This document shows positions 1 through 64,000 of a DNA stretch of 64,000 bases, in pieces. Position 1 is the first letter of the stretch, and the number at the start of each line of letters is the position of its first letter. Source of the stretch: Mayamaea pseudoterrestris (Eukaryota); NCBI GenBank assembly GCA_027923505.1, contig BROI01000023.1:124001-188000 (forward strand). Direction: 5' to 3'. The notes under the pieces are model-generated. The model worked only from the letters and a program-made list of their open reading frames with translations, was not told the origin of the DNA and ran no database searches. Both the position numbers and the translations under genes were made by a program.

Positions 1-271
1 CGAGTTCGAGTTGCTTCTTCTTGGCCTCGTTCATTCGCTTGAGAGTCTCAATATCATTTTTGAGTTTGATTTTCTTGTCGATTGGTTTATTGGCTGGCAA
101 CAGAGGACTGATTGATGGCACAGGTGATGGCTTGGTCGGCATGGAAAGAGGGAGCTGCTTGGTCTCATTTTCCTTTGTAATAAGTGCTTTGGATGTACTA
201 ACTGGGTCTCTTATGCCTGTACTGGACGAGATAGACGACTTGGCGTACGGATTCACCGGAAGGGACGCCAT
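1..271 (-). CDS. 5' part of a hypothetical protein running off the window (MASLPVNPYAK...KKIKLKNDIETLKRMNEAKKKQLEL)
   Basis: Read manually: ATG at 271 on the minus strand, open to position 1. It has a Ser/Pro-rich N-terminus with an NPYAK motif and then a coiled coil. The listed + ORF 21..428 is its antisense shadow. Confidence 0.6.
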   Translation of the reverse strand, partial: MASLPVNPYAKSSISSSTGIRDPVSTSKALITKENETKQLPLSMPTKPSPVPSISPLLPANKPIDKKIKLKNDIETLKRMNEAKKKQLEL

Positions 272-968
272 GGTCGCTTGGTTGCAATGTGCCTCGTCGT
301 TCAAGCTTTTGGCTCAAAGCGCTGCGCATTGGTCGTCGCATTGGTGCACGCCTGGAGTCTGTCCTGTCGGCGTCACACCGGTACGGTACCCGAGCCAGTA
401 TCCGACAAAAATAGGTATCGTCATGTAGCTCTCTGAGTTATTCCCGACTGTAGAAGGCATTATTTGAATATACTACCATGGTGCAATCTGCTGTTGACAA
501 TCTTAACTTGGTCTGCTCCGGGAAGCAAGCTAGCCTTTTATCAATCTGAGATATTCATTCGGTGAATCAATCATGGCCCCTATGATTTTAGGCATTGGTT
601 TGTGTTGCTCAAAGCATTATCTTTACTTGCTTGATAGGTATTATATATAATCAGCTACCTCCGCTGATTCATTGCATGCGGTAGCAAATGCGGATCCCGC
701 TGTTCTCTAGATGTCACGCGAAGCTATGCACCACCTAGCAAGCCAACGACTACCGCAGCAGCATACAATAACGAGCGTCAATTATACATCGTAAACGATC
801 GATTATGGTGAAACTTGTATGCGATAACAATATATATTTTAAAAACCGCTATGGCTTTGTTGGCAGCTCATCGCGCACGAGAAAACAGTGAACGAGCGCA
901 CACGCTCGCTTGTTTCCAATTCAAAAGAAGTGGAAATGCGCCGCTTACATCATATGTCCGTCTGACGT

Positions 969-1448
969 TCACTCGCCATTGATTACACTATATTCCAATG
1001 GTGTGGGTTGCTGCATCAGTTCTACGAGAACTAACGTCCACAAGGCCAAATTTGACAAAACGTAAAGCTGGAACGTGTGCGCCCACGTCATTCCCAACCA
1101 ATCGTCGCGATTCTTACTTTTCATGGCCATGTCGTGAGCAGTCAGGCTCAATATGATTCCCAGCGCCAGTAGGTAGTTTATGAGGACAAGAACTGTCGCA
1201 GCGATGGAAGCCCGACGATGATTGAAATATGCAGCCAACGCCAACAATCCCATCGAGTACTGACCGAGCTCTTGAGTAACGCCATCCGCATACTTGTTAT
1301 GCAGCGCCCAGATGCAGTAGAACAAGGCAATCTTCCATACTTGAGCAAGTAGTGGCCGCTGTCGAAGAACCAAATACCAGGCGACGGCTTGCGAGGCCGG
1401 CATGAGCGCCGTGCGAAAGATGAGACTGGAGTCGGACATGCTCATCAT
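969..1448 (-). CDS. Hypothetical small multi-pass membrane protein (159 aa)
   Basis: Single ORF with 4-5 hydrophobic segments; no family recognised. Confidence 0.6.
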   Translation of the reverse strand: MMSMSDSSLIFRTALMPASQAVAWYLVLRQRPLLAQVWKIALFYCIWALHNKYADGVTQELGQYSMGLLALAAYFNHRRASIAATVLVLINYLLALGIILSLTAHDMAMKSKNRDDWLGMTWAHTFQLYVLSNLALWTLVLVELMQQPTPLEYSVINGE

Positions 1449-1937
1449 ACGGAAATATGTGGTCGGGTTACTGTCTAATCTTTCAACGGCTTATCGTCTC
1501 TATCCGACTGTTGTTGATCACGCAGTTCGATCGGATAATTGTATCAAGAAAATGGATGATGTGCTGCTGTGATGGTCGCAGCGATGATCCGCAGAACAAA
1601 ATCGACGACCATGAAGCAGTGCTGGTGCGACGCGGGCTTGTTTGGCGAGGTCGTCACAAATGACATTTCTTCTTTCTCGGCTGTTTCTTCCGTCATTTTG
1701 TAGTCGACGGATTTCATGATTCCTTGCAAGGGATGCATGTCATGTCAAGCGAAGCAATCGTCCGCTTCGCAATCAACGATGATTCGATCGTACTGATGGC
1801 GAAAGGCCTTTCATCATGTATACTTATTCGTAGAAGTAATGTGCACCATATTCGCAGCCACGACAAGCGTACATTAACACAATTGGATTGCTGAATTATA
1901 GCAAGGAAAAATCCACGCCAAGCCTTCCGTCGAGCCA

Positions 1938-2753
1938 ATGTCAGACAGTTCAACAGTAACGACTGCAGACTTAGGCGATGTTAAGAGCAATTTATTGTTA
2001 GAAAGCGAAGAGGAACTCGCACCAGAAATTGAACCTGAGCTCGACAAGGCCGCTACTATCGACGAAGCCATTGTCAACCGTCGACGGACCGTATCGTTTG
2101 ACGACAAAGTGCGCGTTCGTGAGCACAGTGTGGTCGTCGGAGTCCATCCAATGACAACATTCCCAATCGGGTTGAGTTGGGAGTCTGCAACGGAGCGAAT
2201 TGCGGATATCGACTATGAACACCATTCGAGACAAGGTCACTACGTTTGGCCGCGGCATTTGTCATTTGAAGAGCGAAGGGACCGCCTTTTTGAGGTAAAT
2301 GCTGCTTTCGACAGTAAGGAAAACAGGGATGAGGTTGATAGTATGTTACAGAATGCGTGGGAAGCCGACTACGTGTCGCCGTCGTTACATGACATGCACA
2401 CGGCTGCTCCGAGCGAGCATGATGTGTTTGTCGAATCCCCAACACTTTGCGAGAACCGTATTAAAGCAGCTCTGCGTATGCGAAGGTCGCACTCAGTCAC
2501 TGAGCTTACGGCATTGTCCGACAAGACTGCGAATCTCAGTACATTGCAAAAACATAGTTTGCATCGAATCGCTTCATTCGACGATTGGACCAACTTGAAG
2601 AAGACAGATTTTCGAGCAACTACGGCAGAACTGGATGACAAGGTAAATGGTCCTGTTGCTGGCATGGAGGGTGCCGTGAAAAAGCCATTGGCTCGCTTGC
2701 TTAAGAAGCGTTTCTTCAAGCGAGCGCCGAGAACACAAGAGGCAGTATGCTGA
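1938..2753 (+). CDS. Hypothetical protein with an RTVSF..VRVREH..VGVHP..PIGLSWE..LSFEERRDRL motif (family commonly seen in diatoms)
   Basis: 271-aa ORF with this motif block embedded in disordered sequence. Confidence 0.65.
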   Translation: MSDSSTVTTADLGDVKSNLLLESEEELAPEIEPELDKAATIDEAIVNRRRTVSFDDKVRVREHSVVVGVHPMTTFPIGLSWESATERIADIDYEHHSRQGHYVWPRHLSFEERRDRLFEVNAAFDSKENRDEVDSMLQNAWEADYVSPSLHDMHTAAPSEHDVFVESPTLCENRIKAALRMRRSHSVTELTALSDKTANLSTLQKHSLHRIASFDDWTNLKKTDFRATTAELDDKVNGPVAGMEGAVKKPLARLLKKRFFKRAPRTQEAVC

Positions 2754-2940
2754 GAGTCTACGAAGGAGTAGTAGTTCATACAGAACAGTTTGAATTGAGC
2801 TTGTCGAAAGGTCAACCCTGGTACGAAAATGCCATGGAGTACTTTGTATGTAAATGAATAGCTAAACCGTTTTACGAGTTTGACTATGCGGAGTCGAGAC
2901 GACCTCCATCCTTCTGACCTGCCACCGGCACATTAAAATC

Positions 2941-3715
2941 TCACGATCCTTCCTCGGCATCCGTTGCTCCTTCAGTTTCGCCGTCCATAATTGACCACAG
3001 TTTATTGGCCAACTCGAATGGTGTCATTCCCTTTGGATCGACTGAAAAACTTCGAAAAGTTTCACCCGATGCAACATCCTGCGTCGCATGTCGCAAGCAC
3101 AAGGTATCAGCAATTCAGTTAATTTCACATAACACAGATTCAGTTACGCGTTATACGTACCACAATACCTGAAAGGACATCTTCCTCCTCATCATTCCAA
3201 GTGATGCCGGTGCATTTGGCTAGAAGCGATCGCTTGTACGTAGCCATGAGTAGCTCTTGCTCGCGCTCATGTTGCAGGCGCATAGTTTCTTCCTTGATAT
3301 CCTTGGCTTGCTCTTTGTTGCGAGCAATCTCATCGGTCAGTGCCATAATTTCCTGCTCTGCATCATTGACATCCATTTGCAAAGTGTCTCGCTGCGCCGT
3401 CAGCGACATCACCTTCTTCTGCGCCTCATAGAGAGCATCCGACTCAAGTTCGCTAGCAGAAGCTGCATCATTGATCATTCGGTCCAGTTCCGACTGCATT
3501 TTGGCTGCTTCATTGAGCATGGATTCCTCCTTCGCCTGCCAGAGTTGATCCGTAATGGACCGAGGGCTGGTGAACTTATCGTCGTCGATCGGGCCGAGCT
3601 TGAGAGCATTCATCTTGGCTTGAACCGACTTCCAGTCGCTTCCGGATTTCACAGCCACACTGCTCGGGGACGTCATGGTGTCGGACTCGCCCTTGCGCTT
3701 GTTAGTGGGCACCAT
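2941..3715 (-). CDS. SPC24: Kinetochore NDC80-complex subunit Spc24; exons 3715-3161 and 3078-2941
   Basis: Long coiled coil, then LLAKCTGITW..VLSGIV. A GT-AG intron (3160-3079) joins in frame to DVASGETFRSFSVDPKGMTPFELANKLWSIMD, which matches the Spc24 C-terminal RWD signature. Confidence 0.8.
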
Positions 3716-5543
3716 GGTGAAGGAGACGAATGAAGGTCGTCGCGTGAACTGTGAATTCCGTTGGGAGACGAAACGTCGTGTCGCATGCGACTTTTTGATG
3801 ACGTCAGATCGCATTGGCTCGAGCACGCGCTCCTCCACGTCGATGCAATCCGATCAGTTTCCCTTCTTCGATCCAAACCATCGACCAAATCCGCTTGGCA
3901 AATCAATCCAGCGAGACAAAGCAAAGGCTTCTACCTCCTTGGGCATCTCGTTGCATATCACGACTTTCATCGGTATCTTGATAGACTTGCAATTTCTGGA
4001 TGCAGCCACGAGATGGACTACGGCAGAAAAAACACACTTCAGCTTCTCGCGGGAGATAGATCGAGGCCATCAATCTGAAAGTAAGTTGTGAAGAAAGACC
4101 TCTATCGATCTAGATTCAAAGCCTGACGCTAACGAGATTAGTGTTCTGAACTATCAACCGTTTCTATAACAAGCTTGCTGGATGTTAAAGCAATGCGCTA
4201 CCCCAAACTTTGGTACCGTTGTGTGAAGACTATACTGGTTGTAGACTAGCGTTTCGCAATTGGTGAACATACGGTTATTGCGCTCCACGACGCGCATGAC
4301 GGTTGTTTCCATGTACCGGTAGCAAGACACCGGCATGAACGAGTTGTCGAGCCGAAAAGACCGAGCGACGAGCGAGTGTGGATTGGGTGGCTGCCTTCCA
4401 GCCAACGCTACGACGATAAAAGGCTGCTTATTGCAGTTGGTGCGTATATGTTGGAACGGTGACAATGGACAGCCCGCATACTGCATGGCGGGAACATGGT
4501 AGTGATGATCGCTTGTACTAACCAAGCCCTAGCTCCATCCGTACTATATGACAGCCTTGTCTCGTTCGCTGTTCGTCCTTCGACTTAGCATACTGCGCCA
4601 AACATGCGACCTTGCAATTTGCACATGTTGTGTACATGAACAGGCTACTGTACCATAGTCGCGCCGCTACTATAAGCGGTAAGCCGGGCCGCACCTCATA
4701 TATCAGCCCTTTCAATATGAAGCTCCCGCGTCAGTCTCCATTACCTTTTTCGTACTTGCGCTTTTGCATTCCGCGACCAAGAATCTACCACCGCACGTGT
4801 TTTTGGCCTACGCGTCGCCTAAGAAAGAGATGATGTTTCTAGCCGTTGGAACGATAGTCTCGTTTCGCCAAGATATCCCGGAAGCTGCCGCTCTGTCATG
4901 TGTGAATGCTCTGGACCACTCGTTTCCAACGACCAAACCGCGAAAGGTCTCAATAGCAGACACAACATCACGGAGAAACCACGATTGAGACACACATCAA
5001 ACCCGCAACTGCCCAAGGCTTCAAACTATGTTTCGATTGGTTGCTTTGAATCCATGGAGCGGTCATTGGTGCGTTCCGTTGAAGTATTCCAGGTGTTGTG
5101 CTGTTCCGTGCGTTGACACGTGTGTTGATGGAGCTGACACGGGCCGCGTGGCGTGATGTCGTTCGCTGATTCATGCGCGAAGCCTTTGAAATGAGTGGTC
5201 GCGATGAACCGTGACTGAACCAAGACACTGGAACGGGCCTCTTGCCGAATCTGTTCGACTCGAGGCGCGCTAGACGAGATTCAAGGCGTTTTTTTAAGGC
5301 CTACGGGAGCAAGGTATAGGAATGTAAAAATAGTCTGGTCAACTATTATAGTTTAATTGTAGTTATTGCGTTAGACGTAGCTCGTTAGCGAAGTGAGAAG
5401 CCACGTGTTGGTCGTCTCAAGTCGCGTCGATTGTAACCGCTTGGAAACCGTCGAAATATGCAACTGTATTGTAAATGATATATAAGGAGCAGCAAAAAGG
5501 CGCATCAAGGTAAATGAAGGAGTCGGTGGATCGAGAAGGAATG

Positions 5544-6041
5544 TTACATCTCGAGTGTGAAAGGCATGGCGTCGTCGTCCGGGTAAACCTGACTCATGAG
5601 TCCAACGAGCGACGTTTGGTTAAAGGCTGGAAGCTTGTCAGCCAGTCCCCATTTGTTCATCGCCTTGTTCATCTCTCCTCGATTCTCCTCATGACGCGCC
5701 TTGTAGACGTGTTGAAGACTCACGTCGTTCGCATGTCGCCAGCGGCAGTCTCGCGTTTGACTCTGGGTCTTTTGGATGCCATCAACAATGCGCTGAAACA
5801 TGGCGTAGTCGCGGTAGTCAGCCATGGCTTCCTCCTCGTATAGTTGCACCTCAGAGGGCGATCGTTTCAGCTTGTTGGAAGCAATTGGAATGCTTTCCGA
5901 CCGATGCATCTTGGGAGTGAGCTCGGATAGCGAACCGCTCGAATCAAAGGCCGACATTTCGTTCTCGTTCGGGGTGACGGGCCGCAGAGGTTGGGTTGGT
6001 AAGACGGATCGACGTTCCTCTTGTGGGTATTGAGGCATCAT
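5544..6041 (-). CDS. Small disordered hypothetical protein (ADYRDYAMFQRIVDGI motif, C-terminal FTLEM)
   Basis: ORF 5544..6086 with the first ATG at 6041; see findings for possible 4E-BP-like motifs. Confidence 0.65.
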   Translation of the reverse strand: MMPQYPQEERRSVLPTQPLRPVTPNENEMSAFDSSGSLSELTPKMHRSESIPIASNKLKRSPSEVQLYEEEAMADYRDYAMFQRIVDGIQKTQSQTRDCRWRHANDVSLQHVYKARHEENRGEMNKAMNKWGLADKLPAFNQTSLVGLMSQVYPDDDAMPFTLEM

Positions 6042-7183
6042 AATAATAAACAAGTAAACAAGCGAAGGGATAGACGAGAGAATCAAAGATTCGAGTCGAG
6101 CGTTTTAACTCTTGGATGGATTGAGATTTGTGCGGCGAGCTGATGGGTGGATGATGGCGGCCATCAAAGCACGAGCGAGCACGAGATTCGCGGCCTTCGA
6201 ACCCATTCGTCAAAGTTGAGAACGCTCGCGTGCCTGTTCGATAGCATTCGGTCGGCAATTCATTGATACTCCACTTTTGTACATTATATAGTATAGTGAA
6301 AGTGAAAGTACGTACGTCGTGGAACTTAGAAACTAGATAGAAACAAATGACCCATTTTATATATTGACAGCTATCGGCCATTCATCAAGTTATTTAAGCC
6401 ACATTGCCACCTCAGTCAAACGCGAAGGTTCTTTATGAACACTATTGTTCCATGGAAGGCGCTTAAATGCTTTGACATGCGCCGACCGAGATTGCGAGAT
6501 CAGATTGGGAAGCCTCTTGACTCGAGCCTTCGGGTGTTTGACAATGGTGATCCTCATGGCGACGCGAAAAGCAATAAGTTGACTTCGCGATCTAGCTGAA
6601 TGAATTTTGGTGTCAACGTCAGGCCAGCAATGATCGTGATTGTTTCGGCCTTGCGGAGAAAGGCTTCAATCTCGTCGCGTGCATGCCGCAGACGATAGAT
6701 TGGCCTTGTTTGCCCGTTGAACCTTTGGCGTCCCCATGAAAGAATCGCATGCCCGTTTATCGGATGATCTTTGACTATGGTGTTATCGGGCTATGCAAAG
6801 ATGATAACCTTCGGGACGTCGCACATATTATTGGCTCCACAATATCTTCAGCCCGGAGTTTAGGCGTTTAGGCTCGACTTGTCCTTTCCTTTGTTAAAAG
6901 TTCACGATGCGGTAGATAGTACCGGTATGTTAGCCGTCTCCTTGTCAAAGCTTGAGGCTGGTGAAAACATTTATGTACAGTAGTAGATGCATACTTGTAC
7001 GTCGACATGCATGTCGAAATTGGCCCGGACCCCTAAAAAGGCTATGTGGGTCGTAACAGTACCGGTCCGACGTGAAGGCGACGCCGACTGCTTCCGGTTT
7101 GCGCATCGCCATGACTCGTCGTCGGCACTCTTGCTCCACTTTCGTTGCTGCATCTCCTGTTAAACCTATTGCTACTGTAAAAC

Positions 7184-8451
7184 ATGCCCAGCATATTCAA
7201 TTTAACGTTTCAAGACCCTAATAATGTATCGACGCTGAATTCCACTGTCCAAAATTGGAGGAATGAGACGGGCGACGACAATGCCGATGATTATATCGAT
7301 GACTTTCAGATTGGCGTCATTTTCAACTTGACCAATTTTACACGGTCAAATTCACCACCCAAGACGTCTTTTTACAATCCACAACGTGAGGTACACAATT
7401 CGGTTGGAGTCATTGTCTTAGCCATACTGCTAGTAGTACTCAGTGTACTGCTGACGATTCTGATGCTGCACATTCTGAGGTACCGACTCATGCGTCGACT
7501 CTTGGCGCTCCGACGACTGCAGCAGTCCGAACCAATTCAGCCAGTGAATAAGGAGGATCGATATGCTGTCATTGAAGAGTGGCTTATTAGCAAGCGAGTC
7601 TTGAAGCATGACGATGCCTGCAATCGCATTATGGAGGCGGACCGGAAACTCAATGGACATGACGTTGAATCGGCGTCGCCTTCTGCTGCTCATGACAGTC
7701 CGCCTCGCTCACCATTATCACATAAACGGTCCAATTCAAATGATACATCCAGCGCCAGCGAGACTAGAGAAGCACTTTCATGCGGAGACGAAAATAGCTG
7801 TCCAATTTGCATGTCATCGTTTTTGGTTGGCGAAATCATCTCTTGCTCTGCGGATGAGCAGTGCTCTCACATATGTAAGTTCGGGGTGGCAACAACGCGC
7901 AATACATTCTCTCTTGAAGTTGTTCTCACGTGATGCACTTTCTGTTTACCCGTAAACTGCCAGACCATCACGAGTGCATCAAGGAATGGCTGTTGAACCA
8001 CATGGAATGTCCGTTTTGTCGCAACACCTTTCTCGACATTGACAAGCCGGACCACCAGCTTGCAAAGTCGCCGCATCAACTTACTAAACGTGCCCAGCTT
8101 TCCTACTGCTGCAAACTGCACGGTCTTGTCGAAATATCGCCGCTACTTTGTCAGAAGCAGGGTCGGATAATGGAAGACATTGAACGCAAGGTGCGGGGCG
8201 AAATGACCTTGATACAACGAGGTGACTTGATTGTCAAGCGCGGCGCTCGACATGCACTGCACGAGGACAAGGAAATGACAGTGGATGAAGCCTCCATCAT
8301 GTGTCTGGCCAGTCGCGACGAGTGCAGTCAACCCGAAAAGGAGTGCGAGGCAGATGACGACCTGGAAGCCAATGTACAGGAGCAAGCAACAACATCCACG
8401 GCCACGTTGAACGATGAAACCGATGTAGCCGGGCGACAATATCCAATATAA
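7184..8451 (+). CDS. Transmembrane RING-H2 E3 ubiquitin ligase (ATL-like); exons 7184-7874 and 7964-8451
   Basis: TM helix followed by CPICM...CSHIY|HHECIKEWL...CPFCR, reconstituted across a GTAAGT..CAG intron at 7875-7963. Confidence 0.85.
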
Positions 8452-8645
8452 AACGAGTACAAGAGTCGCGCTATGATTGCTCTCACTTTGATCCTGCGAC
8501 AGCTATTCGATAGGTTATCGTGTAGAATCTTCCTGATTGGAGCATACAATAGACAATAGATTACGTTCATGATAGGTAAAACCGCTAGACACTACATGTA
8601 TACAATTCCTAAACAAGCACTTGAAAACATTTGCTTCTTCAAAAT

Positions 8646-9458
8646 TCAAGCAACATCGTCGTCAACGCCGGCACCACCATTCTTGTCCGCCTCGGCTGCC
8701 TCTGGAACCTCCGCAGTTGCTCCTGCTTGGCGTTCGCTCGTTCCAAAGTAGTTAATGATTGGATCCGGCGCCGTCGCTCCAGGTACCAACGACATGGCGT
8801 AAAAGTAGAGAACAACTGCGGCAATGGCCATGTTTGTCGCTCGATTGCGACTGCAGGAAACACTTTCTATACCAGCAGGCGTCGTTCCTCCAAAGTATGC
8901 GTTAAAGAAACCAGGCTTGCATATATCCGACTTAAAAATCAAAAACGCCAAGCTTTGAAACAAGAACGCAATGAAAAAGTAGAAGGAAAGGCACTTTCCG
9001 CCAGATTTGTGCAAGGGGCAGCACAAGCTAAAGGCCATTGTGAACCAAGCGAGCGCTCCAAAGAAAACTGCAACGCCCTGACAAGCCTTGGCACTGTTAA
9101 ACTGGCGGTCAAATCGAGGAGTGACGTAGCCAATGCCATCGACATATTGCGTGTAGGAGAAGCAAGCTTGCTGGTCGACAGGAAGTGTCATTTCCCATGC
9201 CCAGAAACCAACGCCTTGACTACCAAGCATGCTGGTACACTGCTCCTGCGGAATGTCAAAATTGGCGCAAACACTCGCAATGTCGTTTCCTTGCTGCAAC
9301 ACAACGTCTCGGCTGACAAACGCGCAAAAACCCGTAGCATATAGCGACATGGAAAAGGCAACGGTGCAAACCAAAAAGAGGCATGAAAAATTACACTTTT
9401 GAGCAGCTTGATACATGCGCTGCCTATCTTCCGTACTCATGTTGGTCCGAGAAGCCAT
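8646..9458 (-). CDS. Four-TM claudin/tetraspan-like membrane protein
   Basis: 270 aa with four hydrophobic helices and a Cys-containing first loop with a G-F-W motif. Confidence 0.65.
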   Translation of the reverse strand: MASRTNMSTEDRQRMYQAAQKCNFSCLFLVCTVAFSMSLYATGFCAFVSRDVVLQQGNDIASVCANFDIPQEQCTSMLGSQGVGFWAWEMTLPVDQQACFSYTQYVDGIGYVTPRFDRQFNSAKACQGVAVFFGALAWFTMAFSLCCPLHKSGGKCLSFYFFIAFLFQSLAFLIFKSDICKPGFFNAYFGGTTPAGIESVSCSRNRATNMAIAAVVLYFYAMSLVPGATAPDPIINYFGTSERQAGATAEVPEAAEADKNGGAGVDDDVA

Positions 9459-9648
9459 GGTTGTACTTGTTACTTTTGCTTTTTGTTACTGTTGTCAAGA
9501 TGTTCTTTGAAAGATCTTTTGGGTGTCTGTCGAGTGTCGTTATGGAATTGCGACGCGAAGCCTAATTCTGAATGCCACGTCAGGGATGCCGAACATGAAA
9601 AATGCGCCAACGGGTCGTGCAAACACGCGACGCGATTTTTCTGGCATA

Positions 9649-9824
9649 ATTGACACTGGCACTCGTTTCGTGCTTATGCCTGGTGACGTAATTGACACTG
9701 GCACTCGTTTCTTGCTAAAGCCTTATGACGCTATTGACACTGGCACTTGTTTTATACTATAGCCTTATGACGTTATTGACACTGGCACTCGTTTCATACT
9801 ACAGCCTTGTGACGTAACTGACAC
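9649..9824 (+). repeat. 42-bp tandem minisatellite, about 4.2 copies (ATTGACACTGGCACTCGTTTC...TGACG)
   Basis: TGACAC recurs at 9651, 9693, 9735, 9777 and 9819. Confidence 0.95.
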
Positions 9825-9908
9825 GACATATGTCTTACCGAAGCGTCTGTCATTCACACCAAAACTGGTTGCGTTTCGCGGCTGCCTCACTTTCTTTGAA
9901 CTTCCACC

Positions 9909-11364
9909 ATGGCGGACGAGCCTTCCGAGCCGGAGAATCAGCCCAAGGACGAGGTCAGTGCTAGCGATCCTGTCATTGGATCGGCAGCCTTGCGTCCCTT
10001 GTTTCTCGGTAACTTGTTCATGGACTACTCGCCGGAAACTGTCAAGGAAACATTTGAGCTGCCGTTTCAACCCAGCGCGAATCTTACGTTTGAGTCCATT
10101 CCAGTTGACCGCATCGACAACAAGCGAGGATTCTGTTTTGTCTACTTGAAGGATGCCAAGAGCGAAGCGGACAAGGAGCGGATTGAAGCCTACGTCAAGG
10201 CGATTGAAGGAGTGTAAGCACAAATCCTACATTTTTGAGAGTGGAGCGTCGTCTGTCTGTTTCTTCTTCATCATCATGCTGCTGCTGCTCCCTACTACTA
10301 CTTCGTCATCCACGAATAATTGCGGCGTGGTATATTCGTGGTTTCCACTGTGTCTTCTCCTACGCTGCAGCTCCTACTAGTGCTTGCTGGCTGCAACTGC
10401 AACTACGATATTTCACCTTTAAGCGAGGTAAAATGCCTTCCTCATTTTTAAGGCCGATCTACTCCCGACTAGCTTTTCTTGTTCATCGTCATGTCGAGCC
10501 AATGAACTACATTCGTCTTCTACATGTGCTACACATTGGCTTCCACTTTCTACTGACCATGATCTTACACACCCAACCTTCTTCTCCTTTACTACACAAA
10601 CAAATCCTTCTTGACCTCTGTCAACCGTTTCTCTCAGCAAAATTCCTCAAGTTTCGAATGCATTGCGCATCGAGTTTGCCCGCGGTGATGGCCGCGTCAA
10701 GCGCAAGGAGGACGAGCGCCGCCGCAACATTGCTCCAAGTGACACACTCTTTGTGGTCAACTTTCACGAAGCCACGACGCGGCGTGAAGACTTGGAAATG
10801 CTCTTTGGGCCATTTGGAGAGTTGCAGCGGATTGATATGAAGCGGAACTATGCGTTTGTGCAGTTTCAAACCATTGAGCAAGCGACCAAGGCCAAGGAAG
10901 CGACGAACGGCGGCAAGTTGGATCAGTCGGTATTGACGGTGGAGTATGTCGCGAGCAGGAGTGCGTCAAGCGGTGGCGGTGGCGGCGGTCGTCGCGGTGA
11001 TGGCTATGGGGATCGTCGTGGTGGTGGTGGCCGAGACAGAAACTATGATCGCGACAGGCGTGGACCTCCTCGTGGAGGTGGGGGTCGCGATCGCTACGAG
11101 GACCGCTATGAACGACGCTCGCGCAGTCCCCCGCGCTACCGGGATGATCGTCGACCACGATCGCGCTCAAGGTCGCCTCCGAGGTACAATGATCGTTCTT
11201 CTTACCGTGGGAGCCGCAGCCCACCGCGGTATGACGATCGCGACTTTCGGGACCGCCGTCCTCACTCGCCTGATGCAGGTTATCGTGCCAGGAGCCCGGA
11301 CCGAGACCGCGATGGTTTTCGTGGTGACAGGGACCGTGGTATGGAACGCGGTTACAGGTCGTAA
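9909..11364 (+). CDS. SR-type splicing factor with two RRMs and an RS/RD tail; exons 9909-10213 and 10638-11364
   Basis: RRM1 (LFLGNL...KRGFCFVYL), RRM2 (LFVVNF...RNYAFVQF) and RSRSP repeats. A 424-nt GTAAG..CAG intron at 10214-10637 restores the frame (EGV|KIPQVSNALRIEFARG). Confidence 0.92.
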
Positions 11365-11527
11365 GGTTAAGCACGACCATTGAATACTTTGGATATTGCT
11401 ATTTGTGTGTGGGCTCAAGACCTGGGATGCATGGCTTGGCGACGTATATGTAAGGAGATGACTCGACTACCTTAAATATTAAACATCCTAGTAATATAAA
11501 TATCAATCAGACTTGAAGCATCATAAA

Positions 11528-13861
11528 TTACGTCGCTTCGGAGATGCGCGTGCATATACCAGCCAGAAAGTTCAAAGGATCAGCCTGCGCCCTGCTACCA
11601 TGCACTGCCAGGCTATCGTCGCGTACCCCATCGTTGGCCGCAAATCGAGCCTCATTGAATGGGTCGCGATAATCCAGCTGCATTTCGAATCCTTCCTCTT
11701 CCTCCTCCTCTATGTCGTCACTAGCGTTCCAACTGACTCCGCGACGTGGCGGTGTCATGACTGGTGCTCGAGGTAGAATTGGCTGCTGTGAATCAGGCGG
11801 TTGCTGCAGGTTTCGATAGGGAAAGACTCCTCGATCAATTGAACGACAAGGTTCAAAGGCATCCATAAGAGAGCATAGATCCTGGCAGTCTAGCTCAATG
11901 ATCTGCTGATAGGCGCATTTGATTTCGTCAACCACCAATGTACCATCTCGGTCAGTATCCCATTCTTCTCCGTCCAACCGCAGAAATGCTCGCGTCAAGA
12001 CCTGCAATAGTGCCAAAACAGTCTCAATGGTTCGTCGTAGCTGCAAGCCAAGCGTCGAAACGTAGCGGGGAGGTGAATGATGCGTCGTAATTGTCGTCGA
12101 TAGTGAGACATTGCTTGTCATGGGAGTGTGATCGTCAGGCGGCAGCGAAAAGACGGAGCTGTCTCCTCCCCGACGAACCATTTCAGGACTTTCTGGTGGA
12201 ATAATGCCAAGAGCCGGTCGAATGCCTTCCTTCAGTTGGTACATCTTGGTTGCCTTTTCCGCCATGGACATGTAGACAAGTTGTCGGCAGAACAGGAGGC
12301 TATCACGAAACATGTCGAAACTTTCTGGGCTATCAACATGTGCCTTATTTTCTGTCGGCAAATGTTCAGCGTCCACCTTTTGCAGCATGTCATTCAACTT
12401 ACGGACAATACTTGCGCGACTGTCCTTTGCGAATCCAGTCACCAAACCATCCTTATCAAGGCACGTCTTGGTGAACCAATTGCCGTACGAGGCCGACTCG
12501 CCAATCGCTTCGACTTGCGCGACAAGCTCCACGTCGTCCTGCAGTCGCTCCAATACGTGAGAAAACAAGTCTTCTAGTTGACGTCGTTCCTTGGCATTCA
12601 TTTCGGTCTTGCCATTGTCATTGTGTTCGCGACTTGCATCCACGCTGCCATCATCCACACTAATGGTTCGACTCCAAACAATATCATCGTGTTCCATATT
12701 GGCAGCAGCCGAGTAACTCATGGCACTCAAGTCGCGAGGATCAGTATCATCTTCGATGCTATTTTTGAATGCGAGAAGATAGTCTCCATGGTGATGACGC
12801 AAGACAACCTCCGTTCCGGTCGGCGGCGCATCGATAATTGGAGCAATGTCGTACATGTCGCTAGAATTATGAGGGTCAAGCAGCTTGGCGCGGGACGAAA
12901 ACGACGTGTCAAGGATAGCTGCAGATTCTGCTAATGGTGGTTGATGTTGCTGGCTACGGCCTTGCTGCTGCTGCTTGGCTGCTGCGAGGGATGATGGTGA
13001 CGCTACCATGGCACTGTCTTGGGTAGGACTGTGGGCTCTTTTCGAAACGTTGTTTCTTGGTGGTGAGTTGAGAGGTTGGTACGGCATGAAAGGTTGCTGC
13101 ATGTTGCGTTGATAACGAGTTGGCAAGACGTTTGATTGTGAGGGAGGAGGGACGTACGGTGCCCGAAAGTGGTCATCGTCCTGTTGAAGATCAAACGTTG
13201 GAGTATCAAGCGGATAAAATGTTGGCGGCGGAAGAATGCTCATGCTCATAGCTTTTGACCTTGCAAGTGGCTGATCCGTCTTGGCATTAAATGGCTTGGA
13301 GTAATCTAGCGCAACTGCTTGCTGCTTGTATTGTTGTTGAGCAACTAGGGCACCAACTGCAGTTCGGGCTCGTCCCGGAACCAGATTCGGAGAGGTTGCG
13401 ACGTCATCCGCCGACCAAGACGCGTAGAAACTTGAAGTTGATATCGGAGGAGATGAAATTGTACCTTGTAGCGACCAGCTGCTCGAAATTCGTCTTGATG
13501 GGGCTAATTGTTGACTGTCATGAACAGCAGTTTCGAGCGTATTCGGTCGATTATTTGTTGAAGTGCTCAATGGATGACTAGCTTTCCTTGCTCCAGTCAA
13601 GAACTCCTCTGGCAGCGACAAGCGTCTTCGAATCTGTTGAAATGATTGTCGAGGCTTTAAGCCTTCTGGAGTCGAGGGCGCGTGTATGGCTGGAACGACA
13701 ATGACAGCAGCAGCATCGTCGTCCCCATATGTTTCACTCGTGCTTGCCGTCACCAAGGGAGGCACTTGACTACTTGACGAATCAGATGAGGAAATGGACG
13801 GAACCATTGAATGCGATGATGCTTGTCGTTTCCAGACAAAGGAGAGGAGGTTGAGCGACAT
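11528..13861 (-). CDS. Large hypothetical protein with a disordered N-half and helical C-half
   Basis: Uninterrupted ORF of about 780 aa; first ATG at 13861. Confidence 0.7.
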   Translation of the reverse strand: MSLNLLSFVWKRQASSHSMVPSISSSDSSSSQVPPLVTASTSETYGDDDAAAVIVVPAIHAPSTPEGLKPRQSFQQIRRRLSLPEEFLTGARKASHPLSTSTNNRPNTLETAVHDSQQLAPSRRISSSWSLQGTISSPPISTSSFYASWSADDVATSPNLVPGRARTAVGALVAQQQYKQQAVALDYSKPFNAKTDQPLARSKAMSMSILPPPTFYPLDTPTFDLQQDDDHFRAPYVPPPSQSNVLPTRYQRNMQQPFMPYQPLNSPPRNNVSKRAHSPTQDSAMVASPSSLAAAKQQQQGRSQQHQPPLAESAAILDTSFSSRAKLLDPHNSSDMYDIAPIIDAPPTGTEVVLRHHHGDYLLAFKNSIEDDTDPRDLSAMSYSAAANMEHDDIVWSRTISVDDGSVDASREHNDNGKTEMNAKERRQLEDLFSHVLERLQDDVELVAQVEAIGESASYGNWFTKTCLDKDGLVTGFAKDSRASIVRKLNDMLQKVDAEHLPTENKAHVDSPESFDMFRDSLLFCRQLVYMSMAEKATKMYQLKEGIRPALGIIPPESPEMVRRGGDSSVFSLPPDDHTPMTSNVSLSTTITTHHSPPRYVSTLGLQLRRTIETVLALLQVLTRAFLRLDGEEWDTDRDGTLVVDEIKCAYQQIIELDCQDLCSLMDAFEPCRSIDRGVFPYRNLQQPPDSQQPILPRAPVMTPPRRGVSWNASDDIEEEEEEGFEMQLDYRDPFNEARFAANDGVRDDSLAVHGSRAQADPLNFLAGICTRISEAT

Positions 13862-15768
13862 GTTAAAGGAGTTGCTTGCAGGTTGATTGTCGATGGGATG
13901 CAATGATATGACAGGCGATGCTTAGTTGTTCACTCGCGTAGGATTCAGGGTTTCAATCGACTGCAATTTGACAGCACTTGGAGACGATGTGAGTCGAGGT
14001 CGAGTCCGACTACGTAGTCCGGCACCTCTATCTATGATTCCCAATGTTTCAATACTCCCATTGCCGGGAGAGGAATTTTGCGAGCGATGAAGGTGCGGCT
14101 GATTTTGAATTAGCCGTTACGACTTTCATGCCTAACTACAAAACGTGTTCAATCGTGATGAGACAGAATGATAGTCTGACCGGTTCTCAGGTTGCCGCAA
14201 GCTGGACCATGAGATATTGCCGTCGCCTGCGTCTTTCCTTACTCATTTATTTGCTAACCATCATCATGTCTCTCATTATGCGCTCGGTCGCGCAAAACAC
14301 TAGCCTAGCGTCATTGGCTATGAGATCTCAAACCTTTGTCTCTCAATCAATGTTTAAAAATCGACGGATCATGATTGCGACCAACAACAGCGTGACATTT
14401 GGATTTCCTTTCTTGAACATGATACCATGTCAAGCGACTGCAACATCATCTCTAGCATCAATTAAACTACTGCCATCACTCTTCGACATAACTGTTTGGT
14501 GGATCAAACGAACGTTTCAGCCATCCATTATTCGTAAGAAGCGCAAGACTGGTTTCTTGGTGAGGCAGCGGACCGTCGGAGGAAGGCGGACGCTCAATCG
14601 ACGCAGACACAAGGGTCGCATGCGATTGGGAGGTGGTATTTGATCTTCAAGTGCTCATCCTAAATGATTGAAAGAGTTGGAATATCTGGAGATGATGAGA
14701 TGGAAAGGATAATTGCATGTAGTGATGGAACGAACAGCGAACAGTGCGTCTGAAGCTTATTTTCACAGCACGAATATATTATTCAATAGCAACTAGATTA
14801 TAGGCCTGCTGGCTTCATATTATTACAGTATCGTCGCTGAAAACATGCAAACTGCTCGCTGCAGACAAACTTGAGGTACTCGTGAGCTTGTAAACAACTC
14901 GTCAGAGGCAGTAGAGGATGCCGAACTGATAGTCGACAAGAATGTCGATCATCCATAAAAGCCGATACCGCTTTGCAATTAATTACCATCGTGACTCATC
15001 CTCTCCTGATTTTCGTCAACAATATTGGTGTTAAGCGTGTAGCCAATGTTAAAGACCAATTGATGCAAGCATTCCTCGACTATGCACGCATCCAATTCAA
15101 GTTGCGCATGTTCAACGCATCGTCCAAAGCTGCCAAACAGATCTCCACTTCGTCTCACGAATTAATCGTCAGATGTACCATGTAAGTGACCACGCAGTAT
15201 CAGTTTGGATCACAAGGCGAGCATAGCGTTGTTGTTGTCGTCGTCGTCCCAAGTCAAGCTCCGCAACAAAAACTCCTTTCTTTCCAAAATAGTTCTTCGC
15301 CAAATGCAAACGATGTAGTGTTGTCATTCGACCTCTTTCTCCGTCGAATAAGAGGCATAATCTTGGTGTCCTTGGTCGGTGCGACAGAAGCATTTGCGAG
15401 TCGTTGCAGGAAATGTTGCTTCCTTCTCAGCATTGTCGTTACTACTTTCAACTGCACTGTCCTCCAAATTCTTGCGCTCACGTCCCCTTTGCTAGGTTGC
15501 TGTAGATTGATTTCATTCGTCTTTTGTTTCAGCTTCTGCTATCGCTTGCATTTCGTTCCTGCTGCGAGGATGAAACAAATATTGATGGCTCAAGTTCTTG
15601 TTGGTTTTCATCCTCATTATTTTGCGGCTCTTGACTCATTGTCATTCAGCGACTGCGACCATAACCGAGGGCATGAAGATCTTCCATGCTGCATATTCGC
15701 TTCGAATAACATGGAGGTACCGTATTGGTGTTGAAGCTTGCTGACTTGCACGGTCGTCCGCCATGGTC

Positions 15769-15960
15769 AACGAGTGCCAGTGGTAAACTTCACAAGGCAA
15801 TAGTACGAAACGAGTGCCAGTGTCAATTACGTCATTAGGCAATAGTATGAAACGATTGCCAGTGAAAACTGCGTCATAAGGCTGTAGTAAGAAACGATTG
15901 CCAGTGAAAACTGCGTCAGAAGGCAATATTATGAAACGAGTGCCAGTGTCAATTACGTCA
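15769..15960 (-). repeat. Second cluster of the same 42-bp minisatellite in inverted orientation, about 4.6 copies
   Basis: CGA(G/T)TGCCAGTG at 15771, 15811, 15853, 15895 and 15937; reverse complement of the 9649-9824 unit. Confidence 0.93.
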
Positions 15961-16106
15961 TTCTTTCATTCCCGCTTGCTGGAATGGATCGTCGCGAACA
16001 ACCACACACCTCGAGCCGTTTCTCTCGTCGCATCATTCTCTTTGCTCCAACACAATTTTCTATATACTCGCTACTCTCTTTTACAGTACCTTCGTCTATT
16101 AAATAC

Positions 16107-19100
16107 ATGGCATCCAGCATGTGGTCCGCTCTGGAGGGTCAAATGACGGCTGCCATGGGTCATCCAATCAGCACTAGCAGCAGTGCGATTGCTTCATCAA
16201 CGCCTGCATCAGCACCAGCTTCCTTCATTGATCCAAACCGCTACTTGCACCAGCAACTTGCATCCGCTCTATCAACGTTTGGAGGAGACGCTCAGTATTG
16301 GGACGAGTCAATCAGTCCAGCCAGTATTCGCGAAACGCTGAGCAAGGCTGATCCAAATAATATCGATTCCGCCTCCGATTTACTCCGCCCCATGAAATGG
16401 CTGCTCGCCTGCATTAGCAAGGGCCGCAACGTGAGTGACTACTTTATGCTCGTCGTCAAGCTGGTTGGGTGCAAGTCACTGGAGGTTCGCATTCTGGTGT
16501 ACACGTACTTGGTGCAGTACGCTGACTACGACGCTTCGACGCGTGAGCTTTCACTACTCAGCATCAACGCCTTTCAAAAGGGACTCGCCGATCGATCGGA
16601 TCGCATTCGCGCCATGGCGCTTCGAGTCTTGACGAGTGTTCGATTGTCCGATATACTGCAGATTCAAATACTGGCAGTGCAAAAGTGTACGCGCGATGAA
16701 AGTCCGTACGTGCGCAAGTGTGCGGCGACTGCTGTGGGAAAATTGGCCGAGCGATGCGCACGCGACAATGAACAGTTGACGCTGCTGACGGAACTGGTAC
16801 ATCAGCTACTGGCATCGGATACGTGCTGCATGGTACTCACTTCGGCTGTGGCGGCGCTGGAGGAAGTTTGGAAACATAGTGCTACCGGCGGTGGAGATGA
16901 CAAATTAACGTTGCAAAAGGAACAACTTTCTGGATTGCATTCATCCTATCGCAAGCTTTGTCACTTGCTCACAGACATGGACGAATGGGGGCAAGTCATT
17001 GTGTTGGATGTACTGCAAAGATATGCGCGATGCTTCTTTTGCAAGCCACCGAATGTTGGAACGGCCGAACGCTTGGACCGACAGCGACGGGTGAGAAGGC
17101 TGGTGCATGGATTGGAGCAACCAGTATATACCAAGAATGGCGCTGTTGGCGATGATGATAATAAAAATGGAGGATCAAGCATTGCGACTGCTGCGTCTTC
17201 AACGTCTACGGACGTGTTTGGCGATGTAACAATGAATAAAAACTCCGCCGTGTCAGCTGCAACCAGTGCACTGCCACCACATCCGAACGCAAATGGTCCT
17301 CGCAAAGTCAAGCGTAAGGTAGTCAAAAAGGGGTTTTATAGCGACGAGGAAGACTCATCCACTGAGGAGGAAGTGTATGAGGACCCAGTCTCAGGGCAAG
17401 CATTGCCAATGTCAACGGCGTTTCGGGAACCAGTCGCATTGAACACGCACATATCAGTCTTTCGAGATAATGCAACTACAGGAGACAATGGTAATAACAA
17501 CAATCAACAACAATCAGCATCGGCGTTACTTTCTGATAGTGAAGACTCTCAGCTCGACTCAGACCATCGCCTTTTGCTACATTCGGCCATGCCATTGTTG
17601 AAGTCGCGCAACGCTGGCGTTGTCTTAGCCGTTTGTAGTCTTTTGTATTACTGCGGTGTCGCCAGCGTTTACGTGAGGGCCAGCATGGGGCGAGCGTTGG
17701 TTCGCATACACCGCGACAAGCGAGAGATTCAACACGTTGTGCTTGCGTCCATTCGCATGCTAGCGCGAGAATGTCCGTCGGCTTTTGGTCCATTCCTTCC
17801 CGACTTTTTCGTCAAGGCCATGGATCCGCCTTTTACACGCATTGTAAAGCTTGATATATTGACAAGTTTGGCGTTGGACCCGAAGACAATTCAAGTTGTG
17901 CTGGAGGAATTGCGAATACATGTTCACGACGCTGATGTCGAGTTTGCCTGTGCCGCGATTCGCGCTGTCGGACGAGTCGTTGAAACGGCTCGAATAGTCC
18001 ATGATCGGCGAGGTCAGCAGACGCAGCAAATGGTGCCGGAGCGAGCGGCTGCCAATCTAGTGGCGTTAAACGCCCTCTTTGGACTTGTCACGTGTACTCG
18101 AACGAGCCGGATCAAGGCTGTTGTCGGTGAATGTGTTGTGACAATGCAGTTGATTCTGCAATTGCTTTGGAGCGACGCAGGTGACCATGGGGAATTACTG
18201 CATATCAATGATCCAAATCACATTCAAGCGCTTGCCTGCAAGAGAATACTGTTGCTCTTGGTCAGTACTTTGTCGCAACGAGTGAACATTGACAAGGTTG
18301 ATGCAGCAATAAATAATGAGATAAATATCGATGAAGATGGTGGAGCAGGCTGCGAGCTGAGTAAGCTGGAAAATATAACTTCTTCGCTACCGTCGCAAGC
18401 TGTAGCGTCCGCCTTGTGGATCATAGGCGAAGCGTTGACGACGGTTTTTGATAATATATCATTTGTCGTTGAAACGCATCGATCTCAAATTTGTTCAGAG
18501 TTGGCGCGCCTTATTGTGCGAGCCTTTTTGGAGCTCAAATCGGAAGAGAAAGAGCAAGGCATACACCTGGCATGCAAGTTGTTGGTGTATAAAGCTATGG
18601 GAACGACGACTTCCAGGCCGGACGAAGGTCCGCTCTGTGAACAAATTCTTGCAATGGGCCGAATCGATATGCAACCAGACATTCGCGACCGTGCTAGATT
18701 TGTGAGTGCGCTGGTGCAAACTATGATTGGCTTCAATCATGATTCGGAAGGCTGCATTGAGCCACCAACTTTGCAGCGGTCATTAAGGATCGCTGATGCT
18801 GAAAGTATATTCATTAAGGCGAAAAACGCGCCCTCGTTACTTCCACTGGTGGAAGAAAAACAGGAAGCTTTGCGCTTTGGTACGTTGAGCAGTTTAGTTG
18901 GACACCGAGCGAGAGCTTACGTGAATCTGCCACCGTGGGCGACCGAAAACAGTTCCAGCGACTTGCGAGAGGCATCAAAGCCGAATCAATCAATAGCAGC
19001 AATAGTGAATAGAAGTGATCGACGAAAGGATAGCAACGGGCAATTTTACGACTCGAGTGACAGCGATAGCGACTCGTCATCAAGTTCGTCTAGTACTAAC

Positions 19101-20279
19101 AAGCATAGTTCTGACGATAGTGGCTTAAACAATGAAGACGAACACACGAAGGAGCAGCCACAATCCGTTCATGCCGACTTGACGCAGCTACAACCACAAC
19201 GACGTCAGGTTTTCCAGGCAGCACCGGAAATGCAGTTAGATAGAGCTGTCATGGCTCGACCGAGTTTGACAGCATTTGAAGATCGACATGGAGTTGAGGG
19301 AAGCTCGGAATCTGATTTAAATTCGTCATCATCCTCAGCCTCGTCGAGTAGCAGTGACCAATTCGCGGCAATGGATACTGCGCATACGGCGACAGGGCGA
19401 GAATCTGCAACTATGGATTTTATCTCGAGCGAAACACCAGGTTTACTTCAACCGGATGGGGACCGAAACGGCTCCTACATAGCAGATGATTTCAAAGGCA
19501 TGACACTAGCAACTCCTTCGAATGCCAACACGAGCACGTTGACGGAGCGCGAGACGAGCGACTGGACTTTACTAGTGCGGCCGGAGCATGCCAGCGGAGT
19601 CAGCGTCGAATCTCGTTACTTACGGGGTGAATTAAAGTGCAGAGAAGCATTGGTGCTTGGACTGAATGACGGATCGAGTCTGATTTGTCTCCAGATTCGA
19701 TTTAAAAACAAGAAGAGCTCAGGTACTTGCCGCAGCCTTCGCATCCAACAGAAAACAAATGCTAGCTCAACCACCGTGATTGGACCTCGTCGAGTTGTTC
19801 CGCCGCCCGAAATATTAGAATTGGCAGCCGGCGCTACAGAGACTGTCGTTGTCGCCATTCAGTTCGCCAGCATCTCCGACCGAGAAGGAGCTCTGCAAGC
19901 CAAGCTTGATTTTGGCTCCAGCACAGGGGCGGTTCCTCTTGTCATCAAGCCCCGACTCGGCGATCTTTTGCTGCCATGCAGGAATATAAACGCAGAGAGC
20001 TTTGACGCTGCGTTATCGCGACTTCAAGGTTTCCAGCGCGTCGAGTCAAAGTTGTCAAACCAAGATGTTGCGTTGGCGGCGGAGCGTTTGATGGGATCTC
20101 TGGCTCTGATTGCCCTTGCATGTAATGACCAGTCTCATAGATTCATGGGGACACTGCCAGCCTCGTCGGACCCAGTGTATATCCTGCTGTCGGAGGAAAA
20201 GCTGATTGTCTGCTGCGATCACGCTATGGCGGCGAATAACATCATGAACCACGCCAAACAAGCATTGCGAGGCATTTAG
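16107..20279 (+). CDS. AP3B: AP-3 adaptor complex beta subunit
   Basis: Adaptin N motifs (SKGRNVSDYF, LLSINAFQKGL, RAMALRVL, DESPYVRKCAA, DMDEWGQ, DHRLLL..PLLKSRNAGVV, DIRDRARF, GTLSSLVGH), an acidic Ser-rich hinge and an ear domain. Confidence 0.93.
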   Translation: MASSMWSALEGQMTAAMGHPISTSSSAIASSTPASAPASFIDPNRYLHQQLASALSTFGGDAQYWDESISPASIRETLSKADPNNIDSASDLLRPMKWLLACISKGRNVSDYFMLVVKLVGCKSLEVRILVYTYLVQYADYDASTRELSLLSINAFQKGLADRSDRIRAMALRVLTSVRLSDILQIQILAVQKCTRDESPYVRKCAATAVGKLAERCARDNEQLTLLTELVHQLLASDTCCMVLTSAVAALEEVWKHSATGGGDDKLTLQKEQLSGLHSSYRKLCHLLTDMDEWGQVIVLDVLQRYARCFFCKPPNVGTAERLDRQRRVRRLVHGLEQPVYTKNGAVGDDDNKNGGSSIATAASSTSTDVFGDVTMNKNSAVSAATSALPPHPNANGPRKVKRKVVKKGFYSDEEDSSTEEEVYEDPVSGQALPMSTAFREPVALNTHISVFRDNATTGDNGNNNNQQQSASALLSDSEDSQLDSDHRLLLHSAMPLLKSRNAGVVLAVCSLLYYCGVASVYVRASMGRALVRIHRDKREIQHVVLASIRMLARECPSAFGPFLPDFFVKAMDPPFTRIVKLDILTSLALDPKTIQVVLEELRIHVHDADVEFACAAIRAVGRVVETARIVHDRRGQQTQQMVPERAAANLVALNALFGLVTCTRTSRIKAVVGECVVTMQLILQLLWSDAGDHGELLHINDPNHIQALACKRILLLLVSTLSQRVNIDKVDAAINNEINIDEDGGAGCELSKLENITSSLPSQAVASALWIIGEALTTVFDNISFVVETHRSQICSELARLIVRAFLELKSEEKEQGIHLACKLLVYKAMGTTTSRPDEGPLCEQILAMGRIDMQPDIRDRARFVSALVQTMIGFNHDSEGCIEPPTLQRSLRIADAESIFIKAKNAPSLLPLVEEKQEALRFGTLSSLVGHRARAYVNLPPWATENSSSDLREASKPNQSIAAIVNRSDRRKDSNGQFYDSSDSDSDSSSSSSSTNKHSSDDSGLNNEDEHTKEQPQSVHADLTQLQPQRRQVFQAAPEMQLDRAVMARPSLTAFEDRHGVEGSSESDLNSSSSSASSSSSDQFAAMDTAHTATGRESATMDFISSETPGLLQPDGDRNGSYIADDFKGMTLATPSNANTSTLTERETSDWTLLVRPEHASGVSVESRYLRGELKCREALVLGLNDGSSLICLQIRFKNKKSSGTCRSLRIQQKTNASSTTVIGPRRVVPPPEILELAAGATETVVVAIQFASISDREGALQAKLDFGSSTGAVPLVIKPRLGDLLLPCRNINAESFDAALSRLQGFQRVESKLSNQDVALAAERLMGSLALIALACNDQSHRFMGTLPASSDPVYILLSEEKLIVCCDHAMAANNIMNHAKQALRGI

Positions 20280-20370
20280 GCTATGATGCGGAAGGACACT
20301 CTTAAAGTCAAATAACTGATTATCAGACGATAGTACTCATGGATAAACATATCTAAATGTACATTAAAAA

Positions 20371-21495
20371 TCATTCATATTTATTCCAAAAAGTTTTCAC
20401 TTCTCTGATCGCCAGCTTCAATTCAGGGTCCCTCTGATGCATAAAAGCAAGGCTTTTGTTTAAAGTGGCCGCCGCAGCACATACGATGGTGTCGTTTGCT
20501 TTCCCAACCTTTTCCGCTTGTTTCGTCTGCATTACCATAAGTTTTAACATAAACAGTGTCCCTTGTTCAACATTCAACTTGAGCACAACTGCCTCATCAC
20601 CAAAGATGCTTGTGTGACTTCGCGACAAAGCTTCCATGCAACGCTCCTGCAAGCTCGTGAGTGCCAACCTCTCCTCGCCCATTTCACCGAGCAGTTCTGC
20701 TTCCATTTTTAACAACGGCAATGCCGCGTTCTTGTGAATACGCGGGATGTACGCAACACCCGTCAATTCCCGAAACTTCAAAAGATCAAGTTTATGGACC
20801 CGACAAATATGACGGACAAGGCAACTGGTACCAAGGCTCGACCTTTCGTCCTTGCCGCAATTATCTGGCACCTTGAACCAAAACTCGATGTCCGTCGCAA
20901 CGTCGAAAGAGTCATTCCACTCAACTGCGTCCGAAATGTTGCTGATACAGAAGTCCATGACCATCTCTTGAACCCTTGAACACTGCACAGTGCATGCATG
21001 GTGATGGTAAGCGTAACAGTTTCCTCAAGAAATGTTTGCCTTAAAATATTTAACGACCTCCTGGCAAAGCGAAGGCACGTTGAAATACTGCCCAAGAGCA
21101 TCCAAAACCGACGCTGTTTCAACAGTAATGTTGAAAGACTTTTTCGAAACATCTCGGTAGATGAAATCCAGCATGTCCGGAAAAGCATCGGCCACAAACT
21201 TTTCAAGCTCAATTGAACTTGTTCGTTCCGACCGCTCCTTGAACTCTTCGTCGCTTCGACAGGCAGTCTTGAAATAGCCACTCTTGTACGGCCCCAAAGT
21301 GAGAATTCACCGATGAACATGATATTCTTCGATGGAATCAGGAGCATCCTTCGTGCTTACTCGAATCGTCCAGTCGCTGTAGCTCACACTTGGATCGAGC
21401 CGCCAGTCGAGGAGCTCGCCTGGGCACTCGTCCTCTTCATCCGAGTACACTTCAACACCCGGCTGCTCTGTAGCTTCAGCTTCTTCCATTGTCAT
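20371..21495 (-). pseudogene. BTB/POZ-domain gene of a diatom-expanded family, interrupted by two in-frame TGA codons
   Basis: LDWRLDPSVSYSDWTI..YHVHR*ILTLGPYKSGYF..AFPDMLDFIY..NIS*GNCYAY..LQERCMEAL. The three listed ORFs share one frame. Confidence 0.8.
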
Positions 21496-22091
21496 GGCAG
21501 TGTCGACAAGTCAATGAGATAGACGTGTACAAGTATGATTCTGCGATGGCAGAGCAATTCTTCTTTCGTCGGCTGCGTGGCAGATTTTGGATTGCACAAA
21601 GATCCTATGCCGTTGCGACACGAAACATTGTTAGTCTACTCGGCCCGGCAACTATCATTCACTGTCAATCGCCATGTTCCCATTCCCATCACCCACGACG
21701 TTATGAGACGGAGCGGAAGGCGAAGACTTGCGGAAGTTGCAAAGCAAGTAAGGTGCACGAATGCTCCATACATAAAATGCAGTACCTGCATGTGCGTCAC
21801 GACTCTGGGGCACCATTATTATTTGCTGAGTGCTGAATTTGCCGACCAACATAGACATACTGCAATGCCAAACTGGCGACGGTGACCCACCGATACCAAC
21901 TCCATATGTCAATAGATAGATATATGCGATAGAGGCTTAGCGATTCAAATATTAGCTATGTCATGCCTATGCAAATTCTCAAAATTTAAGAATCCCAAAC
22001 CGAGCGGTCAAAACCGACGCGACCATGGACGCATCATTCATCCTATCGGTACGAGCAACATCACGACTCCATTTCGCAATTCCCGCTACCC

Positions 22092-23252
22092 TTGATTATG
22101 CTCGTCCTTTCCTCAATTGCTCGGTTGCTGAGTCGTAGTTCGACCGTCTTGTTCGGCGCTCTGCATTTTGCGGCGGCGCCGACCAAAGTCTCATTGATTG
22201 CAACCCGTCGTCTAGGCAAGGCTCCCTATGGAAACGCAAGTCTATCGACCAAGCCGTCATCCAGTCTTCTTTCTAAACCTGTCAACTACATGCGCGTCGC
22301 TGCGTTCTCAACCAAAAAGGCCAAGGGCGGCCACAATTCAGCGAATCGGGAGAAAGGACATCGCCTGCCATGCATCAGCCGAATGTTGCACCACAAGAAT
22401 TATCGCAAACTCGGCAACACGAAGGCAGGCTCGCAGCAACTTGACAAAGCAAAACTACTGCGAAACGGTCCGAAATCAATTCAGCATCAGAATGGTTGCT
22501 TAAAAATGGCAGCACCGCATGTCCGAAGCAAGCCGACAGCCGAGCCAGTCTTGTCTGCAAACCAACGGTTTCAAGTTGCAAACATTCAAGTTCGGTTACT
22601 TTTGTCACAATTTCCCACCAAGGTCCTATTGACTCGCACCCAGCGCGACTTGACGACGCAAATAATCAAGCGCATCCTCGACGCACTCGCATCAAGTGTA
22701 TCGTTCACTCGCAGCTTGAGTTCCTTCCAATCTGGTCTTTCGAACGTAATTATAACCAGTATGTCCACCAAGTCACGCTTGAATCAGTCGCCAGCCCACT
22801 GTTCCAAGACGAAGAAGACTGAAAAAGCTTTAAAAACGAGCTCCAAACGCGATAAGTTACGCGGTCCAGCAATTGCCAAGGAGCCCGAGGTCAAGCAGCC
22901 GAGCCAGACCAGTCTTGGCAACTGTTATTTGCATAGACGCTACGTCTTTGATCTTGAAACTGGTTTCCACGGTCGACTGGTCAAGGCGACTAAAACCGTC
23001 TACCATGGTCGCGACGCAGTTGGTGACTTTTCGGGCCGTATCGAAAACGTTGTCATGTTCGATATTCCAACCAAAATTTCAGTCTTTCATCATCAGTTAC
23101 TCTACAAGTTGATCTGCAAGCTTCTCCTCTGCCAGTCGTTGCTCTCCGGTCGGTTCAGCTTGCCCTTGCGCAAAGGTTTTCACGACTTGGCCAAGGCTCG
23201 TCGTTCCCTGACCGATTATCTCTCCGCACTCTATCGATCGCCATCAAAGTAG
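22092..23252 (+). CDS. Hypothetical basic protein
   Basis: 386-codon ORF with no recognisable domain. Confidence 0.35.
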   Translation: MIMLVLSSIARLLSRSSTVLFGALHFAAAPTKVSLIATRRLGKAPYGNASLSTKPSSSLLSKPVNYMRVAAFSTKKAKGGHNSANREKGHRLPCISRMLHHKNYRKLGNTKAGSQQLDKAKLLRNGPKSIQHQNGCLKMAAPHVRSKPTAEPVLSANQRFQVANIQVRLLLSQFPTKVLLTRTQRDLTTQIIKRILDALASSVSFTRSLSSFQSGLSNVIITSMSTKSRLNQSPAHCSKTKKTEKALKTSSKRDKLRGPAIAKEPEVKQPSQTSLGNCYLHRRYVFDLETGFHGRLVKATKTVYHGRDAVGDFSGRIENVVMFDIPTKISVFHHQLLYKLICKLLLCQSLLSGRFSLPLRKGFHDLAKARRSLTDYLSALYRSPSK

Positions 23253-23401
23253 ATTAAACGAAAGGTTCTCTAGCATCAAAGTTCATCGTATGGTACGTTC
23301 GTTTACAACTATGGCGTAGCCATGGTCCTTAACAATGAAGGAGAATCGACGATACGTATCAACGGATCGAGTTGTTTCCATCATCGTTCCGTCGTGCAAC
23401 A

Positions 23402-23665
23402 TTAGCCACCAGAAATGGGCGGAATCAGCGCAATAGTATCTCCTGCCTTCAGTGTCAAGTTTTCTCCCGCAGAGATATACTCCTCATTGAGAGCGAGCGT
23501 TATGGAATCTTCGTCAAGGATCATGCTGGCAAGCGCCGGAAATTGGTCGGCGAGAATTCTTCGAAACTGCGTCGTGTCGCAGCCATTCGGAACTTCGACG
23601 CCAGTCTCGGACGTCTTGGCGGCTTCTCTAGCTGATGCGAAAAAGAGGACCTTGATGTGGATCAT
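23402..23665 (-). CDS. MOCS2A: Molybdopterin synthase sulfur-carrier subunit (MoaD/ThiS fold)
   Basis: IKVLFFASARE...LALNEEY...GDTIALIPPISGG with the C-terminal Gly-Gly. Confidence 0.95.
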   Translation of the reverse strand: MIHIKVLFFASAREAAKTSETGVEVPNGCDTTQFRRILADQFPALASMILDEDSITLALNEEYISAGENLTLKAGDTIALIPPISGG

Positions 23666-24263
23666 GTTGTTGCGCTACTCGTTGTCTAGTGGGAACGCGC
23701 GTGCCGAGAGAAGAACTTGCGATGGATATGAATGGAACCTCATGGTCGAAACGAACTTGGCGCTCGTTCGTCAGCCGTTTCGCAAAGCGCGTCAGCCGGT
23801 CACATGTCACACCATCACTCATTCCCACGATCGTCGGCGATGGGTTAACGCACTTGTCGGTATCCAATGATGCGACACTCGGGACACACAACCACGCGCT
23901 GCAGCAACGACACGGTCAATTTCGAGACGGTGAGTGCACCATGAAGAATGAATGCAATTGAATAAATTGTCTTTATTATTGTTGTTTATTATTATAAGCG
24001 AAATTGCTGTTAACGTTGGAAAAAGAGAGGTTAAAACGGCCAAGAGACGGTCAGTCGTTGGAGCGGCTGCCATCGACGGAGGGAGAAACCCTTATTTAGG
24101 GTTTGTATCGCCGGCCGCGCCTCGCTAACGACAAGTCGCCCTCGCCGCCGTGCACCCGCCACAAGTCGTTGGATTGAAAAATCACTCCGTCGCTGCTCTT
24201 CGCAAAACATCACATTGCTCATACAATCTTTCAGTCTACTACTTTATCTTTTTATAACTCATC

Positions 24264-24855
24264 ATGTCTGTTGAAATGGAAACCTGTCCGGCCTCTGCGC
24301 CTTTCTTCGGATTCATGGGAGTCACCTCGGCACTAGTCTTTGCCAACATTGGAGCGGCCTACGGCACGGCCAAGTCTGGCGTGGGCATTTCCTCCATGGG
24401 AGTCATGAACCCTGGCCTCGTCATGCGAAACATTATTCCGGTTGTCATGGCTGGAGTCCTTGGTATCTACGGTCTCATTGTCGCTGTCATTATCCAAGGT
24501 TCCATTGTGTCGCCACAGAATGGTCTCTCCCAGTACTCGTTATACACTGGGTTTGCACATTTGGCTGCTGGTCTTTGCTGTGGTCTTTCTGGACTTGCCG
24601 CTGGTATGGCGATTGGTATTGTCGGTGATGCTGGAGTGCGGGCTGTCGGACAGCAAGAGAAGCTCTTTGTCGGTATGATTCTTATTCTCATTTTCGCCGA
24701 AGCACTTGGTCTTTATGGTACGTTTACTGCGCAGTAGTCGACTGGAATGCATATTAACAGACCATCCGTCTCATCCTCGTGCTCTTCGATCAATTACAGG
24801 TCTGATTGTTGCATTGATCTTGTCGCAGAACTCGTTTGTCTGCGAAGGAAACTAA
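24264..24855 (+). CDS. ATP6V0C: V-type H+-ATPase 16-kDa proteolipid subunit c; exons 24264-24717 and 24800-24855
   Basis: [25 protein letters not shown] and [20 protein letters not shown]; intron 24718-24799. Confidence 0.97.
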
Positions 24856-25292
24856 ATCGACGACGGCGCAATTTGAATAGTAAATCTCTCGACTTTTTTC
24901 TATTGGAAAGAACTATCTGATCATTACCGTATTGTTGTCCGCTAGATCCATTAGTTATCTAGAAGATATTATTCGTGTCTATTCTCTTGTCGTAGTCGTG
25001 TAGCTGCGATGGAAGCTGATCGATGTAGTTGAACGTGTGGTCGTCATGGTCAAGCAATTGTTACTGCCGTTAAATAGCACTGGCCAATATTCGTCTTTTA
25101 TGATGCGCTTCATATTATATATATTATACAGACGAAATAGAAAGAGGCGATGGAACAGACTTGCAACCATGCAATGGAGTCTTCTATGTCAGCAGAGCGG
25201 GTAGCTGAATTCATCAGTTGCTGCTGCGACACGGACGAGACAGAATTTGAATGAGGACGAATGGCCGAACTCACACAGCAGCCGCCATCACC

Positions 25293-26660
25293 ATGGCGAC
25301 GGCGGCAAAGTCGTTGTCATTAGCAGAACAAATTGCCGAGGAAGAACTTCTCATTCGAATTTATATCGCGGACATCGCAAAACTAAAGCAGCAAGGGTCG
25401 CGACAAGCAGAGCTTACCGCTGTCGATGCTGCGGATGCTGCCAACGTCGAGGATAATGCCTTGAAATGTTCGACATCAGACGATCATGACCTACTCTTGG
25501 ATTGGATGCATTATTCAGACGAGTCATCACGACTTGCCAATGTAACGGAGTCGCTAAATCCAGCACCACTCGTTCGCATGAATCGAATGCAAGCATGCTT
25601 GTCTGGATTCTGCCTCGAGTCTGTCGATCGACATTCACCATCATCAGACATACACAGCAACCAAGATTCACCTAATCGTTCGAGTCAGCGAGAAGCGTAT
25701 ACGCTCAAAGGCTACTTTGTAGACCATCAGGAACTTGGAGCAACCATTCGAATCGAGCTGCAAATTGAAGCAGCAGTCGCGCCAAATCACTTGTCCGTCA
25801 GGAGCTCGACTATAGCCAATGAAGACAAAAGTGCAAATGAACGGCAGCTACGTGTTTCTGCCGTACTATATACTTTGGTTTCGCGAGCAAAATCTCATAC
25901 CTTTGAACAAAATGCAGCGACAGACGACGACATTGCGTGGCTGCAGCAACTGGACGCGACCGTCACATTTGATCCGTTGAACCTTGCGTCATGGACGGAC
26001 GCCATGGTTCGCTACCTTCGCTTTCGTAAGCAACGACTTCTATTCTTGAGGGAAAAGGATCATGCCATTCGAATCACTAGGCAGGTGCACGCGAAAATGA
26101 CGATTGAGCTGTTGCTAAGTGACCGTCAAGACTCGTTCACTGTCGATTCGAGTACCTCTGCTTCATCAATCCATTTGGATTGGGACTGGTCTTGGAAACT
26201 TGGAAAGGACCTACTGCGTTTACCCGAAACAACCATGATGTCTCTGTCGTTGCATCGGTCCGGACTGGCGCAACTGGTCACGTTGACTGGATCATGCCAA
26301 GCGGCGATTGAGCTCATGCTGCCATCATCAACCACGACGAGTAGTAGCAGTGAATCCGATTCTAATAATAGCAACGAAGATAGCGACGCTGACGATGAAG
26401 CAGCAGTCAGCCGCCATGACGAGCTGGCGTTCAACGCCGATGGCGACGATGGCGACGAAGAATATGACGATGATGCCAGTGACATCTCCAGGATAGAGAA
26501 GGCGAAGCATCACTCGAAAAAGCACAAGCTTTCCGAGTATGAGCTGCAGCGTTTGGAGCGCATTAAGCGCAACGAAGCATACTTTGTCAGTCTTGGATTG
26601 CAGGCTGCCAAGGATGATTTACGAGACGAGAGCAACGGAAAGCGGCGTAAAAAGAAATAA
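25293..26660 (+). CDS. Hypothetical nuclear protein with a coiled coil, globular middle, acidic tract, LSEYELQRLERIKRNEAYFVSLGL helix and C-terminal NLS
   Basis: ORF of about 455 aa from ATG 25293, ending KRRKKK; possible CENP-P/O-like fold (see findings). Confidence 0.7.
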   Translation: MATAAKSLSLAEQIAEEELLIRIYIADIAKLKQQGSRQAELTAVDAADAANVEDNALKCSTSDDHDLLLDWMHYSDESSRLANVTESLNPAPLVRMNRMQACLSGFCLESVDRHSPSSDIHSNQDSPNRSSQREAYTLKGYFVDHQELGATIRIELQIEAAVAPNHLSVRSSTIANEDKSANERQLRVSAVLYTLVSRAKSHTFEQNAATDDDIAWLQQLDATVTFDPLNLASWTDAMVRYLRFRKQRLLFLREKDHAIRITRQVHAKMTIELLLSDRQDSFTVDSSTSASSIHLDWDWSWKLGKDLLRLPETTMMSLSLHRSGLAQLVTLTGSCQAAIELMLPSSTTTSSSSESDSNNSNEDSDADDEAAVSRHDELAFNADGDDGDEEYDDDASDISRIEKAKHHSKKHKLSEYELQRLERIKRNEAYFVSLGLQAAKDDLRDESNGKRRKKK

Positions 26661-26716
26661 CTAGAGTTAACAACAATGTTAGTAGAGTCAATTTCAGTAT
26701 CGCCTCGTTATACGTT

Positions 26717-27975
26717 TCATTTCTTTGGCTTTGTTGACGAGTCGTTTCTGGTTTGCGCCAGTTTGGCTTCGTAGTGCTTCTCTAAAACGGCATGATGCGC
26801 TCGAACCTTGTCACCAACCTTCTTCAACTTTTCGTTCAAAATCGTTTCGAGAATAAACTCAAACACTGGAAAGGCAAGTGCAACAATCAGCGCCAGAAAG
26901 GACTCTAGTCCAATCGTCATGGCATAGTTCCAAACGCTCCCTCGAAACCACAAGGTTGCCACCAAGGAAACGACAGCAAGTGCCGACATGGTCATCCAGT
27001 TGCGAGGCAACTGATCCGAAACCGAGTTGAATATAAAGGAAGCCAAAACTGCCGCTTCTCCCATCCAAAACCAAATTGTCCATAAGTTTTCGTCTCGCGT
27101 ACGTCCATTGTGCATGACTAACAATCCAATGGCAATCATGGTGGGCGACATGATCTCTGCCATCAATGCCCTTGGCGGCATGATGCTGCGGACGATGACG
27201 TAGAGTATGAATAAAAAGGCTGGATAAAAGAGTAGTCGATAGCGGACCACCAAGCAGGCGACGCAACCCATAATGACTGCGTTGTAACGTGAAAGAAGAA
27301 AGCTGTGAGTCGCATGAATTGCAGTTGCAGACCTCCATCATGATATATTTTTTCGCTATGTATCACTCCATCAGAAAAAGCTATCTTGTTAAACTCACCA
27401 GTCCTGACAATTACATGCATGATTGCCGCCAAGACTGTGCTAGCAATCTCTTGCACAATGGTATGCGACTTGTCTTGCTTTGGTTGCTTTCGTTTCGCCT
27501 TTTGCGCCTTGGAATCAGCATCCTTGGCGGCGGCGGCAACGTCGCCGTCTGCTTCATCATTGACGCTATCGGTATCGTCATCATTATCTTGATCCAGTTC
27601 ATCGTCATCCAAGTCAATGCCAAGTATATCATATTGCTGCCGCAACTTGTCGTTCAACAACACTTTATGGGCGCGATTGAGCATGCGAAAGGTATCGACA
27701 TTGCCGCCCGGTCGGTCCGGATGATGCTTGCGCGAGAGTTTGCGGTAGTTCTTCTTGATCAAATCTGCGTTGGCTGATTTTGCGTTGAGTGGTTCAGTCT
27801 CGTTGTTGTCTGAAAAATGAAGAGTCGGCTCGACTGCTGCTTTCGGAATGCCAAGGTACTTGTAGTACCCGTCGGGTGCCATGAGATCCACGAGAGCGAC
27901 ATCAATCTCATTCATTGTTGACATGCTTTTAGATGTCGTATTGGGAGCAACTACGGACCGCCGCTGCTGCGCCAT
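26717..27975 (-). CDS. DnaJ (J-domain) multi-pass membrane protein; exons 27975-27399 and 27276-26717
   Basis: YYKYLGI..IKKNYRKLSRKHHPD..RQQYD J-domain. A GTGAGT..CAG intron at 27398-27277 joins it to a hydrophobic C-terminus. Confidence 0.88.
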
Positions 27976-29372
27976 GGTGATCCTTTGAGGGTTGGAAATT
28001 GCAAAGAAAAAACGGATGATGCGCGAGTTTCGCAGAAATGAGAGGTGAGTTGCAATGCGACACTTATTCCCAGCCGCAATGTATCAAGAAGAAGCAAAAG
28101 CAAGCCGATCGATCATGTCTCATTGTCGACCTGCCTTACCACTCCATCGTATGTGCTGCAATACCTCTCACTTCCTGTCATCATGAGCAAATGGTGCATA
28201 CTTGACGCAGAGTAGATGGTGCATGCTTGACATAGGCATCAGAGCGTCAAAATGCAAGAAAGCGACGCACTCCACTATCTTTCGATCATGTTTTGAATGC
28301 GCGACAGCAAAGCTAAAGAAATTAGAAAGGTCGACAGAATCTGATTCATAGCCAGAGTCTTTTACAATGTACGTTACACAAACAATTTGGATTTGCGAAT
28401 GCGACTCTCACAGTCCAGCGAGCGCCGATCAGTGCCTCGTCGGAAACAACAATTTATGTCGCGAAAGAATTTTGGATCCCAGACACTCTACGCTTGCCTT
28501 TATATCGAGTGAAGAGTCACAAGTGCTCCTACAACTAGTCACGAATACACTTGCACATTGGATGATGCGAAACTTGGAGCTTGGTGCATCCAATCGATGA
28601 TCCTTTGGAGCGGTCGTTGACTCTTGGTTGTTGGCAGGCTGCTGTCAGCTGTCAGCTGTCACACTTCACATTTTGTCCAAGCCGACGGCGTTACACAGCT
28701 TCGGTCGTTGAAGCCATCTGATGAAGTTTGTCATCGCGCTTGCTCCGTGGCGTATCGAGCCTCTCTCACTAGTTGGCTTTTGCATTCGACAGAACGATTC
28801 TTTCGAGTGGACACGATCGATGATCCATCACGGCAGAATGTAAGTCGCAACTCCAGCAAATATCTTTGCTTCACTGTCAGTTCCACAAATAGTCAGGATT
28901 CCTTTGCCGTATTCTATGCGAGTCGATCCGTTACATTTGTGGAAGAGTATTGCAAGCTTGACGCGCCGGCTTACTTCGTTTTGAAGAACGCCACTAGTGT
29001 CAACCTTTGGCTTGTTGCAGCGTGCCCTGAGAGTAGAGGCGCAATTGACAAACGTTGCACTTCTTAGAGGGTTTTTTCTCACGCATACAATCTATTTACT
29101 TATCGTTAGACAGGGAACCACTGATTTGAGTGAAGGACGACGACGACGGAAGATCAAGTGTCATGTGCAACGGCAACGGTAGCACGCCGACTCCTCATCA
29201 CAGCACCAATTGCTATCTGTAACTAGCTACTGTAGAATTAAACAGTTTCATGCAACAATGTTTCGTATTAGAAAGTTTCAAAGTATTCGACGAATTTTCT
29301 ATGATGAGTGAAGCGTTTGTCAAAGAATGAGCGTTTTGCCATCTGTAATCTCGTTTGCCCACCAGTTGCCGC

Positions 29373-29786
29373 TTATTTACTCGCGAATCCGAGCATGACC
29401 CAACCCCCAATCATTAATAAACCTCCAATTGGAGTGGTTGGGCCTAGCAATTTCTTGGGTCCAAGTCCGAACGACAGCAGATAAATGGATCCAGAAAACA
29501 TGCACGCGCCAACCCCCATGGCCTGACCTGCCTGGAGGAGCAGCTTGGTTTGTTCCACGCTTTTGGAAGACTTTATGTGTGCGCTCACTCCAACAAGAGC
29601 TACTGCATGCAGCAAATGGTACAAGACGGCAGTTTGGTAGCTTTTGAGCGTATTGCGAGCCAAAAGAGTCTGTTGGAACGCATGCGCACCTACAGCGCCG
29701 AGGCCCACTCCAGACGCGCCGAGAAAGGCGGCGAGCTGGAGAAGCGTTCCAGAAGCTGATGTTTGAGTTAGTGACGATGAGGACAT
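29373..29786 (-). CDS. TMEM256: DUF423/TMEM256-family membrane protein
   Basis: GASGVGLGAVGAH, TAVLYHLLHA, FSGSIYLL and LGPTTPIGGLLMIGGW. Confidence 0.92.
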   Translation of the reverse strand: MSSSSLTQTSASGTLLQLAAFLGASGVGLGAVGAHAFQQTLLARNTLKSYQTAVLYHLLHAVALVGVSAHIKSSKSVEQTKLLLQAGQAMGVGACMFSGSIYLLSFGLGPKKLLGPTTPIGGLLMIGGWVMLGFASK

Positions 29787-30350
29787 GCCTGATAGTCGTA
29801 AGTAATAGCAGGCGGAGTGAAAAGGTTTGAGGAACCGTCGAGCAGAGTAGCAGCAAGACGGAGTACGTCGCAATTACGTCGTAGCGGCAATGCTGCTTGC
29901 TAGCTACGTCTTATCACTCGTATAGGATCCCACATTTCTATATAATGAATGCAGCAACTGTGCCTATGACCTATTAGTACCTACCAATTAGTGTATATGT
30001 TTGCTCCTGCCTACCTCTTGCCATCAGTTTCACAGGTTTTGCCAGCAAAAACAGTGTGACTGCCAACTTCCAGCAGTCAGCAAATATTGCAGCCTTTTGA
30101 GGGTGTTTCCAGACATACCATCCTGTAAAGCATCACTAATGATGTGCAGACGCAAGTTTCGGAGCCAAAGTGAATGTGATAGATTCCTTTGAAAACCCTC
30201 TACATGTAGTAACATTTGAGAATGGAACGGATGTCCCAATCAGGATTTAAACATGCTTGCTGAGCAATCTAGCCTGATGTCGTATGTTGCCTTTCATGTT
30301 CGCCCTACGTACATACAAATATTACATGTAACAACAATTTAGATGCTTCG

Positions 30351-31295
30351 TCAAATCATCACTGGCGCTACTTTCCTGGAAGCTGTTGCATGGCTCAGCA
30401 CAGCCGCTAAGAAACTCTTTTGCACCAGATTTGGTTTGAAGGACTTTCGGCCACTGAAATCCCAGTCAACATTAGACGTAACTAATGCAAGTCTGCCCCC
30501 TTTGTTTCTACTACTATTCCTTCCAGCTATTTTCTTCCTTGCCGTCAATGGACTGATGGTTGTTTCGGCGTCCAACGCCTTTTTTGCGGCATTGCTCGTG
30601 CGCACCACTGGTGGCCGCACCGATGCAGCTCTTCGCGTCAACGCTCCACCGTCGTCGTGATTTAACCGTCGACTCCGACCACGTTCACTGCTACCATGTG
30701 TTCGCAACGTCCGACGATCCGGGCTGTCTTGACGATGCGACTTTGCCATGCGCCTGTGTGCCAATTCGTCCTCCTGGCGCGAGTCTTGCGCCGACAGTTG
30801 CTTGCCCGACCAAGTTGGCGATAGATTGTTCCATGCATTGTTAGAAATAATGCTTCGACGCTTTGCAAATGTGGTGGGTACGCAAACGACCGAATCAACA
30901 AATGCTTCATTGGTCATGATGATGATGGAATGCTTGTTCATCCTGCCATTTAGCGAAACTTCGACCTGCGTGCTTTCAAACTGATCCGTCGTTGGACACA
31001 GCGAGTCGAGAGCTGCGTTGGGAATTGTTAGAAGCATTGTTGTCTGTGTCGTTTCTAGATATTTTGTTGTTGCTGCGACGGCCTGATCGGATGATGTGTA
31101 ACGTTCAGCTGTGACGAAGTGCCGAAGTGCACCTTTTGCAATCAATATTCGACTCGCCGCCTTCGATGTGAATGAGCACTGCTGCTTTATATGCCGCTGC
31201 TGTCTGTACTTTCCGGCTTTGATGCTGATGCTGATGGAATAAGTCCCTCGTCGCTCGGAAGGACGAGCATAATATGATGGACGAAAAAGTCTCAA
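30351..31295 (-). CDS. Possible hypothetical Arg/Ser-rich protein
   Basis: 314-codon ORF only; no motif. Confidence 0.25.
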   Translation of the reverse strand: MRLFRPSYYARPSERRGTYSISISIKAGKYRQQRHIKQQCSFTSKAASRILIAKGALRHFVTAERYTSSDQAVAATTKYLETTQTTMLLTIPNAALDSLCPTTDQFESTQVEVSLNGRMNKHSIIIMTNEAFVDSVVCVPTTFAKRRSIISNNAWNNLSPTWSGKQLSAQDSRQEDELAHRRMAKSHRQDSPDRRTLRTHGSSERGRSRRLNHDDGGALTRRAASVRPPVVRTSNAAKKALDAETTISPLTARKKIAGRNSSRNKGGRLALVTSNVDWDFSGRKSFKPNLVQKSFLAAVLSHATASRKVAPVMI

Positions 31296-31557
31296 CGCAC
31301 GACACGAGCAAACCGATGCGAGCGTTCGGATTGTTCTGTGAAACGTCCTCTATCCTCATCTTCAAGTGGCTTTTCACCCGCGTTCGAATCATTGCCGCCT
31401 ACTGTACGCTTAAAGGCAAATATAGACTATGCAAATATGCAGATGGAGAGGCATAATATCATGGATACTCATCTGTTTGTGCTTATTTATTCATATATGG
31501 AGCGAGCACTCACAGTGCCTGATCCAGACAGAGATCTGTCCCAAGCTGGGAGAAACT

Positions 31558-33849
31558 TTATGTGTCGCGGGCAATTCGCTGAGGGTAGTTTCTCCAAAAT
31601 TTAAGCTCCGATGTAATATTCACACTTCTCTCGTCACTACTTATGGTCAGCAATCGCTCCTTTTCCATCGAAGACTTCTTTGGTAAACTCAGCTTGTCCG
31701 TGTAAAGTTTTTCCTCACGCTCAAGCTCCTCCAAAAACAGCTCAGACACAGTCTCCTTCTCCATGCCTTTGAAAAAGTCGATAGCTTCGCTGACATCATC
31801 ATCGTCGTCATCGTCACTCATCTCGCAAGCTGCCAGTGTGTTTTCGCTGAAACAAAGTGAAAAATGCTCCGTCAGCGGTGGGCGGTCGTCTGGCATATTG
31901 TTACACTCCCTAGACAATGAGCCACGCGTAAAGCCGATATCATGAGTATCACCTTTCGTAGGAGCGGTGCATGGCCCAATCATCGACTCAGGGCTATTGA
32001 TTGACAGTGCTCCGCAATACGTTGCAGCGCGCAACAAGGTTTCCGCTGGCTTTAGCTCCGGCTCGCTCTTTTGATTTTCCTCGTCCCCACGACTTGTAGC
32101 TTCGAATGACTTGATATCGCCTCCGCATAGCGTGACTTCTATTGCTGATTCTCGTTCATCGACATCAAAGCGATATATTTTTTCATTGTCGCATGTTTGC
32201 GTTGTTCGTAGGAACGTTGTTACTTCCGCAAAAGCTCTTGCGGTTGATCTTCCGTCTCGTGCCGTTCGATGATTAAATGTACCTGGCATTGGGACTGGTA
32301 AACTGCAATTAACGCTATCCTTTTGAAGTACCTTTTGCGTCAAAATATTGTTTCTTCCATGGCCACGCCTATCCTGGACCTCAATCGGCTGCTGCTCTAC
32401 TTCGGCATTCAACGCTTCGTCTTCGTCTTTCGGCATGTCACTCGCTACTGCAGCTTTGTGATTAGCAACTGATCCATTTCGATGTCGTCGCTTCCAGTCA
32501 GCAACAGCGATTATGTCTAAAGTTGGCATCTCGTCTGGCAAATTAATTGTAGCGCTAAGCCTGGAACCATCGTCTTCAGCATTTTTCCGGATTATCGCTC
32601 GCAGGTCAGCGTCACTCGTCGATGCTGCGGTTGGTTGGTCATCAATATCTGGACCGTTGCCCATGACTCCATCATCGCGTAATAGCCGGCCGATAGTGGC
32701 ATGGAGTTTCTTTATGGGTTCCTCGCCGCTAGTCATGGCCGACGAGGATGCGAGTTGAAGCTGTGGTTGTGCGAGCCGGCCGATAGTGACATGTTGTGTC
32801 TTGTTTGGTTCCTGCCGGCTTGTTGTCGCCGACGAGGATGCGAGTGGAACTTGTGGCTGTGCGAATTGGCGGTGATTCTTCGACACTGCCGACACTGACT
32901 CGCCTTGCTCGTCATCGTTCGTCACCGTGACATTTCGTAAAGCAGAATGAGGCAGATTGTCGCATGCTATTGATAAAGATAATTTTTCGCATAATTCCTT
33001 GTGAGCAATAGGTATCCTTTGTAGTCGGTCGCGCGTTACGCGGCTTTCATATGGACCAGCAGAAGCCGACGAATCATTTCCAGTGGCGACATAATGCTTC
33101 GGCAGCCAACGAGCTTGAACATCCTTGTCATTGTAGTCATTGTCAGCTTCAAATCGTTCTAACCAGGCATGTAGTTCATCCTCCTGTATGCACATTTGCT
33201 GAAAGTCTTGCTCAATGCGATGATCCGTCCGTGCAAAGTTGGCTGATAACTCGCCAAGCTCGCAATCGTCAAAGTCTATCAGCTCCGTTTCCGACATACA
33301 CTTCTCCTTCTTCATGAATTCCATGCGATACTCTTGCATTGATTCTTCGGTGTCTAGATTTCGTGCGCAAAGTGATTGCAGACCAAGTCCCACATGAAAG
33401 TGAAGAAACATTCCATCGTCCTTCACTCGATCCGAAGTAATGAACGCCGCCAAGTCGCATAGAACCAATCCATGTCGCAGCACTCCCAGATGTATTCCCC
33501 ACGTGCAGCTTGGCTCTCGCAGTACCGCATATCTTCGGACATGGTGATTGTCGTCGTCGTCAGGGTGCCAAGGCGGATCACGTATTTTGTAGAGGTGCCA
33601 GTCGAATCGCGACGCTGCATCGTCATGGGCGTCGTCCAACGTAAAGTCAAGCTCCTCAATCTCCATCGCTCGAGTGACCTCGTCGTCGTCCTTGCTGCAG
33701 CCGCCATTGCCGTACCAGACAGCCTGCGTCCAGTAGAGCTTGATCGTTTCTGATGTTGCAGTGTCGGTGACAGTCGCACCACGCGGAGGCGCAAAGTTTG
33801 ACGCTGCAAGAAGATAGCTGCGTTGCTTCGTTCGATGTATTAGCTTCAT
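31558..33849 (-). CDS. Hypothetical protein (763 aa) with a globular N-terminus, long acidic disordered C-terminus and an internal ~30-aa duplication
   Basis: Long uninterrupted ORF. Confidence 0.65.
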   Translation of the reverse strand: MKLIHRTKQRSYLLAASNFAPPRGATVTDTATSETIKLYWTQAVWYGNGGCSKDDDEVTRAMEIEELDFTLDDAHDDAASRFDWHLYKIRDPPWHPDDDDNHHVRRYAVLREPSCTWGIHLGVLRHGLVLCDLAAFITSDRVKDDGMFLHFHVGLGLQSLCARNLDTEESMQEYRMEFMKKEKCMSETELIDFDDCELGELSANFARTDHRIEQDFQQMCIQEDELHAWLERFEADNDYNDKDVQARWLPKHYVATGNDSSASAGPYESRVTRDRLQRIPIAHKELCEKLSLSIACDNLPHSALRNVTVTNDDEQGESVSAVSKNHRQFAQPQVPLASSSATTSRQEPNKTQHVTIGRLAQPQLQLASSSAMTSGEEPIKKLHATIGRLLRDDGVMGNGPDIDDQPTAASTSDADLRAIIRKNAEDDGSRLSATINLPDEMPTLDIIAVADWKRRHRNGSVANHKAAVASDMPKDEDEALNAEVEQQPIEVQDRRGHGRNNILTQKVLQKDSVNCSLPVPMPGTFNHRTARDGRSTARAFAEVTTFLRTTQTCDNEKIYRFDVDERESAIEVTLCGGDIKSFEATSRGDEENQKSEPELKPAETLLRAATYCGALSINSPESMIGPCTAPTKGDTHDIGFTRGSLSRECNNMPDDRPPLTEHFSLCFSENTLAACEMSDDDDDDDVSEAIDFFKGMEKETVSELFLEELEREEKLYTDKLSLPKKSSMEKERLLTISSDERSVNITSELKFWRNYPQRIARDT

Positions 33850-34110
33850 TGTCAGTTTCGTCTTTTGCCTTACTACCTCCGATAGTATTCAATTCCCAAT
33901 TGTCGTCTACTTGGAGACGGCTTGCAGCTCGCTGGCTTTTGTTCTTTGAAATCCAAGGATCGCCCGCGTCACGCCGTCGCGTTTTCGCGTCTTTTCATTC
34001 TCGCTTTGTCCGTTGACTCGCCACAACCGCTCACTCGTCCGTTTCCGGATCCTTCCACTCACTCCATTCAAGTCCAACTAGCAGCACGTTTCTCGTCGCT
34101 ACCTACCATC

Positions 34111-35226
34111 ATGTCAACGTCTCCCGCCAAGCCATTTCCAGCGTCGGCGCTCATTCATTCCGCGGACGAAGCTGGAGGTGAAGTCGTCTATTCCTCCGAC
34201 GGACTCGAACCACTGCCGGTGCCTCCGGCGCCCACGCCGACGGAACGCTTCCATGACGAACAAGATGACTTGTTTATATTGACGCACGACGAGCCACTGG
34301 TCAACATGGATCAAGCCGTGCATCTGTTTCATGGCGGATATCAAAACAAGAGTCCAGAGGAAAGATTGCTGCAAGTCGAGCGGGAACTATCTGATTTGAG
34401 CAAGCAACGGCAGAGTGACGACTTGCTCCAGCAACAAGTCACGCAACTCGGCAAGCGATTGGAGCAGCAGTTGCAGCTTTTGAAAACGTCAAATAAGTTG
34501 ACTACTTGTGGACAAGCAGACGGAGATGCAGCAGTCACAAGTCAAGATGGTACCAGTAGCGACAATGTCGTGACGCAAGACTTGGAGCAAGTCATGCGAC
34601 GACTCGAACGAGCCATTGGCACCATGAGTCTTGCGAGTAGCACTAACAGCGCAGGAACAAACGCAAGTGGAAATGCAGTCACGCGCAGCAAGGGACTCTT
34701 GGAGCGCGTCGCAACATTGGAACATGTTTTGGACCAGCTCAATGAACAAACACTCGACCATGCAACAAGGCAAGCAAAAATTATTCGGAGCGACTTGGTG
34801 GCGGCCAGCAAGGCGCGCAGTAAACTCATGCCTTTGATGAGTAACACGATGAGTAGCAGCAGCAGCGGTCCGCTCAAAAGTGGAACAGGAGCCAGCAACT
34901 ATTTTCAAGACGATGCGAAAACATTGTCCGTTCTGTACAACACCATGACGGAACTACAGGATGTGCGCAAACACTTGCCTGCCTTGACGCAACGACTCCA
35001 AGTTCTTGCAAGCTTACATGCCGATGCTAGTACGTTTAGTGGACGGCTGACGGCTGTTGAGAATGGCATGCGGACTTTGTCGACGCAAGTGGCAAGCATA
35101 CAAAACTCGGTGGAAATGCTGCAGTCCAACTGGAACGAGTCTGCGCAAGCCAACATGCGCGCCAACCTGCAAGCATTGGACGAACGATTGACCGAGTTGA
35201 GAAACACTGAGAAAGTAAGTGATTGA
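34111..35226 (+). CDS. DCTN2: Dynactin subunit 2 (p50/dynamitin)-like protein
   Basis: EVVYSSD N-terminal motif, SPEERLLQVERELSDL, LPALTQRLQVLASLHADASTFSGRL and MRANLQALDERL match the dynamitin pattern. Confidence 0.78.
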   Translation: MSTSPAKPFPASALIHSADEAGGEVVYSSDGLEPLPVPPAPTPTERFHDEQDDLFILTHDEPLVNMDQAVHLFHGGYQNKSPEERLLQVERELSDLSKQRQSDDLLQQQVTQLGKRLEQQLQLLKTSNKLTTCGQADGDAAVTSQDGTSSDNVVTQDLEQVMRRLERAIGTMSLASSTNSAGTNASGNAVTRSKGLLERVATLEHVLDQLNEQTLDHATRQAKIIRSDLVAASKARSKLMPLMSNTMSSSSSGPLKSGTGASNYFQDDAKTLSVLYNTMTELQDVRKHLPALTQRLQVLASLHADASTFSGRLTAVENGMRTLSTQVASIQNSVEMLQSNWNESAQANMRANLQALDERLTELRNTEKVSD

Positions 35227-35897
35227 CAGAAAGAGGAATGACTAATGAAGAGTGAGCATTTGCACATTGTAATCGCATGCGGCTGTGAAGCCCTTGCCTG
35301 GCTAGAGCGATAGAATTTGATTAAAAATATAGCCTCTGACTGATGCTGCGAACGTATGGGCATGATATTAATTATGGAGCTTCCAGATTGCGACTACCGG
35401 CAGTAGTATTTGCTGCAATAGCAATATGCTTGCCCGTACAATGGAACCTCGTTTGGCAAGCGGCAAACGCTTACGTTAATCCGACATCGATTTGACGATT
35501 CTGTGCCACTTTTACAAGGCATGTATATATAAACTTCCAACTTTTGCCAATCTCGTCTGGCGGGGATGTAGCATCCGCAAAGCTCGCGCGAGAACGAGAC
35601 ATTGTCCAGAATTGAATAAATATATGCCCTTCAACGATTGAACATCATTGACATTTCTGCATCGTCTAATTCGGATTGTCGGGCGTCGAGTTCAAGCTAC
35701 AATCATGAATACCTCAATTTTTTCTATTGCCTCGTGACCTTTTTCAATTAAGCCAGGTGCAGAAACCGAAGCCTATTCCGTCACGGTGATGCCATGTCAA
35801 GCCTTCCGCACCTTTCGCTGGCCAGTTTCAACCATTGTTCCATTCTCCAGCACCAAGATCCACGTTCGATTGAAACCAGCGCGAGGAACGATCCACC

Positions 35898-38620
35898 ATG
35901 GTACTGAAGAAGTCAATCATTGACTACGCTCTCGACTCGGACGATGTTTTGCTCCGTGACTTGCTCCTTGATGAATTATATGCGGCAAAGCTGGCGCAGA
36001 TTGAAGTGAATCCGCCCAAGAAGGAGAATGATCACGAAGCGGCGATTCCATCTCCAACTTTACTCGCGCATGGAATCGAGGATATTGGTTGGATCGTTTC
36101 CAACTGCGACGATGCCAATGTGACGGAAGCCTTGACGGCGCAGGACGAGTTTGATCGATTGCAGGTGCTGAAGAAGTATTCCTCCATGAGTATCACTGGT
36201 GACGAAACGCTCAACAAGCTCACCAGCATGGCATGCGACTTGTTTCAGCATGACTACACGTGGATTCTACTCATGGATTTGCGCAAATCATGGATCGTCG
36301 CTGAGGAAGGATTCGGCGGCTTGGCAGAGTGTCCGCGATCGCAATACTTTCCCTGCGCTCATGCGCTTCACTCCACGACAGGAACGCTAATGGTGGAGAA
36401 TCTTTTGGAGGATCCTCGCTTTGTCAAGAGTCCCTTCGCCATTGGTCCCCTTGGAGCTCGGTTTTATGCAGCTGCTCCATTGATATCTCCACAAGGGTTT
36501 CGGATTGGTGTATTTGGCGTCGCCAGCAAGAGACCAAGTACAATGTCAAGACAGGATCAAGGATTGCTGAGCGGCTTTGCCGACCTTGCCATGCGTCACC
36601 TTGTGGACCGTCGCAGGAAGCTTGACTTGGAGGAGAATCTAAAGCGAGCCGTTGCTTGTACCTCGCATGATATCATGACGCCATTGATGGGTCTTCAGCT
36701 TTCGCTCAGCTTGCTCAAGGAGGATGATGATTTGGACAAGATTTTGGATGACGATCAGCGCGAGGCACTTGCTACTGCAGACAATTGTGTATCAACAATG
36801 TGCCAATTGGGTAAATCGGCCATGCAGGATGTGCATGAGGGATTGGTGGAAACGTATTGATGGCAGCGGTACCACTCTGAGCAAGGCTTCGAAACCTTGT
36901 CAGCTTGCTGAACTGGTGGATCGCCTTCATTTGGTACGTCGGACTAATTCTTAGTTTGCGATGAAAAGTTAACAAGGACAACGGACTCACCAGTCGTAAT
37001 CTATCACTTGTACTTTAGACACTTGATCCTGTCGAAAAGTCGGTCCCGCTCATGATTAGCATTGACCCAGATGCTCCGTCAACCGTCATGGTGGCTGATC
37101 TCAAGGTATTTCGCGCGGCCGTTGCATTACTCTGTCTCGCCTGCTCAAGAACGACTTCGGGATGTATCATCCTTCAGATATCCATGAATGACAACAAGCT
37201 CATGTTTGCCTGCGAGACTTCCGCGCCAGCTCTTTTGGATAGCGAAACGGAGTACTTTGTAAATGCAAACGCAAGTACCAAGTCCACACTTCCTTGTTTG
37301 CGCCTCGTAGCCACGGCGGTTCGTTCACTTGGCGGAACATGCGGTCAGACGCTGAACGACAATGACAGAAAGAGTACAACACTCTGGTTCAAGTTACCTC
37401 ATGCTGGTCCGGAGATTGTAGGCAAGCGTCGCGACGAAGGCGCAGTCCATGAGACGGTTTCGTCAATTGGCAACCTTGCGGAAACGATTGATGTCAATTC
37501 AAACGCGCTCCCTGTTTGTACCGCAAGGCCAAATAAGCGCCCAAATAGCGACGTGACAACGACAAGACCTGCACTTGATCCCAGCCTGCCCCGTAAGAAG
37601 AAGGCGCTGGTTGTGGACGATTCACTCGTCGTTCGCAAGACGATGGAGCGCGCATTGTCCACCAAGTTTGGCTATGACGTTATTATGGCCGAAGATGGAA
37701 AAGAAGGACTCGACCGATTGCAGGAACAAGTGTTTGACGTTGTGTTCATGGACTTCTTAATGCCCGTAATGGATGGTTGGGACTGCACTCAGCAGTATCG
37801 TATGTGGGAAGCCGAACACCGTCCTTGGTTCCGACAGCTCATTATTGGTATGAGTGCCCATGCTGGTGACGATGATGTACATCGGGCTAATCAATTTGGA
37901 ATGGACGACTACCGTTGCAAGCCAGTAACTATCAAGACTCTGACCGATCTTTGCGAGGATTTGAAACTTATTCAGGTACAAAAGCAACTTGACTGCTTGC
38001 TTCCACTGTTCAGCAAAACAAATCATGGCACGGTAGACGTCGCGGAATCTATCCCGAAACGACTGAAAGGATCGCTTTTATGCTTATCCAGCGAGATCAC
38101 CATATCACCTCGCGCCAGGAGCCCCCATGTGGACAGTACTCCTCTACAACTCAAGCCACGGGTGGACCGCATCATTGTTGGGTTGCCGACATGCCTGGTG
38201 GCTTGTAGCGCTAAGTCAGGAACAATCTGGAGCACCCCTTCAACTGCATACTCGTTTCAGCAGCGCGGTTGGAATGTGGAATTGGTTGAGTCAAGCGACG
38301 ACGCGTTAGCTTGCCTTAAACAACGAAACTATGATGCCGTCATTGTGGAGAATGAACTCGCACCGCTTTCGGGTGTTTCATGCATTTCAAAGTTCCGGGA
38401 ATGGGAAACCGGCAACCGCGTGAATCGACAGAAAAATGTGTTGCTTCAATTTCCAGCTGGTGGAGCGCTCATGAGTCGCGGCAGCACAACGATTGTGCAG
38501 CCGCCTTGCGGCTTTGACGGAGTCATTGGCACTGGCGCATTATGGGACGATTTTGACACTCTGGTAAAGTCGGACTTGCCAAGGGACAATGCTCAGGTTT
38601 CGGGCATTGTTTTGCGGTAG
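35898..38620 (+). pseudogene. Hybrid histidine-kinase-like gene copy 1 (GAF-HisKA-degenerate HATPase-REC-REC-like) with a frameshift at ~36855; intron 36934-37018
   Basis: GAF (CAHAL..DPRF..RFYAAAPL), H-box SHDIMTPL and REC (VVDDS..MDFLMPVMDG..CKP). The ORF stops at TGA 36858, but homology to copy 2 continues in the +1 frame. Confidence 0.75.
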
Positions 38621-39220
38621 TGCTTTGGGTTTGACATGGTTACATCTAATATCTAGTAGACTACGTTACTTCTGTATGTCTCTACTTCTTTTAGCTACGC
38701 GCATGTTGCTCGGTTGTTGCGCACCATGGTGAATAATATAAGCGCTGGTGCGCAAAGGGCATCATCAACCCATCCGTCGTCATCTGACTGACGTAGATAA
38801 ATGACTGTGACGTACTGCGATCAATGTCTTTTCGGTCGTTCCAACTGCCCACTTCGTCGACAGGGCAATAATAGGTTGTTCGTCAGTTTGTCGAAGGTGT
38901 TCGCTTTCTGTTTCATAAATATCATTCCCGAAATGGCCAATTAGGCCACGTCAATGCAGATGTTGAGGTTGCGATGTGCATATTGAAGAGCTGTTCCATG
39001 CGTGTTCGCCCTTTGTCGCCTTTCTCCCAGACCACGCATCTTTCACCTCCAACCTGCCGCTCAAAGCAACACAGCGCAACAGCGCAACAGTGCAACCCAT
39101 TGACGCAGTCTACGATAGGCAAACGATTGAGGTACTCAAGAAGTGAATTACGCAGCGAAAATCTAACTCGTAGCAGGCAGCGTTGCAAGCAACCATCATT
39201 GACTCTGTTTTTTAACGACC

Positions 39221-41931
39221 ATGCTGAAACAGTCTGTCATTGACTACGCCAAAGACCCCGAGGACTCGCTTTTGCGAGACTTGCTCATTGAGGAGCTCAG
39301 GTTTCAGCAACTAGCTTCCGCTCAATCATCGTCTTCTTCAGATGATAGCAGCAAGCAAGACACCAAAGACTCATTCGCAGCAAGCATGTCTGTCAATATA
39401 GAAGAGATTGGATGGATCATTTCAAACTGCGACGAGGATTCCTCCGAAGCAGTTACAGCCCAAGACGAATTTGAGCGATTAAACGTACTGAAGAAGTACT
39501 CGGCCATGGATTTGGACAATGATGAGGCGCTCAAGGCCATGACGACCATGGTGTCGTCCATGCTGGGGCATGAATACAGCTGGGTTTTGCTCATGGATTT
39601 GCGCAAGAGCTGGATTGTTTCGGCTCAAGGACTAGGCGGCATGTCTGAATGTCCTCGTAATCAGTTCTTTCCCTGTGCTCACGTTTTGAGGTCTCAGAAT
39701 CCCTGCCTGGTAGTCAATGACCTTGTAAAGGACCCTCGCTTTGTCAAGAGTCCATTTGCCATCGGACCGTTGGGAGCTCGCTTCTACGCGGCAGCTCCGC
39801 TTATATCACCCGAAGGCTTTCGAATTGGCGTTTTTGGGGTGGCAAGTCGACGGCCTAGCACAATGTCTGCGACTGAGCAAGAATTTTTGACCAATGTTTC
39901 CAACCTTGCCATGCAGCACCTTGTGGACCGTCGGCGACGCTTGGACTTGGAGGAAAATCTTAAAAAGGCAGTAGCATGTACGTCACATGATATCATGACG
40001 CCGCTCATGGGACTGCAGTTGTCATTGTCATCCCTTCGAGAGGATCAGGAGCTCAATAGCGTCGTGTCGGAGTACCATCGCGACCTGCTGACAACGGCAG
40101 ACAATTGCGCTACAACAATGTGTCAGCTGGGGACGACAGCTATGCAAAACATTCATGAAAGTTTGGCAGCGACTGAAGCTGATTCGGCTGGTTTAGGGAC
40201 ATGTTCGCGGGGATCCGAATATGTTTGCCAAGTGGCTGACCTTGTAGATCGACTGCATCAGGTGAGGATAACAGCAGGTTGCGCAAAAAAATGTCGTACA
40301 GAAATTTGGCTCAACAGTTCAATCCCTTCATTCGACAGACTCTCGATCCGATTGAAAAGAACGTCCCACTTATGATCACTGTCGATCCCAGCACTCCGCC
40401 AACGCTTGCTGTATCCGATTTGAAGATCTTCCGCGCCGCGTTGGCCATCCTGTGCTTGGCCTGTGCGCGAACTAGAACAGGCTTCGTCCTCCTGAAAATT
40501 TCCATGGTACATGGCCAAGTTGTTTTTGCTTGTGAGAGTTCCATGCCGGCGCTTGAAAGTAACGAAACGGCTTCGTTCATTGACACCACCAAGAAAAATA
40601 AGGATGATACCATCCCGTGCCTGCTGTTGGCGGCCAAGACCATTTCATCGCTTGGCGGAACGTGCAACTATCGTCCAGGTCAGACGTCCGTATTGTCGTT
40701 TAAAATACCGGGAGCAGATACTCAAACAAGTTCGTGTCTGCGTGGGTTTGAGCTTGCGGCTGCGCGAGGCGATGCGACGACTACCAACGACGTTTTGCAG
40801 ACTACTACGACGCAATCGCCATTACTAAAACGGCCACTTTTGTCCATTGTAAGCGCATCTGCACCATCGCTATTTGACCTTGCTGAAGCTGATCCTACTA
40901 TGCCGCGCAAACGCAAGGTCCTGGTTATTGACGATTCACTAGTGGTCCGCAAATCCTTGCACCGGGCGCTTTCTACTAAGTTTGGGTACGAGGTGACTTT
41001 GGCTGAAGACGGCAAGGAAGGACTTGCTCGATTACAGGAGACTGTCTTTGATTTCGTACTTTGTGATTTTCTGATGCCAGTCATGGACGGCTGGGATTGT
41101 ACACAACAATATCGCCAATGGGAATCCCACCATAGACCTTGGTTTCGCCAATTGATCATTGGGATGAGTGCGCACGCTGGCGACAAGGACGTGCAACGGG
41201 CTAGTCAATTTGGAATGGATGACTACAAATGCAAACCTGTCACCATTAAAGTATTGACTGAACTTAGCGAGGATCTCAAGATAAACCAGATTAAAACGCA
41301 GCTAGATTACCTGCTCCCATTGTTTGGAACGCGGACTACAGCTGTCGCTAACTCACCAGCGAACAAGCGAAAGCGGACAACATCAATATTATGCCTCACA
41401 AGCAATTTGGTCCCTGATAGCTTAAATGCCACGGAAGAAGCAGACAAAGACATGAGAAATATGAAAAACGCGATCGAACTTGGCAAGCCTGTTTGTCTTG
41501 TTTGCCGCAGTTCGTCGGCTGCATCGCCATGGAGTACCATTGCCGTCACGGAGGCCTTCCAGCAACAGGGATGGATGATTGAAAAAGTACAAAGCAGCAA
41601 TGAAGCCATGACCCGGCTGAAGCAGCGGAATTACGACGCTGTTATAGTTGACAGTGAATTGTCACCAGTTCCAGGAGTGGCCTGCATCGCAACCTTTCGT
41701 GAGTGGGAGTCGAGCAATCGAGTTAACCGACAAAAGAATGTGCTGTTGCAATTCCCCGCAAATTCCGCACTGTCTCAAGCCATGAGAGAAAGCGATTCCG
41801 CCATAGTCCAGCCTCCGTCTGGTTTTGACGGAGTTATCGGTGGCCAATCAGTGTGGGCTGACTTCAATGGTGTCGTAGGTAGCCCGGTAGCTGATGGCAT
41901 TGCACAGGTTACAGGCATTGTAATGCGTTAG
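39221..41931 (+). CDS. Hybrid histidine-kinase-like gene copy 2 (GAF-HisKA-degenerate HATPase-REC-REC-like); exons 39221-40261 and 40339-41931
   Basis: Tandem paralogue of copy 1 with the same intron position (LVDRLHQ|TLDPIEK) and an intact frame. Confidence 0.88.
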
Positions 41932-42071
41932 TTAGCTTGGCATTTTAAATAAAATCGATGTGTTACATGTTTGTCGTACCAGATTTGTGCCATTTACCGC
42001 CATTGTAAGTGTCCTGTTTGCAACAGCCATTGCCTGGCGGCGTTGCCACAATGATCACTATTCCAATTTTA

Positions 42072-42270
42072 AAAGTTGCGGACAGTTGGCATGCTTTATG
42101 CAACGCTCTAATGATGGCAAAGGTGCTGCAATTGGATTCAACGACATGTGATGCTGCCAACATGCTACTACATGCTGGCCGAGAGGACCACACCCATACT
42201 GCTGCTAAATAAACTCATGCATCAGAAAATATGGATTGATGAATAAAGCAGTGATTAAGGAATGAAGTAA
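42072..42270 (-). pseudogene. Diverged relic of the LHC gene 3' end (last codons YFIP* plus downstream region)
   Basis: Aligns by eye with 63498-63685 (e.g. GGTGCTGCAATTGGAT, TGCTACTACATG, AGTGATTAAGGAAT). Confidence 0.8.
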
Positions 42271-42280
42271 CGCACTTGAG

Positions 42281-42952
42281 CACCATGGGGACCATGGGGA
42301 CTCATTGGACATCTGCCCTCTCATATATTCAGGCTACAAGTGAGCCACAAATGCGGTAGCTGCACCATTCGCACCGCATACTAGTCCCCAAGCACAGCCA
42401 GCCATAAATGGATGGAAATGGACCACAGCAGGTAGTGGTGGGAGGCCACACTTTAGCACCATGGGGACCATGGGGACTCATTGGACATCTGCCCTCTCAT
42501 ATATTCAGGCTACAAGTGAGCCACAAATGCGGTAGCTGCACCATTCGCACCGCATACTACGGTAGTCCCCAAGCATAGCCAGCCATAAATGGATGGAAAT
42601 GGACCACAACAGGTAGTGGTGGGAGGCCACACTTTAGCACCACGAGAATCATGGTTACTCATTCAGCATGTGCCCTCCCATATATTACAGGCTACAAGCA
42701 AGCTACAAATGAGGCAGCTGCACCAATCTGACCGCATACTAGTCCCCAAGCATAGCCATGCATAAATGGATGGAATATATACAGCGGGTAGTGCTAGGAG
42801 GCCACATTTTTGCACGACATGGATCATGGATACTCATTCAGCAGTTGCCCTCCCATACATTCCAGGCAACAAGTAAGCTACAAATGAGGCAGCTGCACCA
42901 ATCTGACTGCATACTAGTCCCCAAGCATAGCCGGACATTAATGGATGGAAAT
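42281..42952. repeat. Satellite A, 175-181-bp unit, about 3.8 copies
   Basis: Unit starts at 42281, 42457, 42638 and 42813. Confidence 0.95.
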
Positions 42953-45077
42953 GCCATCACCCTGGATGCTATTGGTGATATTTGGCAGATCCAACAACTT
43001 GTTGGATCTGCGAGCCATGCACCTCAAGAAGCAAGTCCAGCTGCCGGAATGGCCCACAGACCCTGGAATACAACAAACATGCAATTCAACATTGAATGGG
43101 ACTGATAGTCTTGTCATTTTGGGTGTGGAACCCATCACCATGCCAGGAGACTCCGCACATTCAACAAATGGTTGAATGTGCCAGCAGTGCCCCCTTTTTG
43201 GCTACAGGGATCATCAGCATTGCATGCCGAGCCCAACGAACCCTTTCAATTCATGTTTGTTGACATGATGGGCTAGGAATGTGGTTACATGCACCTCAGT
43301 ATCCATCACCATGGATGCTATTGGTGATACTTGGCAGATCCAACAACTTGTTGGATCTGCAAGCCATGCACCTCAGGTGGCAAGTCCAGCTGCCTGAATG
43401 GCTCACAGACTCTAGAATACAACAAACATGCAATTCAACATTGAATGGGACTGATAGTCTTGTCATTTTGGGTGTGGACCCCATCACCATGCCAGGAGAC
43501 TCCACACATTCAACAACAAATGGTTGAATGTGCCAGCAGGGTCCCCTTTTTGGCTACAGGGATCATCAGCGTTGCGTGCCAAGCCCTCCAATCCCTTTCA
43601 ATTCATGTTTGTTGACATGATGGGCTAGGAATGTAATTACATGCACCTCAGTATCCATCACCATGGATGCTACTGGTGATACTTGGAAGATCCAACAACT
43701 TGTTGGATCTGCAAGCCATGCACCTGCCTGAATGGCCCACAGACCCTGGAATACTACAAACATGCAATTTAACATTGAATGGGATTGATAGTCTTGTCAA
43801 TTTTGGGTGTGGAACCCATCACCATGCCAGAAGACTCAGCACATTCAACAAATGGTTGAATGTGCCAGCAGGTTCCCCTTTTTTGCTACACGGATCATCA
43901 GCATTGCGTGCCGAGCCCTCCAATCCCTTTCAATTCATGTTTGATGACATGATGGGATAGGAATGTGGTTACATGCACCTCAGTATCCATCACCATGGAT
44001 GCTATTGGTGATACTTGGCAGATCCAACAACTTGTTGGATCTGCAAGCCATGCACCTCAGGTGGCAAGTCCAGCTGCCTGAATGGCTCACAGACTCTAGA
44101 ATGCAACAAACATGCAATTCAACAATGAATGGGACTGATAGTCTTGTCATTTTGGGTGTGGACCCCATCACCATGCCAGGAGACTCCGCACATTCAACAA
44201 CAAATGGTTGAATGTGCCAGCAGTGCCACCTTTTCGGCTACAGGGACCATCAGCATTGCGTGCCAAGCCCTCCAATCCCTTTCAATTCATGTTTGTTGAC
44301 ATGATGGGCTAGGAATGTAATTACATGCACCTCAGTATCCATCACCATGGATGCTACTGGTGATACTTGGCAGATCCAACAACTTGTTGGATCTGCAAGC
44401 CATGCACCTCAGGTGGCAAGTCCAGCTGCCTGAATGGCCCACAGTTCCTGGAATACTACAAACATGCAATTTAACATTGAATGGGATTGATAGTCTTGTC
44501 AATTTTGGGTGTGGAACCCATCACCATGCCAGAAGACTCCGCACATTCAACAAATGGTTGAATGTGCCAGCAGAGTCCCCTTTTTGGCTACACGGATCAT
44601 CAGCATTGCGTGCCGAGCCCTCCAATCCCTTTCAATTCATGTTTGATGACATGATGGGATAGGAATGTGGTTACATGCACCTCAGTATCCATCACCATGG
44701 ATGCTATTGGTGATACTTGGCAGATCCAACAACTTGTTGGATCTGCGAGCCATGCACCTCAAGTGGCAAGTCCAGCTGCCTGAATGGTCCACAGACCCTG
44801 GAATACAACTAACATGCAATTCAATATTGAATGGGACTGATAGTCTTGTCATTTGGGTGTGGAACCCATCACCATGCCAGGAGACTCCGCACATTCAACA
44901 AATGGTTGAATGTGCCAGCAGTGCCCCCTTTTTGGCTACAGGGATCATCAGCATTGCTTGCTGAGCCCTCCAATCCCTTTTTATTCATGTTTGTTGACAG
45001 GATGGGCTAGGCATGTGGTTGCATGAACCTCAGTATCCATCACCATGGATCTTGTTGGATCTGTGAGCCATGCACCT
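42953..45077. repeat. Satellite B (~349-bp unit), block 1, about 6 monomers
   Basis: The unit GGAATGTGGTTACATGCACCTCAGTATCC... (and its variants) recurs every ~335-352 bp. Confidence 0.98.
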
Positions 45078-48000
45078 TAACACCGTTGACGATTTCGCAG
45101 TCAACGTCTTACCTCCAAAAAGCTCCGATACAGGGTCCTTGGCCACGGTCTGTACAGCTCTTGATGGAGATGGCTCGTCGAATAGTCTTGCGCTCGCCAC
45201 TACACGAATACGACTGCACTCTCGTCGCAAACTAGTAGTTCTATATTGTGAGCTTATCGCTACATCACTACATCGACCACTCGGAAGATCATCCGATCAA
45301 TCCGTTTCTTTCAATCACATTACATCAGTCGTAATCGATCGTTCCATTCATACAACGCATCCACGCGACGGTTGCGCACTTTCTTCATTCACATGTCACA
45401 TACGACAGCTGCGGACTCGACACAAGCTAATTAGGGTTCGGGCACTTGACTTCGCCGCTCTGCGACTTGTCACCTCCCTGCGCTGCTCGTGCAGCCGGCA
45501 TTCTTGTCCTTCACAATCGCACCGCATACTATGCAAAACAATACGGCTAGCAATGGCATCGCATCACAGTACGGAGGTACTTGGCAGATCCGCAATGTTC
45601 TCCTTTCCGTCAATCTTCACAAACTTGGTAATCCCCGCAGCAACTGCCCAACGAACACAGGCAGGCCAAGGAATTGTACTTGGACAACGTCGGACCCGGA
45701 TTGTAGATGTAATCACTGCGGTGTCCGTACATCCAGGCAGACTTCTCCAATGGACGCCCATAGCCATGCGAGCGACGCACGAGAAAAGTGCTGATATCCG
45801 TTTCACTCTTCACGACTCCGATCGACAAGCGCAGTCTCGACTGTAGCCTGGAGTTTGCAATGCCAGTCGACAGGCGTCTGGTTGACAAATGACAAAACTC
45901 CTTCCAATGACTTGCCTGTCACCATGCAATGCATGAGACACGCATCCTCGAAAGTTGATGTTCGTACAGTCACACCCTTTGGCGGTGGGTAGACATCCAA
46001 CATCTCATCAACTCCGTCCTTCCCGTAAACGCTGCGCTCCCAATCTTGTTCCTCCATGGTGCCGAAGTGCTCCTCGTTGGCTGGCCACTTCGTGCGGAAA
46101 CGGATTGCTGCATCCGGTAACTCTTGCAAATATCCACAGACTCGCTTCACCCGCTGCAGGTGTCCCTTGCGCGGCTCCACACGGAATCGCGACAGACTCA
46201 CAACTGCTACGGCAATGTCAAATCGTCCCAAAGTAATCGCCCACTGAAGTGCTCCGACTAGAAACTGGTAAATCTTCTTCTCTTGGTCGTTCAGTAGCTC
46301 GCTTTGGTCAAGTTCTGGATGATCGTCTTTGTTGATTGGTGATGAGTACTTCTTCGGAGGCCCTTCAAACAAACGCTCGTACTGCGCCAAGAGTTTCGCA
46401 ACGTAGGTCTTGGCCGACCAGTAAAGAGTTCCATCAGGGTCTCGTCCAAAGTCACCGCCGAGATGATACTCGGGATGTCCAACACCTTTGAGCTTAAACT
46501 TGTACTTCTCCTCTAGCATCTTGAAGAACGCTGCTGGATCGTCTGAAATATTCAACAGATCGTCGACCCATACACAGAGGTAGTCGTAGCTGTCGCCGGC
46601 GTCCTTGATCCACAGATCGGAATCGCAATAGGATGGCTTCCACCCTTCCGCAAGTAGGGCGTCGGCTAAGCGTTCGTGAAATCGTGCTCCGCTCGTTCGC
46701 AATCCCCTACAGCGCCTTGGCGATGACCAGGATGTGTCTTCGCGCTCCCCGAACTCGGGCTCCAACGATACCTTCTCCTTGGTGAACGCTTCGAGATAAG
46801 CATTCCCAATGTCGGCGACCGTGCACTTCTTGCCGTTCGCTTCTCCAATGACGAGAGCTAGACGCATTGCCTTCAATGAGATAACACTGGAGTAGGCATC
46901 GTCGTTGTCTTTCGTCATGTGGCCGCCTGCAACAAGACGTGCCTTGTATCGCAAATCGTGCTTGACATCGTACACAAAATAAGCTCGGATCTTTTGGTAA
47001 CCAGTTGGTGGTGCTGTGGTGGAACTCGGACCGAGATCTTGAAACGTCTCGTACTTGTCCAGGTTTGCCAGCTCCACGCCTTCCGCATCCGTCCACTTCG
47101 TGTGCCCTGCAGCTTCCTGCAAACGTCGCGCTTCCTTCCAATCTTGGGGTACTTGGACTCCAAACTTGTAGCGCGGTCCGTTCTTCTGCTGCTCCATTCG
47201 GGCGGTCGCCACCTTGCGCGCAACCTTCTTGGCGTTCCGGGCCCATCGATTCAGCGATGTCCATCCGTCCTTGTCGAGAAGATTATGCTTTTGCGCGTAG
47301 GCTGCCACCGATACTTTGTCGCTTTCGATCATCGCGTTGAGAGGCTCCCAAGTCTTGGATCCATCATCCCATTGTACAAGGACGTTCCACTTGGAGTGCT
47401 TCCAGTTCCTCGACTTGCTCGTCAGCGGACCCTGATGGTCTAGAATCTCCTTGAAGAACCATTTACACTCAGGATTCGCCATGTCTTGGTTCACTTCGGC
47501 CTCGTAGAGATCGGAAACCTCGACTTAGGACATGACTTCGTCTGCTTCGCCGTTACCAAGCTTCAGCATCATTTTAATGTTCTGATGATTCTGGGCGTCG
47601 CGGTTGTTCAGCTTGCTCTCGCTACACTTCGGTCTCCTCTTGATGCCACGACGATTGTGGGATTTTCAGGAGGTTCCAAAATGGGGGTGTACGCCATCGG
47701 TTGCGGGTCTTGGATTTGATCAGCATGTAGGGAAACGGGCCCAAAAGATTGTGTAGTAGTTTGGCGTCATTGTAGTTCTCTTCCTTGCTGGACCACTGGA
47801 TAAGCCAATTGACGGAGACTTGGCGTAACCCGACGAAAATTGCATTCGTCTTCGGCCGAACGAGATCCAACTCGGCGCCATCCCATCGAGGTACTCCAAC
47901 TCTGCAATGCACGCTGAGGCATTGGTCGATGTGTTTGACAAGAGTCTCGGTGTCTTGCAGGTATACCTCGAAACGCGCTAAAAACCTTGAACACTGATAC

Positions 48001-48950
48001 TGATACGATTGGGTCGAGTGCAGCTGGTGGCTTGAACTCGTCCTAGCCAAGTCACTGCATGCGGTTCTTGAAGGCCCGCCAGTATGAGCAGAACTCGATC
48101 GTTCTTGAGTCCGCATTTTCAAATGCGTCGTGTTGTTTGCCAAGTGAAGTCACGTGTGCTGTACCCGAATGTGGTCTGGTCTTTCTCCAGGTTTTGCCAT
48201 TGCGCAGTCGTCTGATGTTGCTCGTGAATCCAACTCATGAGCTTGCGCAATCGGCTTGTTCGTATCGTCGACCAATGGTACTGGTTCTTAATGTTCGTCG
48301 CGTCTTGTTCCGACAACTCGGTCATCGCCTCCGCAGTCGTGAGTTCTTCGGATTCGAAGCATACTGCGGTAGGGTCGTTTGGATCCCAAGTAGCGGATGC
48401 TGCGAGCCACGGAATGTCAAAGACTTTACCGACGGCACGCTTGTAGGTCGTTACATCAATCTCGAAATCCGTTGGTTGATCAGAGGAATGACTTGCTGCA
48501 GATGAATTTGTCACGATAGCTCCTCGCTGGGTCTCGAAGCACTGAAGTGTTAATCTAACACCGTTGACGATTTCGCAGTCAACGTCTTACCTCCAATAAG
48601 CTCCGATACAGGGTCCTTGGCCACGGTCTGTACAGCTCTTGATGGAGATGGCTCGTTGAATAGTCTTGCGCTCGCCACTACACGAATATGACTGCACTCT
48701 CGTCGCAAACTAGTAGTTCTATATTGTGAGCTTATCGCTACATCGCTACATCGACCACTCGGAAGATCATCCGATCAATCCGTTTCTTTCAATCACATTA
48801 CATCAGTCGTAATCGATCGTTCCATTCATACAACGCATCCACGCGACGGTTGCACACTTTCTTCATTCACATGTCACATACGACAGCTGCGGACTCGACA
48901 CAAGCTAATTAGGGTTCGGGCTCTTGACTTCGCTGCTCTGCGACTTGTCA
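45078..48950 (-). mobile_element. Ty1/Copia (CoDi-like) LTR retrotransposon 1, internally deleted; LTRs 45078-45472 and 48556-48950; TSD CACCT
   Basis: 395-bp LTRs with 7 differences seen, a PPT-like AGGGAGG and gag remnants at 48119-48514. ORF 45803-47494 carries chromo-like, RT (KARLVAGGH, WVDD) and RNase H regions. No protease or integrase core is seen. Confidence 0.95.
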
Positions 48951-51900
48951 CACCTCAGGTGGCAAGTCCAGCTGCCTGAATGGCCCACAGACCCTGGAAT
49001 ACAACAAACATGCAATTTAACAGTGAATGGGACTGATAGTCTTGTCATTTTGGGTGTGGAACCCATCACCATGCCAGGAGACTCCGCACATTCAACAAAT
49101 GATTGAATGTGCCAGCAGGGTCCCCTTTTTGGATACAGGGATTATCAGCATTGCGTGTGGAGCCCTCCAAACCCTTTCAATTCATGTTTGTTGACATGAT
49201 GGGCTAGGAATGTGGTTACATGCACCTCAGTATCCATCACCATGGATGTTATCAGTGATACTTGGCAGATCCAACAACTTGTTGGATCTGCGAGCCATGC
49301 ACCTCAAGTGGCATGTCCAGCTGCCTGAATGGCCCACAGACACTGGAATACAACAAACATGCAATTCAACATTGAATGGGACTGATAGTCCTGTCATTTT
49401 GGGTGCGGAACCCATCACCATGCCAGGAGACTCCACAATATTAACAAATGGTTGAATGTGCCAGCAGTGCCCCCTTTTTGGCTACAGGGATCATCAGCAT
49501 TGCCTGCGGAGCCCACCAATCCCTTTCAATGCATGTTTGTTGACATGATGGGTTAGGAATGTGGTTACATGCACCTCAGTATCCATCACCATGGATGCTA
49601 TTGGTGATACTTGGCAGATCCAACAACTTGTTGGATCTGCAAGCCATGCACCTCAGGTGGCAAGTCCAGCTGCCTGAATGGCTCATAGACTCTAGAATAC
49701 AACAAACATGCAATTCATCATTGAATGGGACTGATAGTCTTGTCATTTTGGGTGTGGACCCCATCACCATGCCAGGAGACTCCGCACATTCAACAAATGG
49801 TTGAATGTGCCAGCAGTGCCACCTTTTCGGCTACAGGGATCATCAGCATTGCGTGCCAAGCCCTCCAATCCCTTTCAATTCATGTTTGTTGACATGATGG
49901 GCTAGGAATGTAATTACATGCACCTCAGTATCCATCACCATGGATGCTACTAGTGATACTTGGCAGATCCAACAACTTGTTGGATCTGCAAGCCATGCAC
50001 CTCAGGTGGCAAGTCCAGCTGCCTGAATGGCCCACAGACCCTGGAATACTACAAACATGCAATTTAACATTGAATGGGATTGATAGTCTTGTCAATTTTG
50101 GGTGTGGAACCCATCACCATGCCAGAAGACTCTGCACATTCAACAAATGGTTGAATGTGCCAGCAGGGTCCCCTTTTTGGCTACAGGGACCATCAGCATT
50201 GCGTGCCGAGCCCTCCAATCCCTTTCAATTCATGTTTGATGACATGATGGGATAGGAATGTGGTAACATGCACCTCAGTATCCATCACCATGGATGCTAT
50301 TGGTGATACTTGGCAGATCCAACAACTTGTTGGATCTGCGAGCCATGCACCTCAAGTGGCAAGTCCAGCTGCCTGAATGGCCCACAGACCCTGGAATACA
50401 ACTAACATGCAATTCAATATTGAATGGGACTGATAGTCTTGTCATTTGGGTGTGGAACCCATCACCATGTCAGGAGACTCCGCACATTCAACAAATGGTT
50501 AAATGTGCCAGCAGTGCCCCCTTTTTGGCTACAGGGATCATCAGCATTGCATGCTGAGCCCTCCAATCCCCTTTTATTCATGTTTGTTGACAGGATGGGC
50601 TAGGAATGTGGTTGCATGCACCTCAGTACCCATCACCATGGATCTTGTTGGATCTGTGAGCCATGCACCTCAGCACCCCAGGTGGCAAGTCCAGCTGCCT
50701 GAATGGCCCACAGACCCTGGAATACAGCAAACATGCAATTTAACATTGAATGGGACTGATAGTCTTGTCAATTTGGGTGTGGAACCCATCACCATGCCAG
50801 GAGACTCCAAACATTCAACAAATGGTTGAATGTGCCAGCAGTGCCCCTTTTTTGGATACAGGGATCATCAGCATTGCCCCCTTTTTGGCTACAGGGATAT
50901 CAGCATTGCGTGCCAAGCCCTCCAATCCCTTTCAATTCAATTTTGTTGACATGATGGGCTAGGAATGTAGTTACATGCACCTCAGTATCCATCACCATGG
51001 ATGCTATTGGTGATACTTGGCAGATCCAACAACTTGTTGGATCTGCAAGCCATGAACCTCAGGTGGCAAGTCCAGCTGCCGGAATGGCCCACAGACCCTG
51101 GAATACAACAAACATGCAATTCAACATTGAATAGGACTGATAGTCTTGTCATTTTGGGTCTGGAACCCATCACCATGCCAGGAGACTCCGCACATTCAAC
51201 AAATGGTTGAATGTGCCAGCAGTGCCCCCTTTGTGGCTACAGGGATCATCAGCATTGCGTGCCGAGCCCTCCAATCCCTTTCAATTCATGTTTGTTGACA
51301 TGATGGGCTAGGAATGTGGTTACGTGCACCTCAGTATCCATCACCATGGATGCTATTGGTGACACTTGGCAGATCCAACAACTTGTTGGATCTGCGAGCC
51401 ATGCACCTCAGGTGGCAAGTCCAGCTGCCTGAATGGCCCACAGACCCTGGAATACAACAAACATGCAATTCAACAATGAATGGGGCTGATAGTCTTGTCA
51501 TGTTGGGTGTGGAACCCATCACCATGCCAGGAGACACCGCACAATCAACAAATGGTTGAATGTGCCAGCAGGGTCCCCTTTTTGGCTACAGGGATCATCA
51601 GCAATGCGTGCCGAGCCCTCCAATCCCTTTCAATTAATGTTTGTTGACATGATGGGCTAGGAATGTGGTTACATGCACCTCAGTATTCATCACCATGGAT
51701 GCTATTAGTGATACTTGGCAGATCCAACAACTTGTTGGATCTTCAAGCCATGCACCTCAGGTGGCAAGTCCAGCTGCCTGAATGGCCCACAGACCCTGGA
51801 ATACTACAAACATGCAATTTAACATTGAATGGGACTGATAGTCTTGTCATTTTGGGTGTGGAACCCATCTCCATGCCAGGAGACTCCGCACATTTAACAA

Positions 51901-53048
51901 ATGGTTGAATGTGCCAGCAGGTTCCCCTTTTTTGCTACAGGAATCATCAGCATTGCGTGCCGAGCCCTCCAATCCCTTTCAATTCATGTTTGTTGACATG
52001 ATGATCTAGGAATGTGGTTACATGCACCTCAGTATCCATCACCATGGATGCTATTGGTGATACTTGGCAGATCCAACAACTTGTTGGATCTGCAAGCCAT
52101 GCACCTCAAGTGGCAAGTCCAGCTGCCTGAATGGCCCACAGACCCTGGAATACAAGAAAGATGCAATTCAACATTGATTGTGACTGATAGTCTTGTCATT
52201 TTGGGTGTGGAACCCATCACCATGCTAGGAGACTCCGCACATTCAACAAATGGTTATATGTGCCAACAGGGTCCCCTTTTTGGCTACAGGGATCATCAGC
52301 ATTGCATGCCAAGCCCTCCAATCCCTTTCAATTCATGTTTGTTAACATGATGGGCTAGGAATGTGGTTACATGCACCTCAGTATCCATCACCATGGATGC
52401 TATTGGTGATACTTGGCAGATCCAACAACTTGTTGGATCTGCCAGCCATGCACCTCAAGTGGCATGTCCAGCTGCCTGAATGGTCCACAGACCCTGGAAT
52501 ACAACTAACATGCAATTCAATATTGAATGGGACTGATAGTCTTGTCATTTGGGTGTGGAACCCATCACCATGCCAGGAGACTCAGCACATTCAACAAATG
52601 GTTGAATGTGCCAGCAGTGCCCCTTTTTGGCTACAGGGATCATCACCATTGCGTGCCGAGCCCTCCAATCCCTTTCAATTCATGTTTGTTGACATGATGG
52701 GCTAGGAATGGGGTTGCATGCACCTCAGTATCCATCACCATGGATCTTGTTGGATCTGTGAGCCATGCACCTCAGCACCTCAGGTGGCAAGTCCAGCTGC
52801 CTGAATGGCCCACAGACCCTGGAATACAACAAACATGCAATTTAACATTGAATGGGACTGATAGTCTTGTCATTTTGGGTGTGGAACCCATCACCATGCC
52901 AGGAGACTCTGCACATTCAACAAATGGTTGAATGTGCCAGCAGTGCCCCCTTTTTGGCTACAGGGATCATCAGCATTGCCTGCGGAGCCCACCAATCCCT
53001 TTCAATTCATGTTTGTTGACATGATGGGCTAGGAATGTGGTTACATGC
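48951..53048. repeat. Satellite B block 2, about 12 monomers
   Basis: Same unit, resuming exactly at the TSD. Confidence 0.98.
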
Positions 53049-56000
53049 TGTCACAATGATGATCTAGTCCAGTCGCTTGACTGAACCTAGACGTCGCCGG
53101 GGGCGCACGAGCTTAGTACTCGAACCTCCATTGCGGTACCAGAAAAGACATCTACTCACAACTACGTCATTGAAAAATTGCATGTGTGCCAGCTGCAGGC
53201 ACGATTAAACAAGATTAGTATTCACTATTGTGAATGGTCTTGAAAGAGCCATCTGATCAAGCGCTCTTTCTTGACCGAACGTAACTCATCTCACTTTCTA
53301 GAGAACTGCTTAATCAACTAACGTTTTGTAGGATAAGACCCCTGTAGGATAACCAAAGTAAAGGACTGATCATCCCACTCACTTGGCAACCGACTACAGA
53401 GGGTGAGGAATCGTTGCAGCCGTACGAACTGGAACTGCATCGTGTCAGATCACACAGTCTTGGTCTTTACAATCAACTCTCTCGGGCGCTGGTGACGACC
53501 ACTCCCGTCGTTTCGTTGCACACTACATTGGCAGTGGACATCCCTCGTTCATTTCCTGTCCGAGGCTTCAATTTACACTAGTCCGGCAGACAAAGGGATT
53601 GAAGACCGAGTCGAGTTGCAAGCATCGCTCGGATAGAATCAACTTCCTTGATTATTCTTGCGGTATATATTTATCCCGTACCAATCAACCAACAACATGA
53701 CCGTCGTCGAAGAAGATCCTCCCGGTGGACCCAATGTCATGCAAGATGACGCGGAAGACAACTCACTCGCTGTCGGATTGAAAAGCATTTACAAGCTGAA
53801 GACCGTCAACAACGACAAGTTCATGAAACTTCCAGTCATCGTCACCATCAAGTCACTTCTCCCAGAAGGACGCCTACTCACGGAGCCATTCCTAATGCTG
53901 ACCGTCAAGGACATTGAGTTGGTACTGAAGGAATCCAAACGCACATCACGGTTATTCAAACCATCACCCGCCTTCATCAATGGGCATCGGAAGAGTGTGA
54001 ACTCAAGGAATGGGTGACGCTCATGTTCGCTGCACTCATTCGTGTGACTGAATCGGCCAAAGAGACCCTATTCCAAAGCGACTTGAGTCGGATTCAACGA
54101 GTCGGCTCATCGGACGTTCAAGAGAAGTCCGAGGCGGAGAAGTGCAAAGCTCGCGTCCGAGTCGACACCAAAGCATACACCAAGTTCATAAACGAGTACA
54201 AATTCCATCAATGGTGGCTCAAGACGTTCGCAATGGCCAAGAACCAAGGCATCGAGCGAGTCTTCGATCTGGACTTCAAACCGGCAACGCTTTCGCCCAA
54301 AGATCTCGAGGTATTCAAAGCGCAAGAAGCCACAGCATTCAACATCATCACGTCATACTGCAAAGTTGCCAACTGCATCCCGATCATTCGTTGCCACAAG
54401 GACAGGTCGGCCCACGAGTGCTTCAAGGAAATGCACAAGATGTACTTGACGGGCAAGAACACCGAGCGCGCAGCGCAGCGAGCCGAGTCGAGAGTTCGTG
54501 ACATGAAACTGACGAACGACCACGGCAGCACGTACACTGCATGGTTCACTCAATGGCAGAATGCCTTGCTCAATTACGAAGATTACACCGGCGAAACAGT
54601 CCCCGATGCGACGCGCAAGAAGTGGTTGTCCGAGTTGGTTCACTGGAACGACGCCTTTCGCCAAGAAATCAGTTCGGCGAGTCGTATCCTCAACGCGCAA
54701 GGTCAAGACCAAAGCTTCAACAACTGGTACAAGCAGCTCATCGAGTTCGCTCGCAATACCGATGACATCAAGTCGGCGCGCAAACGCCAAATGAAGATCC
54801 ACCAATCCATCCAACAAGCAAGTACTCCACCGACTGGAGGCACTCCACCAACTAGCGGCAATACTCCAAGTAGCGGCCAAGGCGGAAACGGTCATGGAAA
54901 TGGCAGTGGATGCGGAACCGGTCGTGGTTCTGGACGCGGTGGTGGACGCGGTGGCCGAGGTAACTTCGGACGAGGTGGTGGATGCGGACAGTGCACCAAT
55001 TTCTCTGGGGCATCGAACCGTTGAGTCGAGCCGGATGTATGGTTCTCTTGGATGGAGGAGCAGCGTGAAGCTCACAAGGCAGAAACTCACCAAATCCGAG
55101 AAGCGGAATGTGCGCGCCTGCAGCTGAACGCAAACCAAGCCAACATGAACAACACTAATACACCACCAACTCCACAGATTGAACTTCCACCAACGAATAC
55201 GATGGTGATGTCAACCATGTCAGCGATTAATCAGCCTACAGTCGGAACTACACCAGCACGTGGAACCGCCATGCTCGCATTTCAGTCTCAGCAACAAGGT
55301 TCAATCGCTCAAGGAAGCCAGCCATCTACTCCACCAGTGTATCAAGCACGAGTCGGCAACGTTACATACAACATGTATCGTGCCAATGCAACCAACGTCA
55401 TGCATCGTTCTACAAACCATGTCGCTACACATAACGTCTCGTACGCAGATGCGCTTATGGGTATGAATACTCCGGCAACTGAAGGACCACACGCATCACA
55501 GTTCCATGTTACTCGTGCAATCACGTCTCAAAGCCCATCCATGATGGATCGCGGTGCCAATGATTCGATTGCTGGTAAGGACATGATTTGCTTGGATCAA
55601 TTGATGACTCAGTTTGCCAACATTACCGTAATCGACAATCACATGATGCAAGGACTACCCATCGGAACATTCGCCGCCAAGATCTGGATGACGGAAGGGT
55701 ACGTCATTGGCATTTTCTACCAGTACGCCGACGGAGGAACCGACGCGGCCATCCATTCGGTCGTTCAGCTCGAGGACTTCGGAAACAAGGTATTCGACAA
55801 GGCAAGCGCACTTGGCGGACGGCAGCTCATGATTACACCCAAAGGAGCATTGATTCCATTCACGGTCCAGAACGGTTTGGTCCATTTGAAGATGCATCAT
55901 TTCACCAACGCCGAGTTTGACACGTTGCCACACGTCGTCATGACAGCGACACGCCTTGGGATCCGTCAAAGTACGATGGAGACCTTAATGACGATTCGAT

Positions 56001-59000
56001 CCAAATGGAAATTGAAGCCGCGACGGACGATCATGAAACACCAACACTACTAGTCAACAACACCCAAGTCAACGGAAATGCGCAAGATGAATATCCCGAA
56101 GACCTTTCAGTCAAAACACTCAACGTCGTCTCATGGAACGGACTCAAAACCCACGAGTGGGAGCACTTTAGCAACGAGTTGGACCCTATGCAGGTCAAAA
56201 CCGAGGCTCCATCCGAGCGCATTGCCGACATTGTACCCAACGACGCTTCTTACAATACAAATCCACAACAGGATGACATTTCACTACCCTCACTACTCTC
56301 ACGTGGAACCATATCGACATCCAGATCAAGCCATGCTCAGAACCCCAACGACGCAACGTTCGAATACGACAACACTGCCGGGGAAATGTACGATCCGTAC
56401 GAGCTGCTGATCAATGCCGCAATAGTAGAAGCTGGAGGCAATCCATTTTCTGGACTAGCCGGCCGACCGGCATGCACTGTGGTTCCTACGCGACCAGATT
56501 ACCAAATGCTTCGTCCCAACTTTGGATTTCTACCCACTGATTGTATCAAGGAGACTCTCAAGAACACTACTCAATTCTACCGCGCTGAGCAACGTTTCCC
56601 TCAGCGACGCCATTTGCGTACTCATTTCCCGGGTGCAAATGTTCGTGGACTACCTGAAGAAGTTGCCATGGACACACAATTCTCCGACACACCCGCACTC
56701 AACGATGGTATTCCTGGACATGCCGGATGCCAAGCAGCGCAACTCTACGTCTGTATGCAGAGCAGATTGGTTTGCGTCTTGAACAAGGGGCAAGTTCTGT
56801 TGACGCTCATGCAGTTTATCAATGATTGCGGTGTTCCACTTGGTCTGATCTCAGATGGAGCCAAGGAAGAAAACAGCCTAGCGATTCGAGAAATCAAATG
56901 CCAGTTTATGATCCGTAAGCACTGGGTCAGCAAACTCAAAATCACAAGCTCAAAACCATGGACGCAGCCAACCATCACAACATCAAGTTCCTACTCAAAA
57001 TCAGCAAAAAGAAGCTGAAGAAGTCATAGACTACATCCGACTCTGCGAATTGTATCTGAAGGACCAAGCAGCGATGGTAAACGTTCCTGAACACCACTGG
57101 ACGATTAAAGCAATCCTGTCGCACAAAGGACCACTCACAAAGCAATCCGCCGGATGGAAAGGCTCCATGTACAACATCAAAGTCGTGTGGGAAGACAATT
57201 CAACGACTTGGGAGCCATTGAATGCTTTAGCACGCGATGACATCATTTCCTGCGCTCGCTACGCCAAGGCAAACAGACTACTCAACAAGAAAGGCTGGAA
57301 GTTCCTACGTGACGCAGCCCGACGCGCACGTATCGCTCGTCGAACCGTAAACCAAGCCAAGCAACAACGCAGCATTTGACACAAGTTCAGCGTCAAGGTA
57401 CCACATGATCCAAAGGAAGCTCAAAAGTTCCAAGAAGAACTCCGGCATACCAAATGGACCGACGCGGAGAAGGTAGAAGGTAGAGCTGTAAAGCCTGTTC
57501 GAATACACCTTCATTGATCTCGGATTGAATGCCACCCTCCCGAAGGCTATCAAAAGATTCGCACTATCTGGGTCTATGACTGCAAGCAAGACTTTCGTCA
57601 CAAGGCTCGGATGGTTGCTGGTGGACACCGTACAGATCCTGTCAAGGACTCATACTCGAGCATCATCTCACTTGAATCACTGCGCCTAGCCCTGGCAATA
57701 GGGGAGTTGAATGGACTCACTCCCATGGTAGGCAACATCGGAATTGCTTACCTCAAAGCCAAAACCAAAGAAAAGATTTACTTCATCACTGGGCCTGAGT
57801 TTGGCGACTTGGAAGGCCACACACTCATCATCTACAAAGCACTTTACGGCCTACGCACAAGCGGAGCACGATTCCATGAGCGGCTCGCAGACGCGCTACG
57901 AGCGGAAGGCTTCAAAGCCTCGTACGCCGATCCAGACATTTGGATTCGTGATGCTGGCCATTGTTACAAATACATTTGCACTTGTGTTGATGGCCTTATG
58001 GCAATCATGATTAACCCGGGCGCATTCTACGACATTCTTTGCAACAAGTACAAGTTCAAGCTCAAGGGCGTTGGGTGCCCAGAGTACCATCTAGGCGGCG
58101 ACTTCGGACGTGACCCTGACAGAATATTATTCTGGGGCGCCAAGACCTACATCACCAAGCTTCTAGCCAACTACGAGCGTACATTCAACGGACCACCACC
58201 AAAGTACAGCTCTCCACTTGACTCTCACCACCACCCGGAACTTGACCAGACATCCCTTTTAGGGGAGTCGGACATCAAGATCTACCAATCGTTTGTCGGA
58301 GCCCTTCAGTGGGTGATCACCCTTGGCCAATTTGACATCTGCAGTGCCACCGCCTGCCTGTCACGCTTCCGTGGACAGCCTCGCATTGGACACCTCGACT
58401 GAGTCAAGCATGTATGCAGCTACCTCCGCAAGTTTCCTGAGGCAGCCATCCGCTTTCGCACCCAGTGGCCGCAGAATGAAATCATCTTCAGTGACTCACC
58501 AACCTATGACTGGCAACAAACCGTCTACGACAACCCCAAGGAAGAGGTCCTTTCACTCTGGCCCAAACCAAAAGGGCAAGACAGTTCGCCTTACTACCCT
58601 CAAAGATGCCAACCTGATGCATTGCAAAGTCACCGGCAAAGCATGCACTGGAATCCTTCACTTCATTCAGCAGACTCCGTTCAAGTGGTTTGCCAAACTT
58701 CAAGATACCATCAAACATGCGACCTTCGGCTCTGAACTCATGAGCGGGCGCGTTGCAACCGACCATATCCTAGGCATACGCACGTCACTCATGGCAATGG
58801 GTGTTCCCATTGAGTCCTCTTCATGGCTACTCGGTGATTACCAATCAGTCATCACGCAGTGTACAGTGCCTACATCCACACTCACCAAGCGCCACAATGT
58901 ACTCGCATACCATTGTATCCGTTGGTGCGTAGCAGCCGGAATTATCAAGTTTGTCAAGATTGCCGGCAAGGAAAACGCTTCCGATGCACTTACCAAGTAC

Positions 59001-59567
59001 CTACCCTACATCGACGCATGGCCCCTACTCAAACCATTACTGTTCTGGTGTGGCAAAACCTTGGATCCTGGAGAACTCGAATTCTACCTTATGGACCCTC
59101 TCAAGGGGAGCCAACTCCAGGGGAGCTCATTGAGCTTACACCTGTCCTGGCACACCTACAAGGGGAGTGTCACAATAATGATCTAGTCCAGTCGCTTGAC
59201 GCGAACCTAGACGTCACCGGGGGCGCACGAGCTTAGTACTCGAACCTCCATTGCGGTACCAGAAAAGACATCTACTCACAACTACGTCATTGAAAAATTG
59301 CATGTGTGCCAGCCGCAGGCACGATTAAACAAGATTAGTATTCACTATCGTGAATGGTTTTGAAAGAGCCATCTGATCAATCGCTCTTTCTTGACCAAAC
59401 GTAACTCATCTCACTTTCTAGAGAACTGCTTAATCAACTAGCATTTTGTAGGATAAGACCCCTGTAGGATAAACCAAGGTAAAGGACTGATCATCCCGGT
59501 CACTTGGAAACCACTAAAGAGGGTGAGGAATCGTTGCAGCTGTACGAACTGGAACTGCATCGTGTCA
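53049..59567 (+). mobile_element. Ty1/Copia (CoDi-like) LTR retrotransposon 2, near full-length but degenerate; LTRs 53049-53447 and 59168-59567; TSD CATGC
   Basis: TG..CA LTRs about 95% identical and PPT AAGGGGAG. The order is gag (53697-55024), protease-like DRGAN, integrase fragment (VAMDTQFSDTPA..ISDGAKEE), chromo-like domain, RT and RNase H, with stops and frameshifts. Confidence 0.96.
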
Positions 59568-60084
59568 CATGCACCTCAGTATCCATCACCATGGATGCTA
59601 TTGGTGATACTTGGCAGATCCATCAACTTGTTGGATCTGCAAGCCATGCACCTCAGGTGGCAAGTCCAGCTGCCTGAATGGCCCACAGACCCTGGAATAC
59701 AACAAACATGCAATTCAACATTGAATGGGACTGATAGTCTTGTCATTTTGGGTGTGGAACCCATCACCATGCCAGGAGACTCCGCACATTCAACAAATAG
59801 TTGAATGTGCCAGCAGTGCCCCCTTTTTGGCTACAGGGATCATAAGTATTGCGTGCCGAGACCTCCAATCCCTTTCAATTCATGTTTGTTGACATGATGG
59901 GCTAGGAATGTGGTTACATGCACCTCAGTATCCATCACCATGGATGCTATTGGTAATACTTGCCAGATCCAACAACTTGTTGGATCTGCAAGCCATGCAC
60001 CTCAGGTGGCAAGTCCAGCTGCCTGAATGGCCCACAGACACTGGAATACAACAAACATGCATTTTGACATTGATTGGGACTGAT
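59568..60084. repeat. Satellite B block 3, about 1.5 monomers
   Basis: Same unit. Confidence 0.95.
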
Positions 60085-60089
60085 CAAGC

Positions 60090-60522
60090 TGTGTTTTGCA
60101 GCTACATTCCTGCTGAAAATCCAAGCAGTAATTTGCTTCATCATTCCTGCCAGATTTCCAAGCGGCAATTTGCTTAATCATTCCAGCTGGAACTGCAAGC
60201 GGTGTTTTGTGGCTACATTCCTGCTGAAATTCCAAGCAGTAATTTGCTTCATCATTCCGCCAGAATTCCAAGCGGCAATTTATGTCCACATTCCTGCTGA
60301 AATTCCAAGCAGTAATTTGCTTCATCATTCCTGCCAGAATTCCAAGCGGCAATTTGCTTTCACATTCCAGCTGTAACTTCAAACAGTGTTTTGCGTCCAC
60401 AACAGGTAAGAATCTGTTTTGCGTCCACATTCCTGCTGAAATTCCAAGCAGTAATTTGCTTCATCATTCCTGCCAGAATTCCAAGCGGCAATTTGCTTTC
60501 ACATTCCAGCTGTAACTTCAAA
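60090..60522. repeat. Minisatellite C, 37-bp unit (CATTCCTGCTGAAATTCCAAGCAGTAATTTGCTTCAT) with a trimeric superstructure
   Basis: CATTCC at 60105, 60142, 60179, 60216, 60253, 60289, 60326, 60363 and onward. Confidence 0.92.
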
Positions 60523-61469
60523 CATGTTTTGCTTGAATCATTGGGTATTTGGGTGGCCAGGGCATGGGGCGTTTGACAGGAAAGAATCTGCAACTTGTGG
60601 TGTTGGACATACCCACAGTGGAGGCCGTACCCATGGTGTCAGCCTCCAGGCAGTCCTTTTTGCACCATTTGAGACTCTGCACCTGTCAATGGCATACCCG
60701 GAGCATGTTCTGCCTGACTCATTGGGTATTTGGGTGGCCAGGGCATGGGGCGTTTGACAGGGAAGAATCTGCAACTTGTGGTGTTGGCCACACCCACAGT
60801 GGAGGTCGTACCCATGGTGTCCAGCCTCCAGGCAGTCCTTTTTGCACCATTTGATACTCTGCACCTGTCAATGGCATACCCTGAGCATGTTTTGCCTGAC
60901 TCATTGGGTATTTTGGTGGCCAGGGCATGGGGTGTTTGACAGGGAAGAATCTGCAACTTGTGGTGTTGGCCAGCCGAACCCATGGTGTCCAGCCTCCAGG
61001 CAGTCCATTTTGCACCATTTAAGACTCTGCACCTGTCAATGGCATACCCTGGACATGTTTTGCCTGACTCATTGGGTATTTGGGTGACAAGGAATAATCT
61101 GCAACTTGTGGTGTTGGCCATACCCACAGTGGAGGCCGTACCCATGGTGTCAGCCTCCAGGCAGTCCTTTTTGCACTATTTGAGACTCTGCACCTGTCAA
61201 TGGCATACCCTGAGCATGTTCTGCCTGACTCATTGGGTATTTGGGTGGCCAGGGCATGGGGCGTTTGACAGGGAAGAATCTGCAACTTGTGGTGTTGGCC
61301 ACACCCACAGTGGAGGTGCCCAGCCTCCAGGCAGTCCTTTTTGCACCATTTGAGACTCTGCACCTGTCAATGGCATACCCTGGACTTGTTTTGCCTGACT
61401 CATTGGGTATTTTTGGGTGGCCAGGGCATGGGGCGTTTGACAGGGAAGAATCTGCAACTTGTGGTGTTG
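60523..61469. repeat. Satellite D, ~181-bp unit (some monomers with deletions), about 5.5 copies
   Basis: Unit starts at ~60523, 60704, 60886, 61054, 61215 and 61385. Confidence 0.95.
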
Positions 61470-63493
61470 GGTGTCGAGCCCTCCTATCCCTTTCAATTCA
61501 TGTTTGTTGACATGATGGGCTAGGAATGTGGTTTCATGCACCTCAGTATCCATCACCATGGATGCTATTGGTGATACTTGGCAGATCCAACAACTTGTTG
61601 GATCTGCAAGCCATGCACCTCAGGTGGCAAGTCCAGCTGCCTGAATGGCACACAGACCCTGGAATACAACAAACATGCAATTCAATATTGAATGGGACTG
61701 ATAGTCTTGTCATTTTGGGTGTGGAACCCATCACCATGCCAGGAGACTCCGCACATTCAACAAATGGTTGAATGTGCCAGCAGTGCCCCCTTTTTGGCTA
61801 CAGGGATCATCAGCATTGCATGCCGAGCCCTCCATCCCTTTCAATTCATGTTTGTTGACATGATGGGCTAGGAATGTGGTTACATGCACCTCAGTATCCA
61901 TCTCCATGGATGCTATTGGTGATACTTGGCAGATCCAACAATTTATTGGATCTGCGAGCCATGCACCTCAGGTGGCATGTCCAGCTGCCTGAATGGCCCA
62001 CAGACCCTTGAATACAACAAACATGCAATTTAACATTGAATGGGACTGATAGTCTTGTCATTTTGGGTGTGGAACCCATCACCATGCCAGGAGACTCCGC
62101 ACATTCAACAAATGGTTGAATGTGCCAGCAGGGTCCCCTTTTTGGCTACAGGAATCATCAGCATTGCGTGCCGAGCCCTCCAATCCCTTTCATTTCATGT
62201 TTGTTGACATGATGGGCTAGGAATGTGGTTACATGCACCTCAGTATCCATCACCATGGATGCTATTAGTGATACTTGGCAGATCCAAAAACTTGTTGGAT
62301 CTGCGAGCCATGCACCTCAGGTGGCAAGTCCAGCTGCCTGAATGGCCCACAGACCCTGGAATACAACAAACATGCAATTCAACAATGAATGGGGCTGATA
62401 GTCTTGTCATGTTGGGTGTGGAACCCATCACCATGCCAGGAGGCAACACCGCACAATCAACAAATGGTTGAATGTGCCAACAGTGCCCCCTTTTTGGCTA
62501 CAGGGATCATCAGCAATGCGTGCCGAGCCCTCCAATCCCTTTCAATTCATGTTTGTTGACATGATGGGCTAGGAATGTGGTTACATGCACCTCAGTATCC
62601 ATCACCATGGATGCTATTGGTGATACGTGGCAGATCCAACAACTTGTTGGATCTGTGAGCCATGCACCTCAGGTGGCAAGTCCAGCTGCCTGAATGGGCC
62701 ACAGACCCTGGAATACAACAAACATGCAATTCAACATTGAATGGGACTGATAGTCTTGTCATTTTGGGTGTGGAACCCATCACCATGCCAGGAGACACCG
62801 CACATTCAACAAATGGTTGAATGTGCCAGCAGGGTCCCCTTTTTGGCTACAGGGATCATCAGCATTGCGTGCCAAGCCCTCCAATCCCTTTCAATTCATG
62901 TTTGTTGACATGATGGGCTTGGAATGTGGTTACATGCACCTCAGTATCCATCACCATGGATGCTATTGGTGATACTTGGCAGATCCAACAACTTGTTGGA
63001 TCTGCGAGCCATGCACCTCAAGTGGCAAGTCTAGCTGCCTGAATGGCCCACAGACCCTGGAATACAACAAACATGCAATTCAACATTGAATGGGACTGAT
63101 AGTCTTGTCATTTTGGGTGTGGAACCCATCACCATGCCAGGAGACTCCGCACCTTTAACAAATTGTTGAATGTGCCAGCAGTGCCCCTTTTTGGCTACAG
63201 GGATCATCACCATTGCGTGCCGAGCCCTCCAATCCCTTTCAATTCATGTTTGTTGACATGATGGGCTAGGAATGTGGTTACATGCACCTCAGTATCCATC
63301 ACCATGGATGCTATTGGTGATACTTGGCAGATCCAACAACTTGTTGGATCTGCCAACCATGCACCTCAAGTGGCAAGTCCAGCTGCCTGAATGGCCCACA
63401 GACCCTGGAATACAACTAACATGCAATTCAATATTGAATGGGACTGGTAGTTTTGTCATTTTGGGTGTGAAACCCATCACCATGCCAGGAGAC
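61470..63493. repeat. Satellite B block 4, about 6 monomers
   Basis: Same unit; the array ends abruptly at ...CCAGGAGAC. Confidence 0.97.
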
Positions 63494-63669
63494 GCTTCAA
63501 GTTAACGAATGTGGCAAACTTTTTCTAACACTCGAATGCATGGCAGTGGTGCTGCAATTGGATCCAATGACACGTGTGAAGTTGCCAATGTGCTACTACA
63601 TGTTGGCAGAGAGGAGCTGTTAAATAAAGTTTTGCATCAGTAAATATGGATCGATGATTAAAGTAGTGA

Positions 63670-64000
63670 TTAAGGAATATAGTAGCCAGCATTTGCACTC
63701 TCATGAAGAGCCTCTCCCAATGGTTTGAAGAAAACAGGAGTTTCCTTGACCACTGAGAGGGACGTTACTTTTTCTTGTACAGCGAAGGCTGTTATCGCAA
63801 TCATTGCCAACCTGCCATTCTTGAGCTCCGCCAGCTGCATTCGCTTCTGTCCTTCCGTCTCCTTGAGGTAGAGTCCAAGCGGGTCGAAGCTGAGGTTGCC
63901 AGCAAAGTAGGAGGGGTTGTTGCTCTTGGCCTTGGAGATTCCGTACACGTCAATGGCCGCGGCAACTGTGAGAACAACGATCCAGTAAATAATGGGGCTG
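63670..64000 (-). CDS. Light-harvesting complex (fucoxanthin-chlorophyll a/c binding) protein, 3' part
   Basis: GNLSFDPLGL and MQLAELKNGRLAMIAI (helix 3 motif); the gene starts beyond the window. Confidence 0.93.
   Translation of the reverse strand, partial: SPIIYWIVVLTVAAAIDVYGISKAKSNNPSYFAGNLSFDPLGLYLKETEGQKRMQLAELKNGRLAMIAITAFAVQEKVTSLSVVKETPVFFKPLGEALHESANAGYYIP

Follow-up and report, generated by a model that had tools for sequence, protein, structure and literature searches.

Plant satellite centromeres carry nested LTR elements, as with the 178-bp repeats and ATHILA of Arabidopsis and with CentO and CRR in rice. Maize knobs are built of a 180-bp knob repeat and the 350-bp TR-1 repeat; they are megabase-sized and cytologically visible, and form neocentromeres only with Ab10 drive. 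PMC7082073 and PMC11541908 make general statements on centromeres of the plant type, in which LTR elements are nested in satellites. For the diatom Phaeodactylum tricornutum, 10.1101/096016 describes CENP-A peaks of 2.4-5.6 kb with low GC and no repeats. Transposon-rich centromeres are described in other stramenopiles: in Phytophthora sojae the copia-like CoLT elements are clustered at centromeres and sparse elsewhere, and the centromeres lie in H3K9me3/H3K27me3 heterochromatin (PMC7082073). In Ectocarpus, ECR-1 and ECR-2 occur almost exclusively at a single site on each chromosome (PMC11541908).

Structure of the repeat island

The window (the whole 64-kb stretch of diatom DNA that was analysed) was examined with Tandem Repeats Finder (TRF) and a repeat search, and the units found were aligned back to it by BLAST. 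Positions 42273-63486 form a gene-free stretch of 21.2 kb made only of tandem repeats and two LTR elements, to which 21,212 of the 21,214 bases could be assigned. The earlier note had described an abrupt switch from genes to about 21 kb of repeats with two LTR elements, and this was borne out. The bulk of the island is satellite B (8.75 kb) and retrotransposon sequence (10.4 kb, 49%), while A, C and D are tiny arrays of 0.43-0.95 kb each. The features are as follows:

39203-41931, + strand: left flanking gene, second of two tandem GAF-HisKA/response-regulator ORF pairs (Pfam GAF, HisKA, Response_reg)
42273-42953, + strand: satellite A, 175-bp unit x 3.8 (TRF, BLAST)
42954-45077, + strand: B block 1, 349-bp units; its 3' end is the TE1 target-site copy CACCT
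45078-48950, - strand: TE1, Ty1/copia-type LTR retrotransposon, internal-deletion derivative (LTR pair, RVT_2 E 2e-16, tblastn, target-site duplication)
48951-53048, + strand: B block 2, about 11.8 units; target-site copy CACCT at its start, TE2 target-site copy CATGC at its end
53049-59567, + strand: TE2, near full-length Ty1/copia-type LTR retrotransposon, defective (LTR pair, RVT_2 E 7.8e-12, tblastn, target-site duplication)
59568-60084, + strand: B block 3, 1.5 units (BLAST)
60085-60516, + strand: satellite D, 37/74-bp unit, GC 0.43 (TRF, BLAST)
60523-61470, + strand: satellite C, 182-bp unit x 5.5 (TRF, BLAST)
61467-63486, + strand: B block 4, 5.8 units (TRF, BLAST)
63670-63999, - strand: right flanking gene, chlorophyll a/b-binding (LHC/FCP), C-terminal part (Pfam PF00504, E 3.6e-16)

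As genes are present on both the left and the right, the island is interstitial. The last gene before it, a response-regulator gene ending at 41931, has a CpG observed/expected ratio (o/e) of about 1.0 (39203-41931). On the other side, about 180 bp separate the last B unit from the LHC/FCP ORF, which is truncated by the window end. The assignment to a diatom has two grounds: for dynamitin, the best named homologues were those of pennate diatoms (28-30% identity), and an LHC gene lies in the right flank. The best hit in the protein collection stood at 52%. A subtelomeric satellite was rejected, because genes lie on both sides and the telomeric motif (TTAGGG)3, with up to 2 mismatches allowed, had zero matches in the 64-kb window. 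An array of 5S rDNA or other RNA genes was likewise rejected, as the Rfam and tRNA scans found no RNA gene per unit; the tRNA scan returned no tRNAs, and the sole Rfam matches with E up to 1 were two to SCARNA7, which were sub-threshold and lay in the LTRs of TE1.

Satellite families

Satellite B has a unit of 349-352 bp, present about 25 times in four blocks (TRF, BLAST). Its units are arranged head to tail at a fixed length, with high identity (mean pairwise identity 94.2% among 26 units, complete and partial; highest TRF score 6404) and in many copies (public runs X1 and X5), as is characteristic of satellite DNA. Unequal exchange has expanded and shuffled the array. A three-unit run was duplicated five units away, with units 4-6 and 9-11 being 98.9, 98.0 and 97.0% identical versus the mean of 94.2%, and TE1 is present in only one of the two copies of this run.

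There were weak signs that B may be an old dimer of units of about 175 bp; the earlier note had read 349 as about 2 x 175, and this was weakly upheld. At an offset of 179, 47 nt align without gaps at 72% identity, and an 11-mer is repeated at an offset of 178. The autocorrelation peak at 170/179 (z 3.5) is equalled in height by one at 62/287. The B unit also has strong dyad symmetries, with a DNA fold of -72.7 kcal/mol versus -52.2 +/- 3.8 for 100 shuffles (z -5.5); the palindromes are conserved no better than the remainder of the unit.

Satellite A lies at the edge of B, and C and D share one junction inside it. After D and C, B block 4 restarts at unit position 76, and this junction is therefore not a clean insertion. 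Mutual local alignments of A, B, C and D gave z values of 1.4 or less against 100 shuffles. The earlier count of three unrelated satellites was thus right as to unrelatedness and wrong as to number, the fourth family (D, 37/74 bp) having been missed. The unit lengths of 349, 175 and 182 bp are close to one or more nucleosome lengths, as in satellite centromeres. No diatom nucleosome repeat length was found in the titles and opening parts of abstracts of the best 10 of 15 literature matches.

Two Ty1/copia elements in the B array

Both retrotransposons have direct LTRs, 5-bp target-site duplications (TSDs), an RVT_2 domain and, in tblastn, matches collinear with polyproteins of 1,600-1,970 aa in the order gag-PR-INT-RT-RH, which places them in Ty1/copia. 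The LTRs of TE1 (45078-45472 and 48556-48950; 395-396 bp) are 98.2% identical, and its TSD is CACCT (5 bp). It retains the gag N-terminus and RT-RNase H, and lacks protease and integrase in tblastn with full-length relatives. The LTRs of TE2 (53049 to about 53447 and 59168-59567; about 400 bp) are 95% identical, and its TSD is CATGC (5 bp); its polyprotein matches fall into four pieces in three reading frames, with about 0.85 kb absent (tblastn). When either element and one TSD copy were taken out, the reference B sequence was restored, and the elements were therefore inserted into a pre-existing B array. Two different Ty1/copia elements have thus integrated into B, and both have since decayed.

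The TE1 and TE2 gene order is that of polyproteins of about 1,600-2,100 aa from diatoms and a metagenome, one of them from Mayamaea pseudoterrestris. Like diatom Ty1/copia elements (CoDi-like, named in PMC11541908), they share LTRs, 5-bp TSDs and RVT_2; unlike these, both copies are defective. The rve match, placed before RVT_2, was weak, and fell below the Pfam cutoff in two relatives (P0043 and P0154). No chromodomain was found by Pfam at E up to 0.1 in the five of five full-length TE1 relatives searched; the ORFs of TE1 and TE2 gave no hit even at E up to 5. A very divergent chromodomain could escape such a search. A chromodomain-bearing, heterochromatin-targeting diatom copia was rejected on these grounds.

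CpG loss

CpG o/e was 0.14 in B, 0.14 in C, 0.28 in A and 0.42 in D; in the gene region it was 0.99-1.32 in 21 of 21 2-kb windows. TpG+CpA o/e was raised to 1.57-1.82 in the satellites versus 1.21 in genes, and GpC in the satellites was normal (23 observed vs 22 expected). One B unit holds 5 CpG against 22.2 expected (p 1e-5). The eight CpG columns of B carried 42 of 286 minor-allele substitutions, i.e. 5.25 per column versus 0.71 elsewhere (about 7-fold). Between LTRs, 5 of 7 differences in TE1 (p 0.002) and 8 of 17 substitutions in TE2 (p 1e-4) were at CpG; transitions at CpG account for the majority of the LTR-LTR differences. The satellites have lost CpG sites about 5-7-fold, and CpG is the fastest-changing site among B units and between LTRs.

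This pattern points to a footprint of long-term cytosine methylation, and hence of silenced heterochromatin, as read from the combination of CpG loss and CpG hypermutability in mutation patterns only. The founder effect of one amplified unit could cause part of each satellite's deficit, but this is weakened by the deficit being common to four unrelated families, and by the polymorphism data being independent of composition. The TE interiors were not CpG-depleted (o/e 1.16 and 0.96), which fits young insertions but also shows that the mark has had little time to act on them. PMC9998398 reports that, in Phaeodactylum, loss of DNMT5a depletes methylation and de-represses young transposons.

Genome-wide abundance

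Copy number was taken as summed contig depth divided by the depth of the flanking gene, a crude measure. In run X1 the reference was the flanking gene contig (depth 129, with one differing letter over 2,087 bases). Pure-B bins had summed depths 12-215 times that of the gene, and at one B position 13 contigs summed to 74,751, equivalent to about 580 genes. Values for the TE1 family were 82-232 times gene depth and for the TE2 family 30-121 times. Contigs of satellite A had depths of 260-467 versus 129 for the gene (2-3.6 times), for which the local copies alone suffice. In run X5, the mean of the B bins was 25 times the gene, which is not above the local copy number; only the peak bins, at 69 times, surpass that number. 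Satellite A is thus confined to the locus, and B and both TE families are high-copy genome-wide. The earlier note had named presence at one locus only as an outcome that would speak against its centromere proposal; B abundance in X1 was far beyond the 25 local units.

Comparison with described systems

The island resembles plant-type centromeres in its B unit near one or two nucleosomes, its LTR insertions with TSDs, its multi-unit duplications and its high copy number. It differs in having about 9 kb of satellite at this locus, and Ty1/copia elements without a detectable chromodomain in place of chromoviruses; the host here is a diatom, a group in which no satellite centromere is known to have been described. 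As in maize knobs, the putative interstitial heterochromatin is made of tandem repeats with units near 180 and 350 bp and has inserted retrotransposons, but the island has no sequence relation to knobs and nothing in it points to drive.

The island shares with the Phaeodactylum centromeres the algal group, an intergenic position and a size of a few to tens of kb. The Phaeodactylum-type signature is a cluster, within 3 kb, of 100-bp windows whose GC is 32% or less, or a low-GC 500-bp core (10.1101/096016). Unlike the centromeres described there, the island has a GC content of 0.49 and is wholly repeats; it contains no low-GC window, and its lowest 500-bp GC is 0.416. A Phaeodactylum-type centromere was rejected on both counts, low GC being absent and the island consisting entirely of repeats.

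With the P. sojae and Ectocarpus centromeres the island shares a gene-poor, LTR-retrotransposon-bearing character in a stramenopile, and CoLT is copia-like, as are TE1 and TE2. No satellite basis is described for those centromeres, whereas here the satellite is the substrate, and the TE1 and TE2 families are present in great numbers (in X1, about 70-180 gene-equivalents).

Interpretation

The preferred explanation, to which we give a probability of about 0.62, is that the island is interstitial, constitutive heterochromatin, putatively cytosine-methylated, carried on the abundant satellite B and without kinetochore function. Its gene-free repeat and transposon content and its 5mC-type mutational footprint are those of heterochromatin. 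The proposal of an interstitial heterochromatin island gained support from the flanking genes, the CpG-specific depletion (GpC being normal) and the CpG hypermutability in B and the LTRs. The B array grew and was shuffled by unequal exchange, after which two Ty1/copia elements entered it with 5-bp target duplications and later decayed. The island may have been kept CpG-methylated and silent, as diatoms treat transposons through DNMT5, and deamination of 5-methylcytosine would have eroded CpG. The 175-182-bp units may reflect nucleosome spacing, and the island would be one among many B-satellite/transposon patches in the genome. All of the listed features would also fit a satellite centromere or a pericentromere; from its sequence, the island looks like silent heterochromatin.

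A satellite-type regional centromere, with one CENH3-bound B array per chromosome and copia elements associated with centromeres as in plants, appears doubtful. The same applies to its specific form, in which arrays of about 10-20 kb of 349-bp, dimeric, dyad-rich B, one on each chromosome, would recruit CENH3 in a pennate-like diatom and copia elements would home to them. The unit of about 2 x 175 bp, the strong dyads (fold z -5.5) and the nested LTR elements are in its favour, as are the copia-like elements that mark centromeres in the stramenopile P. sojae (PMC7082073). B is also high-copy: some 130-430 kb of B (contigs counted once), divided by arrays of about 9 kb, gives tens of arrays, the order of diatom chromosome numbers, e.g. 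44 in the allopolyploid F. solaris. Against this, the GC of the island equals that of its flanks, and none of its 100-bp windows has a GC content of 32% or less. In Phaeodactylum, by contrast, centromeres have low GC and no repeats, and episomes were not maintained by inserts with a typical GC of 47% (10.1101/096016). The predicted centromeres of F. solaris are also low in GC and without highly repeated elements (10.1101/2021.11.10.468027). Moreover, the B palindromes are not preferentially conserved, the chromodomain is absent in 5/5 full-length TE1 relatives, and the great abundance of both TE families makes confinement to a few centromeres unlikely.

Less probable still is that the island is pericentromeric or positional heterochromatin beside a short low-GC core of the Phaeodactylum type, tens of kb beyond the window. 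Repeats and retrotransposons adjoin some Phaeodactylum centromeres (chromosomes 2 and 8; 10.1101/096016), and the methylation footprint is compatible with such a position. However, the 64-kb window is without a low-GC cluster, only 2 of 1,278 100-bp windows having 32% GC or less and these isolated (20301 and 23951), and an ordinary LHC gene follows the final B unit closely.

An assembly artefact, in which repeats were collapsed or mis-joined and the size and order of the island are not real, is improbable to a slightly greater degree. Short public contigs fail to span the island and show many alternative joints between repeat positions, but a repeat with many copies elsewhere would be expected to yield such joints. 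Exact 5-bp TSDs at both elements, a B phase continuous across them, and an edge (40000-42308) covered with 1 other letter by X1 and X5 contigs from two studies all argue against it. Mobile-element cargo, with the arrays being repeats inside some large transposon or LTR element and not a host satellite, is the least credible explanation. Satellites often arise from transposon-internal repeats, and D and C lie together inside B at an unclean junction. However, neither TE1 nor TE2 resembles any of A, B, C and D, no inverted repeats were found in 41000-64000, and B flanks each element with TSDs, so that B was the sequence inserted into, not what was carried.

Biological significance

The experimentally defined diatom centromeres are so far low-GC and repeat-free only, and our literature searches found no paper describing a diatom satellite family. 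At least one diatom has an abundant satellite with nucleosome-scale units, a methylation-decay signature and nested copia insertions. The island is a natural substrate for repeat-directed DNA methylation in diatoms, and for assemblies it counsels caution, as B arrays are likely collapsed. Satellite B provides a probe for whether all diatom centromeres are of the Phaeodactylum type. If B is not centromeric, the island would represent ordinary repeat biology in an under-described group. If it is centromeric, diatoms would have a satellite centromere in the style of plants and animals, and centromere type would have turned over within the diatoms.

Organisation of the repeat island

An abrupt switch from genes to repeats had been described in the earlier note. 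It was confirmed, and located at position 42273, by Tandem Repeats Finder, find_repeats and BLAST searches of the window with the repeat units. From this position to 63486, satellites and two LTR retrotransposons made up 21,212 of the 21,214 bases. The main family, satellite B, totalled about 8.75 kb (~25 units) over four blocks, and the two large gaps in its array were the retrotransposons TE1 and TE2. The three satellite families listed in the earlier note were all present, but a fourth, D, was absent from that list.

Features of the island and its flanks. Satellites were defined by Tandem Repeats Finder and BLAST of the units, retrotransposons by an LTR pair, a target-site duplication (TSD) and RVT_2.
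35874-38620 and 39203-41931: left flank, GAF-HisKA / response-regulator ORF pair, twice in tandem, the second ending at 41931
42273-42953: satellite A, 175 bp x 3.8
42954-45077: satellite B, 349-bp unit
45078-48950, minus strand: TE1
48951-53048: satellite B
53049-59567, plus strand: TE2
59568-60084: satellite B
60085-60516: satellite D, 37/74 bp
60523-61470: satellite C, 182 bp x 5.5
61467-63486: satellite B
63670-63999, minus strand: right flank, chlorophyll a/b-binding (LHC/FCP) gene, C-terminal part (PF00504, E 3.6e-16)

The island was interstitial, with genes on its left and right. Each left-hand pair consisted of a GAF and HisKA ORF followed by a receiver-domain ORF, and a hybrid histidine-kinase gene, perhaps phytochrome-like, seems to have been duplicated in tandem here. 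The LHC/FCP gene fragment began about 180 bp beyond the final B unit. Scans of the island for telomere repeats, tRNAs and Rfam families were all negative, which ruled out an RNA-gene array, a tRNA-derived repeat and a subtelomere as its identity.

Satellites D and C interrupted the B array (60084/60085 and 61466/61467), which passed from unit position 311 to position 76 of the next unit. As about 114 bp of B were missing at this junction and there was no TSD, it was not a simple insertion.

A 42-bp tandem repeat formed two arrays (9642-9824 and 15787-15961; 4.2 and 4.6 copies) about 6 kb from each other and inverted relative to one another, with 83% complementarity across 174 nt. The 797-aa ORF enclosed by them (11528-13921, minus strand) had neither a Pfam family nor a usable protein-atlas match. 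One possible identity of the whole is a DNA transposon whose repeats are subterminal; another is a regulatory array pair. A 90-bp unit was repeated twice (81% match; 32684-32864) within a 776-aa ORF (31558-33888, minus strand), for which no Pfam family was found. The best named homologues of a dynamitin ORF in the window were from pennate diatoms (Cylindrotheca, Nitzschia and a Bacillariaceae MAG), though at only 28-30% identity, and its top match overall, in the protein collection, was 52%; assignment of the window to a diatom is reasonable.

Satellite sequences

Each satellite was aligned locally with the others as doubled partners, on both strands, and compared with 100 shuffles. All pairs of A, B, C and D scored z ≤1.4, which ruled out kinship of A, C or D to B or to one another and agreed with the earlier description of the satellites as unrelated. 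Derivation of the satellites from the retrotransposons was also ruled out, as within the window TE1 and TE2 matched only themselves and each other.

The earlier note had read the 349-bp unit as 2 x 175. Similarity between half-units was indeed observed, as a 47-nt ungapped stretch of 72% identity at offset 179 and the 11-mer CCATCACCATG found twice at offset 178, and the circular autocorrelation peaked at 170/179 (z 3.5). However, a rival peak at 62/287 (z 3.8) was equally high, and for this reason an origin of B as an old dimer of ~175-bp units is plausible but weak. Among the literature matches listed, the titles and abstract openings gave no diatom nucleosome repeat length.

As single-stranded DNA, one B unit was predicted to fold at -72.7 kcal/mol, versus -52.2 +/- 3.8 in shuffles (z -5.5; 0 of 100 as low), owing to dyads of 9-12 bp whose centres lie near unit positions 24, 167 and 203. 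No extra conservation of these dyads was detected among the units; the arms varied as much as the rest of the unit (0.029-0.061 versus 0.039), and selective constraint on the palindromes was thus unsupported. The 26 whole or partial B units had a mean identity of 94.2% (range 90.8-98.9%). No regular higher-order period was detected, mean identity being flat at 93.8-94.9% over unit offsets. The sole three-unit duplication, in which units 4-6 matched units 9-11 at 98.9, 98.0 and 97.0%, was displaced by five units, a mark of unequal exchange. Two conserved B motifs (28 and 25 nt) had 0 matches each in metagenome contigs, a result that bears on that collection only.

Retrotransposons within the B array

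RVT_2 was present in both elements. Their polyprotein matches were of copia type, about 1,600-2,100 aa long, and came from metagenomic data and the diatom M. pseudoterrestris. TE1 had LTRs of 395-396 bp (98.2% identical) and the TSD CACCT; it retained the gag N-terminus and RT-RNase H, without protease and integrase, and the best polyprotein match of its ORF was 79% identical. TE2, whose LTRs were about 400 bp long and 95% identical and whose TSD was CATGC, was nearly full length, with about 0.85 kb missing and polyprotein matches in four pieces across three reading frames. The two were 64% identical over 1.1 kb and, as judged from their sequences, are different families.

Deletion of either element plus one TSD copy recovered the B sequence. 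B is therefore the insertion target, and the view that the satellites were carried in as transposon cargo is scarcely credible. Of the two copies of the three-unit duplication, just one contained TE1. Pfam detected no Chromo domain in 5/5 full-length relatives or in the window ORFs, and targeting of the copia elements through a chromodomain was unsupported.

Both TE1 (TSD 45073-45077 / 48951-48955) and TE2 (53044-53048 / 59568-59572) were inserted within a copy of the 12-mer CATGCACCTCAG, of which the B unit holds two, at positions 144 and 221; the two insertions used both, offset by 4 nt in register. The elements may have a target preference in common, but the finding is recorded as a curiosity only, the chance of such a coincidence being roughly estimated at about 5%.

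CpG depletion

Depletion in the satellites was strong and CpG-specific. The CpG observed/expected ratio was 0.99-1.32 in all 21 2-kb windows of the gene region and 0.15-0.28 in pure-satellite 2-kb windows; for the single families it was 0.28 (A), 0.14 (B), 0.14 (C) and 0.42 (D). TpG+CpA was in excess in the satellites (1.57-1.82 versus 1.21 in the flank), and GpC was normal (23 observed versus 22 expected). In the B alignment, the 8 CpG columns, with the variants CG/TG/CA, held 42 of the 286 minor-allele substitutions (5.25 per column versus 0.71 elsewhere). Between LTRs, CpG transitions accounted for 5 of 7 differences in TE1 (p 0.002), and 8 of 17 substitutions in TE2 were in CpG context (p 1e-4). 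This polymorphism evidence agrees with the depletion and is independent of composition. The interiors of the elements were not yet depleted (1.16 in TE1, 0.96 in TE2), consistent with their having come in recently from source copies rich in CpG.

This footprint, which is new with the present analysis, would most simply be read as CpG methylation of long standing, restricted to the island, and hence as silenced heterochromatin. For Phaeodactylum, one study reports that without DNMT5a methylation is lost and young transposons are de-repressed (PMC9998398).

Abundance of the repeats elsewhere in the genome

Logan contigs of four public sequencing runs (X1, X2, X3 and X5) were aligned to positions 40000-59999. 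In X1 a single contig covered the flanking gene, differing at 1 of 2,087 bases and with a word depth of 129. Relative to this gene, satellite A contigs reached 2-3.6 times its depth, which local copies explain, and the values were 12-215 times for pure-B bins, 82-232 for the TE1 family and 30-121 for the TE2 family. At B position 51239, 13 contigs summed to 74,751, about 580 times the gene. In X5, a separate study, gene depth was 36.9 and B bins were 3.4-69 times the gene. As the window holds just 25 B units, B must be far commoner genome-wide. The B bins were uneven, which suggested that contigs were placed once each; on that basis the eight pure-B bins add up, in kb-equivalents, to about 430 for X1 and about 130 for X5, orders of magnitude only, since summed contig depth is not a copy number. 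B and the TE1 and TE2 families are thus genome-wide repeats, and A is local.

The mean depth of B (42668-53339) was 80 times that of the single-copy gene in X1 (organism A) and 25 times in X5 (organism E), a several-fold difference; the TE1 family differed far less (176 versus 123). This hints that satellite copy number differs between strains or labels. X2 and X3, with other organism labels, yielded contigs that matched TE1 and TE2 at 94-97% identity (45128-48604 and 53378-59498) and some diverged B-like pieces, with the flanking gene uncovered. Related species could share these repeats or, equally, traces of the same organism could have assembled only as high-copy repeats.

Nature of the island

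The earlier note had proposed a satellite centromere or a heterochromatin knob. The heterochromatin part of this proposal gained support from the CpG footprint and the interstitial position, and non-centromeric methylated heterochromatin is our favoured reading (probability about 0.6).

A satellite centromere retains some appeal in view of the B unit length and dyads, the LTR elements nested in the array and the many copies of B, but ordinary heterochromatin would be expected to show all of these just as well, and we consider a satellite centromere unlikely. Phaeodactylum centromeres are described as CENP-A peaks of 2.4-5.6 kb, low in GC and repeat-free, and inserts of typical GC (47%) failed to maintain episomes (10.1101/096016); predicted Fistulifera centromeres have 36-42% GC without highly repeated elements (10.1101/2021.11.10.468027). 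In contrast, the island is repeat-built and not low in GC: its GC was at the level of the flank (0.494 versus 0.489; B array, 0.48) and it held no 100-bp windows of ≤32% GC, and it is therefore not a centromere of the Phaeodactylum type. GC content in the window reached its minimum, 25%, in one 100-bp stretch immediately following the AP-3 beta adaptin ORF (20301-20400); this dip stands alone and is much shorter than a low-GC centromere would need to be. Among other stramenopiles, LTR elements specific to centromeres and a subtelomeric satellite of 98 bp are known from Ectocarpus (PMC11541908), and P. sojae centromeres span 211-356 kb, are rich in a copia-like element and lie within H3K9me3/H3K27me3 heterochromatin (PMC7082073). 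A pericentromeric position of the island is improbable, an assembly artefact quite improbable, and transposon cargo, with B as the target, the hardest to accept.

No description of a diatom satellite family or satellite centromere was found in the literature searched. Methylated heterochromatin of this composition would be of a kind already known, namely cytosine-methylated satellite DNA in which LTR retrotransposons are nested, and such satellites have scarcely been described in diatoms.

Follow-up and report, generated by a model that had tools for sequence, protein, structure and literature searches.

Two Ty1/Copia elements of the diatom CoDi lineage inserted independently into one 349-bp satellite block

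The window, a stretch of 64,000 nucleotides, contains a gene-packed part (positions 1-42,000) densely filled with host genes, seen as long open reading frames, and a satellite block that totals ~10.8 kb and is flanked by genes on either side, as delimited by TRF. The host genes are those of a diatom, the best named relatives of AP-3 beta being raphid pennate diatoms (49-52% identity). The main component of the block analyzed here, a 349-bp satellite, accounts for 16% of the window outside transposable elements and is the sole sizeable gene-free DNA there. Each monomer carries the 12-bp motif CATGCACCTCAG twice, at positions 1-12 and 78-89, on either side of two palindromes, and the motif has 38 exact occurrences in the window against 0.02 expected. 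The 65 bp separating the motif copies are predicted to form two hairpins as single-stranded DNA (dG -25.9 kcal/mol, z -4.3, with 0 of 200 shuffles scoring as well), in agreement with the first-pass annotation, which had described the motif as flanking a hairpin region. Table 1 gives the coordinates of the satellites and of the two elements, E1 and E2, that interrupt them.

Table 1. Satellite arrays, elements E1 and E2, and their parts, in window coordinates.
Feature	Position	Strand	Basis or remark
175-bp satellite, left edge of block	42273..42953	+	CpG o/e 0.28; TRF
349-bp satellite, array part 1	42954..45077	+	stops at monomer position 86, the E1 insertion; TRF, blastn of monomer
E1 TSD CACCT, left copy	45073..45077	.	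junction read
E1, internally deleted non-autonomous Copia, 3.9 kb	45078..48950	-	LTRs, TSD, RVT_2
E1 3' LTR, 395 bp	45078..45472	-	element strand TGACAAG...GGTGTTA
E1 open frame, 573 aa, RVT_2	45803..47524	-	Pfam
E1 chromodomain-like module	47201..47470	-	W-F-F-K-E-I-L ... W-D-D-G-S-K-T-W-E-P-L ...; against alignment of relatives
E1 5' LTR	48556..48950	-	LTR pair comparison
E1 TSD CACCT, right copy	48951..48955	.	junction read
349-bp satellite, array part 2, between E1 and E2	48951..53048	+	11.8 copies; TRF, blastn
E2 TSD CATGC, left copy	53044..53048	.	junction read
E2, decayed Copia, 6.5 kb	53049..59567	+	LTRs, TSD, RVT_2
E2 5' LTR	53049..53447	+	TGTCAC...GTGTCA
E2 open frame P0121, 155 aa	56912..57379	+	residues ~61-125 (nt ~57092-57286) in chromodomain-like fold
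E2 RVT_2 reverse transcriptase frame	57518..58402	+	Pfam
E2 3' LTR	59169..59567	+	preceded by purine tract AAGGGGAG
E2 TSD CATGC, right copy	59568..59572	.	junction read
349-bp satellite, array part 3	59568..60084	+	blastn of monomer
37/74-bp and 182-bp satellites breaking the 349-bp array	60085..61471	+	CpG o/e 0.20; TRF
349-bp satellite, array part 4	61472..63493	+	TRF, blastn
Reference target context	61535..61623	+	motif copy A 61535-61546, two palindromes, motif copy B 61612-61623

The strands and target site duplications (TSDs) that the first-pass annotation had assigned to the two elements (CACCT for E1, CATGC for E2) were confirmed by reading the junctions directly. At the left junction of E1 the flank ...GCCATGCACCT is followed by the element start TAACACC..., and at its right junction the element end ...CTTGTCA is followed by the flank CACCTCAGGTGG. 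The corresponding junctions of E2, which is inserted in the opposite orientation, read ...GGTTACATGC and then TGTCACAATG... on the left, and ...CGTGTCA and then CATGCACCTCAG on the right. Both TSDs fall within the motif, as had been proposed, that of E1 at monomer positions 82-86 and that of E2 at positions 1-5, and blastn of the monomer showed the satellite register to be continuous once each element and one copy of its 5-bp TSD were removed. The LTRs are 98.2% identical over 395 bp in E1 and 95.3% identical over ~400 bp in E2, and those of one element have no blastn match to those of the other at E<=1e-5. The earlier view that the LTRs are unrelated, and that E1 and E2 represent independent insertion events of two different Copia families, was thereby upheld. 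The LTR termini of E2 are TG..CA; the same termini were considered for E1 and rejected, as the sequence reads TG...TA.

E1 and E2 are Ty1/Copia LTR retrotransposons, now broken, and the RVT_2 match exceeds the curated Pfam cut-off in both (E=2.1e-16 in E1, E=1.6e-18 in E2). E1 retains the N-terminus of gag, a chromodomain-like module with one stop codon upstream, the reverse transcriptase (RT) and RNase H, with the purine-rich tract GCAGGGAGG immediately inside its 3' LTR. The stretch corresponding to approximately residues 238-1207 of the relative P0001, which includes protease and integrase, is missing, and the movement of E1 must have depended on integrase supplied by an autonomous relative. 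E2 is a near full-length copy, older and decayed. Its coding region is scattered across several frames and lacks ~200 aa of an integrase C-terminal linker present in relatives, which map collinearly onto it with the integrase upstream of the RT.

The closest relatives of both elements are polyproteins of ~1,800-2,100 aa found in assemblies of marine and environmental origin, with one named match from the diatom Mayamaea, and the membership of E1 and E2 in the diatom 'CoDi' Copia lineage, with its polyproteins of ~1,800-2,100 aa, is new here. In the relative P0097, an rve match at 591-651 (E=0.00047, 20.8 bits, under the curated 32.6) precedes RVT_2 at 1096-1307, and positions 845-947 of a profile built from 40 relatives align with retroviral integrase cores. 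A CCHC knuckle (CX2CX4HX4C) was found in 0 of the 40 aligned relatives. Maumus et al. 2009 (PMC2806351) defined the CoDi families, and Llorens et al. 2009 (PMC2774666) place CoDi2.4, 3.1, 4.1, 4.3, 4.4, 4.5 and 7.1 in a CoDi-A clade whose integrases carry a putative C-terminal chromodomain and which has no CCHC array. Going by that description, the elements here resemble CoDi-A in their diatom host, Copia gene order, lack of a CCHC in gag and chromodomain-like module at the integrase C-terminus. The E1/E2 lineage thus fits the published CoDi-A 'Copia chromoviruses', an assignment made by host, module and missing CCHC. In the accessible parts of the literature on CoDi-A elements, nothing was found about their integration sites or about satellites. 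Beside 79 related metagenome loci, no flanking satellite (tandem repeat of period at least 20) was found, most of the contigs being too short for flanks. One distant relative with readable flanks has LTR ends TG..TA and the TSD GGCAC, and lies next to a piece of Gypsy integrase and to a further Copia RT; its flanks showed no CpG depletion (observed/expected 1.05-1.10).

Between the integrase core and the RT, the lineage conserves a module of ~65 aa, a block present in both E1 and E2, with 11 invariant columns in ~60 residues across 40 of 40 aligned relatives that share an overall mean identity of 35%. The AlphaFold2 model of the E2 frame (pLDDT >85 for residues ~61-150 and >95 for ~71-140) consists of three strands and a helix, assigned by DSSP as a three-stranded antiparallel sheet (65-72, 88-93 and 98-102) on a C-terminal helix (103-120). 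The structures most similar to it are those of chromodomains and chromoshadow domains; the best 50 Foldseek matches are mostly chromodomains, none of them at E<=0.001, and the language-model look-alikes, three Chromo clusters (score 0.76), serve as a lead only. Sequence searches did not recover this likeness. The Pfam chromodomain PF00385 matched 0 of 5 whole relatives (E<=0.01), 0 of 3 module pieces (E<=10) and 0 of 31 representatives (E<=0.01) of the module's hits, which number 1,075 cluster representatives at E<=0.001, and the PDB, searched by profile and by single sequence, gave no chromodomain match. In the relatives, W1289 of P0001 is invariant, the start of strand 1 is mostly aromatic and a third position is G, N or D; set against HP1, the first two would fit positions of the aromatic cage for methyl-lysine, leaving the third canonical position without an aromatic residue. 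The module as modelled folds like a chromodomain, an assignment at the level of the fold to which sequence models are blind. Its conservation in the E1/E2 lineage is new here, as is the CpG depletion of all three satellites.

The observed/expected ratio of CpG is 0.14, 0.28 and 0.20 in the three satellites, compared to 1.12 in 42 kb of genes, and is 1.16 inside E1 and 0.96 inside E2. Compared with contigs of other runs (run X1), the copies in the window have A or T in place of G or C 243 times and the reverse 83 times; among the 40 sites listed, 18 of the 23 such transitions are at former CpGs. By these counts, E1 and E2 are decaying through CpG-to-TpG changes, and this decay, together with the depletion of the satellites, makes the locus look like methylated heterochromatin. 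The mutational trace of long-lasting CpG methylation in the satellite block makes it probable that the block is heterochromatin, CpG depletion being indirect evidence. For steering integration towards heterochromatin, here the CpG-depleted satellite, the module is a plausible candidate.

In Ty3/Gypsy chromoviruses (MAGGY, Tf1, plant CRM), the chromodomain of the integrase guides insertion into heterochromatin or centromeres, and in the yeast Copia element Ty5 a C-terminal targeting domain of the integrase, a six-residue motif, binds Sir4 heterochromatin. Like the lineage described here, the chromoviruses carry a module of chromodomain fold at the C-terminus of the integrase and have copies in DNA that is rich in repeats and presumably silent; they belong, however, to the other superfamily, whereas here the integrase lies upstream of the RT and the module is too divergent for Pfam. 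Ty5 is likewise a Copia element that reaches silent chromatin by means of a short device in the integrase C-terminus, but its device is the six-residue motif and that of the E1/E2 lineage a folded module. Llorens et al. (PMC2774666) cite the role of chromodomains in chromatin integration and suggest that the CoDi-A module was probably captured independently, and in their supplement CoDi-A, unlike the chromoviruses, has no GPY/F module. According to Tsukahara et al. 2025 (PMC11735389), Tal1, an ALE4 Copia of Arabidopsis lyrata, is centrophilic, its preference being set by the integrase C-terminal region, and it also integrates into tandem-repeat arrays. As described there, Tal1 differs in following CENH3 chromatin, in the importance of a single K/R residue in place of a chromodomain, and in the thousands of de novo insertions by which its targeting was shown, as opposed to two old insertions here.

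Altogether, there is about an even chance that chromodomain-guided or heterochromatin-tolerated insertion placed two CoDi Copia elements in the only gene-free DNA of the window. Two Ty1/Copia elements of the diatom-specific 'CoDi' branch inserted independently into one 349-bp satellite block, where, as the likeliest mechanism, the chromodomain-like module would tether the integration complex to modified nucleosomes that such repeats carry, in the way of chromodomains in Ty3/Gypsy chromoviruses. Insertions in the satellite would also survive, this being the sole gene-free DNA of a very gene-dense region. The regional preference is drawn from two insertions within a single window, and the same picture would be expected from survival bias.

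A less probable, though still credible, account dispenses with targeting: insertion would be near-random, only gene-free copies would persist in a compact diatom genome, and the sharing of the 12-bp motif would be coincidental. The window offers no other gene-free DNA of any size, and the location of the elements in the satellite can be explained by survival bias alone. Two random hits would both fall in the 349-bp satellite in 2.7% of cases before selection, a figure that selection against genic insertions in the gene-filled positions 1-42,000 would raise much. Assuming uniform insertion along the 349-bp monomer, 16 of the 349 possible TSD positions fall within the motif, and the probability of both insertions hitting it is 0.0021 had the motif been named beforehand; the post hoc-corrected probability that two TSDs share any identical 12-mer is 0.044 (n=2). 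The latter value is not small for a single pair chosen out of a 64-kb read, but it is still under even odds. The coincidence that the first-pass annotation had called unlikely by chance is real and suggestive, but weak. Within the motif, the TSDs differ in offset by 4 bp, which argues against direct base recognition by the integrase, and they have no common sequence in register once element orientation is accounted for. Speaking against an absence of targeting, the integrase C-terminal domain, the usual site of targeting devices, is kept in 40 of 40 relatives, which suggests that the lineage chooses chromatin.

The presence of both TSDs in copies of CATGCACCTCAG reflects either a hot spot set by chromatin phase or coincidence. 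Such a hot spot, made by phased nucleosomes with two preferred sites ~80 bp apart or by a CATGCACCTCAG-bound protein recruiting the complex, is unlikely. The TSDs do occupy the two motif copies, with centres 81 bp apart in monomer coordinates, and every satellite of the block has a nucleosome-sized period (349 is close to 2 x 175, with neighbours of 175 and 182 bp). In addition, yeast Ty1, of the Copia superfamily, favours two sites on each positioned nucleosome, ~70 bp from one another at the H2A/H2B interface (Baller and Mularoni 2012, reviewed in PMC3545840), a spacing comparable to the 77-81 bp between the E1 and E2 target sites. Ty1 is, however, recruited by Pol III genes, and no tRNA or Rfam family was found in or near the 349-bp satellite. 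Against the hot spot, a crude dinucleotide-periodicity nucleosome score gave nothing above shuffled monomers, and its best-scoring dyads (~294-325 and 155-195) do not fall halfway from one copy of the motif to the other. The target monomer of E1 is, moreover, a 30-bp deletion variant without positions 30-59, in which the motif copies are just 47 bp apart and copy A is mismatched. With two insertions, targeting at the level of the motif cannot be demonstrated. The satellite-targeting Copia lineage proposed earlier is partly supported: the independent insertions and a single lineage with a chromodomain-like integrase C-terminus stand, but the register of the TSDs and the nucleosome score lend no support to guidance by motif or phase.

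Guidance by hairpins or cruciforms, in which extruded palindromes would distort the DNA at their base and draw integration, is highly improbable. The inter-motif segment does fold strongly and both insertions lie within 20 bp of it, but the deletion in the E1 target monomer takes away the left arm of the palindrome that has a 12-bp stem. Two other monomers carry this deletion too, and it is thus probably older than the insertion of E1. A single-strand fold, furthermore, says little about duplex chromatin.

Chromodomain-guided or heterochromatin-tolerated insertion also has a more far-reaching form, to which we assign a rather low probability, somewhat below that of the hot spot. The diatom chromodomain Copia elements would then be true 'Copia chromoviruses' of nucleosome precision, striking the two CATGCACCTCAG copies ~80 bp apart, on either side of the palindromic core, on a methylated satellite with phased nucleosomes. 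If true, the 349-bp satellite would be a landing pad to which several families of the lineage return.

The first-pass annotation had placed two Ty1/Copia elements, E1 and E2, in a satellite, each within a 5-bp target-site duplication (TSD), and direct reading of the sequence bore out these junctions and duplications exactly. Monomer alignment in the window showed the 349-bp array to be in register across both insertions: with numbering started at the motif copy at 61535, the first satellite stretch breaks off at monomer position 86 and the second resumes at 82; at the other insertion, the second stretch runs as far as position 5 of a new monomer and the third begins again at 1. Excision of the element and one TSD restores the satellite consensus, perfectly for E2 and with a single mismatch for E1. 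Both TSDs lie in the 12-bp motif CATGCACCTCAG, which has 38 exact occurrences in the window against 0.02 expected and is found at monomer positions 1-12 and 78-89. The 65 bp separating the two copies contain two palindromes and, taken as single-stranded DNA, have a folding energy of -25.9 kcal/mol (z = -4.3), a value equalled by 0 of 200 shuffles. No microhomology between the LTR ends and their targets was seen by eye at the E1 and E2 junctions.

Features of the satellite block, the two elements and the adjoining genic region (CpG o/e, observed over expected CpG)
Feature	Position	Strand	Description	CpG o/e
Genes (42 kb)	1-42000			1.12
Inverted arrays of a 42-bp tandem repeat	9642-9815 and 15787-15960		174 nt, 83% complementary	
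Tandem paralogues (hybrid histidine kinases)	35874-38620 and 39203-41931		each GAF + HisKA + receiver	
Direct repeats bracketing the block	42087-42269 and 63512-63684		about 185 bp, 77% identical	
Tandem-repeat block	42273-63493		right third of the window	
175-bp repeat	42273-42953			0.28
349-bp satellite, four stretches	42954-45077, 48951-53048, 59568-60084, 61472-63493			0.14
37/74-bp and 182-bp repeats	60085-61471		CpG o/e for the 37/182-bp satellites	0.20
Deletion-variant monomers	45022-45077, 50615-50974, 52717-53044		about 30 bp deleted (monomer positions 30-59)	
E1	45078-48950	minus	LTRs 395 bp, 98.2% identical	1.16
E1 TSD	45073-45077 and 48951-48955		CACCT	
E2	53049-59567	plus	LTRs about 400 bp, 95.3% identical	0.96
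E2 TSD	53044-53048 and 59568-59572		CATGC	

Three monomers share a common deletion and stand five and six monomers apart, a hint of a loose higher-order repeat; E1 lies within one of them and E2 immediately follows another. The whole block is also bracketed by two direct repeats that are absent from the rest of the window, and it may have originated within a duplicated segment or represent the inner part of a larger repeat unit or element. A transposon origin of the satellites themselves was rejected, as none of them resembles E1, E2, the genic part or any of 79 related metagenome loci.

How much weight the shared motif can bear depends on the chance of such a double hit, which was calculated on the presumption of uniform insertion along the monomer. 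A TSD falls fully within the motif at 16 of 349 positions, so that both insertions would hit a motif fixed beforehand with a probability of 0.0021. Because the motif was in fact picked out after the event, the appropriate figure is that for two random TSDs in any common identical 12-mer, 0.044, and coincidence at about this probability is the plain alternative to any form of targeting. The 349-bp satellite makes up 16% of the non-transposon DNA in the window, and the probability that it would receive both insertions is 0.027. The region at 1-42,000, however, is densely filled by host genes, including AP-3 beta (a single 1,462-codon frame), DnaJ, dynamitin and two GAF-histidine-kinase/receiver genes, and because it is so packed, insertions there would rarely survive. 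The shared-motif coincidence is real and suggestive, yet weak.

The named proteins most similar to AP-3 beta are from raphid pennate diatoms (Fistulifera solaris, 52%; Nitzschia inconspicua and Seminavis robusta, 49%), and the closest relative overall stands at 58%. Elsewhere in the genic part, two inverted arrays of a 42-bp repeat flank about 6 kb with host-like genes, namely an RRM protein, ribosomal protein L34 and a 797-aa frame without a family, and no transposase was recognised. A tandem pair of hybrid histidine kinase genes stands directly upstream of the satellite block.

The two insertions had been proposed to be independent events, and this view was upheld: the elements belong to different families, whose LTRs find no match in one another, and the insertions differ in age. 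On its own strand, the E1 LTR reads TGACAAG...GGTGTTA and therefore has the terminus TA, not CA, and a purine tract adjoins the 3' LTR; the E2 LTR ends TG...CA, with a purine tract just before the 3' LTR. The internal regions are 64% identical across 1.1 kb of the reverse transcriptase (RT), and Pfam RVT_2 exceeded its curated threshold in both. Both elements are defective. When long relatives were mapped onto the window, E1 was found to retain only the parts matching residues 4-237 and 1208-1913 of P0001, a relative's polyprotein of 1,968 aa; since it has neither protease nor integrase, its movement must have depended on proteins supplied in trans. In E2, which aligns collinearly with its relatives, the coding region is split among several frames, and some 200 residues are missing from the linker that joins integrase core and RT.

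At E<=1e-10 the RT frame of E1 had 1,063 matches among the 8,000 proteins scored; the best 120 are mostly 1,800-2,100 aa long and come from environmental assemblies, on contigs of 6-8 kb, and one of them is named from the diatom Mayamaea. E1 and E2 are placed in the diatom 'CoDi' branch of Copia, as treated by Maumus et al. 2009 (PMC2806351). In the table of Llorens et al. (PMC2774666), CoDi2.4, 3.1, 4.1, 4.3, 4.4, 4.5 and 7.1 have the entry 'Chromo Yes' and lack a CCHC array, and CoDi5 and CoDi6 are entered as 'Chromo No' with one CCHC array. Like the chromodomain-bearing clade, CoDi-A, the relatives of E1 and E2 have no CCHC knuckle (0 of 40 aligned), and the two elements are likely members of that clade.

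In ordinary Copia elements, the RT begins several hundred residues earlier than in these relatives, whose polyproteins reach it only at about residue 1,400. In an alignment of 40 relatives (mean identity 35%), the approximately 60 residues directly before the RT contain 11 invariant columns and follow the pattern W-x-F-K-x-I-x-x-H-x-G-P-L ... Y-K-G-S-x-Y-N-V-L-V-x-W-E-D-G-S-x-T-x-E-P-L ... D-D-P-V-x-x-A-x-Y-A ... L-L-D-x-P-G-W-K. This module is retained in E1 and, within a 155-aa frame (P0121), in E2. Its distribution is broad: a search found 1,075 cluster representatives at E<=0.001, and in those of sufficient length RVT_2 comes after it. An AlphaFold2 model of P0121, for which the 40 relatives served as the alignment, had a mean pLDDT of 81 and values above 85 over residues ~61-150, and consists of three strands followed by helices. 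When it was aligned to 48,161 PDB representatives, nearly all of the top 30 rows were chromodomains or chromoshadow domains, including those of Chd1, HP1, Rhino, Chp1, Oxpecker, CHD4, cpSRP43, SUV39H1 and Polycomb and the GEN1 chromodomain. Foldseek returned identical families at target TM-scores of 0.65-0.70, none at E<=0.001; the tandem chromodomains of CHD1 are among its matches. The protein-language look-alikes of the module are three Chromo clusters at 0.76, a level that serves as a lead only. The Pfam chromodomain gave no match in five whole relatives, three module pieces and 31 representative hits, profile and single-sequence searches of the PDB found no chromodomain, and the BFVD search yielded nothing useful, with one 'Chromo domain-containing protein' at rank 37 (E=0.56). 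From the modelled structure, the lineage has a conserved module of predicted chromodomain fold at the integrase C-terminus.

A second conserved block lies just upstream of the module in the relatives of E1 and E2 (P0001 residues ~1186-1250), with the pattern D-G-Q-x-x-R-A-x-V-x-R-K-I ... N-H-Q-x-I-K-F-L ... E-E-I-I-x-Y-x-E-L-S-D, and is mostly lost from E2.

The satellites themselves are strongly CpG-depleted (see the table), with TpG and CpA up at 1.4-2.0 and GpC normal. E1 and E2, which are younger than the satellite, are scarcely depleted. Six sequencing runs contained at most 0.33 of the sampled words, and contigs from four of them, labelled with other coded organisms, carry related copies at about 94-97% identity. 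Against those of run X1, the window copies have A/T in place of G/C at 243 sites and the reverse at 83; among the 40 sites listed (509 further), 18 of 23 such transitions fall at former CpGs. The CpG depletion and the transition bias are indirect evidence that methylation and deamination of CpG have acted here. The block and the genes to its left meet at a sharp boundary of this methylation-type mutational signature in a diatom genome. Two other runs have contigs in which 255 or more unlike letters lie precisely at the linker gap of E2 (56935/56945).

No locus in viral_contigs or metagenome_contigs matched a 26-mer of the satellite exactly, and viral_contigs likewise had no exact match to a 24-mer from the beginning of the E2 LTR. 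In the four runs, an LTR/satellite junction was bridged by none of 32 pieces listed (9,878 further), and none of 24 loose ends listed (428 further) falls at an LTR end. A protein search with an open antisense frame spanning the E1 LTR gave no match at E<=1e-5. Of the 79 related metagenome loci, most fall below 9 kb and most are too short to show insertion sites; no flanking tandem repeat of period >=20 was found beside their elements, most loci being too short for flanks. A clean LTR pair with a TSD was present only in L078, and L025 had no matching TSD. L078 is a distant relative with readable flanks, and it adjoins a Gypsy integrase fragment and another Copia RT, surroundings that fit repeat-directed insertion as a single case; its flanks, however, are not CpG-depleted. 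The L078 element (1220-7581), nested among pieces of other retroelements, has LTR ends TGACAA...TTATTA, TG..TA as in E1, and the TSD GGCAC.

The first-pass annotation had read the double hit as the work of a satellite-targeting Copia lineage guided by sequence, a bound protein or nucleosome phasing. What stands of this is that the lineage carries a plausible chromatin-targeting device and that the target looks heterochromatic; targeting at the level of motif or phase is unproven with two insertions. The module would tether the integration complex to modified nucleosomes on the methylated-looking repeats, and gene-free repeats would also allow insertions to persist. A precedent is offered by Gypsy chromoviruses, whose chromodomains are said to tether integration to chromatin (cited in Llorens et al., PMC2774666).

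Why both hits should fall in the motif has three readings, one of which is a phased nucleosome. Every repeat of the block has a nucleosome-sized period, a distance of 77-81 bp separates the two target sites, and Ty1 is described in PMC3545840 as having a pair of hot spots on each nucleosome, spaced by about 70 bp. However, a crude periodicity score was not above shuffles and placed its best dyads elsewhere, and the 30-bp deletion in E1's monomer reduces the spacing of the motif copies to 47 bp. The same deletion takes out one arm of the main palindrome at the E1 site, which weakens the reading that cruciforms attract integration. A factor bound to the 12-mer could possibly draw integration; base recognition by the integrase itself is opposed by TSDs that are offset by 4 bp in the motif and have no common in-register sequence given the element orientation. 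Targeting to Pol III or RNA genes was rejected, as no tRNA was found and the only two Rfam matches, both in the E1 LTRs, are sub-threshold.

To our knowledge, chromodomain-guided integration is known experimentally only for Ty3/Gypsy chromoviruses. A putative chromodomain of diatom Copia integrases was reported in 2009 (PMC2774666), so that the plausible chromatin-targeting device of this lineage is already in the literature. In the literature consulted on diatom centromeres and satellites and on chromodomain-bearing diatom Copia (PMC8147415 and a 2025 preprint among it), we found no report tying that domain to an integration pattern, nor one of a 349-bp satellite with Copia and a centromere. 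The locus provides a concrete and cheap test case, combining two families of the lineage, a satellite with a methylation-type signature and base-exact target sites. If the preference is not true genome-wide, the locus reflects the ordinary survival of transposons in gene-free repeats. If it is true, two retrotransposon superfamilies would have independently reached one heterochromatin-seeking strategy, and diatom biology would gain a handle on how the most active transposons are confined in compact genomes.
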